Assembly (NCBI GenBank): GCA_022567655.1
Contig: JADFGO010000002.1
Location: forward strand, 1-52,943
Source: Fidelibacterota bacterium
Lineage (GTDB): Bacteria; Fidelibacterota; SORT01
Direction of reading: 5' to 3'
Length of the DNA stretch: 52,943 nucleotides
Shown: positions 1 through 52,943 of the stretch, in pieces
Layout: each line of letters starts with the position of its first letter
Position numbering within the stretch: position 1 is the first letter of the stretch
The notes under the pieces: model-generated
Told to the model about the DNA's origin: nothing
Databases searched by the model: none
What the model saw: only the letters and a program-made list of their open reading frames with translations
Translations under genes and position numbers: made by a program

Positions 1-1
1 C

Positions 2-3000
2 GACTGGCGGATACGCCTAATAAACGCCGACGGTACGGGCGGGCGGCTACTCATCGAAAAATATTTCAATACTAATGAGCGGATCGACCGTGACCCAGTC
101 TGGTCCCCAGACGGCACGCGCATCGCTTTTGTCTCCCGTAGAGACGGGAACGACGACATTTACGTGGCGAATGCCGATGGCTCAGAACCGAGAGCTGTTA
201 CGAAGGAAAAGGATTACAACTTCGGTTCTCCCTCATGGTTACCGGCGGGGGATTATGTAATAGCTCGTAAATATGGTGAATATCCTTATAACAGCTATCT
301 GAGAAAGAGTCTGCTCTGGATGTACCACAAAGACGGTGGAAAAGGAATAGTCGTGTCCAAAGATAAAACTGAAACCCACAACAGCGGCGCATCTTTTTCT
401 CCTGACGGCAGATACGCTTATTTTTCTTCACACGCCGGCGGATTTAAGTACAATGCCACTACCGGAAGGTTTCAGGTGAGGAAAGTGGATTTAATAACCG
501 GTGAACGGCAGACGATAACATCGGTATACGGCGGAGCGATTCGTCCGGAGATCTCTCCTGACGGAAAGTGGATGGCTTATGCCACGCGGTATGATTTTCA
601 CACCGGACTCATGCTTCAAAATCTCGAGACGCGGGAAGAACACTGGCTGGCTTATCCCACTCAGAGAGACGATCAGGAAGGATTCGCCGTCAACGACGTA
701 TTGCCGGGTTACAGTTTCACTCCGGACGGAAGATACATTGTGATCAGCTACGGCGGTAAGATACACAAAATATCGGTGGATGGAAGGAGCGACAGCGTAA
801 TTCCTTTTAATGCGCACGTAAATCAGGGACTTGGACCGCTTGTTTATTTTAAAGATAAGATCACCGAGGCTGACATCGAGGTGAGGCAGGTCAGATGGCC
901 CTCGGTTTCTCCTGACGGAAGAAAGATAGTGTTCAGCGCTGTGGGGAAGCTTTACGTCATGGAGACGAAAAACGGCAGAATTAAAAGACTTACCAAAGAC
1001 AAACGATTAGAATATATGCCGGTCTTCTCTCCCAACGGCAAAGACGTGATCTACGTATCCTGGTCGGATAAAGTTGGCGGTCATCTGATGAAGGTATCTG
1101 CAAAAGGGGGGAAACCCAAACAGCTCACAAAACGTGACGGCTTCTATTCTTATCCTTCTTTTTCGCGGGACGGAAAAAAAATATTATTCGTTGCCGGAAG
1201 TTCGAAAGCGTGGCTCGCCGAGGAATTCGGTGAAGTCAAAGACCTGGTGTGGATGTCCTCGAAGGGTGGAAAATTAAACAGAATAATGCGCTCCCCCGGC
1301 AGTCTATCAAGGACGTTTTTCAACAGGGACGCATCAAGAGTATATTTCACCGACAGTTTGCCCTCAGAATCACCGGAAGAACCGGGAAAGACTGCGTTCA
1401 AATCGATCAGAACCGACGGCATAGATGAACAAACGCACCTGATATTTACCGGACCTACCCAAATTGTACCCTCCCCGGACGAAAAATGGATATTTTTTAC
1501 GAGTTATAACAACGCATTTTTATCCGCCTTTCCACGACTCGGCAAAGATGAGATAAAGATGTCGACGAGCGACTCTCCTGTACCCCTTAAGCAGATAACC
1601 AAAGAAGGAGCGTTTTATATCAATTGGACAAATTCGGGAAAAGATATAACGTGGGGATACGCAAAGAAGTTTTTCACCCTTTCTCTTGATTCGGTAAGAG
1701 CAAAATTTATCGAGAAACCGGAGGATGATGACGAAAAAGACTCGGAAAACGGCGATGACGAAGAAGAGGGGGAAGAATCCGATTCAACCGACAGTGAAGA
1801 GGAAGACGAGGAGGAAGAAGAGAAACCGGAATTCAATCCAACGACGTTTGAAATCAAGTTGACAGTTAAGCGGGATGTTCCTTCGGGTAAAGTAGCGCTG
1901 ACTAACGCCCGGATAATCACGATGAACGGTTATGAAGTAATAGAGAATGGGGACATTATTGTCGAAGGAAACAGGATAACGGCAATAGGAAATTCCGGGA
2001 GTCTCACTATCCCGGCGGGGGCGGAAAAGATAGACCTGAGCGGCAAAACGGTTATTCCCGGCTTTGTGGATATCCACGCTCATCTTGGACCGCAGCCGGA
2101 TATCTTCCCGGACAGGGTTGCATCGTATGCCGCTAATCTTGCTTACGGAGTAACGACAACTCGCGATCCCTCCAATTCCAACAAGCAGGTATTTGCCGCT
2201 GCGGAGATGGTCGAGCACGGAGATATACTCGGACCGAGGATCTACAGTACGGGTGACGTCATGTTTCCGGGTCTCGTTAAGATTCCCGATAAAAAGGCAG
2301 CCATGCACCACGTCCGAAGGTACAAGGAGATAGGCGCTGACTTTCTCAAGCAGTATATGCAGTCACGCCGAATACAACGGCAATGGGTCATTATGGAAGC
2401 AATGAAGAACGAGTTGAATACGACTGCGGAAGGAGGCGGTGACCTGAAGACCGATCTATCTATGGTACTTGACGGGTATACCGGTTTCGAGCACAGCCTT
2501 CCCATCGTACCCCTCTACAGAGACGTTACCGAGCTGATAGCGCGGGCAAAGACGTATTATACGCCCACGCTGATAGTATCCTACGGCGGTCAATTCGGAC
2601 AGAATTACTGGCGCGGAAAATATGACATCCACGCCGATGAAAAATTGCGTAAATTTACTTCTCATGGAGAAATCGACCGAGAAGGCAGGCGCCGGACGCT
2701 TTTGCTCGATGACGATTACCATTTCAAAGAAATAGCAAAAGGAGCAAAAGATATCGTAGAGGCGGGGGGATATGTCGGACTCGGCTCGCATGGCGAACAG
2801 CAGGGACTCGGCGCTCACTGGGAGCTCTGGATGATGGCATCCGGCGGTATGTCCAACCACGACGTGTTGAAGAGCGCAACCATGACCGGGGCTTATTCGG
2901 GTGGATTACAGGACGACCTCGGTTCGCTGGAGAAGGGCAAGATCGCCGACCTGATAGTTCTTAATTCAAATCCGTTGGACAATATAATGAACACAGTTGA

Positions 3001-3139
3001 TATCCTGTACGTAATGAAAAACGGCGAGCTCTTTGACGCCGATAATTTGAATAAACTTACGGGGGACAAAGAGAAGTTCGAGCCGTTTTTCTGGACTGAG
3101 GAAGATGCTAAAGTTCAGACGATGCTGAACGGAGATTAA
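2..3139 (+). CDS. PD40/TolB-like beta-propeller + amidohydrolase fusion protein (5' end outside window)
   Basis: The frame is open from nt 2 (DWRIRLINADGTGG..VWSPDGTRIAFVSRRDGNDDIYV), so the GTG at 164 in the ORF track is internal. It has many SPDG-type PD40 repeats, a poly-acidic linker (nt 1721-1823) and a C-terminal metal-dependent amidohydrolase domain (GFVDIHAHLG). Confidence 0.85.
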   Translation, partial: DWRIRLINADGTGGRLLIEKYFNTNERIDRDPVWSPDGTRIAFVSRRDGNDDIYVANADGSEPRAVTKEKDYNFGSPSWLPAGDYVIARKYGEYPYNSYLRKSLLWMYHKDGGKGIVVSKDKTETHNSGASFSPDGRYAYFSSHAGGFKYNATTGRFQVRKVDLITGERQTITSVYGGAIRPEISPDGKWMAYATRYDFHTGLMLQNLETREEHWLAYPTQRDDQEGFAVNDVLPGYSFTPDGRYIVISYGGKIHKISVDGRSDSVIPFNAHVNQGLGPLVYFKDKITEADIEVRQVRWPSVSPDGRKIVFSAVGKLYVMETKNGRIKRLTKDKRLEYMPVFSPNGKDVIYVSWSDKVGGHLMKVSAKGGKPKQLTKRDGFYSYPSFSRDGKKILFVAGSSKAWLAEEFGEVKDLVWMSSKGGKLNRIMRSPGSLSRTFFNRDASRVYFTDSLPSESPEEPGKTAFKSIRTDGIDEQTHLIFTGPTQIVPSPDEKWIFFTSYNNAFLSAFPRLGKDEIKMSTSDSPVPLKQITKEGAFYINWTNSGKDITWGYAKKFFTLSLDSVRAKFIEKPEDDDEKDSENGDDEEEGEESDSTDSEEEDEEEEEKPEFNPTTFEIKLTVKRDVPSGKVALTNARIITMNGYEVIENGDIIVEGNRITAIGNSGSLTIPAGAEKIDLSGKTVIPGFVDIHAHLGPQPDIFPDRVASYAANLAYGVTTTRDPSNSNKQVFAAAEMVEHGDILGPRIYSTGDVMFPGLVKIPDKKAAMHHVRRYKEIGADFLKQYMQSRRIQRQWVIMEAMKNELNTTAEGGGDLKTDLSMVLDGYTGFEHSLPIVPLYRDVTELIARAKTYYTPTLIVSYGGQFGQNYWRGKYDIHADEKLRKFTSHGEIDREGRRRTLLLDDDYHFKEIAKGAKDIVEAGGYVGLGSHGEQQGLGAHWELWMMASGGMSNHDVLKSATMTGAYSGGLQDDLGSLEKGKIADLIVLNSNPLDNIMNTVDILYVMKNGELFDADNLNKLTGDKEKFEPFFWTEEDAKVQTMLNGD

Positions 3140-3159
3140 TCGGCTCGTCGATCTATTCG

Positions 3160-3418
3160 AGGGAGGGGATTTACTCCGAGAAGAAACACACCCCGTCTTT
3201 TTTCCGTATTCACGAAAAAAATCCACCCCTCTCAAGAGGGGAATTATTAGTGTTTCTCCGATTAACGATGTGGCGCAGTCACCCTGAGCGCCAGCCCGCC
3301 TGTCTGACCGCTTGCCGGGCAGGACTGATGTCTGGCGGGAAGTCGAAGAGGGGTGCCTGCGTTAATTTGCCACGCTGTGAAGTCAATTATACGGGGACAG
3401 AGAGTGACCTGCCCCTGC
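3160..3418. repeat. Intergenic hairpin-unit cluster 1 (REP/BIME-like mosaic)
   Basis: Contains CCCCTCTcaAGAGGGG (a variant of the unit at 41370-41398), the 97-nt GTGG-headed long hairpin at 3270-3366 (also at 22252 and 42465), and a degenerate GACCTGCCCCTGC end (compare 42395-42419). It lies between convergent genes. Confidence 0.8.
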
Positions 3419-3427
3419 AAAAGTTAT

Positions 3428-6151
3428 TTAATCAGCGTTTTCTTTAAGCACCGCCTGCGCGGCGGCGAGGCGGGCGATAGGCACGCGGTAGGGTGAGCAG
3501 GAAACGTAATCGAGACCCAAGTTGTGACAGAATTCCACCGAGAGCGGGTCACCGCCGTGTTCGCCGCATATACCGATCTTGAGGTCTGGTCGTGTTGAGC
3601 GGCCCTTTTCCACACCGATCCTTATGAGCTCGCCCACACCGTCAAAATCTATCGTCTGGAAGACATCGCGCTCGTAAATTTTTTTCTCTTCGTACTCGCC
3701 GAGGAATTTTCCTGCGTCATCGCGGCTGAATCCGAAAGTCGTCTGCGTCAGGTCGTTCGTTCCAAACGAGAAAAAATCAGCCTCTTTGGCTATCTGGTCA
3801 GCCGTTAGGGAAGCACGGGGGAGTTCTATCATCGTGCCTATCAGATATTCGATTTTTACGTCTGTTTTCGAGAGTATTTCGTCCGCGACTGCCGTCACTA
3901 CAGCCTTTTGATCCCGTAGTTCCTTCCAGTGTCCGACGAGAGGGATCATAATCTCCGGCTTAACGTCTGTCCCTGATTTTTTGACTTCAACAGCGGCTTC
4001 GATGATGGCGCGAGCCTGCATCGCTGTGATCTCCGGATAGGTAAGTCCGAGTCTGCATCCCCTGTGGCCGAGCATCGGGTTGACCTCGTGAAGCGAGTTG
4101 ACCTTAGCCTGAAGTTTCTCGAAGGTTACGCCCATCTTATCGGCGAGATTTCGGATATCATCCTCATCGTGCGGGAGGAACTCATGAAGGGGAGGGTCGA
4201 GAGTTCTGATCGTTACGGGAAGTCCGTTCATCGCTTTGTAAATTCCGATAAAATCTTCGCGCTGCATCGGCAGAAGTTTATCGAGCGCTTTTTGCCTGCC
4301 CTCTTTATCATCGGCAAGTATCATCTCCCGGACCGCGTCGATTCGATCACCTTCAAAGAACATATGTTCAGTGCGGCAGAGTCCGATACCTTCCGCGCCG
4401 AATGACAGAGCTACTTCAGAGTCGTGCGGAGTGTCGGCATTCGCCCGAACATTCAGTCTTCTCTTTTCATCAGCCCATGTCATCAGTTTCTCGAACTTCT
4501 GATACAATTCCGAATCTTCAGCTTTCATACTTTTAGTGGCAACAACCTGAACTATCTCCGACGGACTGGTGCCGACCACCCCCAATATCACGTCGCCCGT
4601 GTTGCCGTTGATGGATATTTCGTCCCCTTCTTTTACGACCTTACCGTCGACCGTGAATTGTTTCGAAGCGTAGTCGATTTCGAGCGCACCGCAGCCGGCG
4701 ACACAGCATTTGCCCATACCGCGTGCGACTATAGCGGCGTGCGAGGTCATGCCGCCCCGTGCGGTCAGGATACCCTCTGCGGCATTCATCCCGGCGATAT
4801 CCTCCGGCGATGTCTCAATCCTCGTCAATATGACTTTATCGCCCCGCTCTTTCAACCTGACGGCTTCGTCGGCGGTGAAAACTACTTTACCGGTAGCGGC
4901 TCCGGGTCCGGCGTTCAGTCCGCGCGCTAAAAAGCGACCGTCAGATTTTGCTTTATCGAGGTCGTTAAAATCGAATATCGGAAAAAGAAGCTGGTTCAGC
5001 TGCTCAGGATCAACTCTCAAAAGCGCCTCATCGGTTGAGATAAGCCCTTCTTCCACCATATCAACGGCTATATTCAGGGCGGCGTGAGCGGTACGCTTTC
5101 CGGCACGGGTTTGAAGCATCCAGAGCTTGCCTTCCTGGATCGTAAATTCTATATCCTGCGTGTCCCGGTAGTGATTTTCTAATTTGTTCCTGATGTCGTT
5201 AAGCTCGTTATAAAGTTCCGGCATGATGCTTTCAAGCGTGATCTGTGAATCTTCCGATTTAGTGGCATCGTTAAGCGGCTGCGGCGTCCTTATGCCCGCA
5301 ACGACGTCCTCCCCCTGGGCATTCACAAGATATTCGCCGTAGAAAATATTTTTTCCGGTTGCCGGATCACGAGTAAAAGCCACTCCGGTTGCGGAAGCCT
5401 CGCCCATGTTGCCGAAGACCATCGACTGGACGTTGACAGCGGTTCCCCAGTGGTCGGGCAGGTGGTGTATTCGTCTATATTCAACTGCGCGCCCTATGTT
5501 CCAGGATTTGAATACTGCAAGAATCCCTCCCCAGAGCTGCTCAAGGGGATCATCGGGGAACGGATTCCCCGTTCCCGCCTCGACCAGATTCTTATACTTA
5601 TCGGTAAGCGTTTTCAAGTCTTCTACGCTAAGATCAGAGTCAGAATCAACTCCGCGGTCTTTTTTCATTTCCTCGATAAGAGCTTCAAACTTCGAGGAAT
5701 CAACTCCGAGTACAACGTTCCCATACATATAAATGAACCTGCGGAACGAGTCCCAGGCGGCGCGTTCGTTACCGCTCTTTTTAATAAAACCCTCTAATGT
5801 CTTATCGTTCAGACCGAGATTCAATACGGAATCCATCATTCCGGGCATCGATTGTCTCGCACCGGAACGCACAGAAAATAAGAGAGGATTTTCAGGGTCG
5901 CCATAGACGAGTCCGAGAGAATTTTCCACTTTATTCAGATGCTCTGCAACTTCGTCTTCGAGTCCGTCGGGTAAAGTCTGATCGTGTTCCATGAAATAGA
6001 CGCATGCTTCGGTAGTCAGAGTAAATCCGGGCGGTACGGGGATACCGATATTGCTCATTTCCGCTAAGTTAGCGCCTTTACCGCCAAGAAGGTTTTTCAT
6101 GTCGGCGGCGCCTTCAGCTTCTCCGCCGCCGAAAGAATAAACATATTTCAT
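3428..6151 (-). CDS. ppdK: Pyruvate, phosphate dikinase
   Basis: 907 aa. It has the phospho-histidine swivel motif GGMTSHAAIVARG, the C-terminal PEP-utilising domain with GICGEHGG, and full-length PpdK architecture. Confidence 0.97.
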   Translation of the reverse strand: MKYVYSFGGGEAEGAADMKNLLGGKGANLAEMSNIGIPVPPGFTLTTEACVYFMEHDQTLPDGLEDEVAEHLNKVENSLGLVYGDPENPLLFSVRSGARQSMPGMMDSVLNLGLNDKTLEGFIKKSGNERAAWDSFRRFIYMYGNVVLGVDSSKFEALIEEMKKDRGVDSDSDLSVEDLKTLTDKYKNLVEAGTGNPFPDDPLEQLWGGILAVFKSWNIGRAVEYRRIHHLPDHWGTAVNVQSMVFGNMGEASATGVAFTRDPATGKNIFYGEYLVNAQGEDVVAGIRTPQPLNDATKSEDSQITLESIMPELYNELNDIRNKLENHYRDTQDIEFTIQEGKLWMLQTRAGKRTAHAALNIAVDMVEEGLISTDEALLRVDPEQLNQLLFPIFDFNDLDKAKSDGRFLARGLNAGPGAATGKVVFTADEAVRLKERGDKVILTRIETSPEDIAGMNAAEGILTARGGMTSHAAIVARGMGKCCVAGCGALEIDYASKQFTVDGKVVKEGDEISINGNTGDVILGVVGTSPSEIVQVVATKSMKAEDSELYQKFEKLMTWADEKRRLNVRANADTPHDSEVALSFGAEGIGLCRTEHMFFEGDRIDAVREMILADDKEGRQKALDKLLPMQREDFIGIYKAMNGLPVTIRTLDPPLHEFLPHDEDDIRNLADKMGVTFEKLQAKVNSLHEVNPMLGHRGCRLGLTYPEITAMQARAIIEAAVEVKKSGTDVKPEIMIPLVGHWKELRDQKAVVTAVADEILSKTDVKIEYLIGTMIELPRASLTADQIAKEADFFSFGTNDLTQTTFGFSRDDAGKFLGEYEEKKIYERDVFQTIDFDGVGELIRIGVEKGRSTRPDLKIGICGEHGGDPLSVEFCHNLGLDYVSCSPYRVPIARLAAAQAVLKENAD

Positions 6152-6243
6152 CTGATAATTCCTGATTTAATAGGTGTCAAATTTCATCCCGCATTTAGGG
6201 GTGCGAAATTTAGCGAAAGTTACTCCTAAATGCAATCCGAGTG

Positions 6244-7656
6244 TTAAGTGTTAAGCCGAGACCGAATTGTCATCCACCGGAAGATAAAAAAAAGCATGAA
6301 CGACACAGCAAGCCCGGGGAATATCGGCTCTACCCCAAAAAGATAAAGCGGTTCAAGTTGGGAACCATTGTAGAAACCGATCATTAGCAAAACCGAAGAT
6401 ATGGTGAATGCGGAAAGCATTAACCAGAGTGTGTGATTCCCCAGTAAGCGATAGCGGGGGAAATATGTCGATACGACAGGAATCAGCAGTGCCGGTATAA
6501 GCACGCTCCCGAACGAGTACCATATCCCGATTACGGAGGGAATCAGGTATGAAATCACAATCGCTGTGATCAGCGTTATTATAATACCTATCTTTGTATT
6601 TGATACGCTGTCGTCCGCTCTATTTTTTCTGAGTCTCCAGATCAGATCTCTTCCGATGGTAGCTCCGGATATCAGCGTAAGACTGTCCACAGTCGACATA
6701 ATTGTTGACAGCATTCCGATAAAAAACAGACCCTTGGCGACGGGCGGTAGTAATGCCTCAGCCAAAAGCGGGTATGCCTGAACGGGACTTATTCCGGGCA
6801 GCAATGCTCTGGCATAAAGTCCGGCGCTGATGGTCATAAAGTCAAATAATACCCAGAAACCAATGGCGATGAATATCCCTTTGCGGGCTACGGATGGATT
6901 TTTCGCGGCTGCGCAGCGCTGGTGGAATGATGGATCCACAAGCGTCCACAGGGCTATAAAGAACCAGACGATTATGTATTCTATACTAATACTACCTTGC
7001 CATGTGAGATGAAGATTGGGGACGGATGAAGAAATATAACCTATTCCGCCGAGCTCACTGACGGCAAAAAACAGCAGCATAACGAACCCGGAGTACATCA
7101 AAACGAATTGCAATTTATCCGTTTGAGCCACGGCGCTGAATCCGCCGGAATAAATATATACTACCGAAAGCAGAGCCCCTATCACTATTGAGAGACCGAA
7201 GCTCCACCCGAATATAAGCTGAAGCAGAACTCCGAGCATCAAGACATAAGGCGCCGGTGAAGAAATGAGGAATATCAACAGGCTGCCGAATATGCCTGTG
7301 GCTTTCCCGAAACTTTCATACAATCTGTCGGGCATTGTAAGAGATTCTCCCTCTCGAATTTTACCCGCAAGCAAGACAGCGAAGAGAGCTGAAAAAATAT
7401 AAAAGGGAAAACCGAGAACAATCCAGGTGGAAACCCCGTGTTGATAAGAAAATTCGCCTATCCCCAATATGCCCCCGTAAAAAGTGACAACAAGCGTAGC
7501 CACGAATCCGGGTACCGTCAGGCGTCTTCCAGCCAAAAGAAAGTTCTCGGGATCGTTGTTTTTCTTCCTTCCTGCCCGAAATCCCATGAATACGACTGTC
7601 GAAAAATACAGGAATATCAGGATCATGTCGATTCCGCTGAAGGTGATTTTATCCAA
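6244..7656 (-). CDS. Sodium:solute symporter family (SSF) transporter, last gene of the TPP-riboswitch operon (candidate thiamine/precursor importer, ThiV-like)
   Basis: 470-aa multi-pass membrane protein with an SSF-like N-terminus (TM1 followed by NFLLAGRRL). The TTG start at 7656 overlaps the thiN stop; an alternative ATG lies at 7626. Confidence 0.8.
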   Translation of the reverse strand: MDKITFSGIDMILIFLYFSTVVFMGFRAGRKKNNDPENFLLAGRRLTVPGFVATLVVTFYGGILGIGEFSYQHGVSTWIVLGFPFYIFSALFAVLLAGKIREGESLTMPDRLYESFGKATGIFGSLLIFLISSPAPYVLMLGVLLQLIFGWSFGLSIVIGALLSVVYIYSGGFSAVAQTDKLQFVLMYSGFVMLLFFAVSELGGIGYISSSVPNLHLTWQGSISIEYIIVWFFIALWTLVDPSFHQRCAAAKNPSVARKGIFIAIGFWVLFDFMTISAGLYARALLPGISPVQAYPLLAEALLPPVAKGLFFIGMLSTIMSTVDSLTLISGATIGRDLIWRLRKNRADDSVSNTKIGIIITLITAIVISYLIPSVIGIWYSFGSVLIPALLIPVVSTYFPRYRLLGNHTLWLMLSAFTISSVLLMIGFYNGSQLEPLYLFGVEPIFPGLAVSFMLFFIFRWMTIRSRLNT

Positions 7657-8305
7657 CTATCGGTGTACCATCGCTTTTTTCGAATAGTTTGAACAGAAAT
7701 AATCCGTCTCCGAATACCTTGACAGTGACAGATGGTTCCGAGACTTGATTGCTGACTCCGAAGGGACCGAACGATTGCAGTTCCCCGTCAAGCTCCCACT
7801 TTAATCCTTTTGTGGTAACCCAGGATGAACCACCGAGAACCATGAGTGAAATTTTTCTTCCTATTTCCGCCTCAAAAGTCAGGTCCTTCAGCACGAATAC
7901 AGTTTCCGCGAAGTCGTCAAGGATAGTGAGACGGGCAAGTTGATCGTACCGCTTCAGCAAGCTCAGATTCGCGAGCGAATGGTCGATCTTTTTTCCTGTC
8001 GCGCCGAGGAGAACTATCTCATCCATACCCTGAGATATTTCATACTCGATCGCCTTCATACTGTCGGTCGTGTTCTCATCGGTATCTTCGATAATTTCTG
8101 TTTTATTGAATTTCTTAACGGTCGCCGGAAGAATAGAATCCATATCTCCGATAATAAGAACGGGTGAGTAACCGGTGTCAGTCAGGTGATTAGCTCCCCC
8201 GTCCGCGCAGACTATTCTTTCGGAGGAATCGAGCAGAGCCTTAATTCTATCATTGAGAATGAAGTCTCCGTTTCCAATAACAACCGACTTTTGTATGTCG
8301 GTCAA
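7649..8305 (-). CDS. thiN: Thiamine pyrophosphokinase
   Basis: 218 aa with TPK motifs CADGGANHL, IIGDMDS, TDSMKAIEY and GATGKKIDHSLANL. It overlaps the upstream receptor gene by 4 nt. Confidence 0.88.
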   Translation of the reverse strand: MTDIQKSVVIGNGDFILNDRIKALLDSSERIVCADGGANHLTDTGYSPVLIIGDMDSILPATVKKFNKTEIIEDTDENTTDSMKAIEYEISQGMDEIVLLGATGKKIDHSLANLSLLKRYDQLARLTILDDFAETVFVLKDLTFEAEIGRKISLMVLGGSSWVTTKGLKWELDGELQSFGPFGVSNQVSEPSVTVKVFGDGLFLFKLFEKSDGTPIVG

Positions 8306-10734
8306 AACTTGAGCGTGACAGTTATATATGCGTTTCTTAAGGCGGCGGGAATATATTCGGGAATAAATCCCTGATAGTAGTACACGTAGCCGCTGGTCTC
8401 ATATTTCGTATCAAGAATATTATTGACGTTAAGCTGGATTCGGATAGGAATAGCGTTTCCGGCGTTGTTATAGTCATAACTCAGGAAGAAATTAACAATC
8501 CTATGTGCGTTTATCGATAAATCAGCTGTTCCGGAATTGTCAAGAAACTGCCCACCCACAAACCGTGTATAAAGGAACGATGAGATTGTACTTCCTCTGT
8601 ACCCTACCTTAATTCCCGCGAGGTAATCGGGAAAGCCGGAAATTTTATTGCCGGAACGGTCTATCGGAAACAGCTTCCCTTCGATGTCATATCCCGGTTC
8701 ATTGTAACTGACAAAGTAATTATCGTTGAGACTAAAATTTCCGGAGATATACGCCCCGTTCGTTAAAGACCAGGAAGCATCAGCCTCAATTCCCCGGTGA
8801 ATAGACTTCACGGCGTTGTAGTACAGTCTTAATCCGATATCGTCCACCTGTCCGGTCGGAACTATCTCATCCCTGAAGTCCATATAGAATAAATTAAGTT
8901 TCAAAAATGCATTTGAGTTCCGCCATGCGCCTCCGAGTTCGTAATCATAGAGGGTTTCTTGTCCTATAAGCGGTTTGCTGAAGTTCGGTGTGCCGTCCGG
9001 GTTTAATTCAAAACGAGGTACGGCATAAGGGTCGTCGGCGTCATAAATGTCCGCGTCTCTCGGCTCGCGATTGGCAACGGAGAAATTGACAAATGCCGTT
9101 ATGCTGCTGTTCAGCCTGCGATTAATACCCATTCGGGGTGTGAGAAAGTTATAGTTCACACTGTATTCATAATCGTTTTTGAAGGCGCCTATCGGGTTCT
9201 GATCGAAATCATAGCCGATATGCTGATATTGAACGTCGAACATCAGGTCTGTATTTTCGTCTATACCGTATACTACGTGAGTGTAAATAGTGGAGGATTG
9301 TTTACCGGTTTCGTACCCGTAATATTTGTTGTTAGGCGGCGTTTGATTGTTCTCTTTTACCCAAATAACTTCACCCCAGTGCTTTGCGTTATAGAAGCTG
9401 AACTCTGCTCCCAATGCCAGCGACCAGCCGGCTTTCGTGAAAGTAAATCTGGGGAGCCATCCCCATTGTGATTTATCAACGTTCTTCTTTCGCACGAGGT
9501 CAGTGGTTTCAACACCAACGAGGTTATACTCGACAGGATTTCTGTCAGATTTATAATCCTGAAAGAAACCGTCGCCCTTTACATGGAAGAAGGTGTTCTC
9601 GAATCTGATTTGTTCATTTATTCTCCAGTCGTTGATTAACTGATAGTGGCTTTGTAAAAAATCGTCCACCTGCTCGTCGAAGAATTCATTTTCTTCGCTT
9701 GGCGAATAAAAATTTGAGCGGCGCAGATCGTCATCATCTAAGAGATCCTTACCGATACCGAACCATGCGAATTTTGCCACCAATGGTCCACCGAATACGT
9801 TAAACGTGGTCGTCATATCACGGTCATAGCGGCTGCCGGATAAAAAATACGACCATGAATCGACGCCGGAGTCTGTCCGGTATCCGTCCGTTCGTAATTT
9901 GGAAAATCTTCCGTAGGCGGAATACTTGTTTTCAATGTAGCCGGTTCCAAAAGAAAAATTTAATCTTCGCGTATTGTAACTACCGGACGTTCCTGAAAGA
10001 GTAATTCCCGGTTCTGTGCCGGCGCCTTTCGTCAGTATATTAATCGAACCTCCGATAGCGGCAGTCCCATATAGTGAGTTACCGACGCCTCTTTGAACCT
10101 GAACGTCTTGTATATTGGCGGAGAGGTCTGCTATATCATAAAAATAAGTCACGTGGTCTTCCGGGTCGTTCAGCGGAACGCCATTCAGGGTTACGGCAAC
10201 TCTTGTGGCGTCAAAACCCCTGATTTTTATCTCCGTGTAACCCATTCCGCTTCCGGTCATGGAATAGGAGTAGAGGCTCGGGATTTCGTCGAGGAGCATC
10301 GGGAGTTCCTGAGAGGAATATTTTTCGGTCAGCGTCCTTGAATCCACATTACTGAATGCTACCGGGGTTTTCCCGCTGATCGCCCGGGTTGCGCTCACCA
10401 CAACGTTTTCTCCTTCGAGTATCCTCGGATAAAGAGAAAAGAGCACAGAAAGAGCGGTCTGTCCGACCGTTATCTTTTGTTTCCGGACATCGTACCCGAT
10501 CACACCCGCGCTTATGGTGAATTCTCCGGCCGGCACGCCGCGAATAATGAATTGACCGCTTTCATTTGTGGCGGCGCCGAACGTAGTGCCTTCTATGAGT
10601 ACGTTAGCTCCAAAAATAGGCTTGTTATCTATGGCGTTTCTTACGCTGCCTGATATTTCACTGCTGATTTGAGCGTTGGAGAATATTGGAACGAGTGTAA
10701 TAATTACTCCGGTGATGATATTCAGATAATTCAT
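8302..10734 (-). CDS. TonB-dependent outer-membrane receptor (thiamine-regulated)
   Basis: It has the signal peptide MNYLNIITGVIITLVPIFSNAQ, a CarboxypepD_reg-like N-domain, a plug, and a beta-barrel ending YITVTLKF. The ORF-track start at 10809 would translate the riboswitch. The ATG at 10734 has GGAGGGAGG 4 nt upstream. Confidence 0.9.
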   Translation of the reverse strand: MNYLNIITGVIITLVPIFSNAQISSEISGSVRNAIDNKPIFGANVLIEGTTFGAATNESGQFIIRGVPAGEFTISAGVIGYDVRKQKITVGQTALSVLFSLYPRILEGENVVVSATRAISGKTPVAFSNVDSRTLTEKYSSQELPMLLDEIPSLYSYSMTGSGMGYTEIKIRGFDATRVAVTLNGVPLNDPEDHVTYFYDIADLSANIQDVQVQRGVGNSLYGTAAIGGSINILTKGAGTEPGITLSGTSGSYNTRRLNFSFGTGYIENKYSAYGRFSKLRTDGYRTDSGVDSWSYFLSGSRYDRDMTTTFNVFGGPLVAKFAWFGIGKDLLDDDDLRRSNFYSPSEENEFFDEQVDDFLQSHYQLINDWRINEQIRFENTFFHVKGDGFFQDYKSDRNPVEYNLVGVETTDLVRKKNVDKSQWGWLPRFTFTKAGWSLALGAEFSFYNAKHWGEVIWVKENNQTPPNNKYYGYETGKQSSTIYTHVVYGIDENTDLMFDVQYQHIGYDFDQNPIGAFKNDYEYSVNYNFLTPRMGINRRLNSSITAFVNFSVANREPRDADIYDADDPYAVPRFELNPDGTPNFSKPLIGQETLYDYELGGAWRNSNAFLKLNLFYMDFRDEIVPTGQVDDIGLRLYYNAVKSIHRGIEADASWSLTNGAYISGNFSLNDNYFVSYNEPGYDIEGKLFPIDRSGNKISGFPDYLAGIKVGYRGSTISSFLYTRFVGGQFLDNSGTADLSINAHRIVNFFLSYDYNNAGNAIPIRIQLNVNNILDTKYETSGYVYYYQGFIPEYIPAALRNAYITVTLKF

Positions 10735-10741
10735 TTTGCCT

Positions 10742-10814
10742 CCCTCCGCTGGTATTATCCAGATCAGGTTGTAAGGGTATGTTCTCAGGCGGTATGGAGG
10801 AACCGCCACCCCTG
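10742..10814 (-). promoter_or_regulatory. TPP (THI-box) riboswitch
   Basis: The minus-strand RNA reads GGGGUGGCGGUUCCUCCAUACCGCCUGAGAACAUACCCUUACAACCUGAUCUGGAUAAUACCAGCGGAGGGAGG. This contains the conserved CUGAGA and ACCUGAUCUGGAUAAUACCAGCG blocks, colinear with E. coli thiM. The 3' end merges with the SD of the receptor gene. Confidence 0.95.
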
Positions 10815-10827
10815 TTGTTTCTCTGAT

Positions 10828-10856
10828 AACTTAAGTTTTTAAATGCAAAGAAGCAA
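10828..10856 (-). promoter_or_regulatory. Putative sigma70 promoter of the thiamine-uptake operon
   Basis: TTGCTT-17 nt-TAAGTT on the minus strand, about 14 nt upstream of the riboswitch 5' end. Confidence 0.5.
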
Positions 10857-10866
10857 TACTCTGTTT

Positions 10867-11092
10867 TGTGCGGTCGGGACTTGCCCTCTTTTCAAAGGAG
10901 GGGATACGAAACCTCCTCCCTCGAGGGAGGTGTCCCGAAGCTTCGGGACGGACCTGCCCGACTAATGTCAGGCGGGGGGTGTGATTCTGATGTTTTCTTC
11001 AAAAATATCGTCACCGAACGATTACACCCCTCGTCCCGGCAGCTGCCGGGACACTCCCCTCAAGGGGAGAGAATCTGAGGTGCAGTCGGGGG
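10867..11092. repeat. Composite hairpin-mosaic element, copy A (right end truncated)
   Basis: Colinear with 11559-11812. The 88-nt core 10949-11036 matches 11654-11741 at 87/88 positions. It starts with TGTGCGGTCGGGACTTGCCC. Confidence 0.9.
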
Positions 11093-11103
11093 TTAACGAT
11101 ATG

Positions 11104-11133
11104 ACAAAAACCTCTTAAAAACCGTTTTAAGAG
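11104..11133 (-). terminator. Rho-independent terminator of the merT-like gene
   Basis: The minus strand reads CTCTTAAAA-cggt-TTTTAAGAG followed by GTTTTTGT. The stem is a perfect 9 bp, 47 nt after the stop codon. Confidence 0.7.
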
Positions 11134-11179
11134 TTAACACGTGCTGCCTGTACTCAGATGAGTAGAGGGAAAAAGTTAA

Positions 11180-11533
11180 TCAGCGATTATAGACAAACGT
11201 AACGACTTCAGGGAGGAGCTTAAAAGCGATTATCAATCCGTAAGAACTCCAGAGCACTGCCTTGCGCCAGTTACGTCGTTCAACGGATCTGCCCTCATCG
11301 GAAATTTTGACGGAGGAAGAGGCAGTTCCGTTTTTTCCATATTCCATGTAGTAGGCTGCACCGAGCAGTAGGATTGTAGCGGTTACATTATAAATTCTGT
11401 TCTCGGCAAACCACGGACCGACGTTGAGTCCCCCGAGCCCGATCAGGTTCAAAGTAGCGGGACCTACGCAGCAGAGCGTGGACATGAATCCCGTGACTAT
11501 CGCCGCCGTCGATGCAAACAAACTCCAGATCAT
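11180..11533 (-). CDS. MerT-like small membrane protein (N-terminal CC motif)
   Basis: 117 aa. FMSTLCCVGPATLNLIGLGG..PW aligns with MerT ILASTCCLGPLVLVALGFSGAW, and length and TM layout match MerT (116 aa). The cytoplasmic-loop Cys pair of MerT is absent. Confidence 0.55.
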   Translation of the reverse strand: MIWSLFASTAAIVTGFMSTLCCVGPATLNLIGLGGLNVGPWFAENRIYNVTATILLLGAAYYMEYGKNGTASSSVKISDEGRSVERRNWRKAVLWSSYGLIIAFKLLPEVVTFVYNR

Positions 11534-11558
11534 TTCAAATTTTCCATCTTACACTTTC

Positions 11559-11812
11559 TGTGCGAGTCAGGGCTTGCCCGACTTTACAAAGGAGGGGAAA
11601 CGAAACCTCCTCCCTCGAGGGAGGTGTCCCGTCCCGAAGTTTCGGGATCGGGACGGACCTGCCCGACTAATGTCAGGCGGGGGGTGTGATTTTGATGTTT
11701 TCTTCAAAAATATCGTCACCGAACGATTACACCCCTCGTCCGGCTGAGCCGGACACTCCCCTCAAGGGGAGAGAATCTGAGGTGCGGGTCGGGACAAACC
11801 CTGACTGCCACA
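11559..11812. repeat. Composite hairpin-mosaic element, copy B (complete, with inverted terminal units)
   Basis: It is a direct repeat of copy A. The termini GTGCGAGTCAGGGCTTGCCCGAC (11560-11582) and GTCGGGACAAACCCTGACTGCCAC (11788-11811) are inverted repeats of each other. The element begins 25 nt upstream of the merT-like start codon. Confidence 0.9.
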
Positions 11813-11855
11813 TGAGGATCAACTTGTATTTTCCATTAATGAAGCTAACAAGCTA

Positions 11856-12767
11856 CTATACCAGACTGAATTGAGGCGGGTCAGTAGTTAAATTCGCGCG
11901 GGCGCCTATCGGCAGCGTTACTCTTGTATCTATGTGACCATATGCGAAATTCATGACAACAGGGAAATTATACCCTTTAAGCGCCGAATCGAGGATAGGT
12001 TTGAACTCTTCAAACTGGTCGGCATCATCGGGGAAACAATCTTTGAACTCTCCGAGAACCAAGCCGGATATTTTATCAAAAACACCCTGATACCTGAGAT
12101 GATGAAAGTGCCTGTCGAGCCTTCCCGGGTTCTCTCCTAAATCTTCCAACACTAATATCGCTCCTTCCAAGTTCGGCATATAAGGTGTGCCGAAATAGGG
12201 AAGTAATACTGTAAGCGTGCCTCCAATTATGTTTCCGGCTGCCTGCCCATTCTTGTAGACGAGCAGCGGCTGATTCTTAGGGTTTGATATTGATGGACGT
12301 TCCATCAGAGTTCTCCACAGCATCTCCTCGGAAAAATTATCGAAATTTCCACCCATATCGCTTGCTACCATCGGTCCGGAATATGTTACAACACCGGATT
12401 TTGCCAACAGTGCAGCTGATAGAGCGGAGATGTCGCTGTACCCGACAAGAATCTTGGGGTTGGAACTTATCAGGTCATAGTCTAAGTGATTGAGGAGTCT
12501 TTGTATTCCGTATCCGCCGCGCACGCAAAAGAGCGCGTTGATTTCCGGGTCTTTCCAGAAATTTATGAATGAACTCAATCGCTCTTCGTCGCTGCCGGCA
12601 AGATAGCCGTCTGCGTTTGAGAGATTATCCGCTATTTTAACCATAAAACCTCGGTCGGCGAGATAAGCCAATCCGTTTTCGACTTTGTCCGAATCGGCGG
12701 CTGAGCAGGGCGCGATTACCGCGATGCCGTCGCCTGCCTTCAATTTAGGGGGCAGCTGATATTTCAT
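11856..12767 (-). CDS. ldcA: LD-carboxypeptidase (peptidase S66, muramoyltetrapeptide carboxypeptidase)
   Basis: 303 aa with the catalytic Ser motif VGYSDISAL, a C-terminal YGHID His motif, and S66 family length. Confidence 0.85.
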   Translation of the reverse strand: MKYQLPPKLKAGDGIAVIAPCSAADSDKVENGLAYLADRGFMVKIADNLSNADGYLAGSDEERLSSFINFWKDPEINALFCVRGGYGIQRLLNHLDYDLISSNPKILVGYSDISALSAALLAKSGVVTYSGPMVASDMGGNFDNFSEEMLWRTLMERPSISNPKNQPLLVYKNGQAAGNIIGGTLTVLLPYFGTPYMPNLEGAILVLEDLGENPGRLDRHFHHLRYQGVFDKISGLVLGEFKDCFPDDADQFEEFKPILDSALKGYNFPVVMNFAYGHIDTRVTLPIGARANLTTDPPQFSLV

Positions 12768-12912
12768 TTTAATTTATTCATTCAGTTCCAAATCGAACGG
12801 ATAAACTAACCTTCGTGAAAAAAAATCTCAAGGGAATTCACCTTGCGGATTAGCGGGTGGTGGATTTACCTTTTGTGAGGTTTTTTTCAATTCATCATAG
12901 CGCGGAGAAGAG

Positions 12913-13557
12913 ATGATAAACATAGTTTGGCTTTTATTGATCGTTATCGGTGTAGGCGTGGCGATTGTGAACTCCATCGTCCACGGTGACCTCGAACCGC
13001 TCAGAGCGGTCACGAGCGGCGCCTTCAACATGTCGAAAACTTCTATCGAGATAGCCATAGGTCTGATAGGGTTGATGATGCTCTGGTTGGGTTTGATGAA
13101 GTTAGCCGAGGAGTCCGGATTGATAAACATCATCGCAAAACTCGTCAAGCCTCTGATGATACGGCTTTTCCCGGGCGTTCCGGCGGATCATCCGGCGATG
13201 GGCGCGATGATAATGAACATCTCGGCGAATATGCTGGGGTTAGGGAACGCTGCGACTCCGCTCGGACTGAAGGCGATGATGGAACTGCAAAAGCTGAACG
13301 AGAACGATGAGGTCGCCACGGACGCAATGGCTACTTTTTTAGCCTTGAACGCCTCGAGCGTGACCATCATACCTTCGACTGTAATAGGTATACGCGTTGC
13401 GACAGGTTCCGCCGATCCGGCACGGGTGATCGGGACGATACTATTTGCGACCATCTGCTCGACTATAGTGGCGCTGACACTCGCAAAACTTTTAGGAAAG
13501 ATGAAACGGTACAGAACAGCCGGCATGGAACCTAAACCGGAACAACAACAGACATAG
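12913..13557 (+). CDS. Nucleoside-recognition (Gate) domain membrane protein, SpmA-like
   Basis: 214-aa membrane protein paired with a SpmB-like gene 10 nt downstream, the typical spmA/spmB arrangement. Confidence 0.75.
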   Translation: MINIVWLLLIVIGVGVAIVNSIVHGDLEPLRAVTSGAFNMSKTSIEIAIGLIGLMMLWLGLMKLAEESGLINIIAKLVKPLMIRLFPGVPADHPAMGAMIMNISANMLGLGNAATPLGLKAMMELQKLNENDEVATDAMATFLALNASSVTIIPSTVIGIRVATGSADPARVIGTILFATICSTIVALTLAKLLGKMKRYRTAGMEPKPEQQQT

Positions 13558-13566
13558 GAGGCGGGT

Positions 13567-14103
13567 ATGTTTCAGTCAATCATAGAAGGAATCTCGGCGA
13601 TCGCGATACCGCTCGTACTTATCACTATCCCCTCATACGCCTATTTCAAAAAAGTGAAGGTCTATGAAGTGTTCGTAGAGGGCGCGAAGGAAGGATTCAA
13701 CGTCGCCGTTAGGATAATGCCGTTTCTCGTGGCAATTTTGGTGTCCGTAGGTATTTTCAGGGCATCGGGCGCTTTGAATTATATAACGGTTCTGCTCGCT
13801 CCGATAACTAATTTTATCGGTATGCCGTCCGAGACGATACCGATGGCGTTCATGATGCCTTTGTCCGGCAGCGGAGCGATAGGAGTTATGACCGACTTGC
13901 TGAATACGTACGGTCCCGACTCGTTCATAGGTCTGTTAACGTCAAGCATGATGGGTTCGACTGAAACGACGTTCTACATCCTCGCGGTGTATTTCGGGTC
14001 AGTAGGAATTAAAAACGGAAGGCATACGCTGCCAGCGGCGCTTGCAGGAAACATAGCCGGAATATTGGGGGCGGTACTGATAAGCAATTTAGTGTTTGGT
14101 TAA
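13567..14103 (+). CDS. SpmB-like membrane protein
   Basis: 178-aa multi-pass membrane protein immediately downstream of the SpmA-like gene. Confidence 0.75.
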   Translation: MFQSIIEGISAIAIPLVLITIPSYAYFKKVKVYEVFVEGAKEGFNVAVRIMPFLVAILVSVGIFRASGALNYITVLLAPITNFIGMPSETIPMAFMMPLSGSGAIGVMTDLLNTYGPDSFIGLLTSSMMGSTETTFYILAVYFGSVGIKNGRHTLPAALAGNIAGILGAVLISNLVFG

Positions 14104-14139
14104 CTGAATAAGACTGTTTAAGAACTGAAGGGAAAAATT

Positions 14140-14679
14140 CTGGTTGATCTGAATCGAACGGGAATTTCTGAATTCAATTTCTGCCCGCAGTGCGGAAGTG
14201 ATAAGATAGAGCTTCAACACGTAGATGAACGGGAAAGGGCGGTCTGTTCAAGCTGCGGCAAAGTACTCTACCAAAACCCGATTCCCTCCGTTGTAGGGAT
14301 CTCTATAATAGATGGAAAGATCCTCCTTGTAAAACGCGGAGTGGAGCCGGATATCGGTTCATGGTGCTTGCCGGGCGGATTTATGGAACTCGGCGAAACG
14401 TCGGTTGAAGCGGTTATCAGAGAGCTCAAAGAGGAAACGGGAATCGGTGTGATCCCCCGGGAAGTTCTAATGGTGGATACGACGATCGGTGGTTTTTACG
14501 GCGACGTTGTGGTAATAGCTTACGAGATAACGTTAGAAAGCAGTGAGTTCACTCCCGGTGACGACGCATTAGAAGTAAAGTATTTTAATTATGACGAGCT
14601 GCCGCGTTTAACGTTTCAAAGTCACAAGCTGATAATCGACCATGCGTTTGAAGGATTGGAATCCCACTCAGATAAATAA
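14140..14679 (+). CDS. Nudix hydrolase with N-terminal zinc ribbon; non-canonical start (CTG 14140 or ATT 14137)
   Basis: It has the Nudix box GGFMELGETSVEAVIRELKEETG. The in-frame upstream sequence encodes CPQCGSDK..CSSCGK and the first Nudix strands (IPSVVGISIIDGKILLVKRG). The in-frame stop is at 14119-14121, and there is no ATG/GTG/TTG before the internal GTG at 14341. AAGGGA lies 6 nt upstream of the CTG at 14140. Confidence 0.7.
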   Translation: MVDLNRTGISEFNFCPQCGSDKIELQHVDERERAVCSSCGKVLYQNPIPSVVGISIIDGKILLVKRGVEPDIGSWCLPGGFMELGETSVEAVIRELKEETGIGVIPREVLMVDTTIGGFYGDVVVIAYEITLESSEFTPGDDALEVKYFNYDELPRLTFQSHKLIIDHAFEGLESHSDK

Positions 14680-14702
14680 TAACAATAAAAGGGGAATAGA
14701 TA

Positions 14703-15092
14703 ATGGACTACGACATGACAAAAGTAGTTGATGGGAGCTATGAGGATACGATAGAGAAAGTCACGGAAGAACTCAAGAAAGTAGGATTTGGGATTCTTAC
14801 AACCATAGACGTGAAAGAGACGCTGAAAAAGAAGATTGGTGCCGATTTCAGAAAATACATTATTTTGGGAGCGTGCAACCCGAATCTCGCCCATCGGGCG
14901 TTACAATCCGAGATTGAAGTAGGTCTTCTCCTTCCCTGCAATGTGATAGTTTACGAGGAAGAGGAGGGTAGAACTACGGTTTCGATTTTAAACCCCGAGA
15001 TAATATCGGAGGTTGCTAAGGATTCTGCCGCTCTGAAGGAGGTTTCTTCCGAGGCTAAGAGCCTGTTGACCAAGGTGCTGAATAACGTCTGA
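14703..15092 (+). CDS. DUF302 domain protein
   Basis: 129 aa with a DUF302-like pattern (GFGILTTIDVKETLKKK..ILGACNP). Confidence 0.7.
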   Translation: MDYDMTKVVDGSYEDTIEKVTEELKKVGFGILTTIDVKETLKKKIGADFRKYIILGACNPNLAHRALQSEIEVGLLLPCNVIVYEEEEGRTTVSILNPEIISEVAKDSAALKEVSSEAKSLLTKVLNNV

Positions 15093-15098
15093 CGAACC

Positions 15099-16934
15099 TT
15101 AATGAAGGACGGCGAATTTCCTGCTGAAGGTTTTGCCCTTTACGATTAGCACGGCGAAGTAGATACCCGAGGCAGCAAACCCACCCTTATCATTCTTGTG
15201 ATTCCATGGGAAAAGATAGGAGTTCGGAAATATAAAACCCCGGTCGACCGTCGCCACTCTCTCGCCCAAGATGTTGTAGATTATCAGAGAATAATCAACC
15301 CCACCGTTGTATTCTTCATCGTCAGGGATATTAACCGGTATATTAGACATGCCGGTATGAGATGGATTGGGGAATATATTGCCTATCGTAAGAGCTTCGA
15401 GTGAAGTTGTGTCGCATTCGACCTGCCCTGTATAGTTTATCGCCGCCATAACGTCTACTATCCCCCATCCGCTGTCGTTGTTAGGAAAGCACGAATTGCT
15501 TGCGCTGTTTTTCATCGCTTCCCGCAGCTCGAGAGCAGTCCAATCCGGGTGCGCTTCGAGCACGAGCGCCGCCGCACCCGCAACGAGCGGTGTCGAGAAG
15601 GAAGTGCCAGATGAAAGACCGAAAGCAGAATCGGTCGCTCCGCTCGCGCTTGCGGCAAACTCACCCCTTGCCATGAGGTCGGGTTTTATTCTGCCGTCGG
15701 CGGTGGGACCTCTTGAGCTGAAAGTAGCAACTGATCCGGAAGAGTTCACAGCTCCCACAGAGATCACATAATTGCCGTCTGCGGGAGCCCAGAGGGAAGT
15801 GGGGTTTGAACCTTCATTACCCATGGCGTTCACTACGGTGATTCCTTTCATTACAGCGAAGTCTGCCGCGATGGTGATAAGCGCTGTGTTGCCGTCAAGA
15901 TCATCGACCGAGTAATCATCCATGTCTTCCACGAAATCAAGATATACAAGAGAAGAGCTTATGATGTCTGCACCCAGTTCTTCAACCCATTCAGCCGCGG
16001 CTATCCAATTATCCTCTTCTGATTTCAGGTCGGGAAAAACCCTGCCGTCTTCCGTTTTTGCGAGAATGAAACTCGCGCCGTATGCGGCGCCTATCAGAGC
16101 TCCTTCCTGAAATCCACCGACTACCGACCAGGTACTCGTGCCATGTCCATGAATGTCTTCGCCTGCCTCGTCTTGAACGTTATCGTCGTTAAATACAAAA
16201 TCCTTCTGGGCGATGAGTCTGTTCTGGTCGATAATGTGCTTAAATGCATTGTGGGTTACTCTGACCCCGCCATCAAACATGGCGATGATTACACCTTTCC
16301 CCGAATATCCGGATTCGTGTGCGGCGACGACGTTTATCTGCGTAAGCTGCGCCAGGGAGGGTCCGTAATCAAACTGAGCCGAACCTGAACTCTTTTTCAA
16401 CAGATTCTCAAACGCACCGTCCGGCGGCGGTGGTGAAACCTTAAATTTTTTGACCCGTTCTATTCGGGCGACAAACGGTAGTCGGGCAATTTTATCTAAG
16501 TCACTCAGTTCGATGTCGGCGCTCACGGCGTTGAACCATCGGCTGACTTGCCTGATGTCAACCGTGAGATCCTTTACAGCATCTATATACGACTGTTCGA
16601 CCGGCAGGTCGCTGAAGTCGATGGGATTTCCGGATTTATAGCGGTTTACGAGACTTCGCTTGCTTCGTGATTTGGTATATTCACTGATTTTTTCATTCAG
16701 CGTGTTAATATCTTCGATTTTTTTATCACTGAAAAACAGCCAGACCGGTATGATCCGGTTGGATTCCTGAGGGATTTTATAGAGTCCTGTGAGCAAAGGA
16801 GATTCGGTCACAGGTCTGTTCAGATCCGTTTGTATGTACGGAAACGTAGGGTTGCCGCTCCCATTAGATGAGCCGGCAGAGCCGATTAAGAGTAAGCAGA
16901 TCAGTAGAATTGCTCTGATCAAAAAATGGAGCAC
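15099..16934 (-). CDS. Secreted subtilisin-like serine protease (S8) with T9SS C-terminal sorting domain
   Basis: It has a signal peptide and the catalytic triad motifs MFDGG (Asp), HGHGTST (His) and GTSFSTPLVAG (Ser). The C-terminal ~80 aa (IFPNPS..YNILGERV..GIYF) resemble a type A T9SS CTD. The GTG start overlaps the tnaA stop by 1 nt. Confidence 0.88.
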   Translation of the reverse strand: MLHFLIRAILLICLLLIGSAGSSNGSGNPTFPYIQTDLNRPVTESPLLTGLYKIPQESNRIIPVWLFFSDKKIEDINTLNEKISEYTKSRSKRSLVNRYKSGNPIDFSDLPVEQSYIDAVKDLTVDIRQVSRWFNAVSADIELSDLDKIARLPFVARIERVKKFKVSPPPPDGAFENLLKKSSGSAQFDYGPSLAQLTQINVVAAHESGYSGKGVIIAMFDGGVRVTHNAFKHIIDQNRLIAQKDFVFNDDNVQDEAGEDIHGHGTSTWSVVGGFQEGALIGAAYGASFILAKTEDGRVFPDLKSEEDNWIAAAEWVEELGADIISSSLVYLDFVEDMDDYSVDDLDGNTALITIAADFAVMKGITVVNAMGNEGSNPTSLWAPADGNYVISVGAVNSSGSVATFSSRGPTADGRIKPDLMARGEFAASASGATDSAFGLSSGTSFSTPLVAGAAALVLEAHPDWTALELREAMKNSASNSCFPNNDSGWGIVDVMAAINYTGQVECDTTSLEALTIGNIFPNPSHTGMSNIPVNIPDDEEYNGGVDYSLIIYNILGERVATVDRGFIFPNSYLFPWNHKNDKGGFAASGIYFAVLIVKGKTFSRKFAVLH

Positions 16935-18310
16935 TAAGATACTTGCTCGAGCCGTACGGTGAAATGACGCAAAACGGGAGCTTCGTAAGTGATTTTCAAT
17001 CCCTTGATCTTTTCGCGGTTCTTGTAAAGATTTATCAACGCCTCAGCGACATAGTTCATCTGCATATTCGTATAGACCCTTCTTGGAATCGCAAGCCTGA
17101 CGAGCTCGAGGTCGGGATATACGGTTTCTCCCGTTTCCGGATCTTTATGAGCAAACATCAGACTGCCGATCTCAACCGCTCTTACACCTGCTTCAATATA
17201 AAGAGCCGCAGTGAGCGCCTGGGCGGGAAATTGGTCGCGGGGAATATTCGGCAGGAAACCGAGAGCGTCTATATAGATCGCATGACCTCCGGGAGGAAGG
17301 ACTATCGGAATTCCGTTTTCGGTGAGCATCTCGCCGAGGTTTCCGACCTGGTTTATCCGAAACGAGAGATACTCTTCGTCCGTTACCTCACCGAGACCGA
17401 CTGCGATTGCTTCGAGGTCTCTTCCCGCCAATCCGCCGTAGGTAGGGAACCCTTCCACGAGTATGAGCAGGTTAGTGATCTTTTCCGCTATTTCGTCAGA
17501 GTTGAGAGCAACGAAGCCGCCTATGTTGACAAGTCCGTCCTTTTTTGCGCTCATCGTACAGCCGTCGGCGTAAGAGAACATCTCTTTTGCTATATCCCTA
17601 ATCAAATGATCCGAATAACCTTCTTCCCGCTGCTTTATGAAATAAGCGTTCTCGGCAAAACGGCAGGCATCAAGAATAAATGAAATTCCATTTGCGTGCA
17701 GCAGTTCGCTTGTTCCTTTGATGTTCTGCATGCTGACCGGCTGGCCGCCGCCCGTATTATTGGTTACGGTCAGCATTCCCAGCGGTATATTTTCTTTGCC
17801 GTGTTCGAGAATGGTCTTCTCCAATTTTTCCAGGTCGATATTTCCTTTGAACGGATGTAGATTGGAGGGGTCCTTAGCCTCATCGATAACTAAATCCAGC
17901 GCAATTCCATTGTTTTGTTCGACGTTCGCTCTCGTGGTGTCGAAATGACTGTTATTAGGTATGAAGTCTCCCTCTTTTACGACTGAAGAAAAGAGTAAAT
18001 TTTCCGCCATTCGACCCTGATGTGTGGGAATTATATGCGAGTATCCCGTCAGGTCTCGAATCACCTTTTCGAAGTGAAAATAGTTCTTGCTGCCGGCGTA
18101 AGATTCATCTCCTATCATCATCGCGGCCCATTGTTTGTCCGACATGGCGCTCGTGCCGCTGTCGGTCAACAAATCGATATAGACGCTTTCGGCTGGCAGG
18201 TTGAAGACGTTAAATCCTGCTTCATGAAGAAGCTCTTTCCGTTCGGAGTTTGTCGTCCTTTTGAGAAGCTCTACTACCTTTATTCTGAAAGGTTCGGAAG
18301 GATATTTCAT
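16934..18310 (-). CDS. tnaA: Tryptophanase-family beta-eliminating lyase (TnaA / tyrosine phenol-lyase family)
   Basis: 458 aa, colinear with TnaA/TPL (EPFRIK, DLLTDSGT, PLP-lysine SAKKDGLVNIGG, FAENAYFIKQRE, EGFPTYGGL, LRHFT). Substrate specificity between Trp and Tyr cannot be decided by eye. Confidence 0.85.
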   Translation of the reverse strand: MKYPSEPFRIKVVELLKRTTNSERKELLHEAGFNVFNLPAESVYIDLLTDSGTSAMSDKQWAAMMIGDESYAGSKNYFHFEKVIRDLTGYSHIIPTHQGRMAENLLFSSVVKEGDFIPNNSHFDTTRANVEQNNGIALDLVIDEAKDPSNLHPFKGNIDLEKLEKTILEHGKENIPLGMLTVTNNTGGGQPVSMQNIKGTSELLHANGISFILDACRFAENAYFIKQREEGYSDHLIRDIAKEMFSYADGCTMSAKKDGLVNIGGFVALNSDEIAEKITNLLILVEGFPTYGGLAGRDLEAIAVGLGEVTDEEYLSFRINQVGNLGEMLTENGIPIVLPPGGHAIYIDALGFLPNIPRDQFPAQALTAALYIEAGVRAVEIGSLMFAHKDPETGETVYPDLELVRLAIPRRVYTNMQMNYVAEALINLYKNREKIKGLKITYEAPVLRHFTVRLEQVS

Positions 18311-18412
18311 TAGTGTTGTCTCCTATGGGAACTCAAATTTCTTTTTAACTTATTTCCTCCACAGGAGAAAGTCCATAGCGGGAACGAAGTAGATCAGGAT
18401 CGCACCAGAAGC

Positions 18413-19379
<967 letters not shown>

Positions 19380-19490
19380 AAAGAATTATTTTTTTCATCG
19401 ATTTACTTCTGAATCCGTGACTGATCCTAAAGAGATATATGACTACTGTTCAAAATGGGGAGTTTGATAGAGAGCTTTCCCTGAAGTTCA

Positions 19491-19745
19491 TCAGGGGGCG
19501 TGGACACTCACGAATTTCCTGTTGTTCTTTTTGGTGTCGAATTTTACTAAACCGTCTATAAGCGCGAACAGTGAATCATCGCTGGCTCTTTTTACATTGG
19601 TTCCGGGCTTAAATTTGGTGCCCCTCTGTTTAATGATAATACTTCCGGCGGTGACTTTTTGACCGCCAAAAGCTTTAACTCCGAGCATTTTCGGTTTACT
19701 GTCGCGCCCGTTCTTTGAACTTCCCACACCTTTTTTATGTGCCAT
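19491..19745 (-). CDS. rpmA: 50S ribosomal protein L27
   Basis: 84 aa starting [16 protein letters not shown]. Confidence 0.97.
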
Positions 19746-19762
19746 TATTAACTCCGGATAAT

Positions 19763-20113
19763 CTACTTTTTGTCGGGCTTCGGCTTGGATTTTGAAGCGG
19801 AGCCGTTCGAGATTCCGTCAATTCTAATCCATGTCAATTCCTGCCTGTGTCCCCTTTTGACCTTGTACCCTTTTCTCCGTTTCTTTTTCAGCATTACGAT
19901 CTTATCGCCTTTACCCTGCTTCAGGATGGTAGCGTTGACTATTGCTTTGGGGACCGAAGGGGTGCCGATAACAGATTTTTTGCCCTCGCCGAGCATAAGA
20001 ATTTCATCGAATGTGGTTTTGCTCCCCGCTTTTCCCTCTAATTTTTGGACTGTGATCTCGTCACCCACTCTGACACTGTGCTGAAATCCTTTTATAACAA
20101 CTACTGCATACAT
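19763..20113 (-). CDS. rplU: 50S ribosomal protein L21
   Basis: 116 aa starting MYAVV..G.Q, immediately upstream of rpmA. Confidence 0.95.
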
Positions 20114-20188
20114 TATTGATTTAAAACCCCTTTTTCCGAAACTTATTTCCTAAACAGCCGGATATATTAAACAGATGCGAATTCACTG

Positions 20189-21802
20189 TCAAGAGGTAAA
20201 TTGTTCCGTAATGTCCAGACCGCTTTTCTTTGAAAATATCCGAAAATCGTTCATACTGAGTTCCGCATCTTCCCTTATGTCCAACTTAATCCAGTACTTC
20301 CACATAAGCCTTCGAATCGATTCTTTGCTGTCCTCGGAAAAGTGGAAGGCAACGTCCGGATGGAGGTTAATTATGAGGCGCCGTTCCGGATTTTCCACTT
20401 TCATTCGCTTTATCCAGCGTTCTATCTTGTTAATCAGGGTGTCTTTTGAGATAACCCTCCCAAGACCGTGACAGACAGGACACACGTCGCTTACCCGGTA
20501 GAGCAGTCCGGGCCCGATTCTCTGCCTTGTCATCTCTATAAGACCAAGTTCAGAGAGCTCGAATACCTTGCTCCTCGCACGATCCTTGGACATTTCCTTT
20601 CGCATCGCATGATAGACGGACTTTCGGTTTTTCAGGTCTTCCATATCAATAAAATCTATTACTATCAGCCCTCCTATGTCCCGGAGGCGAAGTTGTCTTG
20701 CAATTTCAGGCACCGATTCAAGATTGATCTTGAGAGAGTTGAGTTCGTGCTCCTTTTTACCCTGGAACCTGCCGGAATTTACGTCCACGGTGACAAGGGC
20801 TTCAGTATGGTCTATAAGAATGTATCCCCCGCTTTTCAGCCAGACCTTCCGGTGCTGAGTTTTTTCAAGCTCCGGCTCGATATTGAATTTATCAAATATC
20901 GGGATCTGTTCATTATAAAATTCTAATTTATCGAGCAGTTGCGGCGACACATTTTTAAGGTAAGCATTTATCTTCCGGTAAAGTTTTCTGGAATCCACAA
21001 TTACTTTTTCTACTTCTTCCGTCAGGAGGTCTCTGATAACGCTGAATGCCATTTCAAGGTCCTTATAAACGAGGAACGGAGGCTCCTGTTTTTTTATCTC
21101 CTTCTCGACGTCCTTCCATTTGACCATAAGGATATTAAAATCGTTCTCCAGCATTTCAGCGGGTTTACCGCTCGCTGCGGTTCGGAGGATAAGCCCGAAA
21201 TCATCGGGTCTTAAAGCCTTCGCTATTTTTTGAAGCCTCTTTTTTTCCTTATAATTTGAGACTTTCCGGGAGATACCGATCTGTCTGTCATTCGGTACCA
21301 ATACTATAAATTGTCCTGCAAGGGAAATATGAGTCGTGACGCGGGGTCCCTTATCGTGAATCGGTTCCTTGGTTATCTGAACGATCAGTTCCTGTCCGGG
21401 CTTAGGCATCCATTCTCCACGGATCCTGCTGCCTCTTTTTTGGGGTGTTTTCTCTTCATCATAATCGGACTCGAACAAGTCCATAAAATCGTGAACAGAT
21501 TCGTTTATGTCCGAGAAGTGTAAAAACCCGTCGTGCTCAAGACCGATATCTATAAATGCCGCGCGCATCCCCGGGTTAACACGGGCAACCCTGCCTTTAT
21601 AAATGTCGCCGACCATGCGGATGTTTTCGGGGCGCTCGAGGAGTATCTCGGCGAGCTGTCCGTTTTCGGTGATCGCTATACGCGTTTCATTCCGCGTTTC
21701 ATTAATAAAAATTTCTCTCGTTACCGGTTGTTTCGGCTTTTTATACTGCGGGCGCCGCCGATTATAGTTCGGATTTTTCTTTCTATCTTGTGTAAAAGCC
21801 AT
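20189..21802 (-). CDS. rng: Ribonuclease G/E family endoribonuclease
   Basis: 537 aa with an S1 domain (IYKGRVARVNPGMRAAFIDIG), an RNase E/G catalytic core and a Zn-link CPVCHGLG. Confidence 0.9.
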   Translation of the reverse strand: MAFTQDRKKNPNYNRRRPQYKKPKQPVTREIFINETRNETRIAITENGQLAEILLERPENIRMVGDIYKGRVARVNPGMRAAFIDIGLEHDGFLHFSDINESVHDFMDLFESDYDEEKTPQKRGSRIRGEWMPKPGQELIVQITKEPIHDKGPRVTTHISLAGQFIVLVPNDRQIGISRKVSNYKEKKRLQKIAKALRPDDFGLILRTAASGKPAEMLENDFNILMVKWKDVEKEIKKQEPPFLVYKDLEMAFSVIRDLLTEEVEKVIVDSRKLYRKINAYLKNVSPQLLDKLEFYNEQIPIFDKFNIEPELEKTQHRKVWLKSGGYILIDHTEALVTVDVNSGRFQGKKEHELNSLKINLESVPEIARQLRLRDIGGLIVIDFIDMEDLKNRKSVYHAMRKEMSKDRARSKVFELSELGLIEMTRQRIGPGLLYRVSDVCPVCHGLGRVISKDTLINKIERWIKRMKVENPERRLIINLHPDVAFHFSEDSKESIRRLMWKYWIKLDIREDAELSMNDFRIFSKKSGLDITEQFTS

Positions 21803-21894
21803 AGTTTATTTAATTCTCCCTAAACAAAGCTAAGGTAATTATCAGACTGATGTCATGCAATTCAATTTTTTATCGGTGAGAGGAGATGGAGTGC

Positions 21895-22592
21895 ATCGGC
21901 GGCCGGGCAAAGGCCCGGCTCCTGACGGGCTGCCGGATTCCCGCATATCTGTTCTCCTCCCTTGAGGGAGGTGTCCCGAAGCTTCGGGACGGCCACTCCC
22001 CTCGAGGGGAGAGGATTATCCTCCCTCTTTTCAAGGAGGGGGAAGGGCGTGGTTGTCTTCATTAATGCGGTCAGGGCAAGCCCTGACTCGCACGGTGCTG
22101 TCATTATGGGGTGTGAATACCGTCGGAGGCTGGGGAACGTTAAAGCCCATCCGTCTGGACGGCCAGCCCAACATCGATTTGGCGGGCAAAGCCGGGCAGG
22201 ACATTTTTGTCAGCTCTTCTGTCCGGATTTCTCAGAATGACAGCATTTGGTGTGGCGCGGTCACCCTGAACGCATGTCCGACTGCTTGCCAGGCGGGAAG
22301 TCGAAGGGTGACTGCGTTAATATGCTGAGGATAGATCGCAGACACTGATTCTCAATCATAAATGGCTGGGCTTTTATAAGGGAAATTACTCCTAAATCCC
22401 CTCTTTGATGGGATATGTAGGGGAGGGTTTGTAACCCTCCCGAAATATGCGGGCTGGTTATAAACCAGCCCCTACGGTGCAGTTACAAATAACTCGCAGA
22501 AAGCAGGAGTTGTCCATGTGTAATTCCCCACTTTTTCCCGGACAATTCCCCGCTTTCTTCGGGGTAAACGTGAATTGTCCCTACAGTTGGGG
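21895..22592. repeat. Intergenic hairpin-unit cluster 4 (largest mosaic array, ~700 bp)
   Basis: Contains at least 12 hairpin units that also occur in the other clusters. See findings for unit coordinates. Confidence 0.9.
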
Positions 22593-22599
22593 TTGAAGG

Positions 22600-23328
22600 T
22601 TATTCTTTGCTGAAGACCCAGCTGCCGTCGGCTCTTTCGATTCCCTTATTCGGATTCATGAACACGAGCTTGAGTTTCCCATTTTCAGGCACCCAGGGGG
22701 TGCCGTCAAATTTACTTTTCGGGAGAAGCAATCCGAACTGAACTTTTTTGGTTTGCGCCTTCCGCCAGTTTTGGCGGACGGGAGGTTCATTCTCGGGCGA
22801 TAAAGTGACTATTAGCGGAACTTTTTTCGGTTCGTACTGATTTTCGTCTTCATCTTCCACAAATATGACCCACCGATCCGGGCTGAGATATTCCTTTGCA
22901 AAAGTCGTCCTCATGTAAATCCATATTAGATTATTGTTCTTCAGATCATAATCAGTGTTATATCTTATAAGCAACGAATCAGACTCTAACATGTCCATTC
23001 CAAGTGTGTTTTGATAAAATTCTCCGGCGCTTCGGAGTACCTCATCCGTCATCATTGTAGCGCTTATCAGCAATGGGAAACCCGGATATACGGAAGATGC
23101 CGCACCCGGTTTGCCAATCCCCGTGAAAAATGCGTCACTGTTTCCGGTCATCCGGACTCCGGTGCCGAACAGGATGGTATTTTTCGAAATTGCTTCGATA
23201 TACTCTGTAGCTTCCGATTTGTAGATAAATCCGTTTTGTGACGAAGTTTCGACAGCGGTATAGCATCCGAGTGAAAAACCGGATAAAATTAAACAAACGA
23301 TGCCCAAACGATAGCATTCTTTTGTCAT
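22600..23328 (-). CDS. Hypothetical secreted/lipoprotein
   Basis: 242 aa with an N-terminal hydrophobic signal ending in Cys (LSGFSLGC). The ATGA overlap with the upstream gene suggests translational coupling. I recognise no motif. Confidence 0.6.
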   Translation of the reverse strand: MTKECYRLGIVCLILSGFSLGCYTAVETSSQNGFIYKSEATEYIEAISKNTILFGTGVRMTGNSDAFFTGIGKPGAASSVYPGFPLLISATMMTDEVLRSAGEFYQNTLGMDMLESDSLLIRYNTDYDLKNNNLIWIYMRTTFAKEYLSPDRWVIFVEDEDENQYEPKKVPLIVTLSPENEPPVRQNWRKAQTKKVQFGLLLPKSKFDGTPWVPENGKLKLVFMNPNKGIERADGSWVFSKE

Positions 23329-24143
23329 TGTTCGCTTCCGCTCCCTTTTACTAACTTGAGATTGAGCCAGTATATTTCCGGCTTCAATTTCGGCTGAGAA
23401 AGAAAGGTCGGAGATCTTCCGGTAGAGCGCGAGGGGCTTCCGATTCCCGGTGAAGTGAGCGCCGGTCCGGAACGCACTCTCGGGCGGTTGATGTTATAGT
23501 CCGGAAGTATTTCGAATCCTATCGCAAGACTCTTTTCAACCGGTTCCGTTACTCCGAGAACCTTTTCACCGTCGGCGTTCAGCGGAATTATAAAATTAAA
23601 GGTCATAGTTTCGGAGACGAACTTTCGATTCATTTTGAAACCCATAGTTCCGTCGGCATCTATCAAGTCAATAGTTCGGGTCTTCTCATTGAAATATAAT
23701 ATCTTCTTCTCGTAATCCTTGATCCGGTCCGCGAGCCTGACGCTCTGAGTATCGGTGAGCAGGCTCTTGAACCCGCCCCAGTTGGCTAATGATGAAAATT
23801 GGTTTTTTATGAACGGATGCGCTCCCCGTTTCAAGGGGAATTGAAACCCTGAATTTTTTAAATGTAAGCCCTCGGAATTCAGCCATAAGTTGAGGATGGA
23901 CTTCGAATATTTCTTGTTCAGAGAATCAGATTTGATGATAACGGAAAAGTATAGATAATTCTCATTATTCCCCGCTTTAAATTCCAGATTTTTAAATACT
24001 TCCACTGTTTGAAGCATCAAGGGATCGTACCCGTTTTCCGAGATATGAATGGAGGAGACAGGGAGCGTTGTACATGCAGAAATTGTGACGGCGATCAGAG
24101 CGGTGAGAACTTTTGGCGATAATATTGGTGCGAAACTTTTCAT
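23325..24143 (-). CDS. Hypothetical lipoprotein
   Basis: 272 aa with the lipobox AVTISAC and a Pro/Ser/Gly-rich segment near the C-terminus. I recognise no motif. Confidence 0.6.
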   Translation of the reverse strand: MKSFAPILSPKVLTALIAVTISACTTLPVSSIHISENGYDPLMLQTVEVFKNLEFKAGNNENYLYFSVIIKSDSLNKKYSKSILNLWLNSEGLHLKNSGFQFPLKRGAHPFIKNQFSSLANWGGFKSLLTDTQSVRLADRIKDYEKKILYFNEKTRTIDLIDADGTMGFKMNRKFVSETMTFNFIIPLNADGEKVLGVTEPVEKSLAIGFEILPDYNINRPRVRSGPALTSPGIGSPSRSTGRSPTFLSQPKLKPEIYWLNLKLVKGSGSEQ

Positions 24144-24412
24144 CGGGTCAAATTAACCGGTGGTGGAAGTAATTGTCAAGTTTGACGGCGGCAAAAACAG
24201 AATCGGTCGATTTTAATGCAAGAATAAATATGAATCGTGGAAAGAAAATATTTCTTGGAATTTGAACAAATCGGGTTAATATTACACAATATGTAGTGTA
24301 TGAGGATATTTATATACTACAGATTGAAACTATCCAACTGAAAATTTAGTAGAATTATACGTTTATACGGTGAAAGCCAAGCTGACTGGATAAATTGATG
24401 AAGAGGGAGGCA

Positions 24413-24949
24413 ATGAAAAACAGGACACTGGTTTTTGGAGGATTATGGATATTCCTTATGACAGGCACGGGGATCAAGTACGGAGTCGAATATGATGCTG
24501 CGGGTGAAATAACAGAGCTGCAAAATGAAAACCGTACACTTCTCAAGTCATTAAATCAGATTGAGGAATCACTGATCTGGCTCCAGAAAGAGTATAGCCG
24601 AAACCCGTATAGGGGGCTCGCGCGAATAGTGTCAACCGCGTACAGCTCTGACGTTAACCAGACGGATTCAACACCCTTCATTACAGCGAGTGGAGAGCCT
24701 GTCCGGGAGGGTACTCTTGCATTGAGCAGAGATATGATCAGAGCTGAAAACGAAATGATGGAGCGCATGGGATATAACCCTGCGGCGGCTATAAGTTACG
24801 GCGACACCGTAGATCTTATCTATGTTAGACGAATGGTCGTGCACGATACTATGAACAGACGGTATTCACGACGTGCGGATATCTGGATGGATTCGGAGCG
24901 TGATGCGCTTGCATGGGGTGTAAGGAATGTGTTCATAGTTCCCTTCTGA
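24413..24949 (+). CDS. 3D (MltA-like double-psi beta-barrel) domain protein
   Basis: It has an N-terminal TM/signal (MKNRTLVFGGLWIFLMTG), a coiled region, and a C-terminal pattern AYSSDVNQTDSTPFITASGEPV..GDTVDLIYV..VHDTMNRRY typical of 3D domains. The ORF track starts at 24395; the ATG at 24413 follows GAGGGAGG. Confidence 0.6.
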   Translation: MKNRTLVFGGLWIFLMTGTGIKYGVEYDAAGEITELQNENRTLLKSLNQIEESLIWLQKEYSRNPYRGLARIVSTAYSSDVNQTDSTPFITASGEPVREGTLALSRDMIRAENEMMERMGYNPAAAISYGDTVDLIYVRRMVVHDTMNRRYSRRADIWMDSERDALAWGVRNVFIVPF

Positions 24950-24985
24950 GTAAACAACTAAGCCTTCTAAGCGGAGTTTTTGTCG

Positions 24986-25014
24986 AAAGACCGGTTTTCA
25001 AACCGGTCTTTTTT
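24986..25014 (+). terminator. Rho-independent terminator
   Basis: AAAGACCGGTT-ttca-AACCGGTCTTT followed by a T-run. Confidence 0.8.
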
Positions 25015-25054
25015 ATGTATGAAATAATCACGGCGAGAAAAGTTATAAATTTAC

Positions 25055-25083
25055 TTGACAGGGGATGATAATCCGATTATAAT
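25055..25083 (+). promoter_or_regulatory. Perfect-consensus sigma70 promoter
   Basis: TTGACA (25055-25060), a 17-nt spacer, and TATAAT (25078-25083), 62 nt upstream of the ATG at 25145. Confidence 0.65.
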
Positions 25084-25144
25084 GGAAGCAGTCAAACTCT
25101 TTTCGTGAGTGATTAATGAGTCTTTCGAGAAATTGCATAACAAT

Positions 25145-26653
25145 ATGAAGAAATTATTTTTACTCTTTCTTCTTGCCTCTTGTTTTCTTTATGGGGAAAC
25201 ATTACGGGCACAGCTACGCTCCGACTTCGTCCTTGCTGATTCTGCAATCGGCGGAAACATCAAGCTTGACGGAGAAGGAAATCTCCATGCCGTTTGGAGA
25301 AAAGCTGATACCTCGTATGGTGCAGAAAGACCGGCATATTATGCAGCTTTCGATTCCATGGGGCTTCCCATATTAGCCCCTGCAAGAGTTTCTATCAGTA
25401 ATAATATCTGGTTTCCTCGCATCGCCTTATTAAAAGGTCACGCGGTAGTGGTCTGGGAGATACGAGGGAGCCTTGACGCCGATGAGATCGAAGCGAACGT
25501 TCTTGATCTTAGCGAAGAAATAGTGCAAAGAGCTACCGATTTTGCTGACGGGGACACATATTCGCCGGACGTTGCGTATCTGAACGACACAACGTTCATC
25601 GTTGTCTGGATAGGGGAGGGTTCATTTACTCAATCGGATTTCCAACTTTACGGTCAGATAGCCACCAACTCACTTATTTTCCAGGGAGGGCATATCCTTT
25701 TAGATGACCCAAAAGAACGCGGTGTAAGGCAATTTTCGCTGCGTGTTGTCGCCCGTCCCGAACGGGATGATTTTCTGATTGTCTGGCTTGATGACCGTTC
25801 GGGCAGTTTCAGAGCGTACGGAAGGCTGTTTAATTCGAACGGTTCACCCGTGGGTTCAAATTTCCTCATAAGCGAAGATCCGCAACTTACCTGGCTGGGA
25901 GAGGTTAGTGTCGCTATGAATGGGAGCGGAGAGTTCGGTGTTGTCTGGGCAGGTGAGACCGATTCGAACGAGTGGGTCGTTCAAATGCGGCGGCTCGGCG
26001 TTGATGGGACGCCTCTTGGTCCAAGCATACGAGTCGATTTATCAGCGCACAATTCTCTTTTCACGGACTATCCTGATATCTCGTTCGACCGTGATGGTAC
26101 TTTTATCGTGGTCTGGGACATGTTTATAAACGGTATTTCGAAAATTTACGCTCAGCGCTTCGAGTCAGATTGGACACCGCTGGGGGTCAACTTCAGAGTC
26201 TCCTCGGTTATGGATAGTTCACGCCAATATTTCTCAAGTGTTTTGCTCCGAAATGGAAGAATTTACACCACATGGACTTCGGCAGGCGATTCGACGGCAG
26301 CTAAGCTTCTATCAAACATAATTGACTTTTATGATCCACCGAACCTTGAAACTCAATCAGAACCGATTTTACCTCTCGCCTTTTCTCTACACCAGAATTA
26401 CCCCAATCCTTTTAATGCCATTACAACCATCGTATACGAAATCAAGCGCCCCTCGAGAGTACGGCTGGTTGTTTATAATATATTGGGTGAAGAGGTGACT
26501 ACACTTGTGCGGGATATGAAAATACCGGGAGTCTATGAATCAGTGTGGGACGGAAAAGACCGGCAGGGGATGGAAGTGTCATCAGGGGTTTACCTGTATC
26601 AACTCATGTCAGATGGACAGGTACAGACAAAGAAGATGGTTTTGTTGAAGTAG
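25145..26653 (+). CDS. Secreted repeat protein (about seven ~55-aa blades) with T9SS C-terminal sorting domain
   Basis: It has the signal peptide MKKLFLLFLLASCFLYG and a periodic hydrophobic-VW motif (AVVVW, FIVVW, FLIVW, FGVVW, FIVVW, IYTTW). The C-terminus YPNPFNAITTIVYEI..VYNILGEEV..GVYLYQL resembles a T9SS CTD. Confidence 0.8.
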   Translation: MKKLFLLFLLASCFLYGETLRAQLRSDFVLADSAIGGNIKLDGEGNLHAVWRKADTSYGAERPAYYAAFDSMGLPILAPARVSISNNIWFPRIALLKGHAVVVWEIRGSLDADEIEANVLDLSEEIVQRATDFADGDTYSPDVAYLNDTTFIVVWIGEGSFTQSDFQLYGQIATNSLIFQGGHILLDDPKERGVRQFSLRVVARPERDDFLIVWLDDRSGSFRAYGRLFNSNGSPVGSNFLISEDPQLTWLGEVSVAMNGSGEFGVVWAGETDSNEWVVQMRRLGVDGTPLGPSIRVDLSAHNSLFTDYPDISFDRDGTFIVVWDMFINGISKIYAQRFESDWTPLGVNFRVSSVMDSSRQYFSSVLLRNGRIYTTWTSAGDSTAAKLLSNIIDFYDPPNLETQSEPILPLAFSLHQNYPNPFNAITTIVYEIKRPSRVRLVVYNILGEEVTTLVRDMKIPGVYESVWDGKDRQGMEVSSGVYLYQLMSDGQVQTKKMVLLK

Positions 26654-26701
26654 AGTTCTTAAAAGAGTAGGTTCTGCAACGAATAAGAATATTTCGTTAT
26701 C

Positions 26702-26796
26702 GTGGCAGTCAGGGCAAGCCCTGACTCGCACTTATAATTCTGCAGTTTAGAAGTCATGGGACGCAGATCTGCGTCCCCTACTTTCGTCCAGACGAA
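26702..26796. repeat. Intergenic hairpin-unit cluster 5 (solo units)
   Basis: Contains GTGGCAGTCAGGGCAAGCCCTGACTCGCAC (26702-26731), GGGACGCAGATCTGCGTCCCCTAC (26758-26781, GTAG head on the minus strand) and TTCGTCcaGACGAA (26783-26796). Confidence 0.85.
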
Positions 26797-26843
26797 GAAG
26801 ATGTTACTTTTGAGGTAGAAGTAGACGGAGATTAAGTCCTTTT

Positions 26844-27458
26844 TTACTCTGAGCTCTTCTTTTTCGGTTTCATGAGTTCGCCGAACTCATAACCGAGCGC
26901 GCCGGATGTCGCTATCACGGTTCTGCCCATATCGACGAGCGGATCGGGGAATTCATCCCAAACGGCATCCGAATCATAAAGGAAGAACATATCCCACGCT
27001 ACGCTGCTGGTGACGTCGGGTGCGATGTTTTTCTTGAAGAACGTTCCGCTTAACCGCGTCGGGTCCCAATAATGCAGGACGCGCGAGTCGGGAAGAAGCG
27101 CTACAGCGTCGGGTACGGCGAGTTTCGAATCACCGCGGATAACAGGCATCCAGACGACGTAGAGCTGAAAGTCCGCATCGGGATATTTTGTCAGTATATT
27201 TTTCTGCACCCACCTGGCGCCGCGGATACAAACCGATCAGGTAGGAGACATTAACAGGAAGAGCCTTACCTTTCCCCCGTCCTTGTTGAAAAGCTCCTTG
27301 AGAGTGTCAATGCCTTGAAGTTCTTTGAAGCGGGCGTTACGGTATTGATTATTAGCGGGATCTGCCGCTATCTGACTGCCGGGGATTATGAAAAGGACAA
27401 GAAAAAGGAATATGCGTATTCTATTTAAGTAGTTTGTTCTCAACGGCCCTCCAATCAA
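26844..27458 (-). CDS. Candidate selenoprotein: secreted thioredoxin-fold protein with U-x-x-C motif (in-frame TGA at 27237-27239)
   Basis: ORFs 27237..27458 and 26844..27209 share a frame and are separated only by TGA plus 9 sense codons. The read-through product is ..VRLFLLMSPT-U-SVCIRGARWVQKN..FQLYVVWMP.., the beta1-CxxC-alpha1-beta2 layout of thioredoxin folds. An N-terminal signal anchor is present only in the upstream part. Confidence 0.65.
27205..27230 (-). promoter_or_regulatory. SECIS-like hairpin 6 nt downstream of the in-frame UGA
   Basis: The minus-strand RNA is UGUAUCCGC-GGCGCCAG-GUGGGUGCA. It forms a 9-bp stem (3 G.U) with an 8-nt loop starting GG, about 16 nt after the UGA. 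Confidence 0.5.
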
Positions 27459-27542
27459 TTTAGATGTAAATCAGTGAACTATTTCGTGTGAACTTATCGG
27501 TGAGGAATATACAAATCAAGTGAAAATCTCGGGAATAACAGC

Positions 27543-27571
27543 TTGCAATAGTAGGATAGCCGTTATATATT
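27543..27571 (+). promoter_or_regulatory. Putative sigma70 promoter of the Rrf2 operon
   Basis: TTGCAA-17 nt-TATATT. Confidence 0.5.
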
Positions 27572-27575
27572 TCAA

Positions 27576-27594
27576 TCGGACAAAGATTGTCCGA
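27576..27594. promoter_or_regulatory. Palindromic operator candidate (8-3-8)
   Basis: TCGGACAA-aga-TTGTCCGA lies immediately downstream of the -10 and upstream of the Rrf2 regulator gene, so an autoregulatory site is plausible. Confidence 0.45.
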
Positions 27595-27616
27595 ATTAAA
27601 ATGGCGGATAAAAAAG

Positions 27617-28048
27617 ATGGAATTTACCTCAAAAAGCGAGCATGCGATACACGGTGTATATTACCTTTCCAACAAACCGGAGAACATGGTAGTCTACGTT
27701 AGTGAAATTGCAAGAGAGCAAAACGTCTCGGAGAGTTATCTCGCGAAAATATTTCAGGCTCTTTCAAAGGCCGGATTAGTAAGTTCTTACCGCGGATCGA
27801 AAGGCGGCTATACTCTTTCGAAACGACCGGAAGATATAAACCTGAAAGAGATTGTCGGAGCGGTGGAGAGTACCAACCCAATATTCAACTGTAGTGGAGT
27901 TAAGTCAAACTGTTCGATAAACATCCAATGTATGATTCTGGAGACTTTTCAGGCTGCGGAAGATAAGATGTTCGAGGTGTTGGAAAGCGTCACCATGAAA
28001 GGTATCGCCGATCAGCTTGCGGGTCAGCCGATTTATATCGAAAACTAA
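27617..28048 (+). CDS. Rrf2-family transcriptional regulator (IscR-like, three-Cys cluster motif)
   Basis: It has an N-terminal wHTH (SEHAIHGVYYLS..VSEIAREQNVSESYLAKIFQAL) and NCSGVKSNCSINIQC. The ATG at 27617 is preferred over the TTG at 27587. Confidence 0.85.
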   Translation: MEFTSKSEHAIHGVYYLSNKPENMVVYVSEIAREQNVSESYLAKIFQALSKAGLVSSYRGSKGGYTLSKRPEDINLKEIVGAVESTNPIFNCSGVKSNCSINIQCMILETFQAAEDKMFEVLESVTMKGIADQLAGQPIYIEN

Positions 28049-28080
28049 TATTAAACCAACAATGATGAAGACAGGAGCAA

Positions 28081-29160
28081 ATGAATAAAGAACAGGCAAT
28101 GAAGATATTAAGGGGGATTAAGTATCCCGGTTTCAGTCGTGATATAGTATCCTTCGGGATTTTAAAAGACGTAGAGATAGACGGCAAGAAGGCTGTTGTA
28201 TCAGTGAACATCAGCACAAGTGACGAAAAGAAGAAAGAGGATATCACAAGCTCGATAACGGAAGGTCTTAAATCGACCGGTGAAATCGAGGAAGTCCAAT
28301 TTGAAGAAGCGGAACCGCTTAAACGTCAGAAAGATCCACAGCCGCAAAATCAATGGGCAAGTCAGGCACTGATAGAGGGCGTAAAACATACTGTCGCGGT
28401 GGCGAGCGGCAAGGGTGGAGTGGGTAAATCAACGGTGGCGGCTAATCTTGCGGTGTCTCTTTCAAAACTCGGACACAGCGTAGGTCTTCTTGACTGCGAC
28501 ATTTACGGACCGAGTGTGCCGACGATAATGGGCGTCAGCGAAAAACCCGGAATCGGCGAAGGGAGAAAAATCATCCCGTTAGAAAAACACGGAATCAAAC
28601 TAATGTCTCTCGGGTTACTGCTTGACGATGAATCACCTGTCATCTGGCGTGGACCGATAGTAGCCAAGCTCATAACTCAGTTTATTGACGATATAACATG
28701 GGGAGAATTGGATTATCTGATCTTGGACCTTCCTCCCGGTACAGGCGACGTGCAGCTCACGCTCGCTCAGAAAGTAAAGTTGACGGGAGCGGTTATAGTC
28801 ACAACGCCGCAGGACCTTGCCCTGTTAGATGCGGACAAGGGAGCCGCGATGTTCCGACAGGTCAACGCGCCCGTTCTCGGTATCGTCGAGAACATGAGCA
28901 TGTTCCACTGTCCCCACTGTGATGGAGAGACGGATATCTTCGGCAGCGGAGGCGGCGAGAGGGAAGCGCTGAAACTTCAGGTGCCTTTCCTCGGGAAAAT
29001 TCCAATCGAGTCGTCCATAAGAATAAGCGGAGATGAGGGAACTCCAGTATCATTAAGCGAGCCGGACTCAATCTCCTCGAAAGCATTTCTTGAGATAGCG
29101 GAAAGAGTCGAAGCGGCAGTAGGCGTGAGGGAAGAATCAAGGGTATTGGAAACAGCATAA
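28081..29160 (+). CDS. apbC: Mrp/ApbC/NBP35-family Fe-S cluster carrier ATPase with N-terminal DUF59
   Basis: 359 aa with the deviant Walker A VASGKGGVGKSTVAANLA and CPHCDGE. Confidence 0.9.
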   Translation: MNKEQAMKILRGIKYPGFSRDIVSFGILKDVEIDGKKAVVSVNISTSDEKKKEDITSSITEGLKSTGEIEEVQFEEAEPLKRQKDPQPQNQWASQALIEGVKHTVAVASGKGGVGKSTVAANLAVSLSKLGHSVGLLDCDIYGPSVPTIMGVSEKPGIGEGRKIIPLEKHGIKLMSLGLLLDDESPVIWRGPIVAKLITQFIDDITWGELDYLILDLPPGTGDVQLTLAQKVKLTGAVIVTTPQDLALLDADKGAAMFRQVNAPVLGIVENMSMFHCPHCDGETDIFGSGGGEREALKLQVPFLGKIPIESSIRISGDEGTPVSLSEPDSISSKAFLEIAERVEAAVGVREESRVLETA

Positions 29161-29181
29161 AATTAATTTCTGGAGATAAAT

Positions 29182-29478
29182 ATGGTAAATGAAAGTGAAG
29201 TACTTGAGGCGCTGAAAGATTGTTTCGATCCGGAGATCCCGGTGAACATAGTCGATCTCGGACTGATTTATGACGTAGACATAGTAGATAAATCAGTGAA
29301 AATAACTATGACGCTTACAGCACAAGGCTGCACGATGAGCGGACAGATCTCAGCTGATGTTACCGGAAGACTGAGAGCCCTGGACGGAATTGAGCAGGCT
29401 GATGTGGACATCGTTTGGGACCCGGCGTGGAATCCCACAATGATGAGCGATGCCGCCAAGGAGAAAATGGGATTCTAA
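29182..29478 (+). CDS. DUF59 (SufT/PaaD-like) Fe-S assembly protein
   Basis: 98 aa with DPEIPVNIVDLGLIYDV and TAQGCTMSG. Confidence 0.85.
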   Translation: MVNESEVLEALKDCFDPEIPVNIVDLGLIYDVDIVDKSVKITMTLTAQGCTMSGQISADVTGRLRALDGIEQADVDIVWDPAWNPTMMSDAAKEKMGF

Positions 29479-29504
29479 AAGCCTCTCGAGAATGAATTAA
29501 TCAA

Positions 29505-29540
29505 CCCCGACATCAGCCGGAGCTGATGTCGGGGTTTTTT
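29505..29540 (+). terminator. Rho-independent terminator
   Basis: CCCCGACATCAGC-cgga-GCTGATGTCGGGG followed by TTTTTT. Confidence 0.9.
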
Positions 29541-29588
29541 AATCTTATTCGCTTTGAAATTTTACCCTGTTTTTGTTACATTCCGATT

Positions 29589-29843
29589 ATGAATATTATT
29601 CCGGACAAAGAATTGGATACAATAGGTTATCTGTGTCCTTACCCTATCATTGAAACCAACAAATTTATCAAAACTATCGAAGTCGGAGAAATCCTGTCAA
29701 TATCATCCGATGACGGGGCGATCATTCTGGATATGCCCGCATGGTGCAACAGCAACGGTCATGAGTATCTCGGCGAGGAGAAATTAGAAAATATAAGCGG
29801 TTACATCGTTTACGTGCAAAAAGGGGAGCGTAAGCGGGAATGA
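29589..29843 (+). CDS. TusA/SirA-family sulfurtransferase-like protein
   Basis: 84 aa with a CPxP motif (GYLCPYPIIET). The ORF-track start at 29526 lies inside the upstream terminator, so the ATG at 29589 is used. Confidence 0.75.
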   Translation: MNIIPDKELDTIGYLCPYPIIETNKFIKTIEVGEILSISSDDGAIILDMPAWCNSNGHEYLGEEKLENISGYIVYVQKGERKRE

Positions 29844-29883
29844 TTATAAAGTAAATATCAAACTTGTTCCCTACTTAAGGTAG

Positions 29884-29912
29884 TTGACATTAGAATCTAT
29901 GGTAAGTATCAT
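29884..29912 (+). promoter_or_regulatory. Putative sigma70 promoter of the uppS-bamA-lpx cluster
   Basis: TTGACA-17 nt-TATCAT. Confidence 0.55.
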
Positions 29913-29947
29913 ATTAGGCTAAAGTTAAACCGGATAATCAGCCATAA

Positions 29948-30742
29948 ATGAAGGAACCTGAAGCAGAAGACAAACTGGTGCAAGAGGAAATTCGGGCATC
30001 GGGAAAATTACCGAATCACATTGCAATAATTATGGATGGCAACGGCAGGTGGGCAAAATCGAGAGGATTGCCGAGGGTTGCCGGTCATGGCGAAGGTATC
30101 AAGTCGGTAAAGGATATAGTTGAAGCCTGCGGACAATTGGGAATCGAAAATCTTACTCTCTACACTTTTTCCGTTGAGAACTGGAGTCGTCCTAAAAGAG
30201 AGGTTTCCGCGCTGATGAAACTTCTTTTGAGAACTATTCGTCGTGAACTAAAAGAGTTAATGAAAAATAATGTTGTGATATCCACTATCGGAAACCTTGA
30301 CGACCTTCCGGCCGATGCGGCAAAGGAAATGAGGCATGCCATGGAGAATACGGCAAAAAACACCGGTCTAAGGCTGCACCTCGCGCTCTCTTATGGTTCA
30401 CGCAAAGAGATAATAAATGCTGTCAAGAATATCATTATCGCCGTTGAGTCGGGGGAATTGAAATTAGAAGATATAGACGAAGCAGTCTTTTCGGATTATC
30501 TGTACACAAAGGATATCCCGGACCCTGATTTGTTGATAAGGACGAGCGGAGAGGCGCGGATCAGCAACTTTCTATTGTGGCAGGTAGCCTATACGGAGAT
30601 TTACATTACTGAAACTCTCTGGCCCAGATTCCGTAGAGAACAGTTGTACGAGGCAATAAGGGATTATCAAAGCCGTGAAAGAAGATTCGGGTTAGTAAGC
30701 GAACAGGTAGGAAAACAAAAAGAAGCTGCGACAACCTCTTGA
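29948..30742 (+). CDS. uppS: Undecaprenyl-diphosphate synthase
   Basis: HIAIIMDGNGRWA, ENWSRP and IRTSGE.RISNFLLWQ.AY.E. Confidence 0.96.
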   Translation: MKEPEAEDKLVQEEIRASGKLPNHIAIIMDGNGRWAKSRGLPRVAGHGEGIKSVKDIVEACGQLGIENLTLYTFSVENWSRPKREVSALMKLLLRTIRRELKELMKNNVVISTIGNLDDLPADAAKEMRHAMENTAKNTGLRLHLALSYGSRKEIINAVKNIIIAVESGELKLEDIDEAVFSDYLYTKDIPDPDLLIRTSGEARISNFLLWQVAYTEIYITETLWPRFRREQLYEAIRDYQSRERRFGLVSEQVGKQKEAATTS

Positions 30743-30794
30743 CGTTAAAAATATGAATTTTAATGAGAATTTAATTGCGTAGTCATCAATAGAT

Positions 30795-33161
30795 ATGAAA
30801 AGAGTCTTTTACAAATTGTCCGCTATCAAGATATTGTTGATCGTTTTATCGACCTATTCGGCGGGAATCGCACAGGAAAAGATTCAGATATTCAGTGTTG
30901 ACGTCGAAGGAAATAAGAGCGCCTCATCGAATGTCATTATAAGAAATTCCGGGCTTTCACCGGGTAAGTCGATATCAGGTGATGACATCCGGGATGCCAT
31001 CAGCAAGTTGTGGGCTATGAAGATATTTTCGGACGTTCAGATTCTGGCAGAAAAACAGGTTGAAGAAGGAATCTATCTGTTAATCAAGGTCGAAGAATAT
31101 TTAAAAATTGATAAATACGAGCTTAAAGGCAACAAAGAGATAAAGGACGACAAATTAGAGGAGGTCGTTACGTTTTTCCGGGGTCAGCGAATCACCCCTC
31201 ATATGGAAATGCGCACTATCCGGGCGATAAAAGATCTCTATAAGGAAAAAGGGTTCCTCCTTGCGGAAATCAGCACCGAACGTATTCCCTCGGAAAAGGA
31301 AGATTACATAATTCTGAGATTTAACATCAAGGAAGGGTCAAAGGTCAAAATACGGGGTGTCCGTGTAAGCGGAGTAGAAAATTTCTCGGAAGGCAAGATA
31401 AAGAAACAGATGAAGAAGACCAAAGAAAAAGGGAAATTAAGATTCTGGCGAAAGGGGAATTTTGATAAAGACGAATATGAAGAGGATAAAAAGAACATAG
31501 TTCAGTTCTACCAGGATAACGGATACCGGGATGCGGAGATCGTAAGGGACTCGCTTTATTATAACGATAGTTTAGAGAAGCTCTTCATAGACATAACTGT
31601 CAAAGAGGGAATGCACTATAAGTTAGGGAAACTGACGTTCGAGGGTAATCAGCTCTTCAACGACGAAGAGCTGTCCCGCGTTCTCGGGCTGACCGAAGGT
31701 GATGACTACAGCGAAAAAGAGCTCGATTTAGCCGTGTACGAAAACCTCACCGGCATATATATGGACAGGGGTTATATATATGTGAACATCCAGCCGGTAC
31801 AAATCCCTTCGGCAGAGGATAGAGTGGATATTGAGTTCAGCATACAGGAAAACCAAAAAGTATTTGTTCGGAACGTCAACATTTACGGGAATACGAAGAC
31901 AAAGGAAAAAGTCATCCGGAGAGAAATGAAGATATTCCCGGGCGAAGTATTCAGCAGGACTAAACTTATTCGAAGCCAGCGGGAAGTATGGATACTTAAT
32001 TACTTCGCCAATGTAATTCCTAATATCCGGCCTGTGGACGATGATGAGATCGATATCGAAATCTCTGTTGAGGAGAAACAGACTGACAGGGCGAATGCCT
32101 CTGCGGGATTTTCTCAGCGTGACGGGGCGATAGGTTCAATCGGAGTCGATTTCAATAACTTCATCGGAAACGGTCAGGTGCTTTCTTTTAACTGGCAGTT
32201 CGGCAGAGTATACCGGGCGTTATCGATTGGATTTACCGAACCTTGGTTATTTGACACCCCGACGCTTGCGGGTTTTCGGGTTTTCTCGACAAAGAGGAGG
32301 GGAGTCTTTTTTCCCCTCGATCAAAAGGAAATTGGCGGCTCTATAAGTTTAGGCAGGCGGTTTAAATGGCCTGACGATTACTTCAGGGGAAACGCTTCAC
32401 TGCGAATTGCCGAACGGCAATTTGATAACATAAGCGACCGCAGTATTCTTGAAAGGCTGATAACAAAGGTTGAAGCCGACAAAATTCCTGATAATGAGAT
32501 CGGTGACAAGGTCATCAAAACACACCAGAGAAGCATTACGACGGCGATATCAAGGGACAGCAGGGACAGACCGGAATTTCCAACTCAGGGTTCGGTGTTC
32601 ACCCTTGTCTCACAAATATCCGGCGGTCCTCTCGGCGGAAACGAAGATTTCTACAAGAACACCATAACAGTCGATTGGTACACACCGGTGTTCTGGAAGT
32701 TTGTCCTGTTCAGCAAATATAAATACGGAGCGATAGGGACGTTCAAGAAAAACGCATTTATTCCCTGGGACGAATATTTTTTCATGGGAGGAAGCGGGTT
32801 GACTATCGGCGAGCCTCTTCGCGGCTATGACGACAGGACGGTAGGTCCGCCGAGTCCGACACAGAGTAATTTTGCGCTGGGAGCCCGTGTTCTTGCAAAA
32901 TTTTCAATCGAGCTAAGATTTCCGATTGCCCCGAACCCCACTATATTCGGACTGTTCTTCTATGAAGGAGGTAATACGTGGCTCGATATGAAATCGACTG
33001 ACGTATTCGATCTCAGAAAATCCGCCGGATTTGGGCTAAGGATGTTTATGCCGCTCGTCGGTCTAATCGGTTTCGACATGGGATACGGATTCGACGATTT
33101 GACTACTCCCGGCGAAAGAGAGGGTTGGAAGGTTCACTTCCAGTTCGGAAGACAATTTTAA
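30795..33161 (+). CDS. bamA: Outer-membrane protein assembly factor BamA
   Basis: 788 aa with a signal peptide, POTRA repeats and an Omp85 barrel ending FQFGRQF. Confidence 0.95.
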   Translation: MKRVFYKLSAIKILLIVLSTYSAGIAQEKIQIFSVDVEGNKSASSNVIIRNSGLSPGKSISGDDIRDAISKLWAMKIFSDVQILAEKQVEEGIYLLIKVEEYLKIDKYELKGNKEIKDDKLEEVVTFFRGQRITPHMEMRTIRAIKDLYKEKGFLLAEISTERIPSEKEDYIILRFNIKEGSKVKIRGVRVSGVENFSEGKIKKQMKKTKEKGKLRFWRKGNFDKDEYEEDKKNIVQFYQDNGYRDAEIVRDSLYYNDSLEKLFIDITVKEGMHYKLGKLTFEGNQLFNDEELSRVLGLTEGDDYSEKELDLAVYENLTGIYMDRGYIYVNIQPVQIPSAEDRVDIEFSIQENQKVFVRNVNIYGNTKTKEKVIRREMKIFPGEVFSRTKLIRSQREVWILNYFANVIPNIRPVDDDEIDIEISVEEKQTDRANASAGFSQRDGAIGSIGVDFNNFIGNGQVLSFNWQFGRVYRALSIGFTEPWLFDTPTLAGFRVFSTKRRGVFFPLDQKEIGGSISLGRRFKWPDDYFRGNASLRIAERQFDNISDRSILERLITKVEADKIPDNEIGDKVIKTHQRSITTAISRDSRDRPEFPTQGSVFTLVSQISGGPLGGNEDFYKNTITVDWYTPVFWKFVLFSKYKYGAIGTFKKNAFIPWDEYFFMGGSGLTIGEPLRGYDDRTVGPPSPTQSNFALGARVLAKFSIELRFPIAPNPTIFGLFFYEGGNTWLDMKSTDVFDLRKSAGFGLRMFMPLVGLIGFDMGYGFDDLTTPGEREGWKVHFQFGRQF

Positions 33162-33188
33162 TAAATTATAATTCAGGGAGAGATCATA

Positions 33189-33698
33189 TTGAATAAATCA
33201 ATTATTGCCGCGCTTTTGATGTTTCTTGCTGCCGACGTTTCATATGCTCAGAAAGTCAAGGTAGGTTACGTGGATAAAATTAAGGTGCTGACCGAACTGG
33301 AAAGCTGGCAGGAAGTCGATAGACAACTTCTGATAATGAAAGAGGATGCCGAGTTCGAACTGCAGATAATGCTTAGAGAAGCTGACAGTCTCGGCAGTGT
33401 CCTGCAAAATCAAATGATGCTCACAGAAACGATGCGGGGTCAGCTTCAAGGGAGAATCGAACAGTTATCACGGGATTATCAGAGAATCGGCATGGCACGG
33501 CAGCAAGAGCTTATGCAGAAAGAAAACGATCTTAAAGGTCCGATAATTAAGGGGTTTAACGATGCCGTCAGGAAGCTCGGCATCGATGAAGAATATACAT
33601 TTATTTACGATCTGTCCATAAACAGCATTCTTTTTGCTTCAGGCGGAAGAGATCTCACCGAGCAGGTATTGTTCGAGATGAGAAAAATGTTTAAATAG
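33189..33698 (+). CDS. skp: OmpH/Skp-family periplasmic chaperone (copy 1)
   Basis: 169 aa with a signal peptide, coiled-coil-rich, directly downstream of bamA. Confidence 0.85.
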   Translation: MNKSIIAALLMFLAADVSYAQKVKVGYVDKIKVLTELESWQEVDRQLLIMKEDAEFELQIMLREADSLGSVLQNQMMLTETMRGQLQGRIEQLSRDYQRIGMARQQELMQKENDLKGPIIKGFNDAVRKLGIDEEYTFIYDLSINSILFASGGRDLTEQVLFEMRKMFK

Positions 33699-33708
33699 GA
33701 TACAGCCG

Positions 33709-34254
33709 ATGAAGATAAAATATTATCCTGTACATTTATTAATTGGATTTCTTATTCTATCCAATTCCGCCGCCGCGCAGACCCAAATGGGTTATATCGA
33801 CAGTGAACAGATCTTCGAACAATTCGAAGAATTCAAATTCGCCAAACAAAAATTCGAACAGGAAGCCGCCGAAGCGGAAAAATCGCTGCAAAATCTGTGG
33901 GCGCAACTGGATTCCCTGCAAAACGAACGGGAAAAAGGCAGGTTCATATGGAGCGCCTCCAGGCTGAAAGAAAAAGATCAGGAGATAGCCGATAAGCAGA
34001 GTGAAATAAGGGTTACGACTAAAAATACTTTTGGTCCGGGCGGGAAAATCTACCAGTCTCAGCGTCAGCTGACACAGAAGGCAATGGACGATATAATTAT
34101 AGCGCTGACGGAGATCGCAGAGGAAGAAGGATACGAAATGGTATTCGACGCCGCCCGCGGGATAATTCCTTACAAGGAAAGTGAGCATGACCTTACCGAT
34201 AGAGTGCTTGAGAGGCTGAGGACCGGAATTGAGAAGTCCGGCGGGAAGAGATAA
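33709..34254 (+). CDS. skp: OmpH/Skp-family periplasmic chaperone (copy 2)
   Basis: 181 aa with a signal peptide, coiled-coil-rich. Confidence 0.85.
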   Translation: MKIKYYPVHLLIGFLILSNSAAAQTQMGYIDSEQIFEQFEEFKFAKQKFEQEAAEAEKSLQNLWAQLDSLQNEREKGRFIWSASRLKEKDQEIADKQSEIRVTTKNTFGPGGKIYQSQRQLTQKAMDDIIIALTEIAEEEGYEMVFDAARGIIPYKESEHDLTDRVLERLRTGIEKSGGKR

Positions 34255-34256
34255 AC

Positions 34257-35279
34257 ATGTCTGTTCTCCTGTCGGATATTTGTGAGCTGCTTGAAGGGGA
34301 GTTAATCGGCGACGGTTCTGTTAAGATCGACGGGATCGCTGAAGTAGAAAAAGCGGGCATCGGAGAGATAACCTTTGTTGCCAATAAGAGATACGCTGAT
34401 TATCTGAACGATTCCAAAGCTTCTGCGGTTATAATCGCGAAGGATATGGACACTCCGACGATCCCGGCAATCCGCGTGAAAGATACTCAGATTGCTAAAG
34501 CAAAAACCCTGAGTTTTTTTCATCCTCGCAAGCAGTATCCGCCCGAAATCGACAAATCGGCGATTATAGGTGAAAAATCGGTAATCGGAGAAAAAAGCTA
34601 CGTAGGAGCCGGGAGTGTTATCAAAGACGGAGCGGTTCTCGGAATAAAATGCAGCATCATGGAAAACGTTTTTATTGACGGAGAGGTGATAATCGGAGAT
34701 GAATGCATTATAAACCCCGGAGCCATGATAATCTCTAAAACAACTATAGGAAACAGGGTGGAGATCGGCAGCTGTTCGGTCATCGGCGGAGAGGGATTCG
34801 GGTACCTGCCGGATAAAGAGGGAATACTTAAGGTTCCTCAGGTTGGTTCGGTGGTAATCGAAGACGACGTTTCAATAGGCAGTAATTGCTGCATCGACAG
34901 GGGAACTATGGGGGAAACGATAATTCGAAAAGGAGCGAAGCTCGATAACCTGATTCAGATTGCACATAATGTTGAAGTGGGAGAAAATACCATAATAGCC
35001 GCACAGACAGGTGTTTCCGGCAGTACCAAGATCGGCAGCGGCGTGCTTATGGGAGGACAGGCGGGATTAGCAGGGCATATTACCGTCGGCAACGGCGTGA
35101 AAATAGGAGGGCGGGCGGGAGTTACAAAATCCTTTCCCGACGGCGTGGTTATCTCCGGTTTTCCTGCCCGCGTTCACAAAGAAAGTCTTCTTAAAGATGC
35201 AAGCATAAGTAATATTCCCAAAATGGCGGATAAAATAAAGATATTGGAAAAAGAAGTTAAAGAACTTAAAAAGAGGTAG
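34257..35279 (+). CDS. lpxD: UDP-3-O-acylglucosamine N-acyltransferase
   Basis: 340 aa with left-handed beta-helix hexapeptide repeats, in the position between skp and lpxC/fabZ. Confidence 0.93.
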
Positions 35280-35286
35280 AGCGGGA

Positions 35287-36690
35287 ATGACTGAGAATCA
35301 ACGAACGATTTCAAAACCGGTACATTTCTCCGGCATAGGACTCCATACAGGATTAAAAAGCAGAGTGACCTTCAGGCCTGCTCCGGTAAATCATGGGATC
35401 CGGTTTGTCCGCACGGATCTTGAAAACAGTCCTGAGATAATTCCTCACATTAAGAATGTGGTAGACCTCAACCGCGGGACAAGCATAGAACAAAACGGCG
35501 TACGTATTCATACTGTGGAACATGTTTTAGGGGCGCTTGCCGGACTTCAGATAGACAACGTTTACGTTGAATTAACAAATAAGGAGCCGCCTGTAGGCGA
35601 TGGCAGCGCCAAGCCTTTTGTAGATGTATTGCAGAAAGCCGGTTTCGTGGAGCAGGCAGAAGAGAGAAAATACCTCTCTATCAAGGAGACTATCACGGTG
35701 ACCCAGCCCGAACGAGGCGCCGAAATTGTGGTGTTGCCTTCAGACGAGTTCAGGATAACATTCCTGGTCGATTACGACAATCCTGCCATTGGGAAGAAGT
35801 ACACTTCGATGTACTCACTTGAAGATGAGTTTGTCAAAGAATTCGCGCCTGCACGGACATTTTGCTTCCTGCATGAAGTGGAAGAACTGCACGCCGCAGG
35901 ATTGATAAGGGGCGGGAATTTAGATAATGCAATAGTCGTCGTTGACCGGAAACTTAATAAAAAAGATATCGAGTCTCTTAAGAAGCTGTTGCATATTAAA
36001 GGTGCTGTCAGAGTGCCGAATTCAGGCATCCTGAACGGCAAGAAATTGCGATTTGAAAATGAACCTGTCCGGCATAAGACTCTCGACCTGATTGGAGACC
36101 TTGCGCTGCTCGGTATTCCGATTAAAGCTCACGTTCTCGCTGCACGCAGCGGGCATTCGGCTAACGTGGAGATCGTAAAGAAACTATATAAGTACTACAA
36201 AAAAGAACAACTCACGAGCAAATTTCAGGTGAGCAAAACTGCCGGTCAAGTTTTCGACATTCAGACTATTGAGAAGATTCTGCCTCACAGGTATCCCTTC
36301 CTTCTTGTGGATAAGATTCTCGACCTGACGCCGGGTGAGAAAATTCTCGCTATCAAGAATGTCACGAGGAACGAACCGTTTTTTAACGGTCATTTCCCCG
36401 GACATCCGATAATGCCGGGAGTGTTGATAGTTGAGGCAATGGCTCAGGCCGGAGGTATCCTGATGCTCAGCGCCTTTGGGGATCCTAAGGGTAAACTCGT
36501 ATATTTTACGGGAATTGATAAAGTAAAATTCAGAAAACCTGTCACACCGGGAGACCAGCTAAAACTTGAGCTCGAGGTGGTCAAGATATTCAAGTCCACG
36601 TGCAAGATGAAGGGGAAAGCTTACGTGGAGGATAAGGTTGTGGCTTCGGCGGAGATGACTGCTACGATAGTAGATGCAGAAGACAAATAA
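35287..36690 (+). CDS. lpxC-fabZ: Bifunctional UDP-3-O-acyl-GlcNAc deacetylase / 3-hydroxyacyl-ACP dehydratase
   Basis: 467 aa. The N-terminal half is LpxC ([14 protein letters not shown]) and the C-terminal half is FabZ ([26 protein letters not shown]). Confidence 0.95.
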
Positions 36691-37472
36691 TGCCGGCAGA
36701 AGTACATCCTACGGCGATCATACATAAAAACGCTCTCTTGAATGACGGCGTGACTGTTGGTCCCTATACAATCATAGAAGATGATACTGTGTTAGGAGAA
36801 GGAACCGAAGTCGGTTCTCACGCGCTTATAGCGGCGGGTACCACTATCGGTAAAGAGTGCAGAATTTTCAACGGGGCGGTTCTCGGCTCTATCCCGCAAG
36901 ATTTAAAATATCACGGTGAGAAATCCACACTCGAGATCGGTGATCAAACAACAGTAAGAGAATTCGCCACTCTCAACAGGGGGACCGAGGCGTTAGGCAA
37001 AACCGTCATCGGAAGTAACTGCTTGATAATGGCTTATGTACACGTTGCACATGACTGCGTAATCGGAAACAAAGTAATCATCGCAAATTCGGTAAATATG
37101 GGCGGGCATGTTCTGATTGAGGACAATGTCACCGTAGGGGGGATGGTCCCTATACATCAATTCGTGAGGATCGGCACTTTTGCTTTTATAGGAGGGGGTT
37201 ACAGAGTACCAAAGGACGTTCCTCCATACGTACTGGCAGCCGGTGATCCGTTGGTTTACCGTACACTCAACCTTATAGGGCTTAAGCGAAACGGGATATC
37301 CGGTGAAGCGATAAAGGCGATTTCTAAAGCCTACAAACAGATATACGATAAGGACTCGACTCTCAATGAAGGGCTCTCCCACTTAAAGAGCAACGGAGAC
37401 CACATTCCTGAAGTACTGAAAACAATAGAATTTTTTGAGACTTCCTCGCGTGGCATCATCGGCGGCGAATAG
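36690..37472 (+). CDS. lpxA: Acyl-ACP--UDP-GlcNAc O-acyltransferase
   Basis: 260 aa with hexapeptide repeats and an LpxA C-terminal helical domain. Confidence 0.93.
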   Translation: MPAEVHPTAIIHKNALLNDGVTVGPYTIIEDDTVLGEGTEVGSHALIAAGTTIGKECRIFNGAVLGSIPQDLKYHGEKSTLEIGDQTTVREFATLNRGTEALGKTVIGSNCLIMAYVHVAHDCVIGNKVIIANSVNMGGHVLIEDNVTVGGMVPIHQFVRIGTFAFIGGGYRVPKDVPPYVLAAGDPLVYRTLNLIGLKRNGISGEAIKAISKAYKQIYDKDSTLNEGLSHLKSNGDHIPEVLKTIEFFETSSRGIIGGE

Positions 37473-38271
37473 CTGGAGTATACTGCTTACCGGAGTATCT
37501 TCAGGGGCGTACAACATGGCTCTTGATTATGCTCTGTCGGTATCGACAAACGGTCGATCTGTCCTCAGGTTGTATGAATGGAATCCCCGGTCTGTCTCGA
37601 TAGGTCATCATCAATCTTCAGGGACAGTGAATAAAAGTCTTTGCAGGGAGCTCGGAGTCGATTTTGTAAGAAGACCCACCGGCGGAAGAGCGATCCTTCA
37701 CTCGGAAGAAATTACGTACTCCGTTATAATACCGGGATCGGATTACGGTTTCGGAGAGCTATATCTGAAAGTTCATAGCGCAATTGGAAGAGCGGTGGCG
37801 CGGCTTGGAATAAACGTCGATCTTGTCAGGACAAGCCCGTTAAGGAACAGCATGAGTCCAAAATCCCGAAAGTCCGTCTGTTTTGTATCATCCGCAAAAA
37901 CCGAATTGGAGTTCAACGGAAAAAAGATAGTGGGCAGCGCCGGAAGGAGATACGGTAATGCCATTCTCCTGCACGGATCAATATTGCTCGGAGACGGGCA
38001 TAAAGCGCTCACGGATTTTCTCGATCTATCTGCTGCTCAAATGATCGAGATGAAAAAGGAGCTCTCTGACAAAACAACAAACCTTTCGGAAGCAGCCGGA
38101 AGAAAAGTTTCAGCATCAGAATTGATCAGCCCCATGCAGAAAGAATTTTCGGCTGAATTCGATACGGAATTAGAGGAAACAGCGTTGTCTGATGAACTGA
38201 ATTCACAGGTTGAGAGTTTAGAAAATCGATTTAACATGATGGCGCAAAGAGAAGAAGCAGAGGCAATATGA
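37435..38271 (+). CDS. Lipoate-protein ligase / octanoyltransferase family protein (BPL_LplA_LipB domain)
   Basis: RRPTGGRAILH and GKKIVGSAGRR (catalytic Lys). The start is uncertain: the TTG at 37435 and the GTG at 37450 both overlap the lpxA end. Confidence 0.75.
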   Translation: MRLPRVASSAANSWSILLTGVSSGAYNMALDYALSVSTNGRSVLRLYEWNPRSVSIGHHQSSGTVNKSLCRELGVDFVRRPTGGRAILHSEEITYSVIIPGSDYGFGELYLKVHSAIGRAVARLGINVDLVRTSPLRNSMSPKSRKSVCFVSSAKTELEFNGKKIVGSAGRRYGNAILLHGSILLGDGHKALTDFLDLSAAQMIEMKKELSDKTTNLSEAAGRKVSASELISPMQKEFSAEFDTELEETALSDELNSQVESLENRFNMMAQREEAEAI

Positions 38272-39011
38272 GGTGGCTGTGGATTCAACTGACACTCCTT
38301 GCCCTGTCTATTAATCAGCCGTTTGCGCAAGACCTCGATTTGAATTCATTGACTGACGCAGAATTTCGGACCAAGGCTGACCCACTTGCGAGAGCGCTGC
38401 CTCTTGCTATGGGTGGATTCTTCGCCGGAGATGCGAATTTTTTATCTTCCGGAGATTTTCGACTCAGTGTGAATATGGAATTCAACCTGCCCTCGGATGA
38501 GCTCGCCGTTGGTCCTCTGAGCGGAGTAAATCAATTTAGTCTGCCGATTTTTCAAGCGGCGATCGGGATAGACAAAAGGGCGGAGCTCTCAGGAAAATTT
38601 TCTGCCGTAAATATCGGAAACAGGAGCGTAATAATCACCGGCTACGGTTTGAGATTCAAAGCCGTTTCAAACGAAGAGAATGACAGGGGTTTAACATTCG
38701 GCGCAATGGTAACCGCGCTGAGAGGTCCTGAGGATTTTCGAATATTGGACATGACGGTTCAGATCGAGTATAACCGAGTGTGGAGTGCAAGGGCCTTCAA
38801 GGCGGCGCTGGGAACGGATTTTTCTGAGATGCGGATAAACGTCAAAGCAGAGGATAACCTTCTTACCGACCAGAAAGAGGATATAGCCCGAACACAAATT
38901 TGGTTAGGGATCGGGATGAGTCAGGATTTAGGAGGAATAGTTTTTTTATTTATTCAGCTGCAGCAGAGCAAAACCCAACGGATAAATCTGGGTTTGGGAA
39001 TCAGGTTGTAA
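38268..39011 (+). CDS. Hypothetical secreted / outer-membrane protein
   Basis: 247 aa with the signal peptide MRWLWIQLTLLALSINQPFAQ and alternating beta-strand-like sequence. It has an ATGA overlap with the upstream gene. Confidence 0.55.
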   Translation: MRWLWIQLTLLALSINQPFAQDLDLNSLTDAEFRTKADPLARALPLAMGGFFAGDANFLSSGDFRLSVNMEFNLPSDELAVGPLSGVNQFSLPIFQAAIGIDKRAELSGKFSAVNIGNRSVIITGYGLRFKAVSNEENDRGLTFGAMVTALRGPEDFRILDMTVQIEYNRVWSARAFKAALGTDFSEMRINVKAEDNLLTDQKEDIARTQIWLGIGMSQDLGGIVFLFIQLQQSKTQRINLGLGIRL

Positions 39012-39012
39012 C

Positions 39013-40161
39013 ATGTCGAAATCTATTTCCATCTTAGGATCGACGGGTTCAATAGGAGTTAACGCCTTGAAAGTCGCGGAGGGACTCGGAGAGGATATCA
39101 GTGTCCGCTATCTGGCGGCGGGAACGCAGTGGGAATTACTGGCGGAGCAGGCGGCACGATATCATGTTGATACCGTCGCTCTTGTCGACGAAACGGCGGC
39201 AGGAAAGTTAAAAGCTGCATTGGGAGATAAGGTCGAAGTGCTCTCCGGAAGAGATGGAGTGGCGGAATTGGCTTCCCGGGATGACGTCGACATAGTCCTG
39301 AATGCGATAGTCGGGAGCGCGGGACTGGTGCCTACCGTCAGGGCGGCGGAAGCGGGAAGAATAATCGCTCTCTCCAACAAGGAAAGCCTCGTAATGGGAG
39401 GCGCTCTGATCAGATCGATAATGAGGAATACGGGGGCGGAGATTTACCCTGTCGACAGCGAACATTCGGCGATCTGGCAGTGCCTGACGGGAGAAGACAT
39501 CAAGAGCGTAAAAAAACTTATCCTCACGGCTTCCGGAGGTCCGTTCAGAATGAAGCCGGCGGAAGAATTTGCTGCGATTACGGTCGCTGAAGCTTTAGCT
39601 CACCCGAACTGGAAAATGGGCAAAAAGATAACAATAGATTCAGCGACGCTGATGAACAAGGGATTAGAAGTGATCGAGGCATTCTGGCTTTTCGACATAC
39701 CGCACGAGAGAATTGATATTGTAATTCATCCTCAGTCGATTATACATTCAATGGTGGAATTCGAGGACGGATCGATAAAAGCGCAGCTCGGGCTGCCGGA
39801 CATGAAATTGCCTATTCAGTACGCTTTGACTTATCCGGCAAGGGCAGGCGTATCATGGGAACAGACAGATTTTCGGAAAGTGAAATCGTTGACTTTCGAG
39901 GAACCCGATTTCGAACGGTTTCCATGCCTTAAGTTGGCTTTCGAGGCGTTAGAGAGAGGCGGCTCCGCCCCGGCGATACTTAACGTAGCGAACGAAACGG
40001 CGGTAAATTTATTCCTTGAAGGGAAAATCGGTTTTACCGATATTGCAGTGGCGATAAAAAAGGCTCTCGATTCGACGGAGATAATAAACGAACCCTCATT
40101 AGAGGCGGTTCTTGAAATCGAAGAGAATATTACGAAAAAGGTACGGGATGATTGGAGTTAA
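39013..40161 (+). CDS. dxr: 1-deoxy-D-xylulose-5-phosphate reductoisomerase
   Basis: ILGSTGSIGVNAL, NKESLV and the DSEHSAIWQC motifs. Confidence 0.96.
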   Translation: MSKSISILGSTGSIGVNALKVAEGLGEDISVRYLAAGTQWELLAEQAARYHVDTVALVDETAAGKLKAALGDKVEVLSGRDGVAELASRDDVDIVLNAIVGSAGLVPTVRAAEAGRIIALSNKESLVMGGALIRSIMRNTGAEIYPVDSEHSAIWQCLTGEDIKSVKKLILTASGGPFRMKPAEEFAAITVAEALAHPNWKMGKKITIDSATLMNKGLEVIEAFWLFDIPHERIDIVIHPQSIIHSMVEFEDGSIKAQLGLPDMKLPIQYALTYPARAGVSWEQTDFRKVKSLTFEEPDFERFPCLKLAFEALERGGSAPAILNVANETAVNLFLEGKIGFTDIAVAIKKALDSTEIINEPSLEAVLEIEENITKKVRDDWS

Positions 40162-40179
40162 ACTGAATATGAGAAAAGA

Positions 40180-41238
40180 TTGATTACAACGATAATAGCA
40201 ACAGCGACGGTATTGGGGATACTTATCATCGTACATGAGTTAGGACATTTCTTGGCGGCAAAGACATCGGGAGTTCGAGTAGAGCGTTTTTCGATCGGAT
40301 TCTGGCCAAGGATGGCGGGTATCCAAATCGGAGAGACGGATTACTGTGTGTCATGGATACCGCTCGGCGGATACGTAAAACTCGCAGGGATGATAGACGA
40401 ATCGATGGAGGGAGATTCTATCAAAGGCGAGCCGTGGGAATTTATGTCTAAAAACGTGCTTCAAAAGCTCTTCATCATTTCAGCAGGTGTAACAATGAAC
40501 ATAATTCTCGCCGTTCTGATCTTTGCGGTTCTCACCTTTACGTACGGAATCGGTGAAGTTGACGAATCGACTGTTGTAACTCATGTCGTTGAAAGCTATC
40601 CGGCAGAGGGCGCAGGGATGCTGGCCGGTGATAAAATTCTTTCGATTGATGGAAACATGATGAACAGCTGGCAGGAATTGACCGAGTATATTCACTCGCG
40701 TCCGAACTCCGAGCTTGAGGTAACATGGCAGAGAGGCGAGGAGATCTTCAGCGAAAGGATTATATCCCGTTTGGAAAAAATCCCGGTGGACGGCTCCATC
40801 AAGAAACTTGGTATAATAGGCATAAGGCCCACGGTAAACGTCAGGGAAGCTCATTTATCGGAATCGATAGGCAGCGGGTTTATGCGGACCTATTTATGGG
40901 GTAAACTTACTCTCACTTCTATTAAAATGCTCATAACCGGAGAGGAATCGTTCCGGTCGGTCGGCGGTCCGATATTTATTGCTAAATTAGCGGGCGATTC
41001 TGCCCGGACAGGTCTGGACAGCCTCTTCAACCTCATAGCTATATTGAGCGTTAACCTTGCGATTTTGAACATACTGCCTATACCCGCTTTTGACGGCGGG
41101 CATTTAGTGGTGATACTGATTGAATGGGCAAAACGGGGTCCGCTGTCGGTAAAAACAAAGATGGCGGTTCAGCAGGTAGGCTTTGCGATCTTCCTTGTTT
41201 TGGCTGCGTTTGTGATTTATAACGATCTGTCGCGGTAA
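40180..41238 (+). CDS. rseP: RIP metalloprotease RseP (site-2 protease, M50)
   Basis: HELGHF, a PDZ domain and NILPIPAFDGG. TTG start. Confidence 0.92.
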   Translation: MITTIIATATVLGILIIVHELGHFLAAKTSGVRVERFSIGFWPRMAGIQIGETDYCVSWIPLGGYVKLAGMIDESMEGDSIKGEPWEFMSKNVLQKLFIISAGVTMNIILAVLIFAVLTFTYGIGEVDESTVVTHVVESYPAEGAGMLAGDKILSIDGNMMNSWQELTEYIHSRPNSELEVTWQRGEEIFSERIISRLEKIPVDGSIKKLGIIGIRPTVNVREAHLSESIGSGFMRTYLWGKLTLTSIKMLITGEESFRSVGGPIFIAKLAGDSARTGLDSLFNLIAILSVNLAILNILPIPAFDGGHLVVILIEWAKRGPLSVKTKMAVQQVGFAIFLVLAAFVIYNDLSR

Positions 41239-41277
41239 AGGTTTCTCCGAATATAATTAAGCAAGTTAGATTTTGTT

Positions 41278-41548
41278 GTGCGAGTTAGGGCTTGCCCTGA
41301 CCGCAATCCCTTACACACCCTCCCGAAATAGAATCGGGATAAACTTCCTCCGGAAGGAGTTCCTTCGGAACACCCCTCTTATTAGAGGAGAATAATCGGT
41401 ATTTTTTATTGGAAAACCACCCCTTGTGTTCCCCTCCTTGGGAAGGAGGGGATATGTAGGGACAACTCAAGAGTTGTCCACAGGTATTTACCCGCTTTTT
41501 TCCGGGCGATTCCCCGCTTTCTTCGGGGTAAACGTGAATCGCCCCTAC
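41278..41548. repeat. Intergenic hairpin-unit cluster 6
   Basis: It starts with GTGCGAGTTAGGGCTTGCCCTGAC and ends with the 45-nt two-hairpin unit at 41504-41548. It also contains AACCACCCCTTGTGTTCCCCTCCTTG..AAGGAGGGGA (also at 42243-42283). Confidence 0.9.
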
Positions 41549-41553
41549 AATAA

Positions 41554-42009
41554 CTAAATATTTTCGAACGTCTTGATAAGGATTTCCTTCAGCATTCTTC
41601 TTTCGCGGACTGAGAGTATCGATTCAAATTTATCTGTGACCTCCCGCTCTATTCGGGGGATCATCTTATCGGCGAGGTTCCTTCCCTTGTGAGTCAGATT
41701 TACCCTGTGGAAGCGTTTATCTTCCGGCGGGCTTTCGCGCGAAATGAATTCCTTTTCCAGCATTCTAAGGAGAACTCCGGACGTATTCCCTTTCGACCAC
41801 TGGAGTTTTTCCGTTATCCCCTTTTGAGTCAGCCCGTCGGGATTTACCCAGAGGAGCGCAAGAACCTCAAATTGAGGCGACGTGAGATTATATCTCTTGT
41901 AGGTATTGGCGAGTTTAGACTGCATCGCTGATTCGACGCGTGAGAGGTTTACCCACGCGAGCAGAGAATCGCTCACTTTTCTTCTTACCTGATTCTTTAG
42001 TAATTCCAT
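41554..42009 (-). CDS. MarR-family transcriptional regulator
   Basis: 151 aa with a winged-helix region (LTSPQFEVLALLW..GLTQKGITEKLQWSKGNTSGVLLRMLEKEFISR). Confidence 0.88.
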   Translation of the reverse strand: MELLKNQVRRKVSDSLLAWVNLSRVESAMQSKLANTYKRYNLTSPQFEVLALLWVNPDGLTQKGITEKLQWSKGNTSGVLLRMLEKEFISRESPPEDKRFHRVNLTHKGRNLADKMIPRIEREVTDKFESILSVRERRMLKEILIKTFENI

Positions 42010-42042
42010 AGTAGGATGTAGTTTAAGTATAAACTAAAATCC

Positions 42043-42088
42043 CGTTTTGTCAAGTAAAATTTCTTTTAATATCCCTGTTACATATTAT
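42043..42088 (+). repeat. 46-bp direct repeat, copy 1 (marR-proximal promoter region)
   Basis: CGTTTTGTCAAGTAAAATTTCTTTTAATATCCCTGTTACATATTAT matches 42555-42600 at 42/46 positions. It contains a TTGACA -35 for marR on the minus strand. Confidence 0.9.
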
Positions 42089-42098
42089 GAAAAATATA

Positions 42099-42547
42099 GT
42101 GCGAGTCGGGGCTTGCCCTGACCGGTGAACAGGTGAGTCAGCATCATCGAAATCCATGACTGTCGCAAAGAGCGTGAACGCCCTTCGAGTAATAATCGTT
42201 GATCATATAACCCAGCCATAAATGGCTGAGCTAAAGAAATGAGAACCACCCCTTGTGTTCCCCTCCTTGCGTAAGGAGGGGAAGATTTATCCCATCTTCG
42301 ATGTGGGATACGTAGGGGAGGGTTTATTAACCCTCCCGCGTTAGAGGGCAGGCCCGCCTGGCCAGCTCGGCATCGGTCTGACGGGCAAGAAGTCGGGCAG
42401 GTCACAGACCTGCCCCTACCTTGACACACCCCGTTCGGCTGAGCCGGATGACCGGCACTCTTAGGTGGCGCAGTCACCGAAGGTGCCTGCGTTATACTAT
42501 TGTGAAAAGATCGCAGGCATCACGTTGCGTCATGATGACTGCGCCAC
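42099..42547. repeat. Intergenic hairpin-unit cluster 7 (flanked by the 46-bp direct repeats)
   Basis: It starts with GTGCGAGTCGGGGCTTGCCCTGAC and ends with the inverted GTGG-headed doublet at 42465-42547. It shares more than 6 units with clusters 3, 4 and 6. Confidence 0.9.
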
Positions 42548-42554
42548 ATTATAG

Positions 42555-42600
42555 CGTTTTCTCAAGTAAAATTTCTTTTAATATCCCTGTTGCGTGTTAT
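42555..42600 (+). repeat. 46-bp direct repeat, copy 2 (yjbQ-proximal promoter region)
   Basis: CGTTTTCTCAAGTAAAATTTCTTTTAATATCCCTGTTGCGTGTTAT. Its 3' end supplies TTGCGT, followed by 17 nt and TAGATT upstream of yjbQ. Confidence 0.9.
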
Positions 42601-42647
42601 AAGACACAACGATAGATTAATGGGTTGAGAAATGTTGGAGGAGTTCA

Positions 42648-43067
42648 TTGAAATCTTTAACTGAAAAATTGGTGTTCAACGTACCAACGAGGCGGGACTA
42701 TATTAATATCACTCCGCAGGTAGAAGAACTTGTGGAACGCTCAGACGTAATGGAAGGTTTAGTACTCTGCAACGCCATGCACATAACGGCTTCGGTCTAT
42801 ATCAACGATGACGAATCGGGCTTGATCGAAGATTATGACGAATGGCTCGAGCAGCTTGCCCCCCACGAGCCGGTAAGCAAATACAGGCACAACAGAACGG
42901 GCGAAGATAATGCGGACGCACACCTTAAAAGGCAGATAATGGGTAGGGAAGTTACCGTTGCCATCACGGACGGTAAACTCGACCTCGGACCCTGGGAACA
43001 GATATTCTATGCGGAGTTCGACGGCAGACGGCAGAAAAGAGTAATGATCAAAATCATAGGGGAATAA
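42648..43067 (+). CDS. yjbQ: YjbQ/UPF0047 family protein (secondary thiamine-phosphate synthase family)
   Basis: 139 aa with [28 protein letters not shown] and a GPWEQIF pattern. Confidence 0.85.
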
Positions 43068-43079
43068 ATTTAATTGACT

Positions 43080-43544
43080 ATGAATTTATATCTGGTCAGA
43101 CATGGAAAACCTGTTGCGGATTATGAATCCGGCGATCCCCCGTTAAGCCCCGAGGGAGAATCAGAGGTGGCGCTCGTAGCCTCAAAATTATCAGAAATGG
43201 ATGTTAACGTTGACGAGATATATCACAGCGGAAAGCTTCGTGCGGAGCAGACAGCAGGGATAATTCAGAAGTCTGTCGCGCCGGATGTTGAGCCGTCTTT
43301 CAGGGAGGGATTAAAGCCCAACGATCCCGTTGCCGGGATTGCCGATGATATGAATGCGGCAGAACAAAACACGATGCTGGTCGGGCACCTGCCTTTTATG
43401 GACAAGATAGCCGCATTTCTTTTAGATCGATCCCATGATAAATCGGGGCTCGCCTTCCGTACCGCAACCGTGGTATGTTTTGAACGGAGGGAAAATGATA
43501 AATGGGAGCTTCTGTGGACAGTTTCTCCTGATGATGCCGTTTAA
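43080..43544 (+). CDS. sixA: SixA-like phosphohistidine phosphatase (histidine phosphatase superfamily)
   Basis: MNLYLVRHG (RHG motif) and VGHLPFM. The ORF track starts 2 codons earlier, at the TTG at 43074. Confidence 0.75.
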   Translation: MNLYLVRHGKPVADYESGDPPLSPEGESEVALVASKLSEMDVNVDEIYHSGKLRAEQTAGIIQKSVAPDVEPSFREGLKPNDPVAGIADDMNAAEQNTMLVGHLPFMDKIAAFLLDRSHDKSGLAFRTATVVCFERRENDKWELLWTVSPDDAV

Positions 43545-43709
43545 TATTGATTTAACATAGCTTTCTGAAAATCAGCATCCGCTAAACTGTGAATTATTGA
43601 ACCGCCCGCCATGATATATTCCTTGACTCCCTGAATTCTTGAGAATAAGTTTTACTTTATTAGAGGCTGATTTTTAATTCCCAATATTTTAAATCTTTAG
43701 AGGAAGAGC

Positions 43710-45269
43710 ATGAAAGATAAGTACGACGTAGTAGTCATAGGAGCGGGTATCGGCGGACTCTCCGCGGCTGCCCTGACGGCAATGAACGGGAAGAGTGTCC
43801 TCGTTGTAGATCAGAGACCTTCTCCAGGAGGCGTATGCCACAGTTTTGAGCGTGAAGGGTACACATTCGACGTAGGACCTCACCTTCTATCGGGCTGCGG
43901 ACCTAACGGCGTGGTCACAAAACACTTAAGCGATCTCGGCGTTATAGACAGCGTTGAATTTCTTGATATAAATCCGCTGGCAAATTTGAGACTGCCGGAT
44001 TTCAATGTCGAGGTACCGCCCGACACGAACGGGTTCATCGAAAACCTATCCAAACTGTTTCCGGAAACTCGATCGGGCGTCGAGATGTTGTTCAGGGAGA
44101 TGCAGCAGACATATGAAGAGATGGGCGATCTGCCGTCAACTTTCAGCTTGTGGGAATTCCTGAAAGTCCCGGTTACCCATCCGGTGTTTATGAAATATCC
44201 GAGCCAGACTTACGACACTATGGCGGAAGATTTCGTCAGAGATGAAAAGGTGAACGCCGCCATTAGCGGGTTATGGTCATACTTCGGAATTCCCCCTTCG
44301 AAGATGTCCGCACTCTTCTGGGCGGCGGTTATGATGGGATACTTAAATGACGGAGGACATATCGCAAAAGGCGGCAGCGGAAAGCTGGGAGAAGCCTACG
44401 TCAAGGGACTAAATAAACATGGCGGTGAATTTCTTCCAAACCATCAGGTAGAGGAAATAATAGTCGAGAACGGTGAGGCTGTCGGAGTAAGGCTGCGATC
44501 TGTTCAGGGTCGTTGGGATGAAGTGGGAAAACATATCGGGAACGAAAAAAACGGGGATACATTCTCGGTCAGGGCTGATGCTGTTGTATCCAACGCGGAT
44601 GCTTTGACGACGTTCGAAGGCATGCTGCCCTCCGGATCCGTCAGCGAAAAATTTATCAATAAACTCGAGACTCAGGAAGAGACGCCTTCGCTATTTAAAA
44701 TAAGTCTCGGGGTGAAGATGGAGCTGCCTGATGATATGAGGTATCATGACACCGTGATATATGACTCATACGATATGGATGAGGTCTTCAAAAAAATGAA
44801 AGAGACGGTTCCCGACGCGCCGGTGGATATCACGATTCCGAGCCTTACTGACAGCTCGCTTGCACCCGAAGGGGGGCATGTGATTCATTTGTGGAACTAC
44901 GCTCCCTACATGGATGGAGATTCATGGGATTCAATGGCGAATGATGCAGCGGATAAGATGATAAAATCCACGGAAAAATATCTGCCCGGTTTGTCGGATT
45001 CCATCGAAGTTAAACTTATCATGACCCCCGCTTCTATACAGCGGTATGCGTTGACCAAAAACGGCGCACCGTACGGATGGACATTTTCTCCCGGGCAAAT
45101 GGGGATCAACAGGTTGCAGCCGAGGACACCGATTAAGAATCTGCTTCTTGCGGGTCATTGGACGACGCCGGGCGCGGGGATCGCGGGAGTGGCGATGTCG
45201 GGTGAAAACACTGCAACAATATTGTTAAACGAAACCAACAAACGATATTTCTGGAGAAAGAGCGCGTAG
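43710..45269 (+). CDS. Phytoene-desaturase-family FAD-dependent oxidoreductase (CrtI/CrtD-like)
   Basis: 519 aa with the dinucleotide-binding motif YDVVVIGAGIGGLSAAA and a C-terminal LLLAGHWTTPGAGIAG. Confidence 0.8.
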   Translation: MKDKYDVVVIGAGIGGLSAAALTAMNGKSVLVVDQRPSPGGVCHSFEREGYTFDVGPHLLSGCGPNGVVTKHLSDLGVIDSVEFLDINPLANLRLPDFNVEVPPDTNGFIENLSKLFPETRSGVEMLFREMQQTYEEMGDLPSTFSLWEFLKVPVTHPVFMKYPSQTYDTMAEDFVRDEKVNAAISGLWSYFGIPPSKMSALFWAAVMMGYLNDGGHIAKGGSGKLGEAYVKGLNKHGGEFLPNHQVEEIIVENGEAVGVRLRSVQGRWDEVGKHIGNEKNGDTFSVRADAVVSNADALTTFEGMLPSGSVSEKFINKLETQEETPSLFKISLGVKMELPDDMRYHDTVIYDSYDMDEVFKKMKETVPDAPVDITIPSLTDSSLAPEGGHVIHLWNYAPYMDGDSWDSMANDAADKMIKSTEKYLPGLSDSIEVKLIMTPASIQRYALTKNGAPYGWTFSPGQMGINRLQPRTPIKNLLLAGHWTTPGAGIAGVAMSGENTATILLNETNKRYFWRKSA

Positions 45270-45296
45270 ATCGCTCCCAAATATAGAGAGGAACTG

Positions 45297-46220
45297 ATGG
45301 AAACAAGCAAATTTAAATTATATCTCGGTGAAGTGAGGGCTCCGTTCTTTACCGCTACTATCATACCTGTGATATTAGGCTCGGTTATAGCATGGAGTTC
45401 GTTTGACACGTTCAGCTGGGGATATTTCTTTTTGACCCTCTTCGGGGCAATTCTTATTCAAGCCGGAGCGAACGTCGCAAATGATTATTGGGATCATCGT
45501 TCAGGGAATGACGAAGCGAATACAGAATTTCTCCGTCCCTACACCGGAGGTTCGAGAATGATCCAAAAAGGTCTGCTTGCTCCGAAAGAGGTACTGACAG
45601 AAGCTCTGCTTCTGTTGGCAGCCGGCAGCCTTATCGGTTTATTCCTGACTTACATGAAGGGGATGGAAATATTATACATGGGGTTATTCGGCGTGCTTTC
45701 CGGTTATTTCTATACGGCGCCTCCGTTTAAACTCGTCTTTCGAGGTATAGGGGAAATGTTCATCGGCATAGATTTCGGAATTTTACTGACTGTGGGTTCT
45801 TTCTATGTACAAACGGGGTATTTCGCCTTAGAACCGTTGGTCGCCTCACTTCCGATTGCTATGCTGGTTGCCGGTATTCTATATATCAACGAATTTCAGG
45901 ATTATAAGGCGGACAAGGAAGTCGGCAAAAATCATCTCGTTGCCCGAATGGGAAGAAAACGCGCGGCGGTCGGTTACGGATACATAATGTGGCTCACGTA
46001 CGTTTTTATAGTGATAGGCGTGATACTCGGTATGATCTCTCCGTGGACGCTGCTCGGCTTGATCACAATACCCATCGCCGTTAAGGCGGTCCGGACGGCT
46101 AAAGTACATTACGATGATTACCTAAAGCTGGCACCCGCAAACGTCGGCACTATAATGAGCCATCTCCTTACCGGGTTGATGATGACCATAGGCTATATGA
46201 TCGATAGGTGGGTATCGTAA
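45297..46220 (+). CDS. UbiA-family prenyltransferase (MenA-like Asp-rich motifs)
   Basis: 307-aa multi-pass protein with NVANDYWDHRSGND and YINEFQDYKADKEVGKNHLVARMG. Confidence 0.8.
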   Translation: METSKFKLYLGEVRAPFFTATIIPVILGSVIAWSSFDTFSWGYFFLTLFGAILIQAGANVANDYWDHRSGNDEANTEFLRPYTGGSRMIQKGLLAPKEVLTEALLLLAAGSLIGLFLTYMKGMEILYMGLFGVLSGYFYTAPPFKLVFRGIGEMFIGIDFGILLTVGSFYVQTGYFALEPLVASLPIAMLVAGILYINEFQDYKADKEVGKNHLVARMGRKRAAVGYGYIMWLTYVFIVIGVILGMISPWTLLGLITIPIAVKAVRTAKVHYDDYLKLAPANVGTIMSHLLTGLMMTIGYMIDRWVS

Positions 46221-46300
46221 TAAAACTTTGTTACGCCTGATTCAATGAATAGAATTCAAAGGCGTATGAGCGGTACACCCGGTTATCAGATCTGAATAAA

Positions 46301-46885
46301 ATGGAAGTTCTCCACTCGATCGATCTCGCATTTTTCCGGTTCATAAACGGCGGCCTCTCCAATCCGGTATTTGATGTCGTAATGCCGATAATAACCGAAC
46401 AGAATTATTGGGGAATACCATTGATGATTATCGGTTTAGCCGGATTGATCTTCGGAGACAAAAGAACAAAATTCATCATACTCGGAGGGGTGTTAGCGGT
46501 AGTAATCGGCGACGTGATTTCCACCAGATTTCTAAAACCTGTGGTCGGGCAGTTGAGACCATGCAAGGTATTAGAAGATATCAACTTACTTGTCGGCTGC
46601 GGGGGAAGATATTCCTTTCCCTCGGGACACGCCATGGGTACTATGGCGATGGCGATATGGTTCGGACACTTTTATAAAAAATGGAAGCTGTATTTTATCA
46701 TATTTGCTGTGACCGTAAGTATTTCAAGAATTTATGTCGGTAAGCACTGGCCATCTGATGTTATCGGCGGAATGCTATTCGGGTTCGGCATAGCCTTTCT
46801 TTTTCTGAAGCTCTGGGAGAGATATGTCGCAAACAGGCTCCCGGCTGACAATCAGACCGACTCCAATTCGGAAGAAACCGCTTGA
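46301..46885 (+). CDS. PAP2-family lipid phosphatase
   Basis: KPVVGQLRP, FPSGHA and SRIYVGKHWPSDV (three PAP2 motifs). Confidence 0.88.
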   Translation: MEVLHSIDLAFFRFINGGLSNPVFDVVMPIITEQNYWGIPLMIIGLAGLIFGDKRTKFIILGGVLAVVIGDVISTRFLKPVVGQLRPCKVLEDINLLVGCGGRYSFPSGHAMGTMAMAIWFGHFYKKWKLYFIIFAVTVSISRIYVGKHWPSDVIGGMLFGFGIAFLFLKLWERYVANRLPADNQTDSNSEETA

Positions 46886-47015
46886 GTGTGAGGGGTTAAT
46901 TCGTTAATAAACATAGCTATATTTTACTTGTCATTATTTAAATCGGTTATTATATTCCACTCGGTTGAAATGCCGTCCTTTAATATAATTGTAAAATGAG
47001 ATAGGGGAGAGTGCA

Positions 47016-47192
47016 ATGATAAGAAATAACCCTATGGCATTCGGGATACTGCTTGGGCTTGGAGGAGTATTTGTTCTCTATACATGGTGGGGCGACAGGT
47101 CCGGGTTCGGAATTTTCGGTTTTGTGATAGGATTGTTCTCGTTAGGGGTTGGATTGTGGAATATAGTAGAAGCCGGAAAAAAGAAGACTTAA
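47016..47192 (+). CDS. Unannotated 58-aa two-TM membrane protein
   Basis: ATG preceded by GGGGAGAgtgca. The product is MIRNNPMAFGILLGLGGVFVLYTWWGDRSGFGIFGFVIGLFSLGVGLWNIVEAGKKKT, below the 60-aa cutoff of the ORF track. A hairpin plus T-run follows. Confidence 0.55.
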   Translation: MIRNNPMAFGILLGLGGVFVLYTWWGDRSGFGIFGFVIGLFSLGVGLWNIVEAGKKKT

Positions 47193-47240
47193 CGGAATAA
47201 CGAGGGCAGGATAGCCGAAGCCGGCTATGAATTCTTATTT

Positions 47241-47270
47241 ACCGCAGTGATTTATTCAGTGCGGTTTTTT
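47241..47270 (+). terminator. Terminator hairpin between convergent genes
   Basis: ACCGCAGTG-atttatt-CAGTGCGGT (one mismatch) followed by TTTTTT. Confidence 0.6.
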
Positions 47271-47274
47271 CATA

Positions 47275-48279
47275 TCAAGAAGAAATAAGTTTGATTAAAT
47301 CAACCGCACGGTTGCAATAACCCGCTTCGTTATCGAACCACCCAACAATCTTGACAAAATCTGGTTTCAGGACTTTTGTGAGGTTCGCGTCGTAAATGGC
47401 GGAATGAGTATCTCCGACAATATCCGCCGAGACGAGTGGAGATTCTTCATATTTTAATACACCTTTCATATATCCATTTGCGGCTTCTTTCATCACGGTT
47501 TGTATTTCTTCGAGAGTGACGTCCGTCGCAAGATCGAGGGACAGATCGACTATGGAACCGGCGGGGACGGGAACGCGGTAGGCGATGCCGTCAAGTTTTC
47601 CCTTGAGGCGCGGGATGATCAGTTCAACCATCTGTACCGCCCATGTTGTGGTGGGGATTATCGATAGAGCGGCTGACCTGGCTCTGCGCATGTCCTCGTG
47701 CGGGTAATCGAGGAGGCTCTGGTCGAGAGTATATGCGTGAACTGTAGTGATAAATCCTTCTTTTATCGTGAAACTGTCCTCCATTACTTTACAGAGGACA
47801 GCTGCGGAGTTGGTAGTACCGGAGGCGTTGAGGATTATCTTTTCATCACCTGTCAAAATGTCGTGATTGACCCCGAAAACAACGGTAGCATCCACGGGTT
47901 CTTTACCGGGTGTTGTGAGAAGAACCTTTTTAGCTCCTGATTCTAAATGAAAGTTCAAAAAGTCTTTATCTCTCGCGATTCCTGTTGATTCCACCACAAC
48001 GTCAACTCCGAGATCGCCCCATGGAAGATTCCCCTCCTCTTCCCTGAATGAATAGATAGGTATCTTAATTCCGTCAACGATAATGTTATCATTATCGTAA
48101 GAAATTTCACCCCCGTAAATCCCGTGTATCGAGTCGTATTTCAATACTGTGGAGAGGCTAAAAGAGTCAGCCCGGTCATTTATTGCCACAAAATCGAAGT
48201 CGGCATTTCTGAGTTTTGCCGCCCTGAAAAGGGTTCGCCCTATTCTCCCGAATCCGTTAATTGCTACTTTGATCGCCAA
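47275..48279 (-). CDS. GAPDH-family protein lacking the catalytic cysteine (SGTTNS instead of SCTTNC)
   Basis: 334 aa, colinear with type I GAPDH (INGFGRIGR, TTVHA, YRVPVP, WFDNEAGY). The nucleophile Cys codon is GGT (47818-47820) and the second Cys codon is TCC (47806-47808). Confidence 0.85.
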   Translation of the reverse strand: MAIKVAINGFGRIGRTLFRAAKLRNADFDFVAINDRADSFSLSTVLKYDSIHGIYGGEISYDNDNIIVDGIKIPIYSFREEEGNLPWGDLGVDVVVESTGIARDKDFLNFHLESGAKKVLLTTPGKEPVDATVVFGVNHDILTGDEKIILNASGTTNSAAVLCKVMEDSFTIKEGFITTVHAYTLDQSLLDYPHEDMRRARSAALSIIPTTTWAVQMVELIIPRLKGKLDGIAYRVPVPAGSIVDLSLDLATDVTLEEIQTVMKEAANGYMKGVLKYEESPLVSADIVGDTHSAIYDANLTKVLKPDFVKIVGWFDNEAGYCNRAVDLIKLISS

Positions 48280-48340
48280 TCATTACTCACTGATATGTTA
48301 ACTTACTTTCTTATGCAGCCGCTCTGCTGCTCTCCAAGAG

Positions 48341-48664
48341 TTATGCTTCAGCCATAGGTTCGGAACTTGATGGCGGTGGGAATTCAGATTCTCCGCCTTC
48401 CGGCTTCCGTATTTCGATCTCCCCGTACTGTTTTTCATACCGCCTGATATTTTCCTGTAACGCGGATAGAAAGGCTTTTGCGTGCATGGGCACTATTATC
48501 ACCCTTGATTTGACTTTGGCTTTCGGCGCTCCGGGCACCACTCTTAAAAAATCGAAGACAAACTCTGCCGGAGAATGGGTTATCAGTGCGAGATTTGAAT
48601 ACTCGCCGTCCGCTATATCCTGAGGAAGCTCAATAGCCAGCTGCCTCTTATTTTCCTTTTTCAT
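48341..48664 (-). CDS. DUF3467-like small protein
   Basis: 107 aa with YSNLALITHSPAEFVFDF, as in DUF3467. The family assignment is from memory only. Confidence 0.55.
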   Translation of the reverse strand: MKKENKRQLAIELPQDIADGEYSNLALITHSPAEFVFDFLRVVPGAPKAKVKSRVIIVPMHAKAFLSALQENIRRYEKQYGEIEIRKPEGGESEFPPPSSSEPMAEA

Positions 48665-48802
48665 ATCTTCCTCAGTTTTTTATTACCTGTCGAGTACTCT
48701 TTCAAAGGGAGTGTAACTTATCATATTGCATGAAGATTATCAAGACAAAATGGAATCGTGCTGAATGACTACCGTACAGGTCCAGGTAGGAGTCCAAGGA
48801 GG

Positions 48803-49654
48803 TTAATCCATGGGTGGGAGGATCGTGTTATCTATAAGCCTGGTTGCACTGAAAGAGACGGCTATGGCGACCAATGCTCCGCTTGTAGTGGATTCAACCG
48901 GTTGTAATGTAACTTCATCTATAACAGCAACGTAATCTATCTTAGCGAGCGTGGCGGAGGAGATAATTTCTTCTATCAAAGATATTATCCCGGATGATTC
49001 ATGCTTGCCGTCTGTGTGCAGAGACTCAGCCCTCGTGAGCGCTTTATAAATCAGGGGCGCCTGTTCTCGTTCTTCCCGGGTGAGGAAGGTATTACGTGAG
49101 CTAAGAGCGAGCCCGTCCGATTCCCGTATAGTGGGGCAGACGATAATCCCGACGTTCAGGTTCAGATCCGTCACCATCTTTTTGATTATAACAGCCTGCT
49201 GAGCGTCTTTCTGTCCAAAGAAAGCAATCTGCGGATTGATAATGTTAAAAAGTTTATTGACAATTGTCGTAACGCCTTTGAAATGGGAAGGTCTCGACGC
49301 TCCTTCCAATATATCACTCAAACCCTCAACTACACTGAAAGTGCTGTAGCCGTCCGGATAAATCTCTTCTTCCGATGGATAGAAAATCACGTCAACCCCG
49401 TTATCACGGGCTGACTCTTCGTCCGTCCGGAAATCTCTCGGATATTCGTTAAAGTCTTCGGAAGGTGTAAATTGAACGGGGTTCACGAAGATGCTTAATA
49501 TGGTTTGATCGGTCGTTTCAGTGGATTTTTTCACCAGGCTCAGGTGACCGTCATGGAGAGCGCCCATCGTCGGAACGAAACCAATCTTGATGTTTTTACT
49601 CCTTAGCGAATCGGAGTACGCCTGCATCTCAGCGACGGATTTTATGATCCTCAT
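48803..49654 (-). CDS. panC: Pantoate--beta-alanine ligase
   Basis: GFVPTMGALHDGHLSL and FGQKDAQQ. Confidence 0.95.
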   Translation of the reverse strand: MRIIKSVAEMQAYSDSLRSKNIKIGFVPTMGALHDGHLSLVKKSTETTDQTILSIFVNPVQFTPSEDFNEYPRDFRTDEESARDNGVDVIFYPSEEEIYPDGYSTFSVVEGLSDILEGASRPSHFKGVTTIVNKLFNIINPQIAFFGQKDAQQAVIIKKMVTDLNLNVGIIVCPTIRESDGLALSSRNTFLTREEREQAPLIYKALTRAESLHTDGKHESSGIISLIEEIISSATLAKIDYVAVIDEVTLQPVESTTSGALVAIAVSFSATRLIDNTILPPMD

Positions 49655-50460
49655 TCGTAGGATTCATCGGGGCTTGGATAGCTTCCGTTTTTTACGTCTC
49701 CGGAGAATTTTTTAACGGCATCGAAGATAGCTTCCCCGACTTCCGCGTATCGGCGCACAAACGTGGGTTCAAATCCGTTGAACGCTCCGATGAGGTCATG
49801 GATGACGAGTATCTGTCCGTCGCATTCGGAGCCCGCGCCAATTCCGATAGTGGGAATGTCTAAGGAAGCGGTGACGTCCGCGGCAGTTTTTGACTTGACC
49901 GCCTCGAGAACGATACCGAAAACTCCCGCATCCTGAAGTGCGACAGCGTCTTCGAGGAGATCGTCATGCGATTTCTCGGTTTTACCCTTGACCCTGTACC
50001 CCCCGAATTCATTAACGGATTGGGGTGTCATGCCTATATGACCGAGGACGGGTATCCCGACTTCGACGAGAGCGCGTGCGGTTTCGGCAGACCTGACGCC
50101 TCCTTCAATTTTTACTCCCTCGGCTCTGCCTTCCTGCATGAAGCGGGTGGCGTTTTTTATAGCGGTGGAGATGTCCGGTTGATAGGAACCGAACGGCATA
50201 TCGGCAATCAGCATCGCTTTCAGCTTTGCGCGTGATACCCATTTCGTCATAAAAACCATCTCGTCCATCGAAATAGGGAGCGTTGTGTCGAGTCCCGCGA
50301 TCACCATCCCCGCAGAGTCTCCAACTAAAATCAGGTCAACTCCCGCATCATCGAGGAGCCGGGCAGTCGAGAAATCGTAAGCGGTAAGGCAAACTATCTT
50401 CTCACCCTTTTTCTTCATACGCGCGAGCGTACTTACGGTAATTTTTTTTCTTTCAGGCAT
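49651..50460 (-). CDS. panB: 3-methyl-2-oxobutanoate hydroxymethyltransferase
   Basis: LTAYD, LVGDS and GHIGMTPQS. It overlaps panC by 4 nt. Confidence 0.95.
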   Translation of the reverse strand: MPERKKITVSTLARMKKKGEKIVCLTAYDFSTARLLDDAGVDLILVGDSAGMVIAGLDTTLPISMDEMVFMTKWVSRAKLKAMLIADMPFGSYQPDISTAIKNATRFMQEGRAEGVKIEGGVRSAETARALVEVGIPVLGHIGMTPQSVNEFGGYRVKGKTEKSHDDLLEDAVALQDAGVFGIVLEAVKSKTAADVTASLDIPTIGIGAGSECDGQILVIHDLIGAFNGFEPTFVRRYAEVGEAIFDAVKKFSGDVKNGSYPSPDESYE

Positions 50461-50463
50461 TAA

Positions 50464-51561
50464 TCAGAATACTTCCTCTATTATTCCTCCGCCCAACAGC
50501 CTGTCGGAATCGTAGAATACCGCCGATTGTCCCGGTGCGACCGCTTCAGCAGGATGCGTAAAAGTTACATTCCAGCTACGGGCGGAATTTCTCTGTAACA
50601 ACGCCTCTTCACCAATATGATGGTGCCTTATTTTTACCGTAGCTCGAAATGATTTTTCACTCTCGTAGCCGGGCATCATGTTAACGTCTTTTAAACTGAA
50701 TTCGGTCGACATCAAATCTTCCTTTTTGCCAATTGTCAACGTGTTGCTTACCGGGTCTATCCCGATTACATAAGCGGGCTCGCCGAGTGTCACACCGAGA
50801 CCTTTTCTTTGCCCGATAGTATAGTTTACATAGCCGCTGTGAATCCCCAACACCTCGCCATCTGAGTCGAGAATCTCACCTTCGGGGACCATTTCCTCCA
50901 AACCGTCCACGTTTTCCCTTATATATCTACGGTAATCGTTATCGGGAATAAAGCAAATCTCGAACGACTCGGGAGTTTTTGAAGTACGGAGTCCCGCTTC
51001 TTCGGCTTTCTGCCGGACGGCGTCTTTTCTGAGTTCACCAAGCGGAAAGAGCGTTCTCTTGAGATCTTCCTGTTTTAACCCCCAAAGAACATAGGACTGG
51101 TCTTTATCCGGATCGATCCCCGTTAACAGCTCCACACTCCCGTTCCGGGAGTTTCTGTTAATCCGGGCGTAGTGTCCGGTAGCCACATATCGGGCATCAA
51201 AGACGTCGGCTTTTTCGAGTAGAGTGTCCCACCGGATAAGGTAATTGCAGCGAACGCAAGGGTTAGGAGTATTTCCGGCAAGATATTCCGACTTGAAATT
51301 TTCGATCACCTTTTCTTTGAATGAATCCGAAACATCGAAAACGTAATGAGGAATTCCCAGCTGGGTTGAGACCATGCGCGCGTTCTCGATGGAACCGAGC
51401 GAGCAGCAGGAGCTCTCCGCGTTCAGGTTTCCTCCGGCGCTTTCAAACTCCCAGTTCTTCATTGTAATGCCTATAACGTCATAACCCTGTTCGAGAAGAA
51501 GAAGCGCAGCGACGGAGCTGTCGACGCCCCCGCTCATAGCCATGATTACCTTTTCATTCAT
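50464..51561 (-). CDS. mnmA: tRNA 2-thiouridine(34) synthase
   Basis: AMSGGVDSSVAA, NPCVRCN and ESFEICF. Confidence 0.95.
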   Translation of the reverse strand: MNEKVIMAMSGGVDSSVAALLLLEQGYDVIGITMKNWEFESAGGNLNAESSCCSLGSIENARMVSTQLGIPHYVFDVSDSFKEKVIENFKSEYLAGNTPNPCVRCNYLIRWDTLLEKADVFDARYVATGHYARINRNSRNGSVELLTGIDPDKDQSYVLWGLKQEDLKRTLFPLGELRKDAVRQKAEEAGLRTSKTPESFEICFIPDNDYRRYIRENVDGLEEMVPEGEILDSDGEVLGIHSGYVNYTIGQRKGLGVTLGEPAYVIGIDPVSNTLTIGKKEDLMSTEFSLKDVNMMPGYESEKSFRATVKIRHHHIGEEALLQRNSARSWNVTFTHPAEAVAPGQSAVFYDSDRLLGGGIIEEVF

Positions 51562-52730
51562 AGCGCTGCCGTTTGCAATTCTTTTTTTCTGAGTCTTTCG
51601 ACCTGTTTTATGACGGCATTAACCGCTGTTCCGATCTCATCTTCGTTGTTGTCTCTTCCAAAAGAGAGTCTCAACGTACCGAGCGCTTCTGATTCGCTGA
51701 GCCCGATTGCCTTTAGAACAGGGGACATTTTTATCGCTCCTGAGGAGCAGGCAGCGCCGGCGGAAGCCGAAATGCCGTTGGTGTCGAGATTCATAAGCAG
51801 CGCTTCTCCGTCTACACCTTCAAACCTGAGCGAAAGATGTCCGGGTATTCGTCTTGTGGGATGCCCGTTCAGATCGACATCTCCCACTGCCTCTTTCAGC
51901 TCTTCGTAAAATATTTTTGCAAGCCGCTTAAGCTTTATGCTGTCTTCCTCTAATCTTGATGCCCTGAGTTCCGCAGCTCTTCCGAATCCCACGATACCGG
52001 GAACGTTTTCTGTTCCGCCCCTTCTGTTCCGCTCCTGATGTCCCCCGAACATTATCTGCTCGATTTCCACGCCCGCCCGAATATAAAGCGCACCGACGCC
52101 TTTAGGTCCGTAAATTTTGTGTGAGGAAACGCTTGCAAGGTCGACGTCTAACTGTGTTACGTCCATAGGCACCTTGCCGTATGACTGAACGATGTCGGTA
52201 TGAATCAGCACGCCGGCTTCGTGAGCGACCTCAGCGTATTTGTGAACGAGATTTATTGTACCGATCTCGTTATTCGAATGCATCAAAGAGACGAGGATAG
52301 TTTCCGGTCTGATTTCAGCTTCCAAGTCATGCGGGTGAATGCTGCCCTGCCTGTCAACGGGGACGTAAGTGATTTCGAATCCTTCTTTTTCGAGTTCCTT
52401 ACACGAGTCAATAACCGCCGGATGCTCAGTCTCAGCGGTGACGATGTGATTCCCCTTCTTCTTCAGAGCGTGAGCTACACCCCGCAGAGCCCAATTGTCC
52501 GCTTCCGTCCCGCCGCTGGTAAAATGGATTTCATCGGTTGAAGCGTTCATGAGTCCCGCAACTTTCTCGCGGGCTTCTTCTATCATGAACTTAGCGCCTC
52601 TGCCGTTTGCGTGAATACTCGACGGATTGCCCCAGTTCTCACCCATAGCGCTGTTCATCGCTTCGATGACCTCGGGGTCAACCGGTGTCGTCGCGCTGTG
52701 GTCGAGATATATTCGTTTATTCAGTTTCAA
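51558..52730 (-). CDS. iscS: Class I cysteine desulfurase (IscS/NifS family)
   Basis: 390 aa with the PLP-lysine SSHKIYGPKG and the active-site loop SAGAACSSG. It overlaps mnmA by 4 nt. Confidence 0.9.
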   Translation of the reverse strand: MKLNKRIYLDHSATTPVDPEVIEAMNSAMGENWGNPSSIHANGRGAKFMIEEAREKVAGLMNASTDEIHFTSGGTEADNWALRGVAHALKKKGNHIVTAETEHPAVIDSCKELEKEGFEITYVPVDRQGSIHPHDLEAEIRPETILVSLMHSNNEIGTINLVHKYAEVAHEAGVLIHTDIVQSYGKVPMDVTQLDVDLASVSSHKIYGPKGVGALYIRAGVEIEQIMFGGHQERNRRGGTENVPGIVGFGRAAELRASRLEEDSIKLKRLAKIFYEELKEAVGDVDLNGHPTRRIPGHLSLRFEGVDGEALLMNLDTNGISASAGAACSSGAIKMSPVLKAIGLSESEALGTLRLSFGRDNNEDEIGTAVNAVIKQVERLRKKELQTAAL

Positions 52731-52874
52731 CGTTATGTCCTACAAATTAAATCTTTTCTTAGCGTAGTAATTTATCACTTCAGCGGTTTATATGCAAGAA
52801 GGGCGAATTTAATGCGGCAAGCTCAGGCAGATATTCACCACCCGCCGCCTGCACTATTGTTGAAATATGAGATT

Positions 52875-52943
52875 CTTCGTCCGGCTCAGCCGGACTCAGA
52901 ATGACAGCGAGTGCGGGTCATCCGTCAGCGGGTCAAAGGCCCT
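52875..52943. repeat. Intergenic hairpin-unit cluster 8 (runs off the window)
   Basis: GTCCGGCTCAGCCGGAC (52878-52894) is followed by CTCAGAATGACAGC and GTGCGGGTCATCC. This is the same order as at 22221-22266 in cluster 4. Confidence 0.75.

Follow-up and report, generated by a model that had tools for sequence, protein, structure and literature searches.

Two colinear mosaics of GC-rich hairpins flank a gene for a small membrane protein in a stretch of DNA from a Fidelibacterota bacterium. The whole stretch of 52,943 nt that was analyzed is called the window here, and the mosaics are called copy A and copy B. Both are non-coding and lineage-specific, and they are built around a 30-nt palindrome (called U1 here); they are not a self-contained MITE. 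The reading we favor, with a probability of about 0.7, is that these are two local REP-like mosaic copies whose modules accumulated at the locus, that the composite was converted from A to B, and that the resulting repeats then deleted the intervening gene in a related strain (L020).

Two hairpin mosaics around a small membrane-protein gene

The features of the locus, and one related element elsewhere in the window, are as follows.

8302–10734, minus strand: TonB-dependent receptor gene behind the TPP riboswitch (Pfam)
10724–10823, minus strand: TPP riboswitch (Rfam, 63.1 bits)
10868–11092, plus strand: copy A, a 225-nt hairpin mosaic (alignment, folding)
10973–11033, plus strand: core module of A (GGGGGGTGTGATT...ATTACACCCC), matching the core region of B at 11678–11738
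11101–11136, minus strand: hairpin and T-tract (AACTCTTAAAA-CGG-TTTTTAAGAGGTT, TTTTG), a putative intrinsic terminator read by eye
11180–11533, minus strand: gene for a 117-aa small membrane protein (ORF, profile searches)
11528–11547, minus strand: right copy of the duplicated initiation region, ATGGAAAATTTGAAATGATC, including the present ATG (repeat family, outgroup homology)
11560–11811, plus strand: copy B, a 252-nt hairpin mosaic with the module order of copy A (alignment, folding)
11817–11836, minus strand: left copy of the duplicated initiation region, ATGGAAAATACAAGTTGATC, with a vestigial TTG start (repeat family, outgroup homology)
11856–12767, minus strand: ldcA, LD-carboxypeptidase (Peptidase_S66), the upstream neighbor (Pfam)
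21929–22093, plus strand: shorter composite relative and a solo U1, with CCTCCC, GTCCCG and CTCCCC hairpins in the order of A and B, without the core

Copies A and B are direct repeats approximately 700 bp apart, with near-identical interiors and different outer junctions. Over a 94-nt core, 93 positions are identical (A 10943–11036, B 11648–11741); a second segment shows 96% identity (A 10888–10937, B 11582–11631), and a third is the same in both (100%; A 11049–11083, B 11751–11785). The expected number of matches to the 23–25-nt module patterns of the repeats in shuffled sequence is zero. Read on the plus strand, copy A starts with a degenerate U1, followed by a AGGAGGGG/CCTCCTCC module and a CCTCCC-TCGA-GGGAGG hairpin. 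Its middle consists of a GTCCCGA-AGCT-TCGGGAC hairpin, a CCTGCCCGAC..GTCAGGCGGG hairpin and the 55-nt Y-shaped core, and it ends with a GTCCCGGC-AGCT-GCCGGGAC hairpin, a CTCCCC-TCAA-GGGGAG hairpin and half a U1. This half unit (GTGCAGTCGGGGG, 11080–11092) is all that remains of the terminal unit on the side of the gene. Copy A lies between the terminator of the gene and the promoter of the TPP riboswitch.

The ends of copy B are two U1 units, the outer halves of which form a 21-nt inverted repeat (11559–11579 and 11792–11812, 81% complementary). B differs from A in three respects: its GTCCCG hairpin is two-tiered, the place of the GTCCCGGC-AGCT-GCCGGGAC hairpin is taken by GTCCGGC-TGA-GCCGGAC, and the core carries a single substitution. 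The predicted fold of B is closed, with a terminal stem around six hairpins (−136.6 kcal mol−1, z = −9.05), and that of A is looser (z = −6.33). Two independent assemblies (L001 and L002) have the identical arrangement without gaps, and this architecture is therefore not an artifact of the window; they differ from it by only 3–4 substitutions in 1200 nt, all within the elements. An earlier reading of the window (the sequence-only reading) had described colinear, same-orientation copies with a near-identical core, inverted termini on B and a missing terminus on A, and each of these points was borne out. Its coordinates need two small corrections: A starts at 10868 and B ends at 11811.

The gene between the repeats was previously taken to be MerT-like. 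The 117-aa protein has a Cys-Cys motif (LCCVGP) in its first hydrophobic segment and no further cysteines. Its score against the Pfam MerT family is 12.6 bits (cut-off 32.9); the best NCBIfam match, merT_RC607, reaches 32.9 bits against a cut-off of 130, and PRK13751 gives 17.9 bits against 150. No Pfam family scored above threshold for this protein. When it was compared with Tn501 MerT, the similarity covered 36 residues only, and the common part is confined to the CC-containing N-terminal hydrophobic segment. A genuine MerT (PF02411/NF010314) was considered and rejected: all scores are under the curated cut-offs, and there is neither a second Cys pair nor a mer operon. The protein is marginally MerT-like at most, and the gene product, predicted from its sequence to be a small membrane protein, is conserved in this clade, where its gene is linked to ldcA. 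For convenience, the gene is still called merT-like here.

On the other side of copy A, the riboswitch expected from the sequence-only reading is present; it leads a thiamine-uptake operon comprising the TonB-dependent receptor, thiamine pyrophosphokinase and an SSF transporter. The same reading had placed nothing but the gene and its terminator between the two copies. The ORF and the hairpin with its T-tract are indeed seen, but the consensus terminator scan of 10650–11950 did not list the hairpin at 11101–11136. L008 and L018 preserve the terminator-like motif, split there by an additional segment. Copy A was also said to abut the −35 element of the riboswitch operon. A plausible −35 (TTGCTT, 10856–10851) does lie approximately 11 nt from its end, but the consensus promoter scan of the same region did not call this promoter. 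Neither the sigma-70 promoter scan nor the terminator scan of 10650–11950 gave sites above shuffled sequence. The spacer from copy B to the ATG of the merT-like gene is 26 nt. In the relatives described below, ldcA and the gene almost certainly share a transcript; where B is present, transcription of the gene must cross a very stable structure or begin inside B.

The palindrome U1 and its hairpin partners

U1 (GTGCGAGTCAGGGCTTGCCCTGACTGCCAC; reverse strand GTGGCAGTCAGGGCAAGCCCTGACTCGCAC) is a REP-like imperfect palindrome that bounds the chains of hairpins. It has a GTGG head on its reverse strand and a CTTG loop on a GC stem of 8 bp, and a two-base CG/GC mismatch interrupts the stem near the foot. 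In the window, U1 is matched five times, each time in an intergenic region, against an expectation of 0.01. It stands alone at 22067–22093, 26702–26731, 41278–41303 and 42099–42124; the terminal unit bounds B, as had been noted, and is not private to the element. U1 and the CCTCCC, CTCCCC, GTCCCG and GTCCGGC hairpins recur between genes at 21.87–22.6, 26.7, 41.27–41.55, 42.09–42.55 and 52.9 kb. In the shorter relative of the composite, the hairpins occupy 21929–22025 and are followed by U1; this element belongs to a 730-bp mosaic that precedes an RNase E/G-family gene. Perfect GC-rich hairpins are approximately ten times as dense in intergenic as in coding sequence (4.51 and 0.43 per kb, respectively).

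The content of the window is that of an ordinary chromosome. It encodes ribosomal proteins L21 and L27, the RNase E/G-family protein, an Omp85/POTRA outer-membrane protein, LpxD, LpxC, an LpxA-like acyltransferase, DXP reductoisomerase, GAPDH and enzymes of pantothenate synthesis, among others. Pfam searches of the scanned ORFs in the window found no transposase, integrase or RAYT/Y1_Tnp domain. An exact scan of the GTDB species representatives with a U1 24-mer matched only two genomes, both from Marinimicrobia: the MAG B25T3L8 (four copies on four contigs) and the single-cell genome MT.SAG.3 (two copies on two contigs). Each of these matches adjoins similar hairpin mosaics. The same 24-mer had no match in the JGI metagenomes or IMG/VR, and the JGI collection is apparently without this lineage. 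A search of protein databases with a spurious 70-aa ORF spanning copy A, seeking copies called as genes, returned nothing.

REP units and BIMEs are defined in PMC3333891, and the formats of RAYT-associated REPs are given in PMC2817692 (Table 1). A REP is an imperfect palindrome of 20–40 nt with a conserved GT[A/G]G head at its 5′ foot; U1, with 30 nt and GTGG on its reverse strand, conforms to this, and it has the format of the RAYT-associated REP of P. fluorescens (GTGGCGAGGGAGCTTGCTCCCGCT; PMC2817692, Table 1). The GTGG head and the mismatch near the foot are shared with the REP/BIME repeats of Enterobacteria and Pseudomonas, and the CTTG loop with Pseudomonas REPs. REP/BIME families are extragenic and exceed 100 copies per genome; the U1 matches in the 53-kb window are all extragenic. 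As in those families, units are found singly, as inverted pairs around a short linker or within larger mosaics, and their number and content at a locus vary among strains (PMC3333891, PMC2817692). Inverse pairs with a linker, as in BIMEs and REPINs, are represented by U1 doublets with a 22-nt linker in L019 (5–63) and L008 (approximately 2266–2340), and by the ends of B, which pair over 21 nt. REPINs are REP doublets that form hairpins (Bertels and Rainey 2011, PMC3116915). The U1–linker–U1 doublets and the terminal pairing of B likewise give one long hairpin, and presence or absence varies at orthologous sites as it does for REPINs; in the window, by contrast, approximately 200 nt of other hairpins replace the 22-nt linker.

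Several properties set these repeats apart from known REP/BIME families. The U1 sequence is unrelated, and its host belongs to the phylum Marinimicrobia. At least eight other types of hairpin module are interleaved here; these have no GT[A/G]G head, and the lack of such a head in most modules speaks against the favored reading. Hairpins appear to be nested within hairpins, and no RAYT gene was seen in the 53-kb window. The earlier description as MITE/REPIN-like stands insofar as the elements are non-coding and resemble REPINs and MITEs, but they are not a unitary MITE, as the mosaic modules vary by strain and recur separately. The repeats are a REP/BIME-like family in Marinimicrobia, a counterpart of REPs, BIMEs and REPINs, and their biology is of a known kind.

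REP/REPIN-type repeats have been characterized mostly in Proteobacteria, and our search of the literature turned up none described from Marinimicrobia. The pneumococcal BOX elements and the Correia elements of Neisseria are modular, MITE-like, non-coding and intergenic elements of 100–250 bp that fold strongly; they lie near promoters or terminators and can alter the expression of their neighbors. A and B resemble them in kind. Unlike BOX and Correia elements, they show neither a defined family-wide consensus nor, at the mosaics aligned, a fixed short target duplication, and their termini are themselves an independent palindromic repeat.

Variation at the two sites among strains

Relatives of the locus were collected as 20 further contigs, by way of homologues of the 117-aa protein and, independently, of ldcA. 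The content of the modules varies among strains whose merT-like genes are 85–95% identical in DNA. In L017 (95%), the composite at site B is un-nested, is without the two-tier GTCCCG hairpin and has the base of A in the core. In L018 (90%), site B is empty and site A carries a different mosaic of approximately 500 bp. By gene identity, L018 nests among element-bearing strains; its empty site may therefore reflect either loss of the element through recombination between the short flanking repeats or receipt of an empty allele. L008 and L019 (86%) have only a short element of 60–90 nt at site B: in L019 a U1 doublet, and in L008 a pair whose second unit differs at the tip of the hairpin. The junctions of this short element are identical to those of B in the window, which means that they pre-date the composite. 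At site A, L019 has the core composite with the CCTGCCCGAC hairpin inverted and on the opposite side of the core, which argues that the modules move or recombine independently. The 22-nt linker of the U1 doublet also recurs at site A of L019. A tandem duplication of a unit of element plus gene was considered as the origin of A and B and is less likely, as in L008 and L019 the elements at the two sites are unlike and the junctions the same.

The most probable of the alternatives, albeit an unlikely one, is that the composite is a MITE that transposed as a unit and independently into both spacers, its U1 termini being recognized by a transposase encoded elsewhere. The inverted termini of B (21 nt), the TGATC(T/C) direct repeat around it, the empty site in L018 and the shorter version with identical module order at 21929–22025 would all fit such an element. 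Yet the short doublet already occupied the same junctions in L008 and L019, and module order differs in L019. Terminal inverted repeats are a property of B, whereas A has only half a unit in place of one terminus and shows no target duplication. The many dispersed, near-identical whole copies expected of a MITE were not seen in the window and the relatives examined. In these sequences, the core composite is restricted to the two adjacent sites of this one locus (window, L001, L002, L017, L019 and L020), and exact scans with a core 24-mer gave no match in the GTDB representatives, the JGI metagenomes or IMG/VR.

Element B separates the vestigial TTG start region from the merT-like gene, and TGATC(T/C) flanks it inside an imperfect duplication of approximately 20 nt. 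Both copies of this initiation region resemble the single-copy sequence ATGGTAAACAGATTATGATT of the outgroup L009, close variants of which occur in L021 and L026. The two copies are 15/20–22 identical, and a shuffle test of the flanks is weak (20 of 500); the duplication step at site B therefore rests on the outgroup comparison. When the flanks of the mosaics were aligned locally, a convincing duplication was found only at 42043/42555 (46 nt), with a weak one at site B and none at site A or at three other mosaics.

A RAYT-type Y1 transposase is the orthodox candidate for mobilizing the modules, and a replication or repair process is another. The latter could take a more radical form, in which the mosaics are built without a RAYT by an undescribed, templated accretion of hairpins during replication or repair that duplicates 20–46 nt of the target. 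We consider this distinctly improbable. If it were true, palindromes would be copied into or beside hairpins, the intergenic regions of Marinimicrobia would grow in this way, and gene starts and promoters could be regenerated at the points of insertion.

It is still less probable that A and B are a functional structured RNA (a cis-regulatory leader, a 3′-UTR element or a small RNA) under selection for structure. The stability of both folds (z = −9.05 for B, −6.33 for A) would be in keeping with this, as would the common orientation of the copies relative to transcription and one hairpin position at which the stem sequence varies while remaining paired in A, B and L019. All the modules are palindromic as DNA, however, so that both strands remain paired by construction. 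The content, order and orientation of the modules vary among close strains, and a site may be empty (L018) or, in more distant relatives, wholly absent. Rfam, searched at gathering thresholds across the window and at permissive E-values across 10600–12000, returned only the TPP riboswitch, with all other matches far below threshold.

Ancestry and loss of the gene

The more distant relatives comprise L003–L007 and L009, in which the 117-aa protein is 62–69% identical, and L021–L027, which were reached through ldcA (72–73% identical) and not through the merT-like gene. Their gene order is ldcA, a gap of 25–35 nt, the merT-like gene, the TPP riboswitch and the TonB receptor. Where a contig contains ldcA, the gap from there to the merT-like gene holds no element, and most of these relatives are also free of elements after the gene. 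In L021 and L026, the merT-like gene had not been called, yet it is plainly present in the sequence. Distant relatives share the gene order without adjoining elements, which makes the merT-like gene ancestral and not captured; the elements are later and highly variable arrivals.

The sequence-only reading had suggested the capture of an accessory metal-transport gene, and a comparison with related genomes was to decide the matter. This comparison refutes it: in L004, L005, L009 and L026, the gene is in place 25–35 nt after ldcA with no flanking elements, and in L021 it is in place without an element at site B and with hairpin modules downstream. Capture of a cassette bracketed by the elements, for which the flanking direct repeats, the absence of the gene from L020 and a frameshifted allele (P0024, as fits a dispensable gene) could be cited, is hardly credible, given that a captured gene would be missing from element-free relatives and this one sits at the identical position in all the more distant ones, several of them reached through ldcA, that a vestigial gene start remains on the ldcA side of B even in L020, and that there is neither a mer or metal-resistance context nor a MerT score above cut-off.

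L020 was reached through ldcA, the 3′ end of which is approximately 97% identical to that of the window and 96.4% identical to that of L017; on the basis of the former value, it is a separate strain. The order in L020 is the ldcA stop codon, the left flank of B, one hybrid element, the right flank of A and the riboswitch. The flank on the B side retains the vestigial TTGATCC start, the element has the B-type GGCTCAGCC hairpin at its left and the A-type GTATCC at its right, and the flank on the A side is CACAAAAC.AGTATTGCTTCTTTGCATTTAAAAACTTAAGTTA. The scaffold contains no merT-like gene, no terminator and no gene-side sequence of B or A past the crossover. The implied crossover falls within 140 nt that include the core, the longest identical stretch between A and B.

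These sequence features support the view that L020 lost the gene by recombination between the repeats, and a single solo element is the deletion product that the earlier reading had anticipated. L020 is a 2-kb metagenome scaffold, though, and an assembler could have connected ldcA directly with the riboswitch, leaving out the gene; there is roughly one chance in four that the layout reflects such a collapse of two near-identical repeats. The hybrid junction is as expected for deletion by homologous recombination between direct repeats, whether mediated by REPs, IS elements or rrn operons, and there is nothing unusual about it in comparison with these, except that the case is inferred from a metagenome scaffold. 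Together with the frameshift in P0024, the deletion suggests that the merT-like gene is dispensable in some strains.

The history that we propose for the locus is one of local accumulation, copying and loss. Hairpin modules accumulated in both spacers within the sub-lineage of the window. Site B would first have been occupied by a small U1–linker–U1 doublet inserted just after codon 2, and the duplication of approximately 20 nt that came with this first insertion would have regenerated the start codon, changing TTG to ATG. The composite interior of site A, including the 55-nt core, would later have been copied into site B. The direction is inferred from the fact that L019 has the composite at A and only the doublet at B, by parsimony over five short contigs. 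The copying probably proceeded by ectopic gene conversion or by template switching, with the common U1 ends as anchors, and it would have preceded the split of the lineages of the window, L017 and L020. It would have left direct repeats of 225–252 nt on which homologous recombination could act. In L020, crossing over within the common core would then have removed the gene and one copy of the repeat, leaving the hybrid solo element.

We regard the elements as most likely selfish or neutral, and their most likely consequences for the host are side effects on the stability of transcript 3′ ends and on the coupling of ldcA and the merT-like gene. The locus reveals neither a new mechanism of gene capture nor a mercury-resistance cassette, and the repeat-driven loss of a gene appears to be a clear but ordinary case. 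On the practical side, repeats of this kind break metagenome assemblies and may mis-join them. For the biology of the group, the locus documents that uncultivated Marinimicrobia of the deep sea carry a REP-like unit together with a rich mosaic of hairpins. Its natural variants catch successive stages: the empty site, the small doublet, the full composite, the homogenized direct repeats and, probably, the loss of the gene. As such, it is a compact example of selfish intergenic repeats reshaping gene content in streamlined marine genomes.

Mosaic between the MarR-family and UPF0047 genes

A hairpin mosaic of 466 bp occupies the intergenic region between two divergent genes of the window:
41554-42009, minus strand, MarR-family gene
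42648-43067, plus strand, UPF0047 gene, on the other side of the mosaic

The mosaic is enclosed by a 46-nt direct repeat (42043-42088 and 42555-42600), the copies of which are identical at 42 of 46 positions, a score that was reached in 0 of 500 shuffles. At this locus too, insertion of the mosaic seems to have been accompanied by a long target duplication, and the duplicated 46-nt target is possibly a promoter or operator.

An 82-nt composite module is present in two copies (22504-22585 and 41468-41549) that are 85% identical. Both lie immediately 3′ of a stop codon, in the same module orientation, and the two genes, which are on the minus strand, are unrelated. The module may be a 3′-end element common to both.

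Hairpins within hairpins

The loop of the unit U1, a REP-like imperfect palindrome, holds a double mini-hairpin, TTCCGTAGGAACTCCTTCGGAGC, in two different genomes. The double mini-hairpin was located as follows:
L014 (related contig), about 2190-2250
L019 (related metagenome contig), about 505-545
window, 41340-41375

Copy B, the repeat on the ldcA side of the merT-like gene, carries a two-tier GTCCCG hairpin at 11626-11653. Together, these arrangements suggest the insertion of hairpins into hairpins.

The merT-like locus and its neighbors in related contigs

In the window, the hairpin that follows the merT-like gene has its short form (about 11101-11136). In the related contigs L008 (about 2768-2870) and L018 (about 638-745), it is split by an extra segment of approximately 90 nt, which is bounded by 13-nt imperfect direct repeats, AACTCTTAAAAAC and AACCCCTTAAAAG.

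In a sister clade, the spacer that separates the merT-like gene from the TPP riboswitch (site A; L021 6290-7480, and likewise in L022 and L023) contains hairpin modules and an extra ORF:
L021 6610-7164, minus strand, 184-aa ORF with faint N-terminal RHH/antitoxin-like similarity only

This content is a further insertion at site A.

The window and the related contig L001 differ by 5 substitutions in 1500 nt at the merT-like locus (window 10750-12250) and by about 1.6%, patchily distributed, over the full 6.5-kb alignment. The low divergence at the locus hints at a tract recently shared by recombination. One metagenome contig encodes a frameshifted merT-like allele (P0024): the first 57% is 97% identical, and the reading frame is lost beyond that point. 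The allele represents a pseudogene or else a sequencing error.

The operon under TPP riboswitch control (6244-10823, minus strand) encodes a TonB-dependent receptor, a thiamine pyrophosphokinase, and a sodium:solute symporter. It is a thiamine-scavenging operon, and it is kept across the examined Marinimicrobia contigs.

Follow-up and report, generated by a model that had tools for sequence, protein, structure and literature searches.

The intergenic hairpin clusters in this 52,943-nucleotide stretch of DNA (hereafter called the window) are best explained as arrays of several small, non-autonomous palindromic repeat families, which form a REP/BIME-like (or Neisseria NIME-like) mosaic with a subset of GTAG-headed units that an enzyme probably moves. 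We assign this reading a probability of about 0.6. The hairpin repeats are of a known general kind (REP/BIME-like), and the new evidence is their turnover among relatives that are 95–98% identical. The units are intergenic and lineage-restricted, and blocks of 0.2–0.5 kb are present, absent or replaced among the relatives; a 46-nt duplication of the target flanks one block on both sides. The host is a member of the FCB group, as an earlier sequence-only reading of the window had proposed: the proteins that cluster with those of the window at 90% identity or above are named Candidatus Marinimicrobia/Neomarinimicrobiota.

Hairpin clusters in the spacers

The eight clusters and their listed units lie where the sequence-only reading placed them, at every coordinate that we checked (Table 1). 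The accompanying claim that they account for almost all of the long spacers was overstated. Of the 12 spacers with a length of 200 nt or more, seven hold clusters, as does one spacer of 190 nt; the five long spacers with no cluster are those at 14104–14340, 19337–19762, 24144–24394, 27210–27586 and 46886–47274. The clusters total 2.3 kb, and intergenic DNA makes up 12% of the window. Convergent, tandem and divergent gene pairs are all represented at the cluster spacers, and several clusters are located 3′ of genes in convergent-gene spacers.

The intergenic bias is clear. Perfect hairpins with a stem of at least 7 bp occur at 4.85 per kb in intergenic DNA versus 0.49 per kb in coding DNA, and are thus about 10-fold denser between genes. 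The folding z-scores against shuffled sequences are −6.3 to −8.1 for c2, c3, c4 and c7 (c4, −6.5); c5 and c6 reach about −3, c1 and c8 no more than −1.5, while the scores of seven cluster-free spacers range from −2.3 to +2.0.

Could the clusters be assembly chimeras or mis-joins? Repeats break assemblies, the related contigs are short, and the MAG scaffold of one relative has a 100-N gap at exactly c4. However, c2, c3 and c5 are reproduced collinearly and without indels in contigs L221, L222 and L227, which derive from other samples and other assemblers. The probability of an assembly artefact is therefore negligible.

Table 1. Positions and contents of the repeat clusters in the window (strand "." where no single strand applies)
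Feature	Position	Strand	Contents
c1	3149–3419	.	Y composite, GTGG-headed long palindrome, degenerate GCAG-headed hairpin
c1, Y composite	3169–3245	−	GAGGGGTGG / variable hairpin / GACGGGGTGTG
c1, GTGG-headed long palindrome	3269–3366		
c1, degenerate GCAG-headed REP-like hairpin	about 3393–3419	−	adjoins the PPDK stop codon
c2, composite X copy 1	10867–11092	+	in order: truncated unit A; B-like hairpin; E hairpin CCTCCCTCGAGGGAGG; hairpin GTCCCGAAGCTTCGGGAC; CCTGCCCGAC..GTCAGGCGGG hairpin; long GGGGTGTGAT..ATTACACCCC hairpin; hairpin GTCCCGGCAGCTGCCGGGAC; F hairpin CTCCCCTCAAGGGGAG
c3, composite X copy 2	11560–11811	+	252 nt
c3, unit A at edge	11560–11582		
c3, inverted unit A at edge	11782–11811		
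c4 (flagged interval)	21895–22592	.	
c4, modules E, C, F and B-like hairpin	21952–22047		
c4, unit A	22066–22093	−	
c4, GTGG long palindrome	22251–22325		
c4, GTAG heads-outward dimer	22417–22475		
c4, copy of 93-nt dimer element	22504–22584		5′-degenerate; its GTAG REP at 22540–22584 (−)
c5	26702–26781	.	
c5, unit A	26702–26731		
c5, single GTAG REP	26758–26781	−	
c6	41278–41548	.	
c6, unit A	41278–41305		
c6, B module	41417–41452		
c6, GTAG heads-outward dimer	41456–41548		93 nt
left copy of 46-nt direct repeat bracketing c7	42043–42088	+	
c7	42089–42554	.	466-nt mosaic block, absent from relatives
c7, unit A	42099–42124		
c7, B module	42246–42283		
c7, GTAG heads-outward dimer	42312–42419		
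c7, GTGG long palindrome	42465–42547		
right copy of 46-nt direct repeat bracketing c7	42555–42600	+	
c8	52869–52943	.	cut by window end; H-type frame: GAGATT CTTCGTC / CGGCTCAGCCG / GAC TCAGAATGACAG, then more hairpins
GTAG hairpins with exact 9-bp stem	22417, 41456, 42312	+	
GTAG hairpins with exact 9-bp stem	22475, 22584, 26781, 41548, 42419	−	

GTAG hairpins and untagged palindrome families

In each GTAG unit, the GTAG is followed by a 9-bp stem that starts with GGG or GGA and encloses either a 2–4-nt loop or a longer inner hairpin. Seven different stems are present among the eight units, in agreement with the earlier estimate of at least six. The heads-outward inverted pairs were likewise all recovered, the GTGG pair 42465/42547 included. 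The three GTAG dimers (22417/22475, 41456/41548 and 42312/42419) are accompanied by one degenerate dimer (22504–22584) and one singleton (26781). Alternating GTAG pairs are present, and a 93-nt element recurs with its linker at 41456–41548 and 22504–22584, the two copies being 85% identical. GTAG flanks six of the 13 intergenic short-loop hairpins with a stem of at least 9 bp (binomial p about 4e-10). Moreover, 8 of the 15 GTAGGGR sites fall within the intergenic 12% of the window. The GTAG hairpins are intergenic in all eight cases, and the other seven GTAGGGR sites are all coding and lack a hairpin.

These features are those of the GTAG-REP superfamily, in the sense of Di Nocera 2013 and Nunvar 2010. 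Di Nocera et al. (2013) defined its members by an unpaired GTAG, a 6–13-bp stem, a short loop and an extragenic location, together with dimers in which GTAG is on the outside and sub-families that carry complementary stem changes (PMC3733652). Such a unit is a stem-loop of 20–45 nt with the conserved tetranucleotide (GT[AG]G) at one end, inverted dimers are frequent, with GTAG outside as the commonest type, and a cognate RAYT (Y1/HUH) gene flanked by the same REPs is expected in the genome. The eight GTAG units share every one of these properties with the E. coli REPs, the Pseudomonas REP/REPIN and the Stenotrophomonas SMAG repeats: their stems are GC-rich, most are arranged as dimers with the elements 10–60 nt apart, and complementary stem changes separate the sub-families. 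By these sequence criteria, the GTAG units are members of the superfamily. The REP reading thus holds for the eight units, but most of the 2.3 kb carries no GTAG head.

In several respects, the GTAG units also differ from the known GTAG-REPs. The survey does not name Marinimicrobia among the phyla with GTAG repeats (PMC3733652), the ratio of seven stems to eight copies is very high, the units sit in far larger mosaics of untagged palindromes, and neither a cognate RAYT in the sequence searched nor a single-unit insertion was observed. GTAG-REPs typically number more than 100 per genome; if the density of eight copies in 53 kb were the same throughout the present genome, the total would be some hundreds. 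The orthologous spacers of relatives that are 96–97% identical contain only one degenerate GTAG copy. The combination of GTAGGGG with a 9-bp stem is not special to this genome. The same design is found in more than 120 unrelated IMG/VR contigs, mostly of high GC content, and the stems are exactly complementary in 192 of the 207 matches. A literature search with the GTAGGGG hairpin sequences returned unrelated primers only.

What makes up the rest of the mosaic? Most of it consists of unit A, modules B to F and H, and the composites X and Y, none of which carries the GTAG tag. These families are common to the other sampled Marinimicrobia genomes, in which no GTAG hairpins were seen. It is therefore an oversimplification to speak of a single REP system with many stems, since other palindromic families account for the bulk of the mosaic. 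The "GTGC" and "GTGG" units, which had been regarded as variant heads of the GTAG unit, are separate families as well: unit A ("GTGC") is a 30-nt near-palindrome, and the GTGG unit is a long palindrome of 75–95 nt. GTGG units are present at 3269, 22251, 42465 and 42547 (−), and the headless palindromes that had been described exist too. GTGCGAGTCAGGGCTTGCCCTGAC occurs exactly on the minus strand at 22070–22093 and 26708–26731, occurs with one mismatch at 41278 and 42099, and has no match in shuffled sequence. Degenerate unit A copies are located at 10867, 11560 and 11782–11811.

Unit A was found at 17 loci in three Marinimicrobia genomes and was absent from IMG/VR, and a stray match in one Rokuibacteriota contig lacks the palindromic half. 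Families A–F have no match in 931 kb of unrelated bacterial DNA; this negative control comprised metagenome loci obtained with an RNase G query, and its closest relative is 51% identical.

The palindromes are nested, as conserved frames hold interchangeable perfect hairpins of 17–34 nt. Different hairpins occur in one frame and identical hairpins occur in different frames, including 18-nt and 34-nt hairpins that are identical across both frames and species. In composite X, the 94-nt cores of the two copies are 99% identical, while two hairpins differ by changes that keep the palindrome intact. Many units are even-length perfect palindromes without a real loop, and purine/pyrimidine runs of SD/anti-SD-like type, for example CCCCTCCTT/AAGGAGGGG, make up many of the stems.

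The arrays partly resemble E. coli BIMEs, in that REPs in alternating orientation appear to be combined in intergenic arrays with a small vocabulary of other motifs. Unlike BIMEs, they contain many more motif families, place hairpins within conserved frames and extend up to 0.7 kb. The Neisseria NIMEs (dRS3/CGTC-1 repeats with RS elements) are similar large intergenic mosaics of tagged palindromes interleaved with other families, and they are also strain-variable (PMC3733652), as the present arrays are. The tags and sequences differ from those of NIMEs, and no connection of the present arrays with phage integration or a Piv/irg-type recombinase is known.

Block turnover among close relatives

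The mobility or rapid turnover that had been suspected from the sequence is now shown by the comparison of orthologous sites, in relatives with flanking genes that are 95–98% identical. At c2, the relatives have 70 nt versus 313 nt in the window, and everything after GGAGGGGATACGAAA is missing; at c3, the spacer is 33 nt long in eight contigs of relatives versus 322 nt in the window. The c5 cluster, which is identical in the strain B contig L227, lies inside a 1.8-kb segment (25038–26837), in place of which a relative has 23 nt. The c6 spacer is filled in the relatives by a different 255-nt mosaic, with the same GTGCGAGT start and a GCAG-headed REP-like hairpin at its end. The c7 site is empty in L237 and L238, and the orthologue of the c8 frame in L237 contains a different inner hairpin, ATCCGCCAGCTGGCGGAT. 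In addition, the four letters GTTG of the window correspond in the relatives to a clean H-type mosaic of 218 nt. Since most of the blocks are lacking or replaced in the relatives, the repeats behave as mobile DNA, rather than as fixed regulatory sequence.

Several observations stand against our preferred reading. First, every polymorphism is a whole block, and none of the sites compared shows a single REP cleanly inserted. The moving unit may therefore be the block and not the hairpin. Second, seven stems among eight GTAG units are more diverse than copy-and-paste from a few masters would produce. Third, c7 is bracketed by 46-nt repeats, and such a flanking duplication is, to our knowledge, not a product of either Y1 or DDE transposition. 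The left and right copies are 91% identical; the single copy in the relatives has a 5′ end like that of the left copy and a 3′ end like that of the right copy.

Presence and absence at the block level would also be expected if X, Y and the c7 block were MITEs, namely deletion derivatives of insertion sequences that a DDE-type or other transposase moves through terminal inverted repeats, with the hairpins as mere decoration. The second copy of X (252 nt) is bounded by inverted unit A copies, and the ends E and F of the X core are complementary over about 22 nt. X shares its inverted ends, its size of 0.2–0.25 kb, its multiple copies and its variable presence among relatives with the MITE, Correia, BOX, RUP and TIRYT repeats. 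Its modular build recalls BOX elements in particular, and in module F, GGGGAGAG conforms to the GGGGWSAS motif reported in the inverted repeats flanking TIR-associated Y1 (TIRYT) genes (PMC3733652). Nevertheless, among the hallmarks of MITEs (terminal inverted repeats, a short fixed duplication and an autonomous insertion sequence), only the inverted ends of X were found. No short target-site duplication exists at c3, the 218-nt insertion or c5, and the sole flanking duplication in the data set is that of 46 nt at c7. In the roughly 220 kb of Marinimicrobia sequence, neither an autonomous partner nor a transposase gene of any kind adjoins a unit. Moreover, the boundaries and contents of the elements vary from copy to copy, and the inner hairpins are exchangeable. 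We consider a MITE origin quite improbable.

Between the window and a strain that is 98–99% identical, the clusters diverged at 3 of 868 positions versus 1.4% in the genes and other spacers, about four times less (p about 0.002). This lower divergence could reflect selection on function rather than selfish spread, as would be the case if the arrays were functional RNA or DNA structures (for 3′-end protection, processing or protein binding) and their repetition arose from convergent or duplicated regulatory modules. The compensated variation of the stems, their SD/anti-SD-like runs and the location of several clusters downstream of convergent genes are consistent with such a role. However, the same spacers are empty or differently filled in the relatives, the clusters occur in all types of spacers alike, and perfect palindromes with no loop are poor RNA hairpins. 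In the clusters, Rfam gave nothing at the gathering threshold or at E values up to 1, and no T tract follows the hairpins; accordingly, we judge selection on function to be a very improbable origin of the arrays.

Other known structures were also considered. Known structured RNAs were rejected for the clusters, which have no covariance-model match, and the only Rfam match in the window is a TPP riboswitch (10724–10823). Intrinsic terminators were rejected, as no T tract follows a cluster hairpin in either strand, whereas the canonical terminators at 11112, 24986 and 29503, three hairpins outside the repeats, do have one. The CRISPR-like and integron attC readings were rejected as well.

Proposed mobilising enzyme and array formation

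The sequence-only reading reported no Y1 transposase in the window, and our phmmer and jackhmmer searches of six-frame translations gave the same result. No Y1/RAYT gene was found in further contigs of close relatives (about 45 kb), in the 122 kb available for three other Marinimicrobia genomes, or in 1.07 Mb of GTAGGGG-rich IMG/VR contigs. These searches used single-sequence queries and jackhmmer, and covered a small part of any genome. The queries were the E. coli RAYT, with a sequence verified against PDB 4ER8, and the IS608 and IS200 TnpA proteins. The single Y1 match in the 2.2 Mb of collected DNA (L141:1577–2059, matching PF01797) belongs to a distant, AT-rich relative without such repeats, and shows that the method detects RAYTs. 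In protein homologue searches, the best 120 matches to the E. coli RAYT were from Enterobacteriaceae only, and the L141 RAYT had two matches, none leading to this lineage. REP/RAYT systems have already been described in Bacteroidetes (PMC6006769), and thus the host, although correctly placed near FCB, is less unusual for such repeats than had been thought.

The failure to find a Y1 gene in the searched sequence would be expected if no dedicated transposase were involved. Fork stalling with template switching or snap-back synthesis would then create the palindromes, and short-homology recombination or gene conversion would shuffle the hairpins and blocks. This fits the abundance of even-length palindromes with no real loop, the changes between copies that preserve symmetry (GTCCCGAAGCTTCGGGAC versus GTCCCGTCCCGAAGTTTCGGGATCGGGAC) and the different hairpins at one fixed frame position, orthologous loci included. 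The restriction of polymorphism to blocks and the recombinant-like appearance of the single 46-nt copy in the relatives point the same way, and CGTC-tagged REPs have been reported without an associated transposase (PMC3733652). What this explanation leaves unaccounted for is the invariant unpaired GTAG with a fixed stem length of 9 bp across seven stems, and the recurrence of the same design in unrelated organisms. In addition, the 18-nt and 34-nt hairpins that are identical across frames and species look copied, rather than remade. We regard it as unlikely.

How, then, would a REP/BIME-like mosaic with an enzyme-moved GTAG subset be built? The GTAG hairpins would fold in single-stranded DNA, and a REP-associated tyrosine enzyme (HUH/Y1, RAYT-type), encoded elsewhere in the genome, would recognise and move them. 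New units would land preferentially beside or inside existing hairpins, so that a few spacers would accumulate growing arrays. The many short frames that the arrays share would recombine with one another, which would swap the inner hairpins and delete or duplicate whole blocks. The families without GTAG may share this enzyme, depend on a TIR-type Y1 enzyme or do without a dedicated one, and any role in RNA, such as 3′-end protection, would be secondary.

A more speculative proposal, and a rather unlikely one, is that the smallest units, the perfect palindromes of 17–34 nt, are themselves mobile between the frames X, Y, B, H and unit A, through an enzyme or repair pathway other than a classical RAYT, while blocks integrate with 46-nt target duplications. 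Such mobility would explain both the unrelated hairpins at one frame position in orthologues that are 96–97% identical, and the occurrence of one hairpin in different frames and species. If true, it would amount to a new form of DNA mobility at the micro-scale, within a marine phylum that is both abundant and uncultured.

The uncultured Marinimicrobia (SAR406) are an abundant group of the dark ocean, and a targeted literature search found no description of their non-coding DNA. The present results indicate that part of the phylum carries a rich, nested palindromic repeat system, including what the sequences mark as bona fide GTAG-type REPs, and that this system turns over faster than 2–5% sequence divergence. 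We know of no settled account of how REP/BIME-type mosaics are built, even in E. coli, and the frame-plus-exchangeable-hairpin pattern and the 46-nt duplication provide testable handles on their construction. The repeats break metagenome assemblies, as seen in the short related contigs and in the scaffold gap at c4; the units thus explain fragmented MAGs and are good strain markers.

Hairpin clusters and their anatomy

The sequence-only reading had described eight intergenic clusters of shuffled hairpin units, c1 to c8 along the window, and every unit position that it reported was borne out. No match to the unit GTGCGAGTCAGGGCTTGCCCTGAC arose in shuffled sequence. Perfect hairpins occur at 4.85 per kb in intergenic DNA and at 0.49 per kb in coding DNA, a 10-fold difference. 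The claim that the units fill almost all long spacers has to be narrowed: of the 12 spacers that reach 200 nt, 7 contain clusters, as does one spacer of 190 nt. Folding z-scores were -6.3 to -8.1 for the c2, c3, c4, and c7 spacers, about -3 for c5 and c6; c1 and c8 reached only -1.5, and the cluster-free spacers scattered near zero. Over-represented 11-mers in the window and related loci all derive from the repeat units. Assembly chimerism was ruled out: c2, c3, and c5 recur, free of indels, in contigs that came from different samples and assemblers. The GC content is 43-53% in spacers with clusters (at least 48% in six of the eight) and 33-44% in those without. Many stems are purine/pyrimidine runs (AAGGAGGGG / CCCCTCCTT) that resemble Shine-Dalgarno and anti-Shine-Dalgarno sequences.

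Unit A, a near-palindrome, forms a hairpin of 28-30 nt whose asymmetry is fixed. A 117-aa MerT-like ORF separates c2 from c3, which represent copies 1 and 2 of a 225-252-nt composite, X. The 94-nt cores of the two copies are 99% identical, yet two of their hairpins differ by symmetric changes, and modules E and F, at the core ends, can base-pair in the manner of terminal inverted repeats. Module F contains GGGGAGAG, which fits the GGGGWSAS motif of the inverted repeats flanking TIR-associated Y1 transposase genes (PMC3733652), a fit that could be due to chance. Across genomes, a fixed position within a conserved frame holds unrelated hairpins (X-right, Y, B, and H). Single hairpins also occupy differing frames: GTCCCGAAGCTTCGGGAC lies in X in the window and in H at a comparison locus (L012), and the 34-nt hairpin at 11622-11655 is found again in the relatives' H frames. 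The H unit is a frame (GTCATTGCGAGGAG..GAAGCAATCTC; variant GAGATTCT..AGAATGAC) with an exchangeable inner hairpin, and it also occurs at L004, L007, L010, L011, L014-L016, L019, and L236 (rc) 4921-5138. Sequences resembling the H unit are probably also common in other phyla, frequently beside small GIY-YIG genes.

The membrane ORF, which has a CC motif and is weakly MerT-like (below the family cut-off), has a copy of X, in direct orientation, on each side. It shows 0/354 differences from strain B, a strain 98-99% identical to the window, while the neighboring genes are ~2% different; its start codon is TTG in the relatives without X and ATG in the window.

None of the cluster hairpins carries a T tract, in contrast to three canonical terminators elsewhere in the window; the organism thus uses ordinary terminators. 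Rfam gave no family match in the clusters.

Spread of the families and the GTAG units

A scan with the unit A pattern over one genome per GTDB species yielded 18 loci, 17 of them from three Marinimicrobia (MAG B25T3L8, MT.SAG.2, and MT.SAG.3). Candidatus Marinimicrobia/Neomarinimicrobiota are also the names on proteins at least 90% identical to those of the window. These loci use the window's repeat vocabulary in shuffled order, and the mosaic is therefore mostly shared across the sampled Marinimicrobia genomes. GTAG hairpins were not found in the unit A loci of the other Marinimicrobia genomes, which makes the GTAG class specific to the window's sub-lineage. Unit A had no match in IMG/VR, and families A-F had none among unrelated bacterial loci totaling 931 kb.

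In eight copies, GTAG directly adjoins an exact 9-bp stem, with seven different stems, all beginning GGG or GGA. Published GTAG-REPs lie outside genes and consist of an unpaired GTAG and a 6-13 bp stem with a short loop; their most frequent arrangement is a dimer with GTAG outermost, and complementary changes in the stem distinguish the sub-families (PMC3733652). The window units fit this definition and are REPs by these sequence criteria. The earlier REP-like interpretation accordingly stands for the GTAG units, but the larger part of the mosaic belongs to other families. GTAG repeats were recorded in Proteobacteria, Cyanobacteria, Chloroflexi, and PVC (PMC3733652 survey), and RAYT subclasses are known in Bacteroidetes (PMC6006769). 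At least 120 IMG/VR contigs match a degenerate pattern of the design (GTAGGGG MDGGTY n3-4 RACCHKCCC). Among the matches listed, 192 of 207 are exactly complementary and GTAGGGGCGGGTTTCAAACCCGCCC is the dominant form; the contigs have 43-71% GC, so the window units are low-GC members of a cosmopolitan design. Hairpins of the GTAGGGGCGGGTTTCAAACCCGCCC type are very common in viral-classed, mostly high-GC contigs (L054, L040, L071, L092, and other IMG/VR loci within L023-L140), reaching 7 per 14.5 kb, and in L054 six of seven lie on one strand. Our literature search found no paper naming such a sequence.

The mobilizing enzyme had been placed outside the window, and no Y1 gene was found within the window. 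Nor was one found in the other sequence searched: ~45 kb of close relatives, 122 kb of three further Marinimicrobia genomes, and 1.07 Mb of IMG/VR contigs rich in GTAGGGG. The search can detect such genes, as it picked up a RAYT carried by a distant relative whose DNA is AT-rich. This RAYT-like Y1 gene (PF01797; L141 1577-2059 and L223 10001-10480; host RNase G 51% identical) is bordered by GGGAGC..GCTCCC inverted repeats, and its L141 lineage has no GC-rich hairpin mosaics.

Orthologous sites and the origin of the arrays

Relatives' contigs with 95-98% identical flanks were recovered via cluster mates of the window proteins.

Repeat units, compared sites, and neighboring features
Feature	Window position (strand)	Window	Relatives
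GTGCGAGTCAGGGCTTGCCCTGAC, exact	22070-22093 (-), 26708-26731 (-)		
GTGCGAGTCAGGGCTTGCCCTGAC, 1 mismatch	41278, 42099		
GTGCGAGTCAGGGCTTGCCCTGAC unit, degenerate	10867, 11560, 11782-11811		
GTAG units	22417+, 22475-, 22584-, 26781-, 41456+, 41548-, 42312+, 42419-	exact 9-bp stem	
"GTGG" units	3269, 22251, 42465-42547	long palindromes, 75-95 nt	
Unit A		present	Marinimicrobia loci
Module B		CCACCCC..TCCCCTCCTT-n-AAGGAGGGG	Marinimicrobia loci
Module C		GTCCCGAAGCTTCGGGAC	Marinimicrobia loci
Module D/Y		CCCCTCT-n-AGAGGGGTGG..GGGGTGTG	Marinimicrobia loci
Module E		present	Marinimicrobia loci
Module F	11054-11075, 11756-11777, 21996-22017	CTCCCCTCAAGGGGAGAG	Marinimicrobia loci
H unit	52869-52907	GTCATTGCGAGGAG..AATCTC	Marinimicrobia loci
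c2 site		313 nt	70 nt, without X beyond GGAGGGGATACGAAA
c3 site		322-nt spacer with X copy 2	33-nt spacer, 8 contigs
H-type insertion site	19368-19371	GTTG	clean 218-nt H-type mosaic
c4 site	21883-22816 region	698-nt cluster	100-N scaffold gap, L236 (rc) 7651-7750
c5 site	25038-26837	within 1800-nt segment	23 nt (97% identical relative)
c6 site		315-nt mosaic	different 255-nt mosaic
c7 site		466-nt mosaic between two copies of a 46-nt sequence	one 46-nt copy
c8 site		H frame with one inner hairpin	same frame, different inner hairpin
MerT-like ORF	11180-11533 (-)	117 aa	
TPP riboswitch	10724-10823 (-)	63 bits	
Canonical terminators	24986-25016, 29503-29542, 11112-11133 (-)	hairpin then T tract; unrelated to repeat families	

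At c7, the single 46-nt copy of the relatives resembles the window's left copy at the 5′ end and the right copy at the 3′ end. The two c6 mosaics start with the same 8 nt, and a REP-like head marks the corresponding edge of both. Over the compared sites, the window has five GTAG units versus only one, degenerate, in the relatives. The 98-99% identical strain keeps the arrays, and the arrays differ from it at 3/868 positions (0.35%), as compared to 1.41% in coding sequence and 1.32% in other spacers (p ~0.002).

The behavior of the arrays is that of DNA that is mobile or unstable through recombination, and not that of a conserved regulatory RNA. The evidence best supports a nested REP/BIME-like system made up of several families, in which a RAYT-type Y1 enzyme encoded elsewhere would probably handle the GTAG members. 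The presence of the mosaics is confirmed, and their interpretation is partly supported. Three features fit simple Y1 transposition poorly: the polymorphisms occur at the block level only, a 46-nt sequence is duplicated, and eight copies have seven stems. These misfits keep alive two further models: the arrays could be reshuffled without a transposase, through template switching and recombination at short homologies, or the small hairpins could themselves be what moves from frame to frame.

The strain-specific segment around c5 carries a perfect TTGACA-17-TATAAT promoter and then a 514-aa protein that ends in a T9SS sorting tail, followed by unit A and a GTAG REP. The 100-N gap in the related MAG scaffold coincides exactly with the largest cluster, c4. 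Contigs of the relative's population are mostly <10 kb, and the repeats seem to fragment assemblies. The window is otherwise ordinary chromosomal DNA of ~47% GC, encoding PPDK, Mdh, RNase G, BamA, lipid A genes, RseP, and NifS. The TPP riboswitch lies ~45 nt downstream of X copy 1 and upstream of a TonB-dependent receptor, thiamine pyrophosphokinase, and a sodium:solute symporter, which together look like a thiamine-salvage operon.

Follow-up and report, generated by a model that had tools for sequence, protein, structure and literature searches.

A 45-nt intergenic hairpin of an uncultured FCB-group bacterium is probably a long, bulged GTAG-tagged REP element

Genomic context of the 45-nt units

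The window, i.e. the whole stretch of 52,943 nucleotides that was analyzed, encodes a protein with a T9SS sorting domain, and the nearest named relatives of its RNase G (50-58% identity) belong to Fidelibacterota, KSB1, Calditrichia and Marinimicrobia. Two copies of a 45-nt unit are located at positions 22540-22584 (copy 1) and 41504-41548 (copy 2), 18,964 nt apart, where an earlier sequence-only reading had placed them. The window contains exactly two occurrences of the 31-nt core ATTCCCCGCTTTCTTCGGGGTAAACGTGAAT, where shuffled sequences predict none. Both copies follow the 3' end of a minus-strand gene. Copy 1 starts 15 nt after the stop codon of ORF 22600..23328, which encodes a 242-aa protein, and copy 2 starts 5 nt after the stop codon of a MarR gene (41554..42009).

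At the gathering score, Rfam matched nothing at the 45-nt units, and its only hit in the window was a TPP riboswitch elsewhere (RF00059, 63 bits, positions 10724-10823, minus strand). This riboswitch is positioned upstream of an 835-aa ORF (8302..10809), after which comes a gene for thiamin pyrophosphokinase (7649..8305). Relaxed thresholds (E<10) also returned nothing credible at the window units or at the Udaeobacter copies described below. A search of both strands showed no terminator-like site overlapping the units. The stem is followed by GGGAAAAAG on the minus and by CTACAG on the plus strand, and an intrinsic (Rho-independent) terminator was rejected because no T-run follows the hairpin. 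A change in GC skew near 24 kb was considered as a replication-origin signal and rejected, as the skew follows coding-strand composition.

Structure of the unit and differences between its copies

On either strand, as DNA or as RNA, the unit is predicted to fold into one interrupted helix, composed of an 8-bp outer stem, an 8-nt one-sided bulge, a 5-bp GC inner stem and a 7-nt loop. The description as a two-hairpin unit in the sequence-only reading was therefore abandoned. An adjacent C-G can form a ninth pair, which extends the outer stem to 9 bp. On the opposite strand, the CTAC "head" of the unit reads as a GTAG tag that immediately precedes the stem, and the minus strand is therefore the informative orientation. 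In this orientation the unit reads GTAG-GGRCRATT-CACGTTTA-CCCCG-aagaaag-CGGGG-AATYGYCC, with CACGTTTA as the 8-nt bulge. Copy 1 is GTAG-GGACAATT-CACGTTTA-CCCCG-aagaaag-CGGGG-AATTGTCC; copy 2 shares the sequence of bulge and inner stem and has the outer stem GGGCGATT/AATCGCCC. The predicted single-stranded DNA folds of the GTAG-tagged hairpins have z-scores of -2.5 to -5.8, and the predicted RNA fold is stable as well (z-scores of -1.4 to -3.1).

The two copies are mismatched at unit positions 3, 5, 37 and 39 only. As proposed before, these four mismatches represent two compensated A-T to G-C swaps in the outer stem. The probability that four random substitutions make up two whole complementary pairs was derived analytically and ranges from ~6e-5 (uniform substitutions) to 3e-4 (transition-biased), thus about 1e-4. 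None of the 29 unit positions outside the outer stem differs, so that inner stem, loop, bulge and head are the same in both copies, whereas eight differences occur in the 36 nt upstream (Fisher p=0.007). The conservation of about 30 nt upstream of the unit, which had also been pointed out, is real and falls within an 82-nt repeat (D5) of 85% identity.

The GTAG-tagged hairpin family

The window contains 50 perfect hairpins whose stems measure 8 bp or more, and GTAG is found directly 5' of eight of them, where ~0.4 were expected and the runner-up tetramer reaches three. These eight GTAG-preceded hairpins, the two long units and six short perfect hairpins, are all intergenic and occupy four loci in 53 kb, with more at other loci in relatives. 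All eight stems comprise 9 bp and begin with GG, the short hairpins have loops of 2-4 nt, and unit length ranges from 24 to 45 nt. Three head-to-head dimers (22417/22475, 41456/41548 and 42312/42419) with the GTAG tags pointing outward account for six of the eight, and a relic of one further partner was detected at 22507-22515.

Copy 2 is arranged head-to-head with a short perfect hairpin on the plus strand (41456..41479; GTAG GGACAACTC aa GAGTTGTCC) across a 24-nt linker. The segment next to copy 1 (22504..22539), part of repeat D5, consists of a linker and the 3' arm of a lost partner hairpin, GAGTTGTCC at 22507-22515. This accounts for the conserved stretch upstream of copy 1, which combines a linker with the surviving arm of an inverted partner. 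A single base distinguishes the stem of copy 1 (GGACAATTC) from that of the short partner of copy 2 (GGACAACTC). In the dimer at 22417, the left half (22417..22441, plus strand; GTAG GGGAGGGTT tgt AACCCTCCC) and the right half (22451..22475, minus strand; GTAG GGGCTGGTT tat AACCAGCCC) are joined by a 9-nt linker. The relation between the GGGAGGGTT and GGGCTGGTT hairpins (22421-22441 and 22451-22471) is as the sequence-only reading described it, with two adjacent positions changed in both arms. The third dimer, with a 57-nt linker, combines 42312..42337 (plus strand; GGGAGGGTT tatt AACCCTCCC) with 42395..42419 (minus strand; GGGCAGGTC tgt GACCTGCCC) and sits between divergent genes, in a promoter region. 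The single short hairpin at 26758..26781 (minus strand; GTAG GGGACGCAG at CTGCGTCCC) lies inside a 57-nt module (26747-26803).

Variation between close relatives

The DNA of locus L002 is 97.5% identical to the window, yet the cluster at 21915-22590, including the 45-nt unit, is missing from it wholly or almost wholly. The spacer between the 242-aa gene and the RNase G gene measures 287 nt in L002 and 797 nt in the window. Between its genes for L27 and lactate/malate dehydrogenase, L002 has a 215-nt hairpin-rich insertion of its own (L002 5070-5287), in place of just 4 nt in the window (19368-19371). In L003, whose RNase G shares 80% identity, the spacer comprises 159 nt and contains no such hairpins.

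Four states were found at the site 3' of MarR, i.e. the long unit in the window, a truncated long unit in L012, a dimer of short GTAG hairpins in L014 and nothing in L013. The truncation in L012 is due to a deletion that joins the inner hairpin of the long unit to a similar hairpin ~180 nt away. The spacers at this site are 38-50 nt long in L015 and L016, which are more distantly related (MarR identity 74-77%). The 57-nt module around the hairpin at 26781 recurs with 95% identity at the MarR site of L014, which is a different locus. Some copies show decay of one arm (L012 and L014, and also the metagenome copy L004 described below). The comparisons between relatives indicate that, within a species, the GTAG hairpins behave as dispersed elements subject to gain, loss and recombination.

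Two further differences between the relatives were noted around the MarR gene. A hairpin cluster of 466 nt is flanked on both sides by a 46-nt direct repeat (D12, 91% identity; 42043-42088 and 42555-42600) of the MarR/YjbQ promoter region. The cluster is absent from L012 and L014 and partial in L013, and its insertion therefore duplicated flanking sequence. L012 also lacks a block at ~43550-46300 of the window, except for a 49-nt fragment. This block encodes an amine-oxidase/phytoene-desaturase-like protein (43710..45269) and a UbiA prenyltransferase (45297..46220).

Copies in Candidatus Udaeobacter

Metagenomes were scanned with a pattern in which the inner stem, the bulge and CTAC were fixed and both outer-arm sequences were free. 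Five contigs, representing four distinct loci, harbor the architecture of the long unit with another outer stem (GGGCGCAG/CTGCGCCC); the invariance of inner stem, bulge and tag in these copies is imposed by the search pattern. The scan also returned two CRISPR arrays (L006 and L010) and one chance match. The RarA protein of L005 is 95% identical to an NCBI protein named Candidatus Udaeobacter sp. (Verrucomicrobiota). The other contigs with a long unit resemble L005 in GC content and have flanking motifs in common with it, the taxonomic assignment through RarA applying to L005 only. The neighbors of the metagenome units are unrelated housekeeping genes and, where this could be resolved, the units start 18 and 29 nt after a stop codon, GTAG first.

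At the site orthologous to the long form of L005, a short form (GTAG GGGTGCtgccggtTGCGCCC) is present in L018 and none in L017. The stem of the long unit in L005 recurs there in a short hairpin. Together, these observations indicate that the long and short forms are variants of one element. Near the RarA locus, L018 carries a fragment of an IS110-family (DEDD) transposase (L018 7369-7863), which is unrelated to the hairpins.

A scan of a genome collection, made with a pattern ending in AAT and thus including part of the variable outer stem, gave only a chance match in a coding region (L001). Nothing relevant was obtained from a scan of viral contigs or from plasmid BLAST. A literature search for the motif string led to unrelated primers and guide RNAs only.

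Covariation of the stems

As the sequence-only reading had proposed, further copies were aligned and covariation was assessed. The alignment contained six long units, two from the window and four of the Udaeobacter type from metagenomes, and pairs were counted on the given structure. Standard pairs occupy 98.7% of the cells, and five of the eight outer pairs are changed on both sides. None of 500 shuffles reached the observed covariation score, and pairing fell to 33-54% when the partner columns were slid. This evidence covers the outer stem, as the inner helix was fixed by the search pattern. The copy in L004 contains one G-T pair and one A-C mismatch. Wobble pairs number three on the GTAG strand and two on the other; they favor neither strand and therefore do not separate an RNA from a single-stranded DNA.

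In a wider set of nine GTAG hairpins (the eight of the window and one Udaeobacter unit), all 81 stem pairs are Watson-Crick pairs, with two to four pair types at each of positions 3-9. Since pairing is complete despite up to four pair types per position, the folded single strand is indicated to be what is maintained. The sequence-only reading held that the folded form, rather than the primary sequence, is selected or recognized. This interpretation is supported, as the stem also covaries in the wider sample, with the qualification that primary sequence matters too: none of the nine hairpins departs from the GTAG tag or from the two G-C pairs that open the stem.

Compensated changes could also arise from the maintenance of palindromes at the DNA level, with template switching or hairpin-directed repair copying one arm onto the other, so that the "compensatory" changes would be a mutational by-product free of functional selection. 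This is consistent with stems that are unusually perfect although their sequences differ widely, with clusters that are rearranged by deletions between similar small hairpins, as at the L012 junction, and with duplications of flanking sequence such as D12. However, it leaves unexplained the one-sided invariant GTAG tag, the fixed 9-bp stem and the conserved unpaired 8-nt bulge, as well as the same architecture in a second phylum, and the decayed single-arm copies in L004 and L014 show that such correction is not automatic. We consider this explanation highly unlikely.

Comparison with known REP elements

The features of the hairpins correspond to those of REP elements. According to Di Nocera et al. 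(2013; PMC3733652), GTAG REPs carry an unpaired GTAG at one end of a 6-13-bp stem, are mostly located less than 20 bp from the 3' ends of ORFs, form head-to-head dimers and occur as several types per genome. Their sub-families differ by alternative complementary stem residues, and their loops can be complex and self-complementary, with internal pairing over as much as 27 bp (PMC3733652). For Corneloup et al., a REP is a 20-50-nt palindrome with GTAG in front of it, the long bulged forms making up group 2 and the short perfect forms group 3 (PMC8266576). GTAG (or GTGG) is expected 0-2 nt 5' of a REP hairpin, and in the window GTAG stands directly 5' of the stem (in the Udaeobacter copies this was required by the pattern). 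The units of 24-45 nt have a fully paired basal stem of 9 bp, within the REP range of 7-20 bp. The hairpins are also extragenic, with the long units just 3' of ORFs, form inverted pairs and show alternative complementary stem residues. The 45-nt unit is thus probably a long bulged GTAG-tagged REP, coexisting with short perfect-palindrome GTAG-GG REPs in an uncultured FCB-group bacterium. The class of element is known, and the compensated variation of its stem is a published property rather than a new phenomenon.

Quentin et al. used a shape rule in which REPs have either a loop of 2-5 nt (short forms) or a second stem attached through a bulge of 1-3 nt (long forms) (PMC6006769). The six short units follow this rule with their loops of 2-4 nt, whereas the 45-nt unit, with its 8-nt bulge and 7-nt loop, does not. 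The rule is a search filter derived from 66 mostly proteobacterial families and not a definition (PMC6006769). Because of this departure, the 45-nt unit is regarded as an atypical new family inside the GTAG REP super-family, from which the shape rule does not exclude it. The stem sequences also vary more than is typical of a single REP family.

Members of the GTAG super-family such as GTAG-3 of enterobacteria and GTAG-14 of Bradyrhizobium (PMC3733652) share with the window units the unpaired GTAG, the stem length, the nested paired loop, dimers, sites 3' of ORFs and coexisting types. In contrast, the stem, bulge and loop sequences of the window units are new, the 8-nt one-sided bulge is unusually large, and long and short units share a stem type. 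The group 2 REPs of the E. coli REPtron (PMC8266576, PMC3479197) are likewise long, preceded by GTAG and interrupted by an unpaired zone in the stem, but their bulge consists of two mismatched pairs instead of eight one-sided nucleotides. The six short units match the group 3 REPs of Stenotrophomonas (SMAG) and Pseudomonas, namely the S. maltophilia REPs with 8-bp stems and 3-nt loops, and the inverted-pair layout of REPIN doublets. A REPIN doublet folds into one long hairpin, whereas the window dimers do not, because their two halves differ in stem.

The subterminal hairpins of IS200/IS605 elements, single-stranded DNA hairpins with an adjacent guide or tag that are recognized by a Y1 HuH transposase, provide the mechanistic model for REPs. 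The window units differ from them in being solitary or short dimers, with no transposase or TnpB gene between paired ends. The end of an IS200/IS605 or TnpB element was also considered and rejected because the neighbors are housekeeping genes.

Proposed mechanism of spread

The known activity of TnpA-REP offers an explanation for the pattern of differences. In vitro, TnpA-REP acts on the single-stranded REP strand and not on its complement, requires GTAG, tolerates complementary swaps in the stem and is impaired by stem mismatches; the group 2 enzyme also requires the unpaired bulge (PMC8266576). In group 2 experiments the unpaired state and pairing outweigh stem sequence, and this mechanism therefore predicts compensated pairs as seen in the 45-nt unit. 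By analogy with E. coli, Stenotrophomonas and Marinomonas, the GTAG strand would fold as single-stranded DNA, for example during replication, and a RAYT/TnpA-REP protein (HuH Y1 nuclease) would bind it via the GTAG tag, the intact stem and the unpaired bulge. The enzyme would then cut and rejoin the REP, so that copies spread and turn over. Only copies that are still able to fold would stay substrates, which would explain why compensated pairs are the differences that persist, with no change in tag, bulge and inner stem. The transposase step is one that we infer from these other systems. No RAYT gene was found in the window or the fetched loci, 220 kb in total, by Pfam searches of 20 window ORFs and HuH...Y scans of six-frame translations.

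The negative RAYT search in these 220 kb could also point to an RNA element selected by the host and independent of a dedicated transposase, in which an mRNA 3'-end hairpin stabilizes the transcript or modulates termination or translation and copies arise by recombination. The position of the units is in line with such a role. The long units lie 5-29 nt past the stop codons of genes for the 242-aa protein, MarR, an M28 peptidase and an SDR protein, and the gene that ends 4-29 nt upstream has the GTAG strand as its sense strand at the four resolvable long-form loci and at two orthologous sites with other forms. The stable predicted RNA fold and the G-T pairs in imperfect copies fit as well, and Di Nocera et al. 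argued that many REPs act as RNA (PMC3733652). However, the genes upstream are unrelated to one another, even near-identical strains differ in whether they have a unit, and short REPs occur in both orientations, including the divergent promoter region at 42312-42419. Furthermore, the hairpin is not followed by the T-run of a terminator, and the wobble pairs show no preference for the GTAG strand. We also know of no role in RNA for a conserved GTAG tag. An RNA element of this kind is therefore regarded as unlikely.

The identification as a REP leaves room for a function of the transcript. The agreement of the GTAG strand with the sense strand of the upstream gene suggests that the long-form hairpin is probably transcribed and part of the 3' UTR. 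REPs of E. coli block 3' exonucleases, and by analogy the transcribed hairpin could do the same as a secondary role. A host-level role at mRNA 3' ends is thus plausible and compatible with the REP identification.

The inner hairpin

The inner part of the long unit, TTCCCCGC...CGGGGTAAAC, resembles type I-E CRISPR repeats, in that a CCCCG...CGGGG hairpin is followed by (A)TAAAC. The unit might accordingly be a solitary CRISPR-repeat-like hairpin that binds a Cas6-type protein, and the metagenome pattern did retrieve two genuine CRISPR arrays with the repeat ...CCCCGCGCATGCGGGGTAAAC (L006 and L010). The window contains no array, however, but two copies 19 kb apart with no regular spacers, and no Rfam CRISPR-DR model matched even at E<10. 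The hairpin is moreover enclosed in a GTAG-tagged outer stem, and the resemblance results largely from the search pattern and the GC-rich stem. The likeness is probably superficial, and a CRISPR-related function appears extremely improbable. The repeats of the L006 and L010 arrays, ...GTCGATCCCCGCGCATGCGGGGTAAAC, which are presumably type I-E-like, resemble the inner hairpin of the unit together with TAAAC.

Strains differ at orthologous sites in whether they carry the 25-nt interior of the long REP, i.e. the CACGTTTA bulge and the CCCCG/CGGGG hairpin, or a short loop in its place. Candidatus Udaeobacter and the unrelated FCB-group bacterium have the same bulge and inner stem, both of which had been fixed by the metagenome pattern. 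The interior might be a separable module that has moved between phyla and is recognized by a so far undescribed subclass of RAYT or by some other protein that binds hairpins, and it might itself insert into or excise from REP loops. We offer this as a speculation that is distinctly unlikely to hold.

Probable REPs in new host lineages

As elements of this class have long been known, the 45-nt unit is of an ordinary type, found in a new host. The points of modest interest are the new host lineages, the bulged architecture common to two phyla and the allelic long and short forms. The findings add two hosts to the range of GTAG-tagged REPs, namely a lineage of uncultured FCB-group bacteria and Candidatus Udaeobacter, which ranks among the most abundant bacteria in soil; no paper mentioning REPs in Udaeobacter was found in the literature search. 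They also provide a natural example of long bulged and short perfect REPs with one tag and stem type that interchange at the same chromosomal site, which bears on the relation between the REP types of group 2 and group 3 transposases. For annotation, they are a warning that striking covariation in intergenic hairpins need not mean a new structured RNA.

Other hairpin repeats in the window

A second family of hairpin repeats, GTGCGA-GTCAGGGC-TT-GCCCTGAC, has a stem that is conserved rather than variable. Four near-exact copies are present in the window against zero expected (22070-22093 and 26708-26731 on the minus strand, 41278-41301 and 42099-42122 on the plus strand), diverged copies occur at 11560 and 11782, and the family was found in L014 too. 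In addition, a ~200-nt chain of small GC hairpins is directly duplicated at 10884-11083 and 11578-11785, ~700 nt apart, with up to 99% identity over 94 nt. The duplicated chain flanks a 117-aa ORF (11180..11533) that has no Pfam match, and one of its hairpins recurs in the strain-specific insertion of L002.

Follow-up and report, generated by a model that had tools for sequence, protein, structure and literature searches.

The SECIS of the Escherichia coli fdhF type is an apical hairpin that binds SelB and carries G-U in its loop, and CcdA/DsbD proteins are the usual electron donors of TlpA/ResA-type proteins. Previously, the replacement of the first Cys of a thioredoxin-fold CxxC motif by selenocysteine (Sec), with a SECIS in the coding region, was described as the commonest type of bacterial selenoprotein (PMC13188914). 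Table 1 of that study includes Sec-containing Trx, Prx-like thiol:disulfide oxidoreductase, thiol:disulfide interchange protein, Redoxin-family and DsbA/DsbG-like proteins, and its table of selenoprotein families has 119 entries, each with a domain model. The bSECIS model given there comprises a loop of 3-9 nt, an upper stem of 4-16 bp, a UGA-loop distance of 16-37 nt, an MFE <= -7.5 kcal/mol and a loop of the form N1 G [G/U] N N2, with the G within the first two positions and usually a G or U next to it (PMC13188914). Likewise, a marine 'thiol-disulfide isomerase-like' selenoprotein with a UxxC motif, assigned to cd02966, was reported from the Sargasso Sea (PMC1088965, PMC13188914).

We analysed a 52,943-nucleotide stretch of DNA from a Fidelibacterota bacterium (GCA_022567655.1, JADFGO010000002.1:1-52943), hereafter the window. 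As the initial annotation had stated, two ORFs share one frame. They lie on the minus strand: a TTG-start ORF of 73 aa (27458..27237) is closed by TGA (27239..27237), and after nine sense codons a GTG-start ORF of 121 aa (27209..26844) follows. Conceptual translation through the TGA yields the proposed 204-aa product, which reads ...KVRLFLLMSPT-U-SVCIRGARWVQKN..., and its U-x-x-C motif is real because the read-through places the codon of the resolving Cys at 27230..27228 after the TGA. The complete selenoprotein CDS (26844..27458, minus strand) would consist of 204 codons including Sec plus the stop codon TAA (26846..26844), and the same architecture is seen in orthologues. An alternative in-frame start, TTG at 27443 on the same strand, has GGAGGG just 5' of it. 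A Sec-type signal peptide is predicted for residues 1-32 (27363..27458, minus strand), with cleavage after SQIAA; judged by eye from the translation, the N-terminus is built like a signal peptide, with a basic n-region, the stretch IFLFLVLFII and a junction between SQIAA and DP, and the translated N-termini of orthologues carry a comparable -SIAA/-SYAA motif. The UGA (27237..27239, minus strand) is predicted to encode Sec as residue 74, on the evidence of TGA or TGT at the aligned codon of relatives, and the predicted U-S-V-C redox motif, Sec74...Cys77 (27228..27239, minus strand), lies directly before helix α1 of the thioredoxin fold. Across the window we found no credible TGA-split ORF besides 26844..27458, and promoter and terminator scans around this gene gave results at chance level. 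We consider it highly probable that 26844..27458 (minus strand) constitutes a single gene whose product is an exported selenoprotein with a thioredoxin fold. At the level of sequence, it displays the signature expected of recoding, namely a conserved TGA, Cys homologues, SECIS covariation and selection on both halves.

A protein search with the read-through sequence, in which Sec was replaced by Cys, returned seven matches. One is a full-length orthologue (P0001, 73% identical) with one continuous ORF and C-S-V-C at the site, a second has W-P-V-C at the aligned site (P0002), and the remaining five are 121-aa pieces whose first residue is the same Val/Met as that of the second ORF in the window. 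On the contigs of these five pieces, the 5' frame is open and conserved and is broken at the aligned codon by a TGA. Six close relatives share this in-frame TGA together with conserved flanking sequence, and TGA stands at the aligned codon in 10/10 related contigs or MAG loci with an N-terminally truncated called product. Loci with TGA comprise L001-L004, L008-L012 and L133 as well as 118 metagenome contigs; TGT (Cys) occupies the aligned codon in the DNA of L005, L006, L134 and L135, and in L007, a close relative, the Sec codon is replaced by a genuine TGG (Trp). The DNA (L133) of another apparent 'W' form, P0051, reads TGA, so this protein was called with a table in which TGA means Trp. A GTDB scan of one genome per species, seeded with an alignment of close relatives (a diverse alignment had no conserved stretch), gave four loci: one in a Candidatus Neomarinimicrobiota MAG with 75% identity, two in further MAGs with 66% and 39%, and one in a Candidatus Sumerlaeota MAG with 31%. 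Each of the four has TGA at the aligned codon. We also scanned metagenomes with the DNA pattern S-P-T-TGA-x-x-C-x-x-G-A-x-W. Among the matches listed (at least 120), 118 of 120 are family members conserved on both sides of the TGA, with the conserved stretch FN.D.G..RL.LL.SPT-U 5' of the Sec site. At the aligned position, homologues carry Cys (27 of the 33 full-length representatives) or a TGA codon. The locus thereby presents what is looked for in a comparative identification of selenoproteins, that is, a conserved in-frame UGA, Cys homologues and conservation on both flanks of the UGA.

An otherwise intact frame split by a single TGA could also be a thioredoxin-like gene with a nonsense mutation or a wrong base call, and gene callers and NCBI do treat the relatives as truncated hypothetical proteins. 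However, the same TGA at the same codon recurs in more than 125 independent assemblies at 31-97% identity, and no further disruption of 26844..27458 was found in relatives. Between the window and its relatives, pN is 0.16-0.24 and pS is 0.8-1.0 (saturated), alike upstream and downstream of the TGA, which points to purifying selection on both halves, and selection at synonymous sites keeps the hairpin downstream (see below). Saturated pS with low pN on both sides of a conserved TGA speaks against a pseudogene or an assembly error as well as against two separate genes, and we regard the first of these explanations, decay or error, as having almost no probability. The check for a decaying pseudogene thus came out in favour of an intact selenoprotein gene, with relatives free of a second disruption and a pN of about 0.2 against a saturated pS on both sides.

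The family is large. When 1.84 billion representative proteins were searched with a profile, 1021 matched at E <= 1e-3 and 186 at E <= 1e-10. Composition was counted in 156 representative proteins, of which 33 are full-length, with the Sec column reading S-P-T-[C 27, W 3, S 2, G 1]-x-x-C, while 108 begin 3' of the Sec position, 62 of these exactly at the Val/Met ten codons past it. We take these late starts to be the footprint of gene callers halted by the upstream TGA. On this reading of the sequences, Sec forms seem to make up about 70% of the top representative clusters, and Sec appears to be the majority state of the family, given the 108 post-Sec starts and the TGA behind the 'W' of P0051. 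The flanking motif S-P-T-U-x-x-C-x-x-G-A-x-W is family-specific. In public annotation (JGI/IMG, NCBI), members are filed as truncated hypothetical proteins; the NCBI label of one close relative is 'hypothetical protein [Candidatus Marinimicrobia bacterium]'. The family was found almost only in uncultured lineages.

To describe the fold, we used an AlphaFold model of the Cys orthologue P0001 computed from a 31-row alignment (pLDDT 92.8, pTM 0.84); nine shallow rows gave an unusable model with a pLDDT of 46.7. The model consists of β(48-54), C58xxC61, α(59-73), β, α, β, α, a β-hairpin and a long C-terminal helix. The best 50 Foldseek matches in the PDB all belong to the thioredoxin superfamily, with TlpA/ResA/DsbE/CcmG/Etrx-type extracytoplasmic reductases first (best E = 1e-5, range 1e-5 to 1e-3; TM <= 0.63 on target), followed by glutathione peroxidases and Sco proteins. 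An HMM search against PDB sequences remained sub-threshold, and its best match was the TlpA-like 'putative thioredoxin' 2l5o, aligned at the CxxC (E = 0.08). The Cys orthologue is thus modelled with confidence as one thioredoxin fold of the TlpA/ResA type, in which the Sec position falls at the N-terminus of helix α1. This confirms the initial annotation, which had assigned a thioredoxin fold and had placed the TGA at the first Cys of CxxC, at the β1/α1 junction. Sequence models gave no assignment. Neither Pfam nor NCBIfam release 20.0 matched the window protein at E <= 10. Among 31 diverse members, Pfam gave nothing significant (best Redoxin 0.25, AhpC-TSA 0.17) and NCBIfam nothing better than E = 0.013 (SaoT 0.19). 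Two of the 31 matched PF04592 (SelP_N, the N-terminal domain of selenoprotein P), with a best E of 0.044 that does not establish membership. The dedicated NCBIfam selenoprotein models (GOS_C NF045500, SaoT NF040730, HUIPC NF047660, DsbG-like NF041057) stayed short of their cut-offs, no membership of the TlpA/ResA/DsbE-like sequence models (Pfam AhpC-TSA, Redoxin, Thioredoxin_8) was obtained, and none of the Pfam/NCBIfam models among the 119 inventoried families matches the window protein or the 31 members significantly.

The RNA downstream of the UGA was compared in 118 distinct sequences, stacked without gaps from the UGA and numbered from 0 at its U. In the family structure, positions 19-23 pair with 33-29, and a sixth pair, 24:28 (C24:G28), is present in 63/118. 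In the window this corresponds to a predicted conserved bacterial SECIS hairpin at 27206..27220 (minus strand), composed of the 5' arm GCGCC (27220..27216), the loop AGGUG (27215..27211) and the 3' arm GGUGC (27210..27206), for which comparative pairing, covariation and codon restriction speak. Over the 118 sequences, 91.1% of cells are paired, and there are 19 double-change cells versus 2.4 in shuffles, none of 500 shuffles reaching 19. The covarying pair 27219:27207 is formed by the synonymous third positions of a Gly (GGN) and a Val (GUN) codon and occurs as CG 91, GC 13, UA 5, UG 4, AU 1 and unpaired 4, the GC and UA variants being spread over several subfamilies. The Ala codon of the stem is GCC in 113/113 cases, as compared with 36% of the Ala codons in the rest of these genes. 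The loop codon is limited to CGU, CGG, AGU and AGG plus two CAG; CGC and AGC, preferred elsewhere (44% and 85%), have zero occurrences there. The resulting family loop is [C/A]-G-[U/G]-U-G, with the G in 116/118 and U/G in 118/118. The collecting pattern fixed the bases GGNGCN...TGG, which are therefore invariant by design, but placed no constraint on the covarying and synonymous positions; the loci obtained from protein searches (the window, L001-L004, L008-L012 and L133) follow the same hairpin rules.

The hairpin alone has a folding energy of -7.7 kcal/mol in the window, which is marginal against <= -7.5, and -12.8 kcal/mol with flanking pairs; it reaches <= -7.5 kcal/mol by itself in 107 of the 118 family members. 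The apical loop is separated from the UGA by 21 nt (offsets 3-23 from the U of the UGA). The hairpin agrees with the bSECIS model in every respect, as a 5-bp stem with a 5-nt loop in the window and as 6 bp with 3 nt where C24:G28 pair. We therefore propose the 5-bp hairpin 27220..27206 as the working SECIS. It is built wholly from the codons G-A-(R/S)-W-V-(Q/R), so that constraints on protein and RNA are superimposed. An Rfam scan of the window gave no match to a SECIS model; a TPP riboswitch was the sole Rfam match in the window.

The hairpin also bears on the reading of the two ORFs as two genes, one for a secreted peptide of 73 aa and one for a cytoplasmic protein of 121 aa beginning with GTG 27209. 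Each ORF does have a legal start codon, and the 62 database representatives mentioned above are called from that very Val/Met codon. Yet this GTG (27207..27209, minus strand) is a paired triplet of the SECIS stem, and the 'start' of the 121-aa ORF is in fact a conserved Val codon within the 3' arm. Moreover, Cys-form homologues are single continuous ORFs, the nine inter-ORF codons, including that of the resolving Cys, are among the best conserved of the family, and the model joins both halves in one thioredoxin domain, to which the part before the TGA contributes β1 and the part after it α1. Two separate genes are, on this evidence, hardly conceivable, and a single recoded gene is the reading that we retain.

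The initial annotation had drawn a different hairpin as the SECIS, a 9-bp stem formed by UGUAUCCGC and GUGGGUGCA (27205..27230, minus strand). This stem can indeed form in the window, where an 11-bp version (-14.8 kcal/mol, RNAfold) is the MFE fold, but it is not the conserved SECIS. Across the 118 members it is paired in 62.5% of cells versus 61.9% in shuffled columns, and as a family-wide element it was ruled out. The longer stem and the short hairpin use a common 3' arm with different 5' partners and exclude each other, and the longer stem may compete with the short hairpin in this lineage. Could the Marinimicrobia lineage nevertheless use the longer stem, with its loop GGCGCCAG, as its own SECIS in place of the short family hairpin? 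Its energy compares favourably with the -7.7 kcal/mol of the short hairpin, it is formable in close relatives, in which C-I-R-G-A-R-W-V-Q is conserved, it has a G at the first loop positions, and its loop lies about 15-16 nt from the UGA. However, at 15 nt its spacing reaches the lower limit of the bSECIS model at best, RNAfold picks the short hairpin for the relatives L001-L003, a C-G to U-A double change within the clade (window versus L009/L010) fits the short hairpin, and pairing over the family is no better than in shuffled columns. We consider a lineage-specific longer SECIS unlikely and keep the short hairpin as the candidate SECIS of the window gene. Since the stability of the 91-nt context is at chance (z = -0.35 versus shuffles), the evidence for the SECIS is comparative and not thermodynamic.

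TGA retains its meaning as a stop in this genome: it ends 13 of the 45 window ORFs, Pfam-complete ones included, and the ATGA overlap at 23325-23328 that had been cited as a genuine stop is among them. A genetic code in which TGA is sense, such as the code 4/25 reassignment, is therefore excluded. We searched for the Sec machinery as well. The window and 590 kb of related loci yielded no selA, selB, selD or tRNA-Sec; tRNA-Sec was likewise absent from the window and 135 loci, SelD gave no tblastn match in related loci with an approximate E. coli SelD query, and a Pfam scan of all 45 window ORFs revealed no sel gene. An 'orphan SelD' in SAR406 single-cell genomes (PMC5029168) was the sole literature lead found for the phylum.

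These searches would suit a UGA that is read through without Sec, either by near-cognate Trp or Cys insertion or in a lineage that lacks the Sec machinery and makes mostly truncated product, and so would L007, in which a genuine TGG is accompanied by an intact hairpin. Against this stand the position, size and G-[G/U]-U loop of the hairpin, which fit the SelB-type bSECIS consensus, and the strong nucleotide-level selection on the hairpin in TGA forms only. In the three Cys-form DNAs, the covarying pair is broken in two, and the loop codons are AAA, GAG and CGG, two of them outside the SECIS set, so that L005 alone keeps CGG. In addition, Trp as the nucleophile of a CxxC motif is functionally implausible, and the 'W' of P0051 is really TGA. 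Read-through without Sec is thus very unlikely in our judgement, and insertion of Sec remains the favoured explanation.

We propose the following mechanism. When a ribosome arrives at the UGA (27239..27237), SelB and Sec-tRNA(Sec) would be held by the hairpin 27220..27206, 21 nt downstream, and selenocysteine would be inserted in place of termination. Removal of the signal peptide would then leave a mature TlpA/ResA/DsbE-like domain of about 170 aa, with the U-S-V-C active site at the N-terminus of helix α1. The target of the selenolate would be a disulfide of the substrate or else a thiol that is oxidised or bound to metal, and Cys77 would resolve the intermediate to give a selenenylsulfide. 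In many relatives, an adjacent CcdA/DsbD-type membrane electron carrier probably reduces this selenenylsulfide again. For the window gene, we infer export, this catalytic cycle, the CcdA link in its genome and any role in metal or oxidative stress.

The window has a G+C content of 47% and is syntenic over 20 kb with a contig of a Neomarinimicrobiota MAG (JACZYG01, Candidatus Neomarinimicrobiota B25T3L8) at 55-83% amino-acid identity. Its housekeeping genes include BamA, Skp, LpxD/C/A, Dxr, RseP, GAPDH, RNase G, L21, Mdh and PanBC, and an Mrp/ApbC-TusA group, conserved in this clade, adjoins the gene. A divergent gene for an Rrf2-family regulator (27587..28048, plus strand; Pfam Rrf2 E = 7e-37) has the same position in L002, L008, L009 and L010; because this divergent pairing is conserved in Marinimicrobia-type relatives, the Rrf2 protein is a possible regulator of the selenoprotein gene. 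Among about 115 metagenome loci, gene context is heterogeneous. A co-oriented, abutting gene for a CcdA/DsbD-like membrane protein is present in 13 loci, and four of the eight such neighbours examined reach Pfam DsbD_TM/DsbD_2 at E <= 0.01; beside the window gene, no CcdA-like neighbour was found in the window. This context suggests an exported reductase fed by CcdA, a role extended here to the window gene itself by analogy. A Cys-rich zf_CopZ protein is encoded just upstream in six loci, HMA domains are fused in P0011 and P0106 and neighbouring in L005, L012 and L057/L058, and MerR regulators occur in two loci. These associations hint at a link to copper or mercury handling, which would be carried over to the window gene in the same way.

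A broader reading is that the window gene is the first recognised member of an undescribed and very abundant family of secreted TlpA-like selenol reductases, with Sec as the majority state, wired to CcdA and repeatedly fused or adjacent to HMA/CopZ. We advance it tentatively and rate its chances, taken as a whole, as somewhat below even. If it were true, a selenium-dependent enzyme of extracytoplasmic redox and metal defence would be common in soil bacteria, Marinimicrobia, Sumerlaeota and Armatimonadota and would have been overlooked by all current family models and by genome annotation. Reading UGA as a stop leads to systematic mis-annotation of selenoprotein genes, and here about 1000 representative clusters (50% identity) are filed as truncated 'hypothetical proteins' that have no Pfam or NCBIfam model. 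Recognition of the family would mend the annotation in many MAGs and would bring selenium dependence into the extracytoplasmic redox toolkit of abundant uncultured marine Marinimicrobia and of soil lineages. The hairpin would offer a clean, natural minimal SECIS in which every base also belongs to a conserved codon, of use to selenoprotein gene finders and to models of how SelB recognises its target. As Sec-for-Cys replacement in thioredoxin-fold CxxC motifs is well established, the family would be an extension of what is known and not a surprise; its chief value lies in the size of the unannotated family and in the unusually clean evidence for the SECIS.

How does the family compare with described systems? 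The inventory of 119 families that appeared in 2026 does not list it, so far as our checks reach. A targeted literature search for selenocysteine in Marinimicrobia/SAR406/Marinisomatota and for CcdA with UxxC gave no specific prior description. The family appears to be undescribed, because no inventory model matches it, the sources say 'hypothetical protein' and the literature gave nothing specific. One known-family candidate remains, since the family may be identical with the Sargasso Sea 'thiol-disulfide isomerase-like' selenoprotein (cd02966, MGB1650493.1). The two are alike in their marine occurrence, UxxC motif and TlpA-like label, and the Sargasso family was without a COG or Pfam assignment in 2005. 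The Sargasso family was, however, reported to have widespread Cys homologues in sequenced genomes, whereas the present one occurs almost only in uncultured lineages and goes unrecognised by NCBI annotation. With the thioredoxin-fold selenoproteins of the inventory (PMC13188914), the family shares U-x-x-C at the N-terminus of helix α1, Cys homologues and a SECIS right after the UGA; unlike these families, it has no significant match to their Pfam or NCBIfam models, among them PF00085, PF00578, PF13098, PF08534, PF01323, NF041057, NF045500, NF040730 and NF047660, either in the window protein (E <= 10) or in the 31 members (E <= 1). TlpA, ResA, CcmG(DsbE) and Etrx are its best structural matches and, like them, it has a predicted N-terminal export signal and a CcdA/DsbD-type neighbour (in the 13 loci above). 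It differs from them in its sub-threshold sequence similarity, in the Sec nucleophile predicted for most members, and in a C-terminal β-hairpin and long helix of its own. With respect to the SECIS, the family conserves 5-6 bp only, without the conserved bulged U or lower stem of the E. coli fdhF type, with which it nevertheless shares a short G+C-rich upper stem and an N-G-[G/U]-U-N loop. In line with the bSECISearch generalisation of such elements, the family loop starts 21 nt past the UGA, and its first and last bases are able to pair.

In the window, the selenoprotein gene (26844..27458, reverse strand) is separated from the gene for a 184-aa protein (24395..24949) by a forward-strand gene (25109..26653) whose 514-aa product carries a type IX secretion C-terminal sorting domain. 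At the syntenic loci L009 and L003, the selenoprotein gene adjoins the counterpart of this 184-aa neighbour, which indicates that 25109..26653 is a lineage-specific insertion. On the other side, the 128-bp divergent intergenic region shared with the Rrf2 regulator (27459..27586) contains one sigma-70-like match per strand, a number at chance level.

In L007, a relative with 70% identity, positions 417-419 are a genuine TGG (Trp) codon in place of the Sec codon, and the SECIS-type hairpin is intact, with U-A as the covarying pair. The TGG could reflect a Sec-to-Trp replacement that happened recently or an error in sequencing, or this copy of the gene could be inactive. In contrast, the DNA underlying the 'W' of the representative protein P0051 (locus L133) reads TGA, and the 'W' therefore came from gene calling with a translation table in which TGA encodes Trp.

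Elsewhere in the window, a class-V aminotransferase of the cysteine desulfurase or selenocysteine-lyase type precedes MnmA (tRNA 2-thiouridylase) on the reverse strand (50464..52730). This pair is concerned with sulfur or selenium trafficking to tRNA and does not count as evidence for the Sec pathway. Also on the reverse strand, a TPP riboswitch (10724-10823; 63.1 bits with Rfam) is followed by genes for a TonB-dependent receptor (8302..10809), thiamine pyrophosphokinase (7649..8305), and a sodium:solute symporter (6244..7656), an arrangement that looks like a thiamine-salvage operon. The GTG start assigned mechanically to the receptor ORF at 10809 falls within the TPP aptamer, and the true start must thus be located further downstream. 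A fused LpxC-FabZ protein, in which LpxC is joined to a FabA-like dehydratase domain, is encoded on the forward strand (35287..36690) as part of an lpxD-lpxC/fabZ-lpxA cluster.

Among the database representatives of the family, P0011 (708 aa), P0031, P0043, and P0106 are multi-domain relatives containing the family domain twice, except for P0106 with a single copy. Pfam matched an HMA heavy-metal-binding domain in P0011 and in P0106, a truncated call of the Sec type bearing this domain at its C-terminal end; no HMA match was reported by Pfam for P0031 and P0043. At six loci, a Cys-rich zf_CopZ-domain protein (MTESCCCPPEAGN...) is encoded on the same strand as the family selenoprotein gene and only 2-39 nt away, upstream in five (L021, L029, L030, L076, and L096) and downstream in L079. 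Since the CopZ-family 2Fe-2S protein is a known selenoprotein family in its own right, the two genes may constitute one small metal/redox operon.

Follow-up and report, generated by a model that had tools for sequence, protein, structure and literature searches.

In a Marinimicrobia genome, a 46-bp segment spanning both −35 boxes of the divergent marR/yjbQ promoter is now present on both sides of a hairpin-rich insert, and the ancestor of this region was a single, divergent promoter of about 125 bp. We interpret this arrangement as the insertion of REP-type hairpin DNA between the two −35 elements, with duplication of the 46-bp target via staggered breaks and with a RAYT as the likely agent, and we put the probability of this reading at roughly 0.7. 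The region lies in a stretch of 52,943 nucleotides (contig JADFGO010000002.1) that was analysed at its full length and is referred to here as the window. REP/BIME elements with a RAYT are known; what is new is a long, variable target duplication at REPs, the mechanism of which is inferred.

The duplicated segment is a direct repeat of 46 nt present in two copies, at 42043-42088 and 42555-42600, which are spaced 512 nt apart and are identical at 42 of 46 positions (91%). Its sequence is CGTTTT[G/C]TCAAGTAAAATTTCTTTTAATATCCCTGTT[ACATA/GCGTG]TTAT, with a perfect core of 30 nt and mismatches at repeat positions 7, 38, 40 and 42. A repeat search of the window together with a read-off of the letters reproduced all the repeat coordinates, sequences and counts of an earlier, sequence-only reading. 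The 30-mer core has two matches in the window compared with none in 100 shuffles, and it has two matches in total in the whole genome of 2,138,600 bases, even with up to 3 mismatches allowed. The 46-mer is confined to the marR/yjbQ spacer genome-wide and is therefore not a dispersed repeat unit; had it recurred at many loci, the idea of a duplicated promoter would have been refuted.

On the left of the spacer, a minus-strand gene (41554..42009) encodes a MarR-family regulator of 151 aa (Pfam MarR PF01047, 2.7e-13). On its right, a plus-strand yjbQ/UPF0047 gene (42648..43067, 139 aa) is followed by a sixA-like histidine phosphatase gene (43074-43544). We compared this locus with four relatives, namely the genomes G001, G002 and G003, which belong to the same family but to other genera, and the metagenome contig L023. 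The gene order dxr-rseP-marR<>yjbQ-sixA is kept in all four, with marR orthologues 70-75% identical in unchanged synteny and yjbQ orthologues 82-86% identical. The marR-yjbQ spacer measures 638 bp in the window, and subtracting one copy and the insert (512 bp) leaves 126 bp, compared with 111-125 bp in the relatives (G001 123 bp, G002 125 bp, G003 111 bp and L023 123 bp). In the alignment, the spacer of each of the four relatives holds a single copy of the segment and no hairpins, and these loci are therefore empty sites. The sequence-only reading had expected exactly this form of the locus, marR followed by one 46-bp segment and yjbQ, and would have been refuted by array-less orthologous loci with two copies; all four have one. 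Its proposal of an ancestral compact marR/yjbQ divergent promoter, duplicated together with the hairpin insertion, is supported by these four single-copy empty sites. Exact-protein look-ups for closer relatives or population variants came back empty, and a metagenome scan yielded just one relative, 71% identical and likewise an empty site.

Aligned to the relatives, the marR-side copy (copy A) with its left flank and the yjbQ-side copy (copy B) with its right flank are each contiguous with ancestral sequence. Both outer joints are ancestral and the target is single in the relatives; the geometry is therefore that of a target duplication. All genomes compared are MAGs, and the structures rest on assemblies without read-level evidence. 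The genome of the window is itself a MAG of 150 contigs with 3.85% contamination in which many contigs end in REP arrays, so that strain variants could conceivably have been joined during metagenome assembly. We find such an artefact scarcely credible: four positions distinguish the copies, each of which continues into the ancestral flank expected for it, an assembly-graph path from copy to insert to copy is impossible unless present in the DNA, and a like architecture is found in five independent assemblies.

The duplication cuts through the predicted promoters of both genes. The marR promoter TTGACA-16-TATACT (42026..42053, minus strand) scores 11/12 in a promoter scan; its −35 TTGACA (42053-42048, minus strand) lies within copy A and its −10 TATACT, which extends to 42026, lies outside. 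Both GTCAAG and AAGTATAAAC are conserved across all four relatives. A palindrome, AGTTTA-N4-TAAACT (42020..42035), sits over the marR −10 and outside the duplication, and here (G)GTTTAAGTATAAAC is conserved throughout the four relatives. The locus has a MarR-domain gene divergent from yjbQ together with this conserved palindrome over the −10, and there are no data on binding or on regulation of yjbQ. The palindrome, not the 30-bp core, is the best candidate for a MarR operator, a function that we infer in the absence of binding data. The proposed yjbQ promoter, TTGCGT-17-TAGATT (42590..42618, plus strand), has its −35 (42590-42595) within copy B and its −10 (42613-42618) outside. It remains tentative, scoring 7/12, under the threshold of the scan; the element is kept as TTGCGA/TTGCGG-17-TAGATT in G002 and L023.

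The four differences between the copies fall in these elements. On the minus strand, copy A (42043..42088) reads TTGACA where copy B (42555..42600) reads TTGAGA, and on the plus strand copy B reads TTGCGT where copy A reads TTACAT. Comparison with the outgroups makes G at position 7, and GCG at positions 38-42, the ancestral states. Copy B has thus kept the ancestral TTGCGT and acquired a G>C change in the marR −35 at its insert-proximal end. In copy A the ancestral TTGACA is intact, and three G>A changes have arisen in and beside the yjbQ −35 at the insert-proximal end (ACATA). Judged from the outgroup sequences, every one of the four differences is therefore derived, and each falls in an insert-proximal end that has gone out of use. 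This polarity is the one guessed from the window alone, where each copy was thought to have kept the promoter half of its adjoining gene. Calling the copies subfunctionalised is thus justified as a description, whereas the view of the mismatches as a product of selection is not demonstrated. As a side remark only, all three G>A changes replace a G.T by an A.T pair in a weak 7-bp hairpin that the copy can form with the linker of the insert (−0.3 versus 0.0 kcal/mol).

All four mismatches lie at most 8 nt from the insert junction, and the middle 30 nt are unchanged. At L067, an unrelated locus in G002, the REP-adjoining copy of a duplicated target has five derived changes within the 19 nt nearest the junction, and the other copy equals the outgroup. 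Given this junction-proximal clustering at both loci, a cause associated with the insertion explains the changes as well as relaxed selection does, and an insertion-associated origin of the four changes is equally possible as selection or relaxed selection. We rejected the idea that quasi-palindrome correction produced the three G>A changes, since the hairpin is worth only −0.3 kcal/mol and neither L067 nor C103 shows a parallel.

The insert itself (42089..42554) is a REP/BIME-like hairpin mosaic of 466 bp that is missing from all four relatives. In it, a 10-nt linker (GAAAAATATA) precedes the hairpin mosaic proper (42099-42547), and a further 7 nt (ATTATAG) follow. Folded as single-stranded DNA, it reaches −100.8 kcal/mol compared with −66.4 ± 5.2 kcal/mol for shuffled sequences (z = −6.6). 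Its units, for example GTGCGAGTCGGGGCTTGCCCTGACCG and GTAGGGGAGGGTTTATTAACCCTCCC, are short GC-rich imperfect palindromes able to form stem-loops, and most of them are found again 2-19 times elsewhere in the genome, whereas the 46-mer is not. The first unit, REP GTGCGAGTCGGGGCTTGCCCTGACCG (42099..42124, plus strand), belongs to the same family as the REP flanking the RAYT gene of this genome. This family adjoins a junction in other target-insert-target events too, and we regard the first unit as a candidate founder of the insertion. The last unit (42465..42547) is a GTGG-headed long nested hairpin (GTGGCGCAGTCA...TGACTGCGCCAC), recognized by its inverted repeat and its fold, with related copies at C67 and C78. 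GTAG or GTGG heads occur in the insert at 42310, at 42465 and, on the minus strand, at 42419. A Rfam search of the array gave no family match. Blocks of the insert are held in common with other arrays (115 bp at 89%; 180-204 bp at 70-75%), and neither a donor for the 466-bp mosaic in the MAG nor the same unit order at any other locus was found. Arrival of the array in one piece is not required. It may have come in as a block or, more likely, have grown later by accretion of REP units, because single-REP events with a like footprint exist.

The repeat units of the genome are GC-rich palindromes with the heads GTGC, GTAG or GTGG and form about 178 clusters amounting to 27 kb in total. The commonest REP family (GTCRGGGCWWGCCCYGAC core) has 48 copies in the genome of the window compared with 12-22 in five relatives of the family. 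A single Y1 transposase gene is found in the genome (C20:18206-18766). It matches PF01797 at 6e-10 and the REP-associated tyrosine transposase (RAYT) family NF047646 with 89.2 bits, above the cut-off of 80 bits, and is flanked by GTGGCAGTCAGGGCTTGCCCTGAC and its inverted partner, that is, by inverted copies of the commonest REP family. No RAYT homologue was found in the five relatives searched, and the REP load is higher only in the RAYT-bearing genome (48 versus 12-22 copies).

Work on RAYTs and REPs has so far centred on Proteobacteria, and the host here belongs to Marinimicrobia. REPs with their RAYTs (Nunvar 2010, PMC2817692), REPINs (Bertels and Rainey 2011, PMC3116915) and GTAG-tagged REPs (Di Nocera 2013, PMC3733652) provide the closest comparison. 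As here, these elements are imperfect palindromes, short and GC-rich, whose heads are of the GT(A/G/C) type; they lie outside genes in many copies that form mosaic clusters, and a single RAYT gene sits between inverted cognate REPs. The head of the main family, GTGC, is a variant that does not appear to be among those given in PMC3733652. On the strength of these sequence features, we conclude that the hairpins and their cognate RAYT are a REP/BIME-RAYT system in Marinimicrobia. The papers searched describe no target duplication for these systems, whereas the REP inserts reported here are bracketed by duplications of 16-61 nt of unique target. Our search of the REP/RAYT literature (including PMC2817692, PMC3116915, PMC3733652 and PMC3184786) found no long target duplication and no insertion footprint at REPs, which does not prove their absence; the nearest match was a tandem REPIN cluster with flanking sequence included, in Pseudomonas fluorescens SBW25.

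We then searched for the same footprint at other loci by genome self-comparison and by a flank-versus-flank scan of all arrays, and afterwards at 55 copies of the REP family in five relatives. A target-insert-target arrangement beside the commonest REP family was identified at about 5 other loci in the genome and at 4 in relatives, with target copies of 16, 18, 19, 20, 22, 32, 46, 49 and 61 nt across the events when marR/yjbQ is included. At C103 (12421/12649), a perfect 20-nt duplication that includes TTGACT brackets an insert of 208 bp in a spacer that lies upstream of a gene for a TRAM-domain methyltransferase-like protein; in genus g3 this spacer is too diverged to give a clean empty site. 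At C70 (258/351), a perfect duplication of 22 nt covers the last seven codons of a gene, and the 71-bp insert provides the new stop codon. Two further cases involve tRNA genes: 19-nt copies (16/19 identical) around 84 bp at a tRNA-Pro 3' end (C54:19106/19209), and three copies of a 61-nt tRNA-Sec 3' part with REP blocks between them (C99). Among the relatives, L067 in G002 has 32-nt copies (27/32) around 95 bp with one REP and a clean single-copy empty site in G004. L050 in G001 has 18-nt copies of a tRNA-Pro 3' end that enclose 50 bp and one REP; the same tRNA in G003, of the same genus, has neither REP nor duplicate, but with a non-homologous downstream flank it does not count as a clean empty site. 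The remaining two are a duplication of about 17-24 nt around 182 bp at a terminator hairpin (L059 in G003) and 16-nt copies around a 61-bp insert (L079 in G002). We also observed that the RAYT gene's own locus bears a like footprint (C20:17666/19130), with 49-nt copies (43/49) at the 3' end of an acyl-CoA dehydrogenase gene; its insert of 1415 bp holds REPs, the RAYT gene and an MntA-like nucleotidyltransferase gene, and G001 and G003 have an empty site at this position.

Control scans returned next to nothing. Reversed flanks gave 0/31 and 1/55 hits at a score of at least 13, and random genomic sites gave 1/534 at a score of at least 16 (4/31 versus 1/534, Fisher p = 3.6e-5). The genome-wide check of arrays for long flanking direct repeats, suggested in the sequence-only reading, thus yielded further events against controls near zero, and the suspicion of an unusual insertion mechanism is both supported and extended by the recurrence of the footprint at other loci. 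In addition, in C106, C103, C99 and C20 one end of the insert is occupied by the GTGCG(A/G)GTYRGG REP, with 9-22 nt between it and the junction. This amounts to 4/4 events compared with 15/92 arrays overall (arrays of at least 100 bp); only these four events were counted, and the later ones fit, with linkers of 2-63 nt, but were not included. A number of candidates were rejected as footprints: at C131, C69, C67, C150, L072 and L094 the flanking "repeats" are the dispersed REP units themselves, and C113, C24, C98, C53 and C35 are repeats of genes or coding sequence that lack hairpins. The footprint is seen at only about 5 of 158 arrays, so it may represent a rare side route and not the main way in which REPs spread.

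This recurrence weighs on an account in two steps, in which replication slippage first duplicated the 46-bp promoter core in tandem and REP DNA later inserted exactly at the junction of the copies. We consider it quite improbable, in that it needs exact-junction REP hits at about ten independent loci. Neither the genome self-comparison nor any of the empty sites reveals an insert-free tandem duplication of unique sequence of 16-60 nt, and short direct repeats of the slippage type are missing at the copy boundaries. Still, small tandem duplications are frequent in bacteria, REP arrays do enlarge by accretion, as the mosaic of many families indicates, and there is no fixed target-copy length or junction motif that would indicate an enzyme.

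Recombination is suggested by C99, where the unit of tRNA fragment and REP block is amplified in tandem. This resembles the tandem REPIN clusters of Pseudomonas fluorescens SBW25 (PMC3116915, Fig. S7), in which unique flanking sequence is repeated along with the REP elements. At marR/yjbQ, an unequal crossover between alleles with arrays on opposite sides of the 46-mer, or Campbell-type integration of a circle carrying the 46-mer and the array, would produce the observed order without any duplication made by the insertion chemistry itself, and the blocks of 115-204 bp common to arrays could support such recombination. However, the SBW25 clusters contain whole flank-REPIN-flank units in tandem, whereas at 42043-42600 the target is doubled, the insert is single (1.09 'units') and the outer joints are ancestral. 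The crossover would require two earlier independent insertions flanking one and the same 46 bp, each breaking a promoter, and neither a circle nor a second allele is known. The single-REP events with duplications of 18-32 nt (L050, L067 and C70) offer no homology for recombination, which we therefore regard as very doubtful.

The tRNA-end events have a further resemblance. In C54, L050, L040 and C99, direct repeats of a tRNA 3' end surround the insert, as in the att duplications made by integrases at tRNA 3' ends. Since relatives have 3' fragments of tRNA-Sec scattered over several loci, C99 and the other tRNA-end events are possibly remnants of integrase att sites, and we class them as ambiguous. 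In contrast to integrase islands, the REP inserts have no integrase inside or beside them, consist of 50-470 bp of REP DNA and also occupy promoters and gene ends instead of tRNA genes. An island would be identified by an integrase in the insert and a tRNA-type att core, and neither is met at marR/yjbQ, where the insert is non-coding hairpin DNA without an integrase and the target is a promoter.

The junctions provide information on how the DNA may have been joined. No microhomology and no shared motif were found at the junctions of the events compared. The small inserts comprise a REP of 28-29 nt and unique non-REP filler on one or both sides, for which the assembly holds no donor. Neither reverse transcriptase (RVT_1) nor Ku was found in the 96.6%-complete genome, and on this ground retrotransposition and NHEJ were rejected. 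Templated repair without direct involvement of the RAYT is possible though unlikely: a break or collapsed fork in the promoter would have been mended by template switching or end joining that captured REP DNA, and 46 nt would have been copied a second time. The variable length of the duplications, the unique filler and the clusters of junction-proximal mismatches resemble error-prone break repair, and REP hairpins are plausible obstacles to forks. The lack of junction microhomology and of detectable Ku and reverse transcriptase speaks against it, and the presence of one REP family at the insert end, together with a REP load that is raised only where a RAYT is present, points to an element-specific process. 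No rival accounts for both the recurrence and the association with a REP family as simply as REP insertion with target duplication.

Under the proposed insertion with target duplication, the two target strands would be broken about 46 nt apart, REP DNA would be joined between the staggered ends, and filling in of the single-stranded gaps would double the target. Alternatively, REP DNA may have been captured between the end of a nascent strand and a displaced lagging-strand flap, with the same outcome. The likely agent would be the RAYT of the genome, with the GTGCGAGTC...REP at the present start of the insert as its substrate, because of the family-specific association and the higher REP load found only in the RAYT-bearing genome. 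The array would then have been enlarged by accretion of further REP units. In the resulting arrangement, marR would be read from the −35 of copy A with the old −10 and operator on the left, and yjbQ from the −35 of copy B with the old −10 on the right. The mechanism of insertion, including the enzyme activity of the RAYT and the intermediates, is inferred, and there is no experimental evidence for RAYT action. RAYT enzymes cut and join DNA in vitro, and insertion has not been reconstituted. The IS200/IS605-type HUH transposases, which are relatives of RAYTs, make no target duplications (PMC2817692), and this counts against a duplication made by the RAYT.

The geometry of target, insert and target, with a single target at the empty site, is shared with the target-site duplications of IS elements and MITEs. 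Those duplications measure about 2-14 bp and have a fixed length for each element, whereas the duplications at the REP inserts are variable, at 16-61 bp, and no transposase is present except at C20. The ends of the REP inserts show no true terminal inverted repeats, only outward-facing, loosely similar REP heads. The IS/MITE-type combination of terminal inverted repeats with a short duplication of fixed length is accordingly not met. Widely staggered strand transfer is known from the CRISPR repeat duplication by Cas1-Cas2, from the 14-15-bp duplications of casposons and from the variable target-primed duplications of LINE-type elements. By analogy, cuts tens of nucleotides apart followed by fill-in could give duplications of the sizes seen here, and variable second-strand cleavage could give the variable lengths. 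It remains an analogy only: the 466-bp insert is non-coding and so encodes no integrase, and the search of the genome for a reverse transcriptase was negative.

As far as sequence comparison allows, there are about ten cases of long, variable target duplication that appear tied to one REP family and its RAYT. The generalization that Marinimicrobia REPs insert, probably via the RAYT, by a route that makes long and variable (16-61 bp) target duplications is one that we advance tentatively, as somewhat short of probable. If true, REPs could settle in promoters and terminators, or at gene 3' ends and tRNA ends, and leave them intact; the duplication would then be a new kind of transposition footprint in HUH/RAYT-REP systems and would offer a direct approach to how REPs move. 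The movement of REPs and REPINs has been unsolved since the 1980s. Pairs of filled and empty sites with long duplications place concrete constraints on the mechanism, which has to allow for breaks on the two strands separated by tens of nucleotides, for filler DNA and for changes close to the junctions. Long target duplication would also explain how REPs colonize spacers that are very short and dense in signals, in a genome of 2 Mb, without inactivating genes.

The marR/yjbQ locus is a natural case of promoter duplication in which one copy is left for each gene. The insertion has displaced yjbQ by 512 bp from the putative MarR operator, and neither gene has been stripped of its (proposed) promoter. 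A second lineage-specific REP array lies on the other side of marR, in the rseP-marR spacer (41239..41553), which measures 315 bp compared with 25-63 bp in the relatives; it took the place of a simple terminator hairpin that is present in G002 and L023.

The only RAYT (REP-associated tyrosine transposase) gene of this genome is found on contig C20 (17666-19178, locus L029), within a 1415-bp insert that also carries several REPs and an ORF for an MntA-like nucleotidyltransferase. On both sides of the insert lies a 49-nt duplication (43/49 identical) of the 3' terminus of an acyl-CoA dehydrogenase gene. The spacer between this gene and the lipoprotein gene, the site of the insert, is uninterrupted in two family relatives (G001 and G003), and searches of five relatives turned up no homologue of the RAYT. 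Taken together, the bracketing duplication, the intact spacer and the absence of a RAYT from these relatives suggest that the RAYT locus has itself been acquired or relocated. Either would be unexpected for RAYTs, which are usually regarded as immobile.

A gene end is likewise duplicated on contig C70 of the same genome (258-372), where the final seven codons of a minus-strand gene are repeated perfectly over 22 nt on either side of a 71-bp insert containing a single REP. The relic copy retains the ancestral stop codon, TAG; the working gene now ends in a TGA completed by the insert.

Duplications also involve the 3' ends of tRNAs. On contig C99 (2669-3122), a REP block plus a 61-nt copy of the 3' part of tRNA-Sec stands twice in tandem after the tRNA, and then comes a third copy interrupted by another REP. 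Partial 3' fragments of tRNA-Sec are found at several separate loci in relatives G001, G002 and G005, including two on one G002 contig (C66) that are spaced 4.7 kb apart and resemble the att sites of an island. Separately, on contig C12 of G001 (locus L040, 502-1549), the 3' end of tRNA-Ser(CGA) is recopied (19 nt, perfect) 1 kb downstream of the tRNA. The tRNA is immediately followed by a REP, and the interval up to the copy contains an unknown ORF (~190 aa). This structure could be a mini-island or a further REP-linked duplication.

In the window, the convergent rseP-marR spacer (41239-41553) holds 315 bp of REP units compared to 25-63 bp in relatives; G002 and the metagenome contig L023 have one terminator-like hairpin (AAAGGGACTA...TAGTCCCTTT) in place of the REP units. 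Genome-wide, the most frequent variant in relatives of the main REP, the family flanking the RAYT, is GTTAGGGCTTGCCCTGAC (e.g. window 41284-41301). Its mismatch can be accommodated as a T.G wobble on one strand but becomes C.A on the opposite strand, a hint that selection or copying acts on this REP in single-stranded form, always with the same polarity.

A palindrome centred on the marR -10 (AGTTTA-N4-TAAACT, 42020-42035) is kept in 4/4 relatives with the empty site. We consider it a better candidate for the MarR operator than the duplicated core. The insertion put 512 bp more between this palindrome and the proposed yjbQ promoter.

Elsewhere in the window, a TPP riboswitch (RF00059, 63 bits; 10724-10823, minus strand) adjoins the REP composite found on both sides of a small gene (10864-11811). 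In relative G003, contig C41 (locus L053, 1433-2228) carries a 37-nt direct repeat (92%) around 722 bp containing two REPs and a small membrane-protein ORF of ~139 aa.
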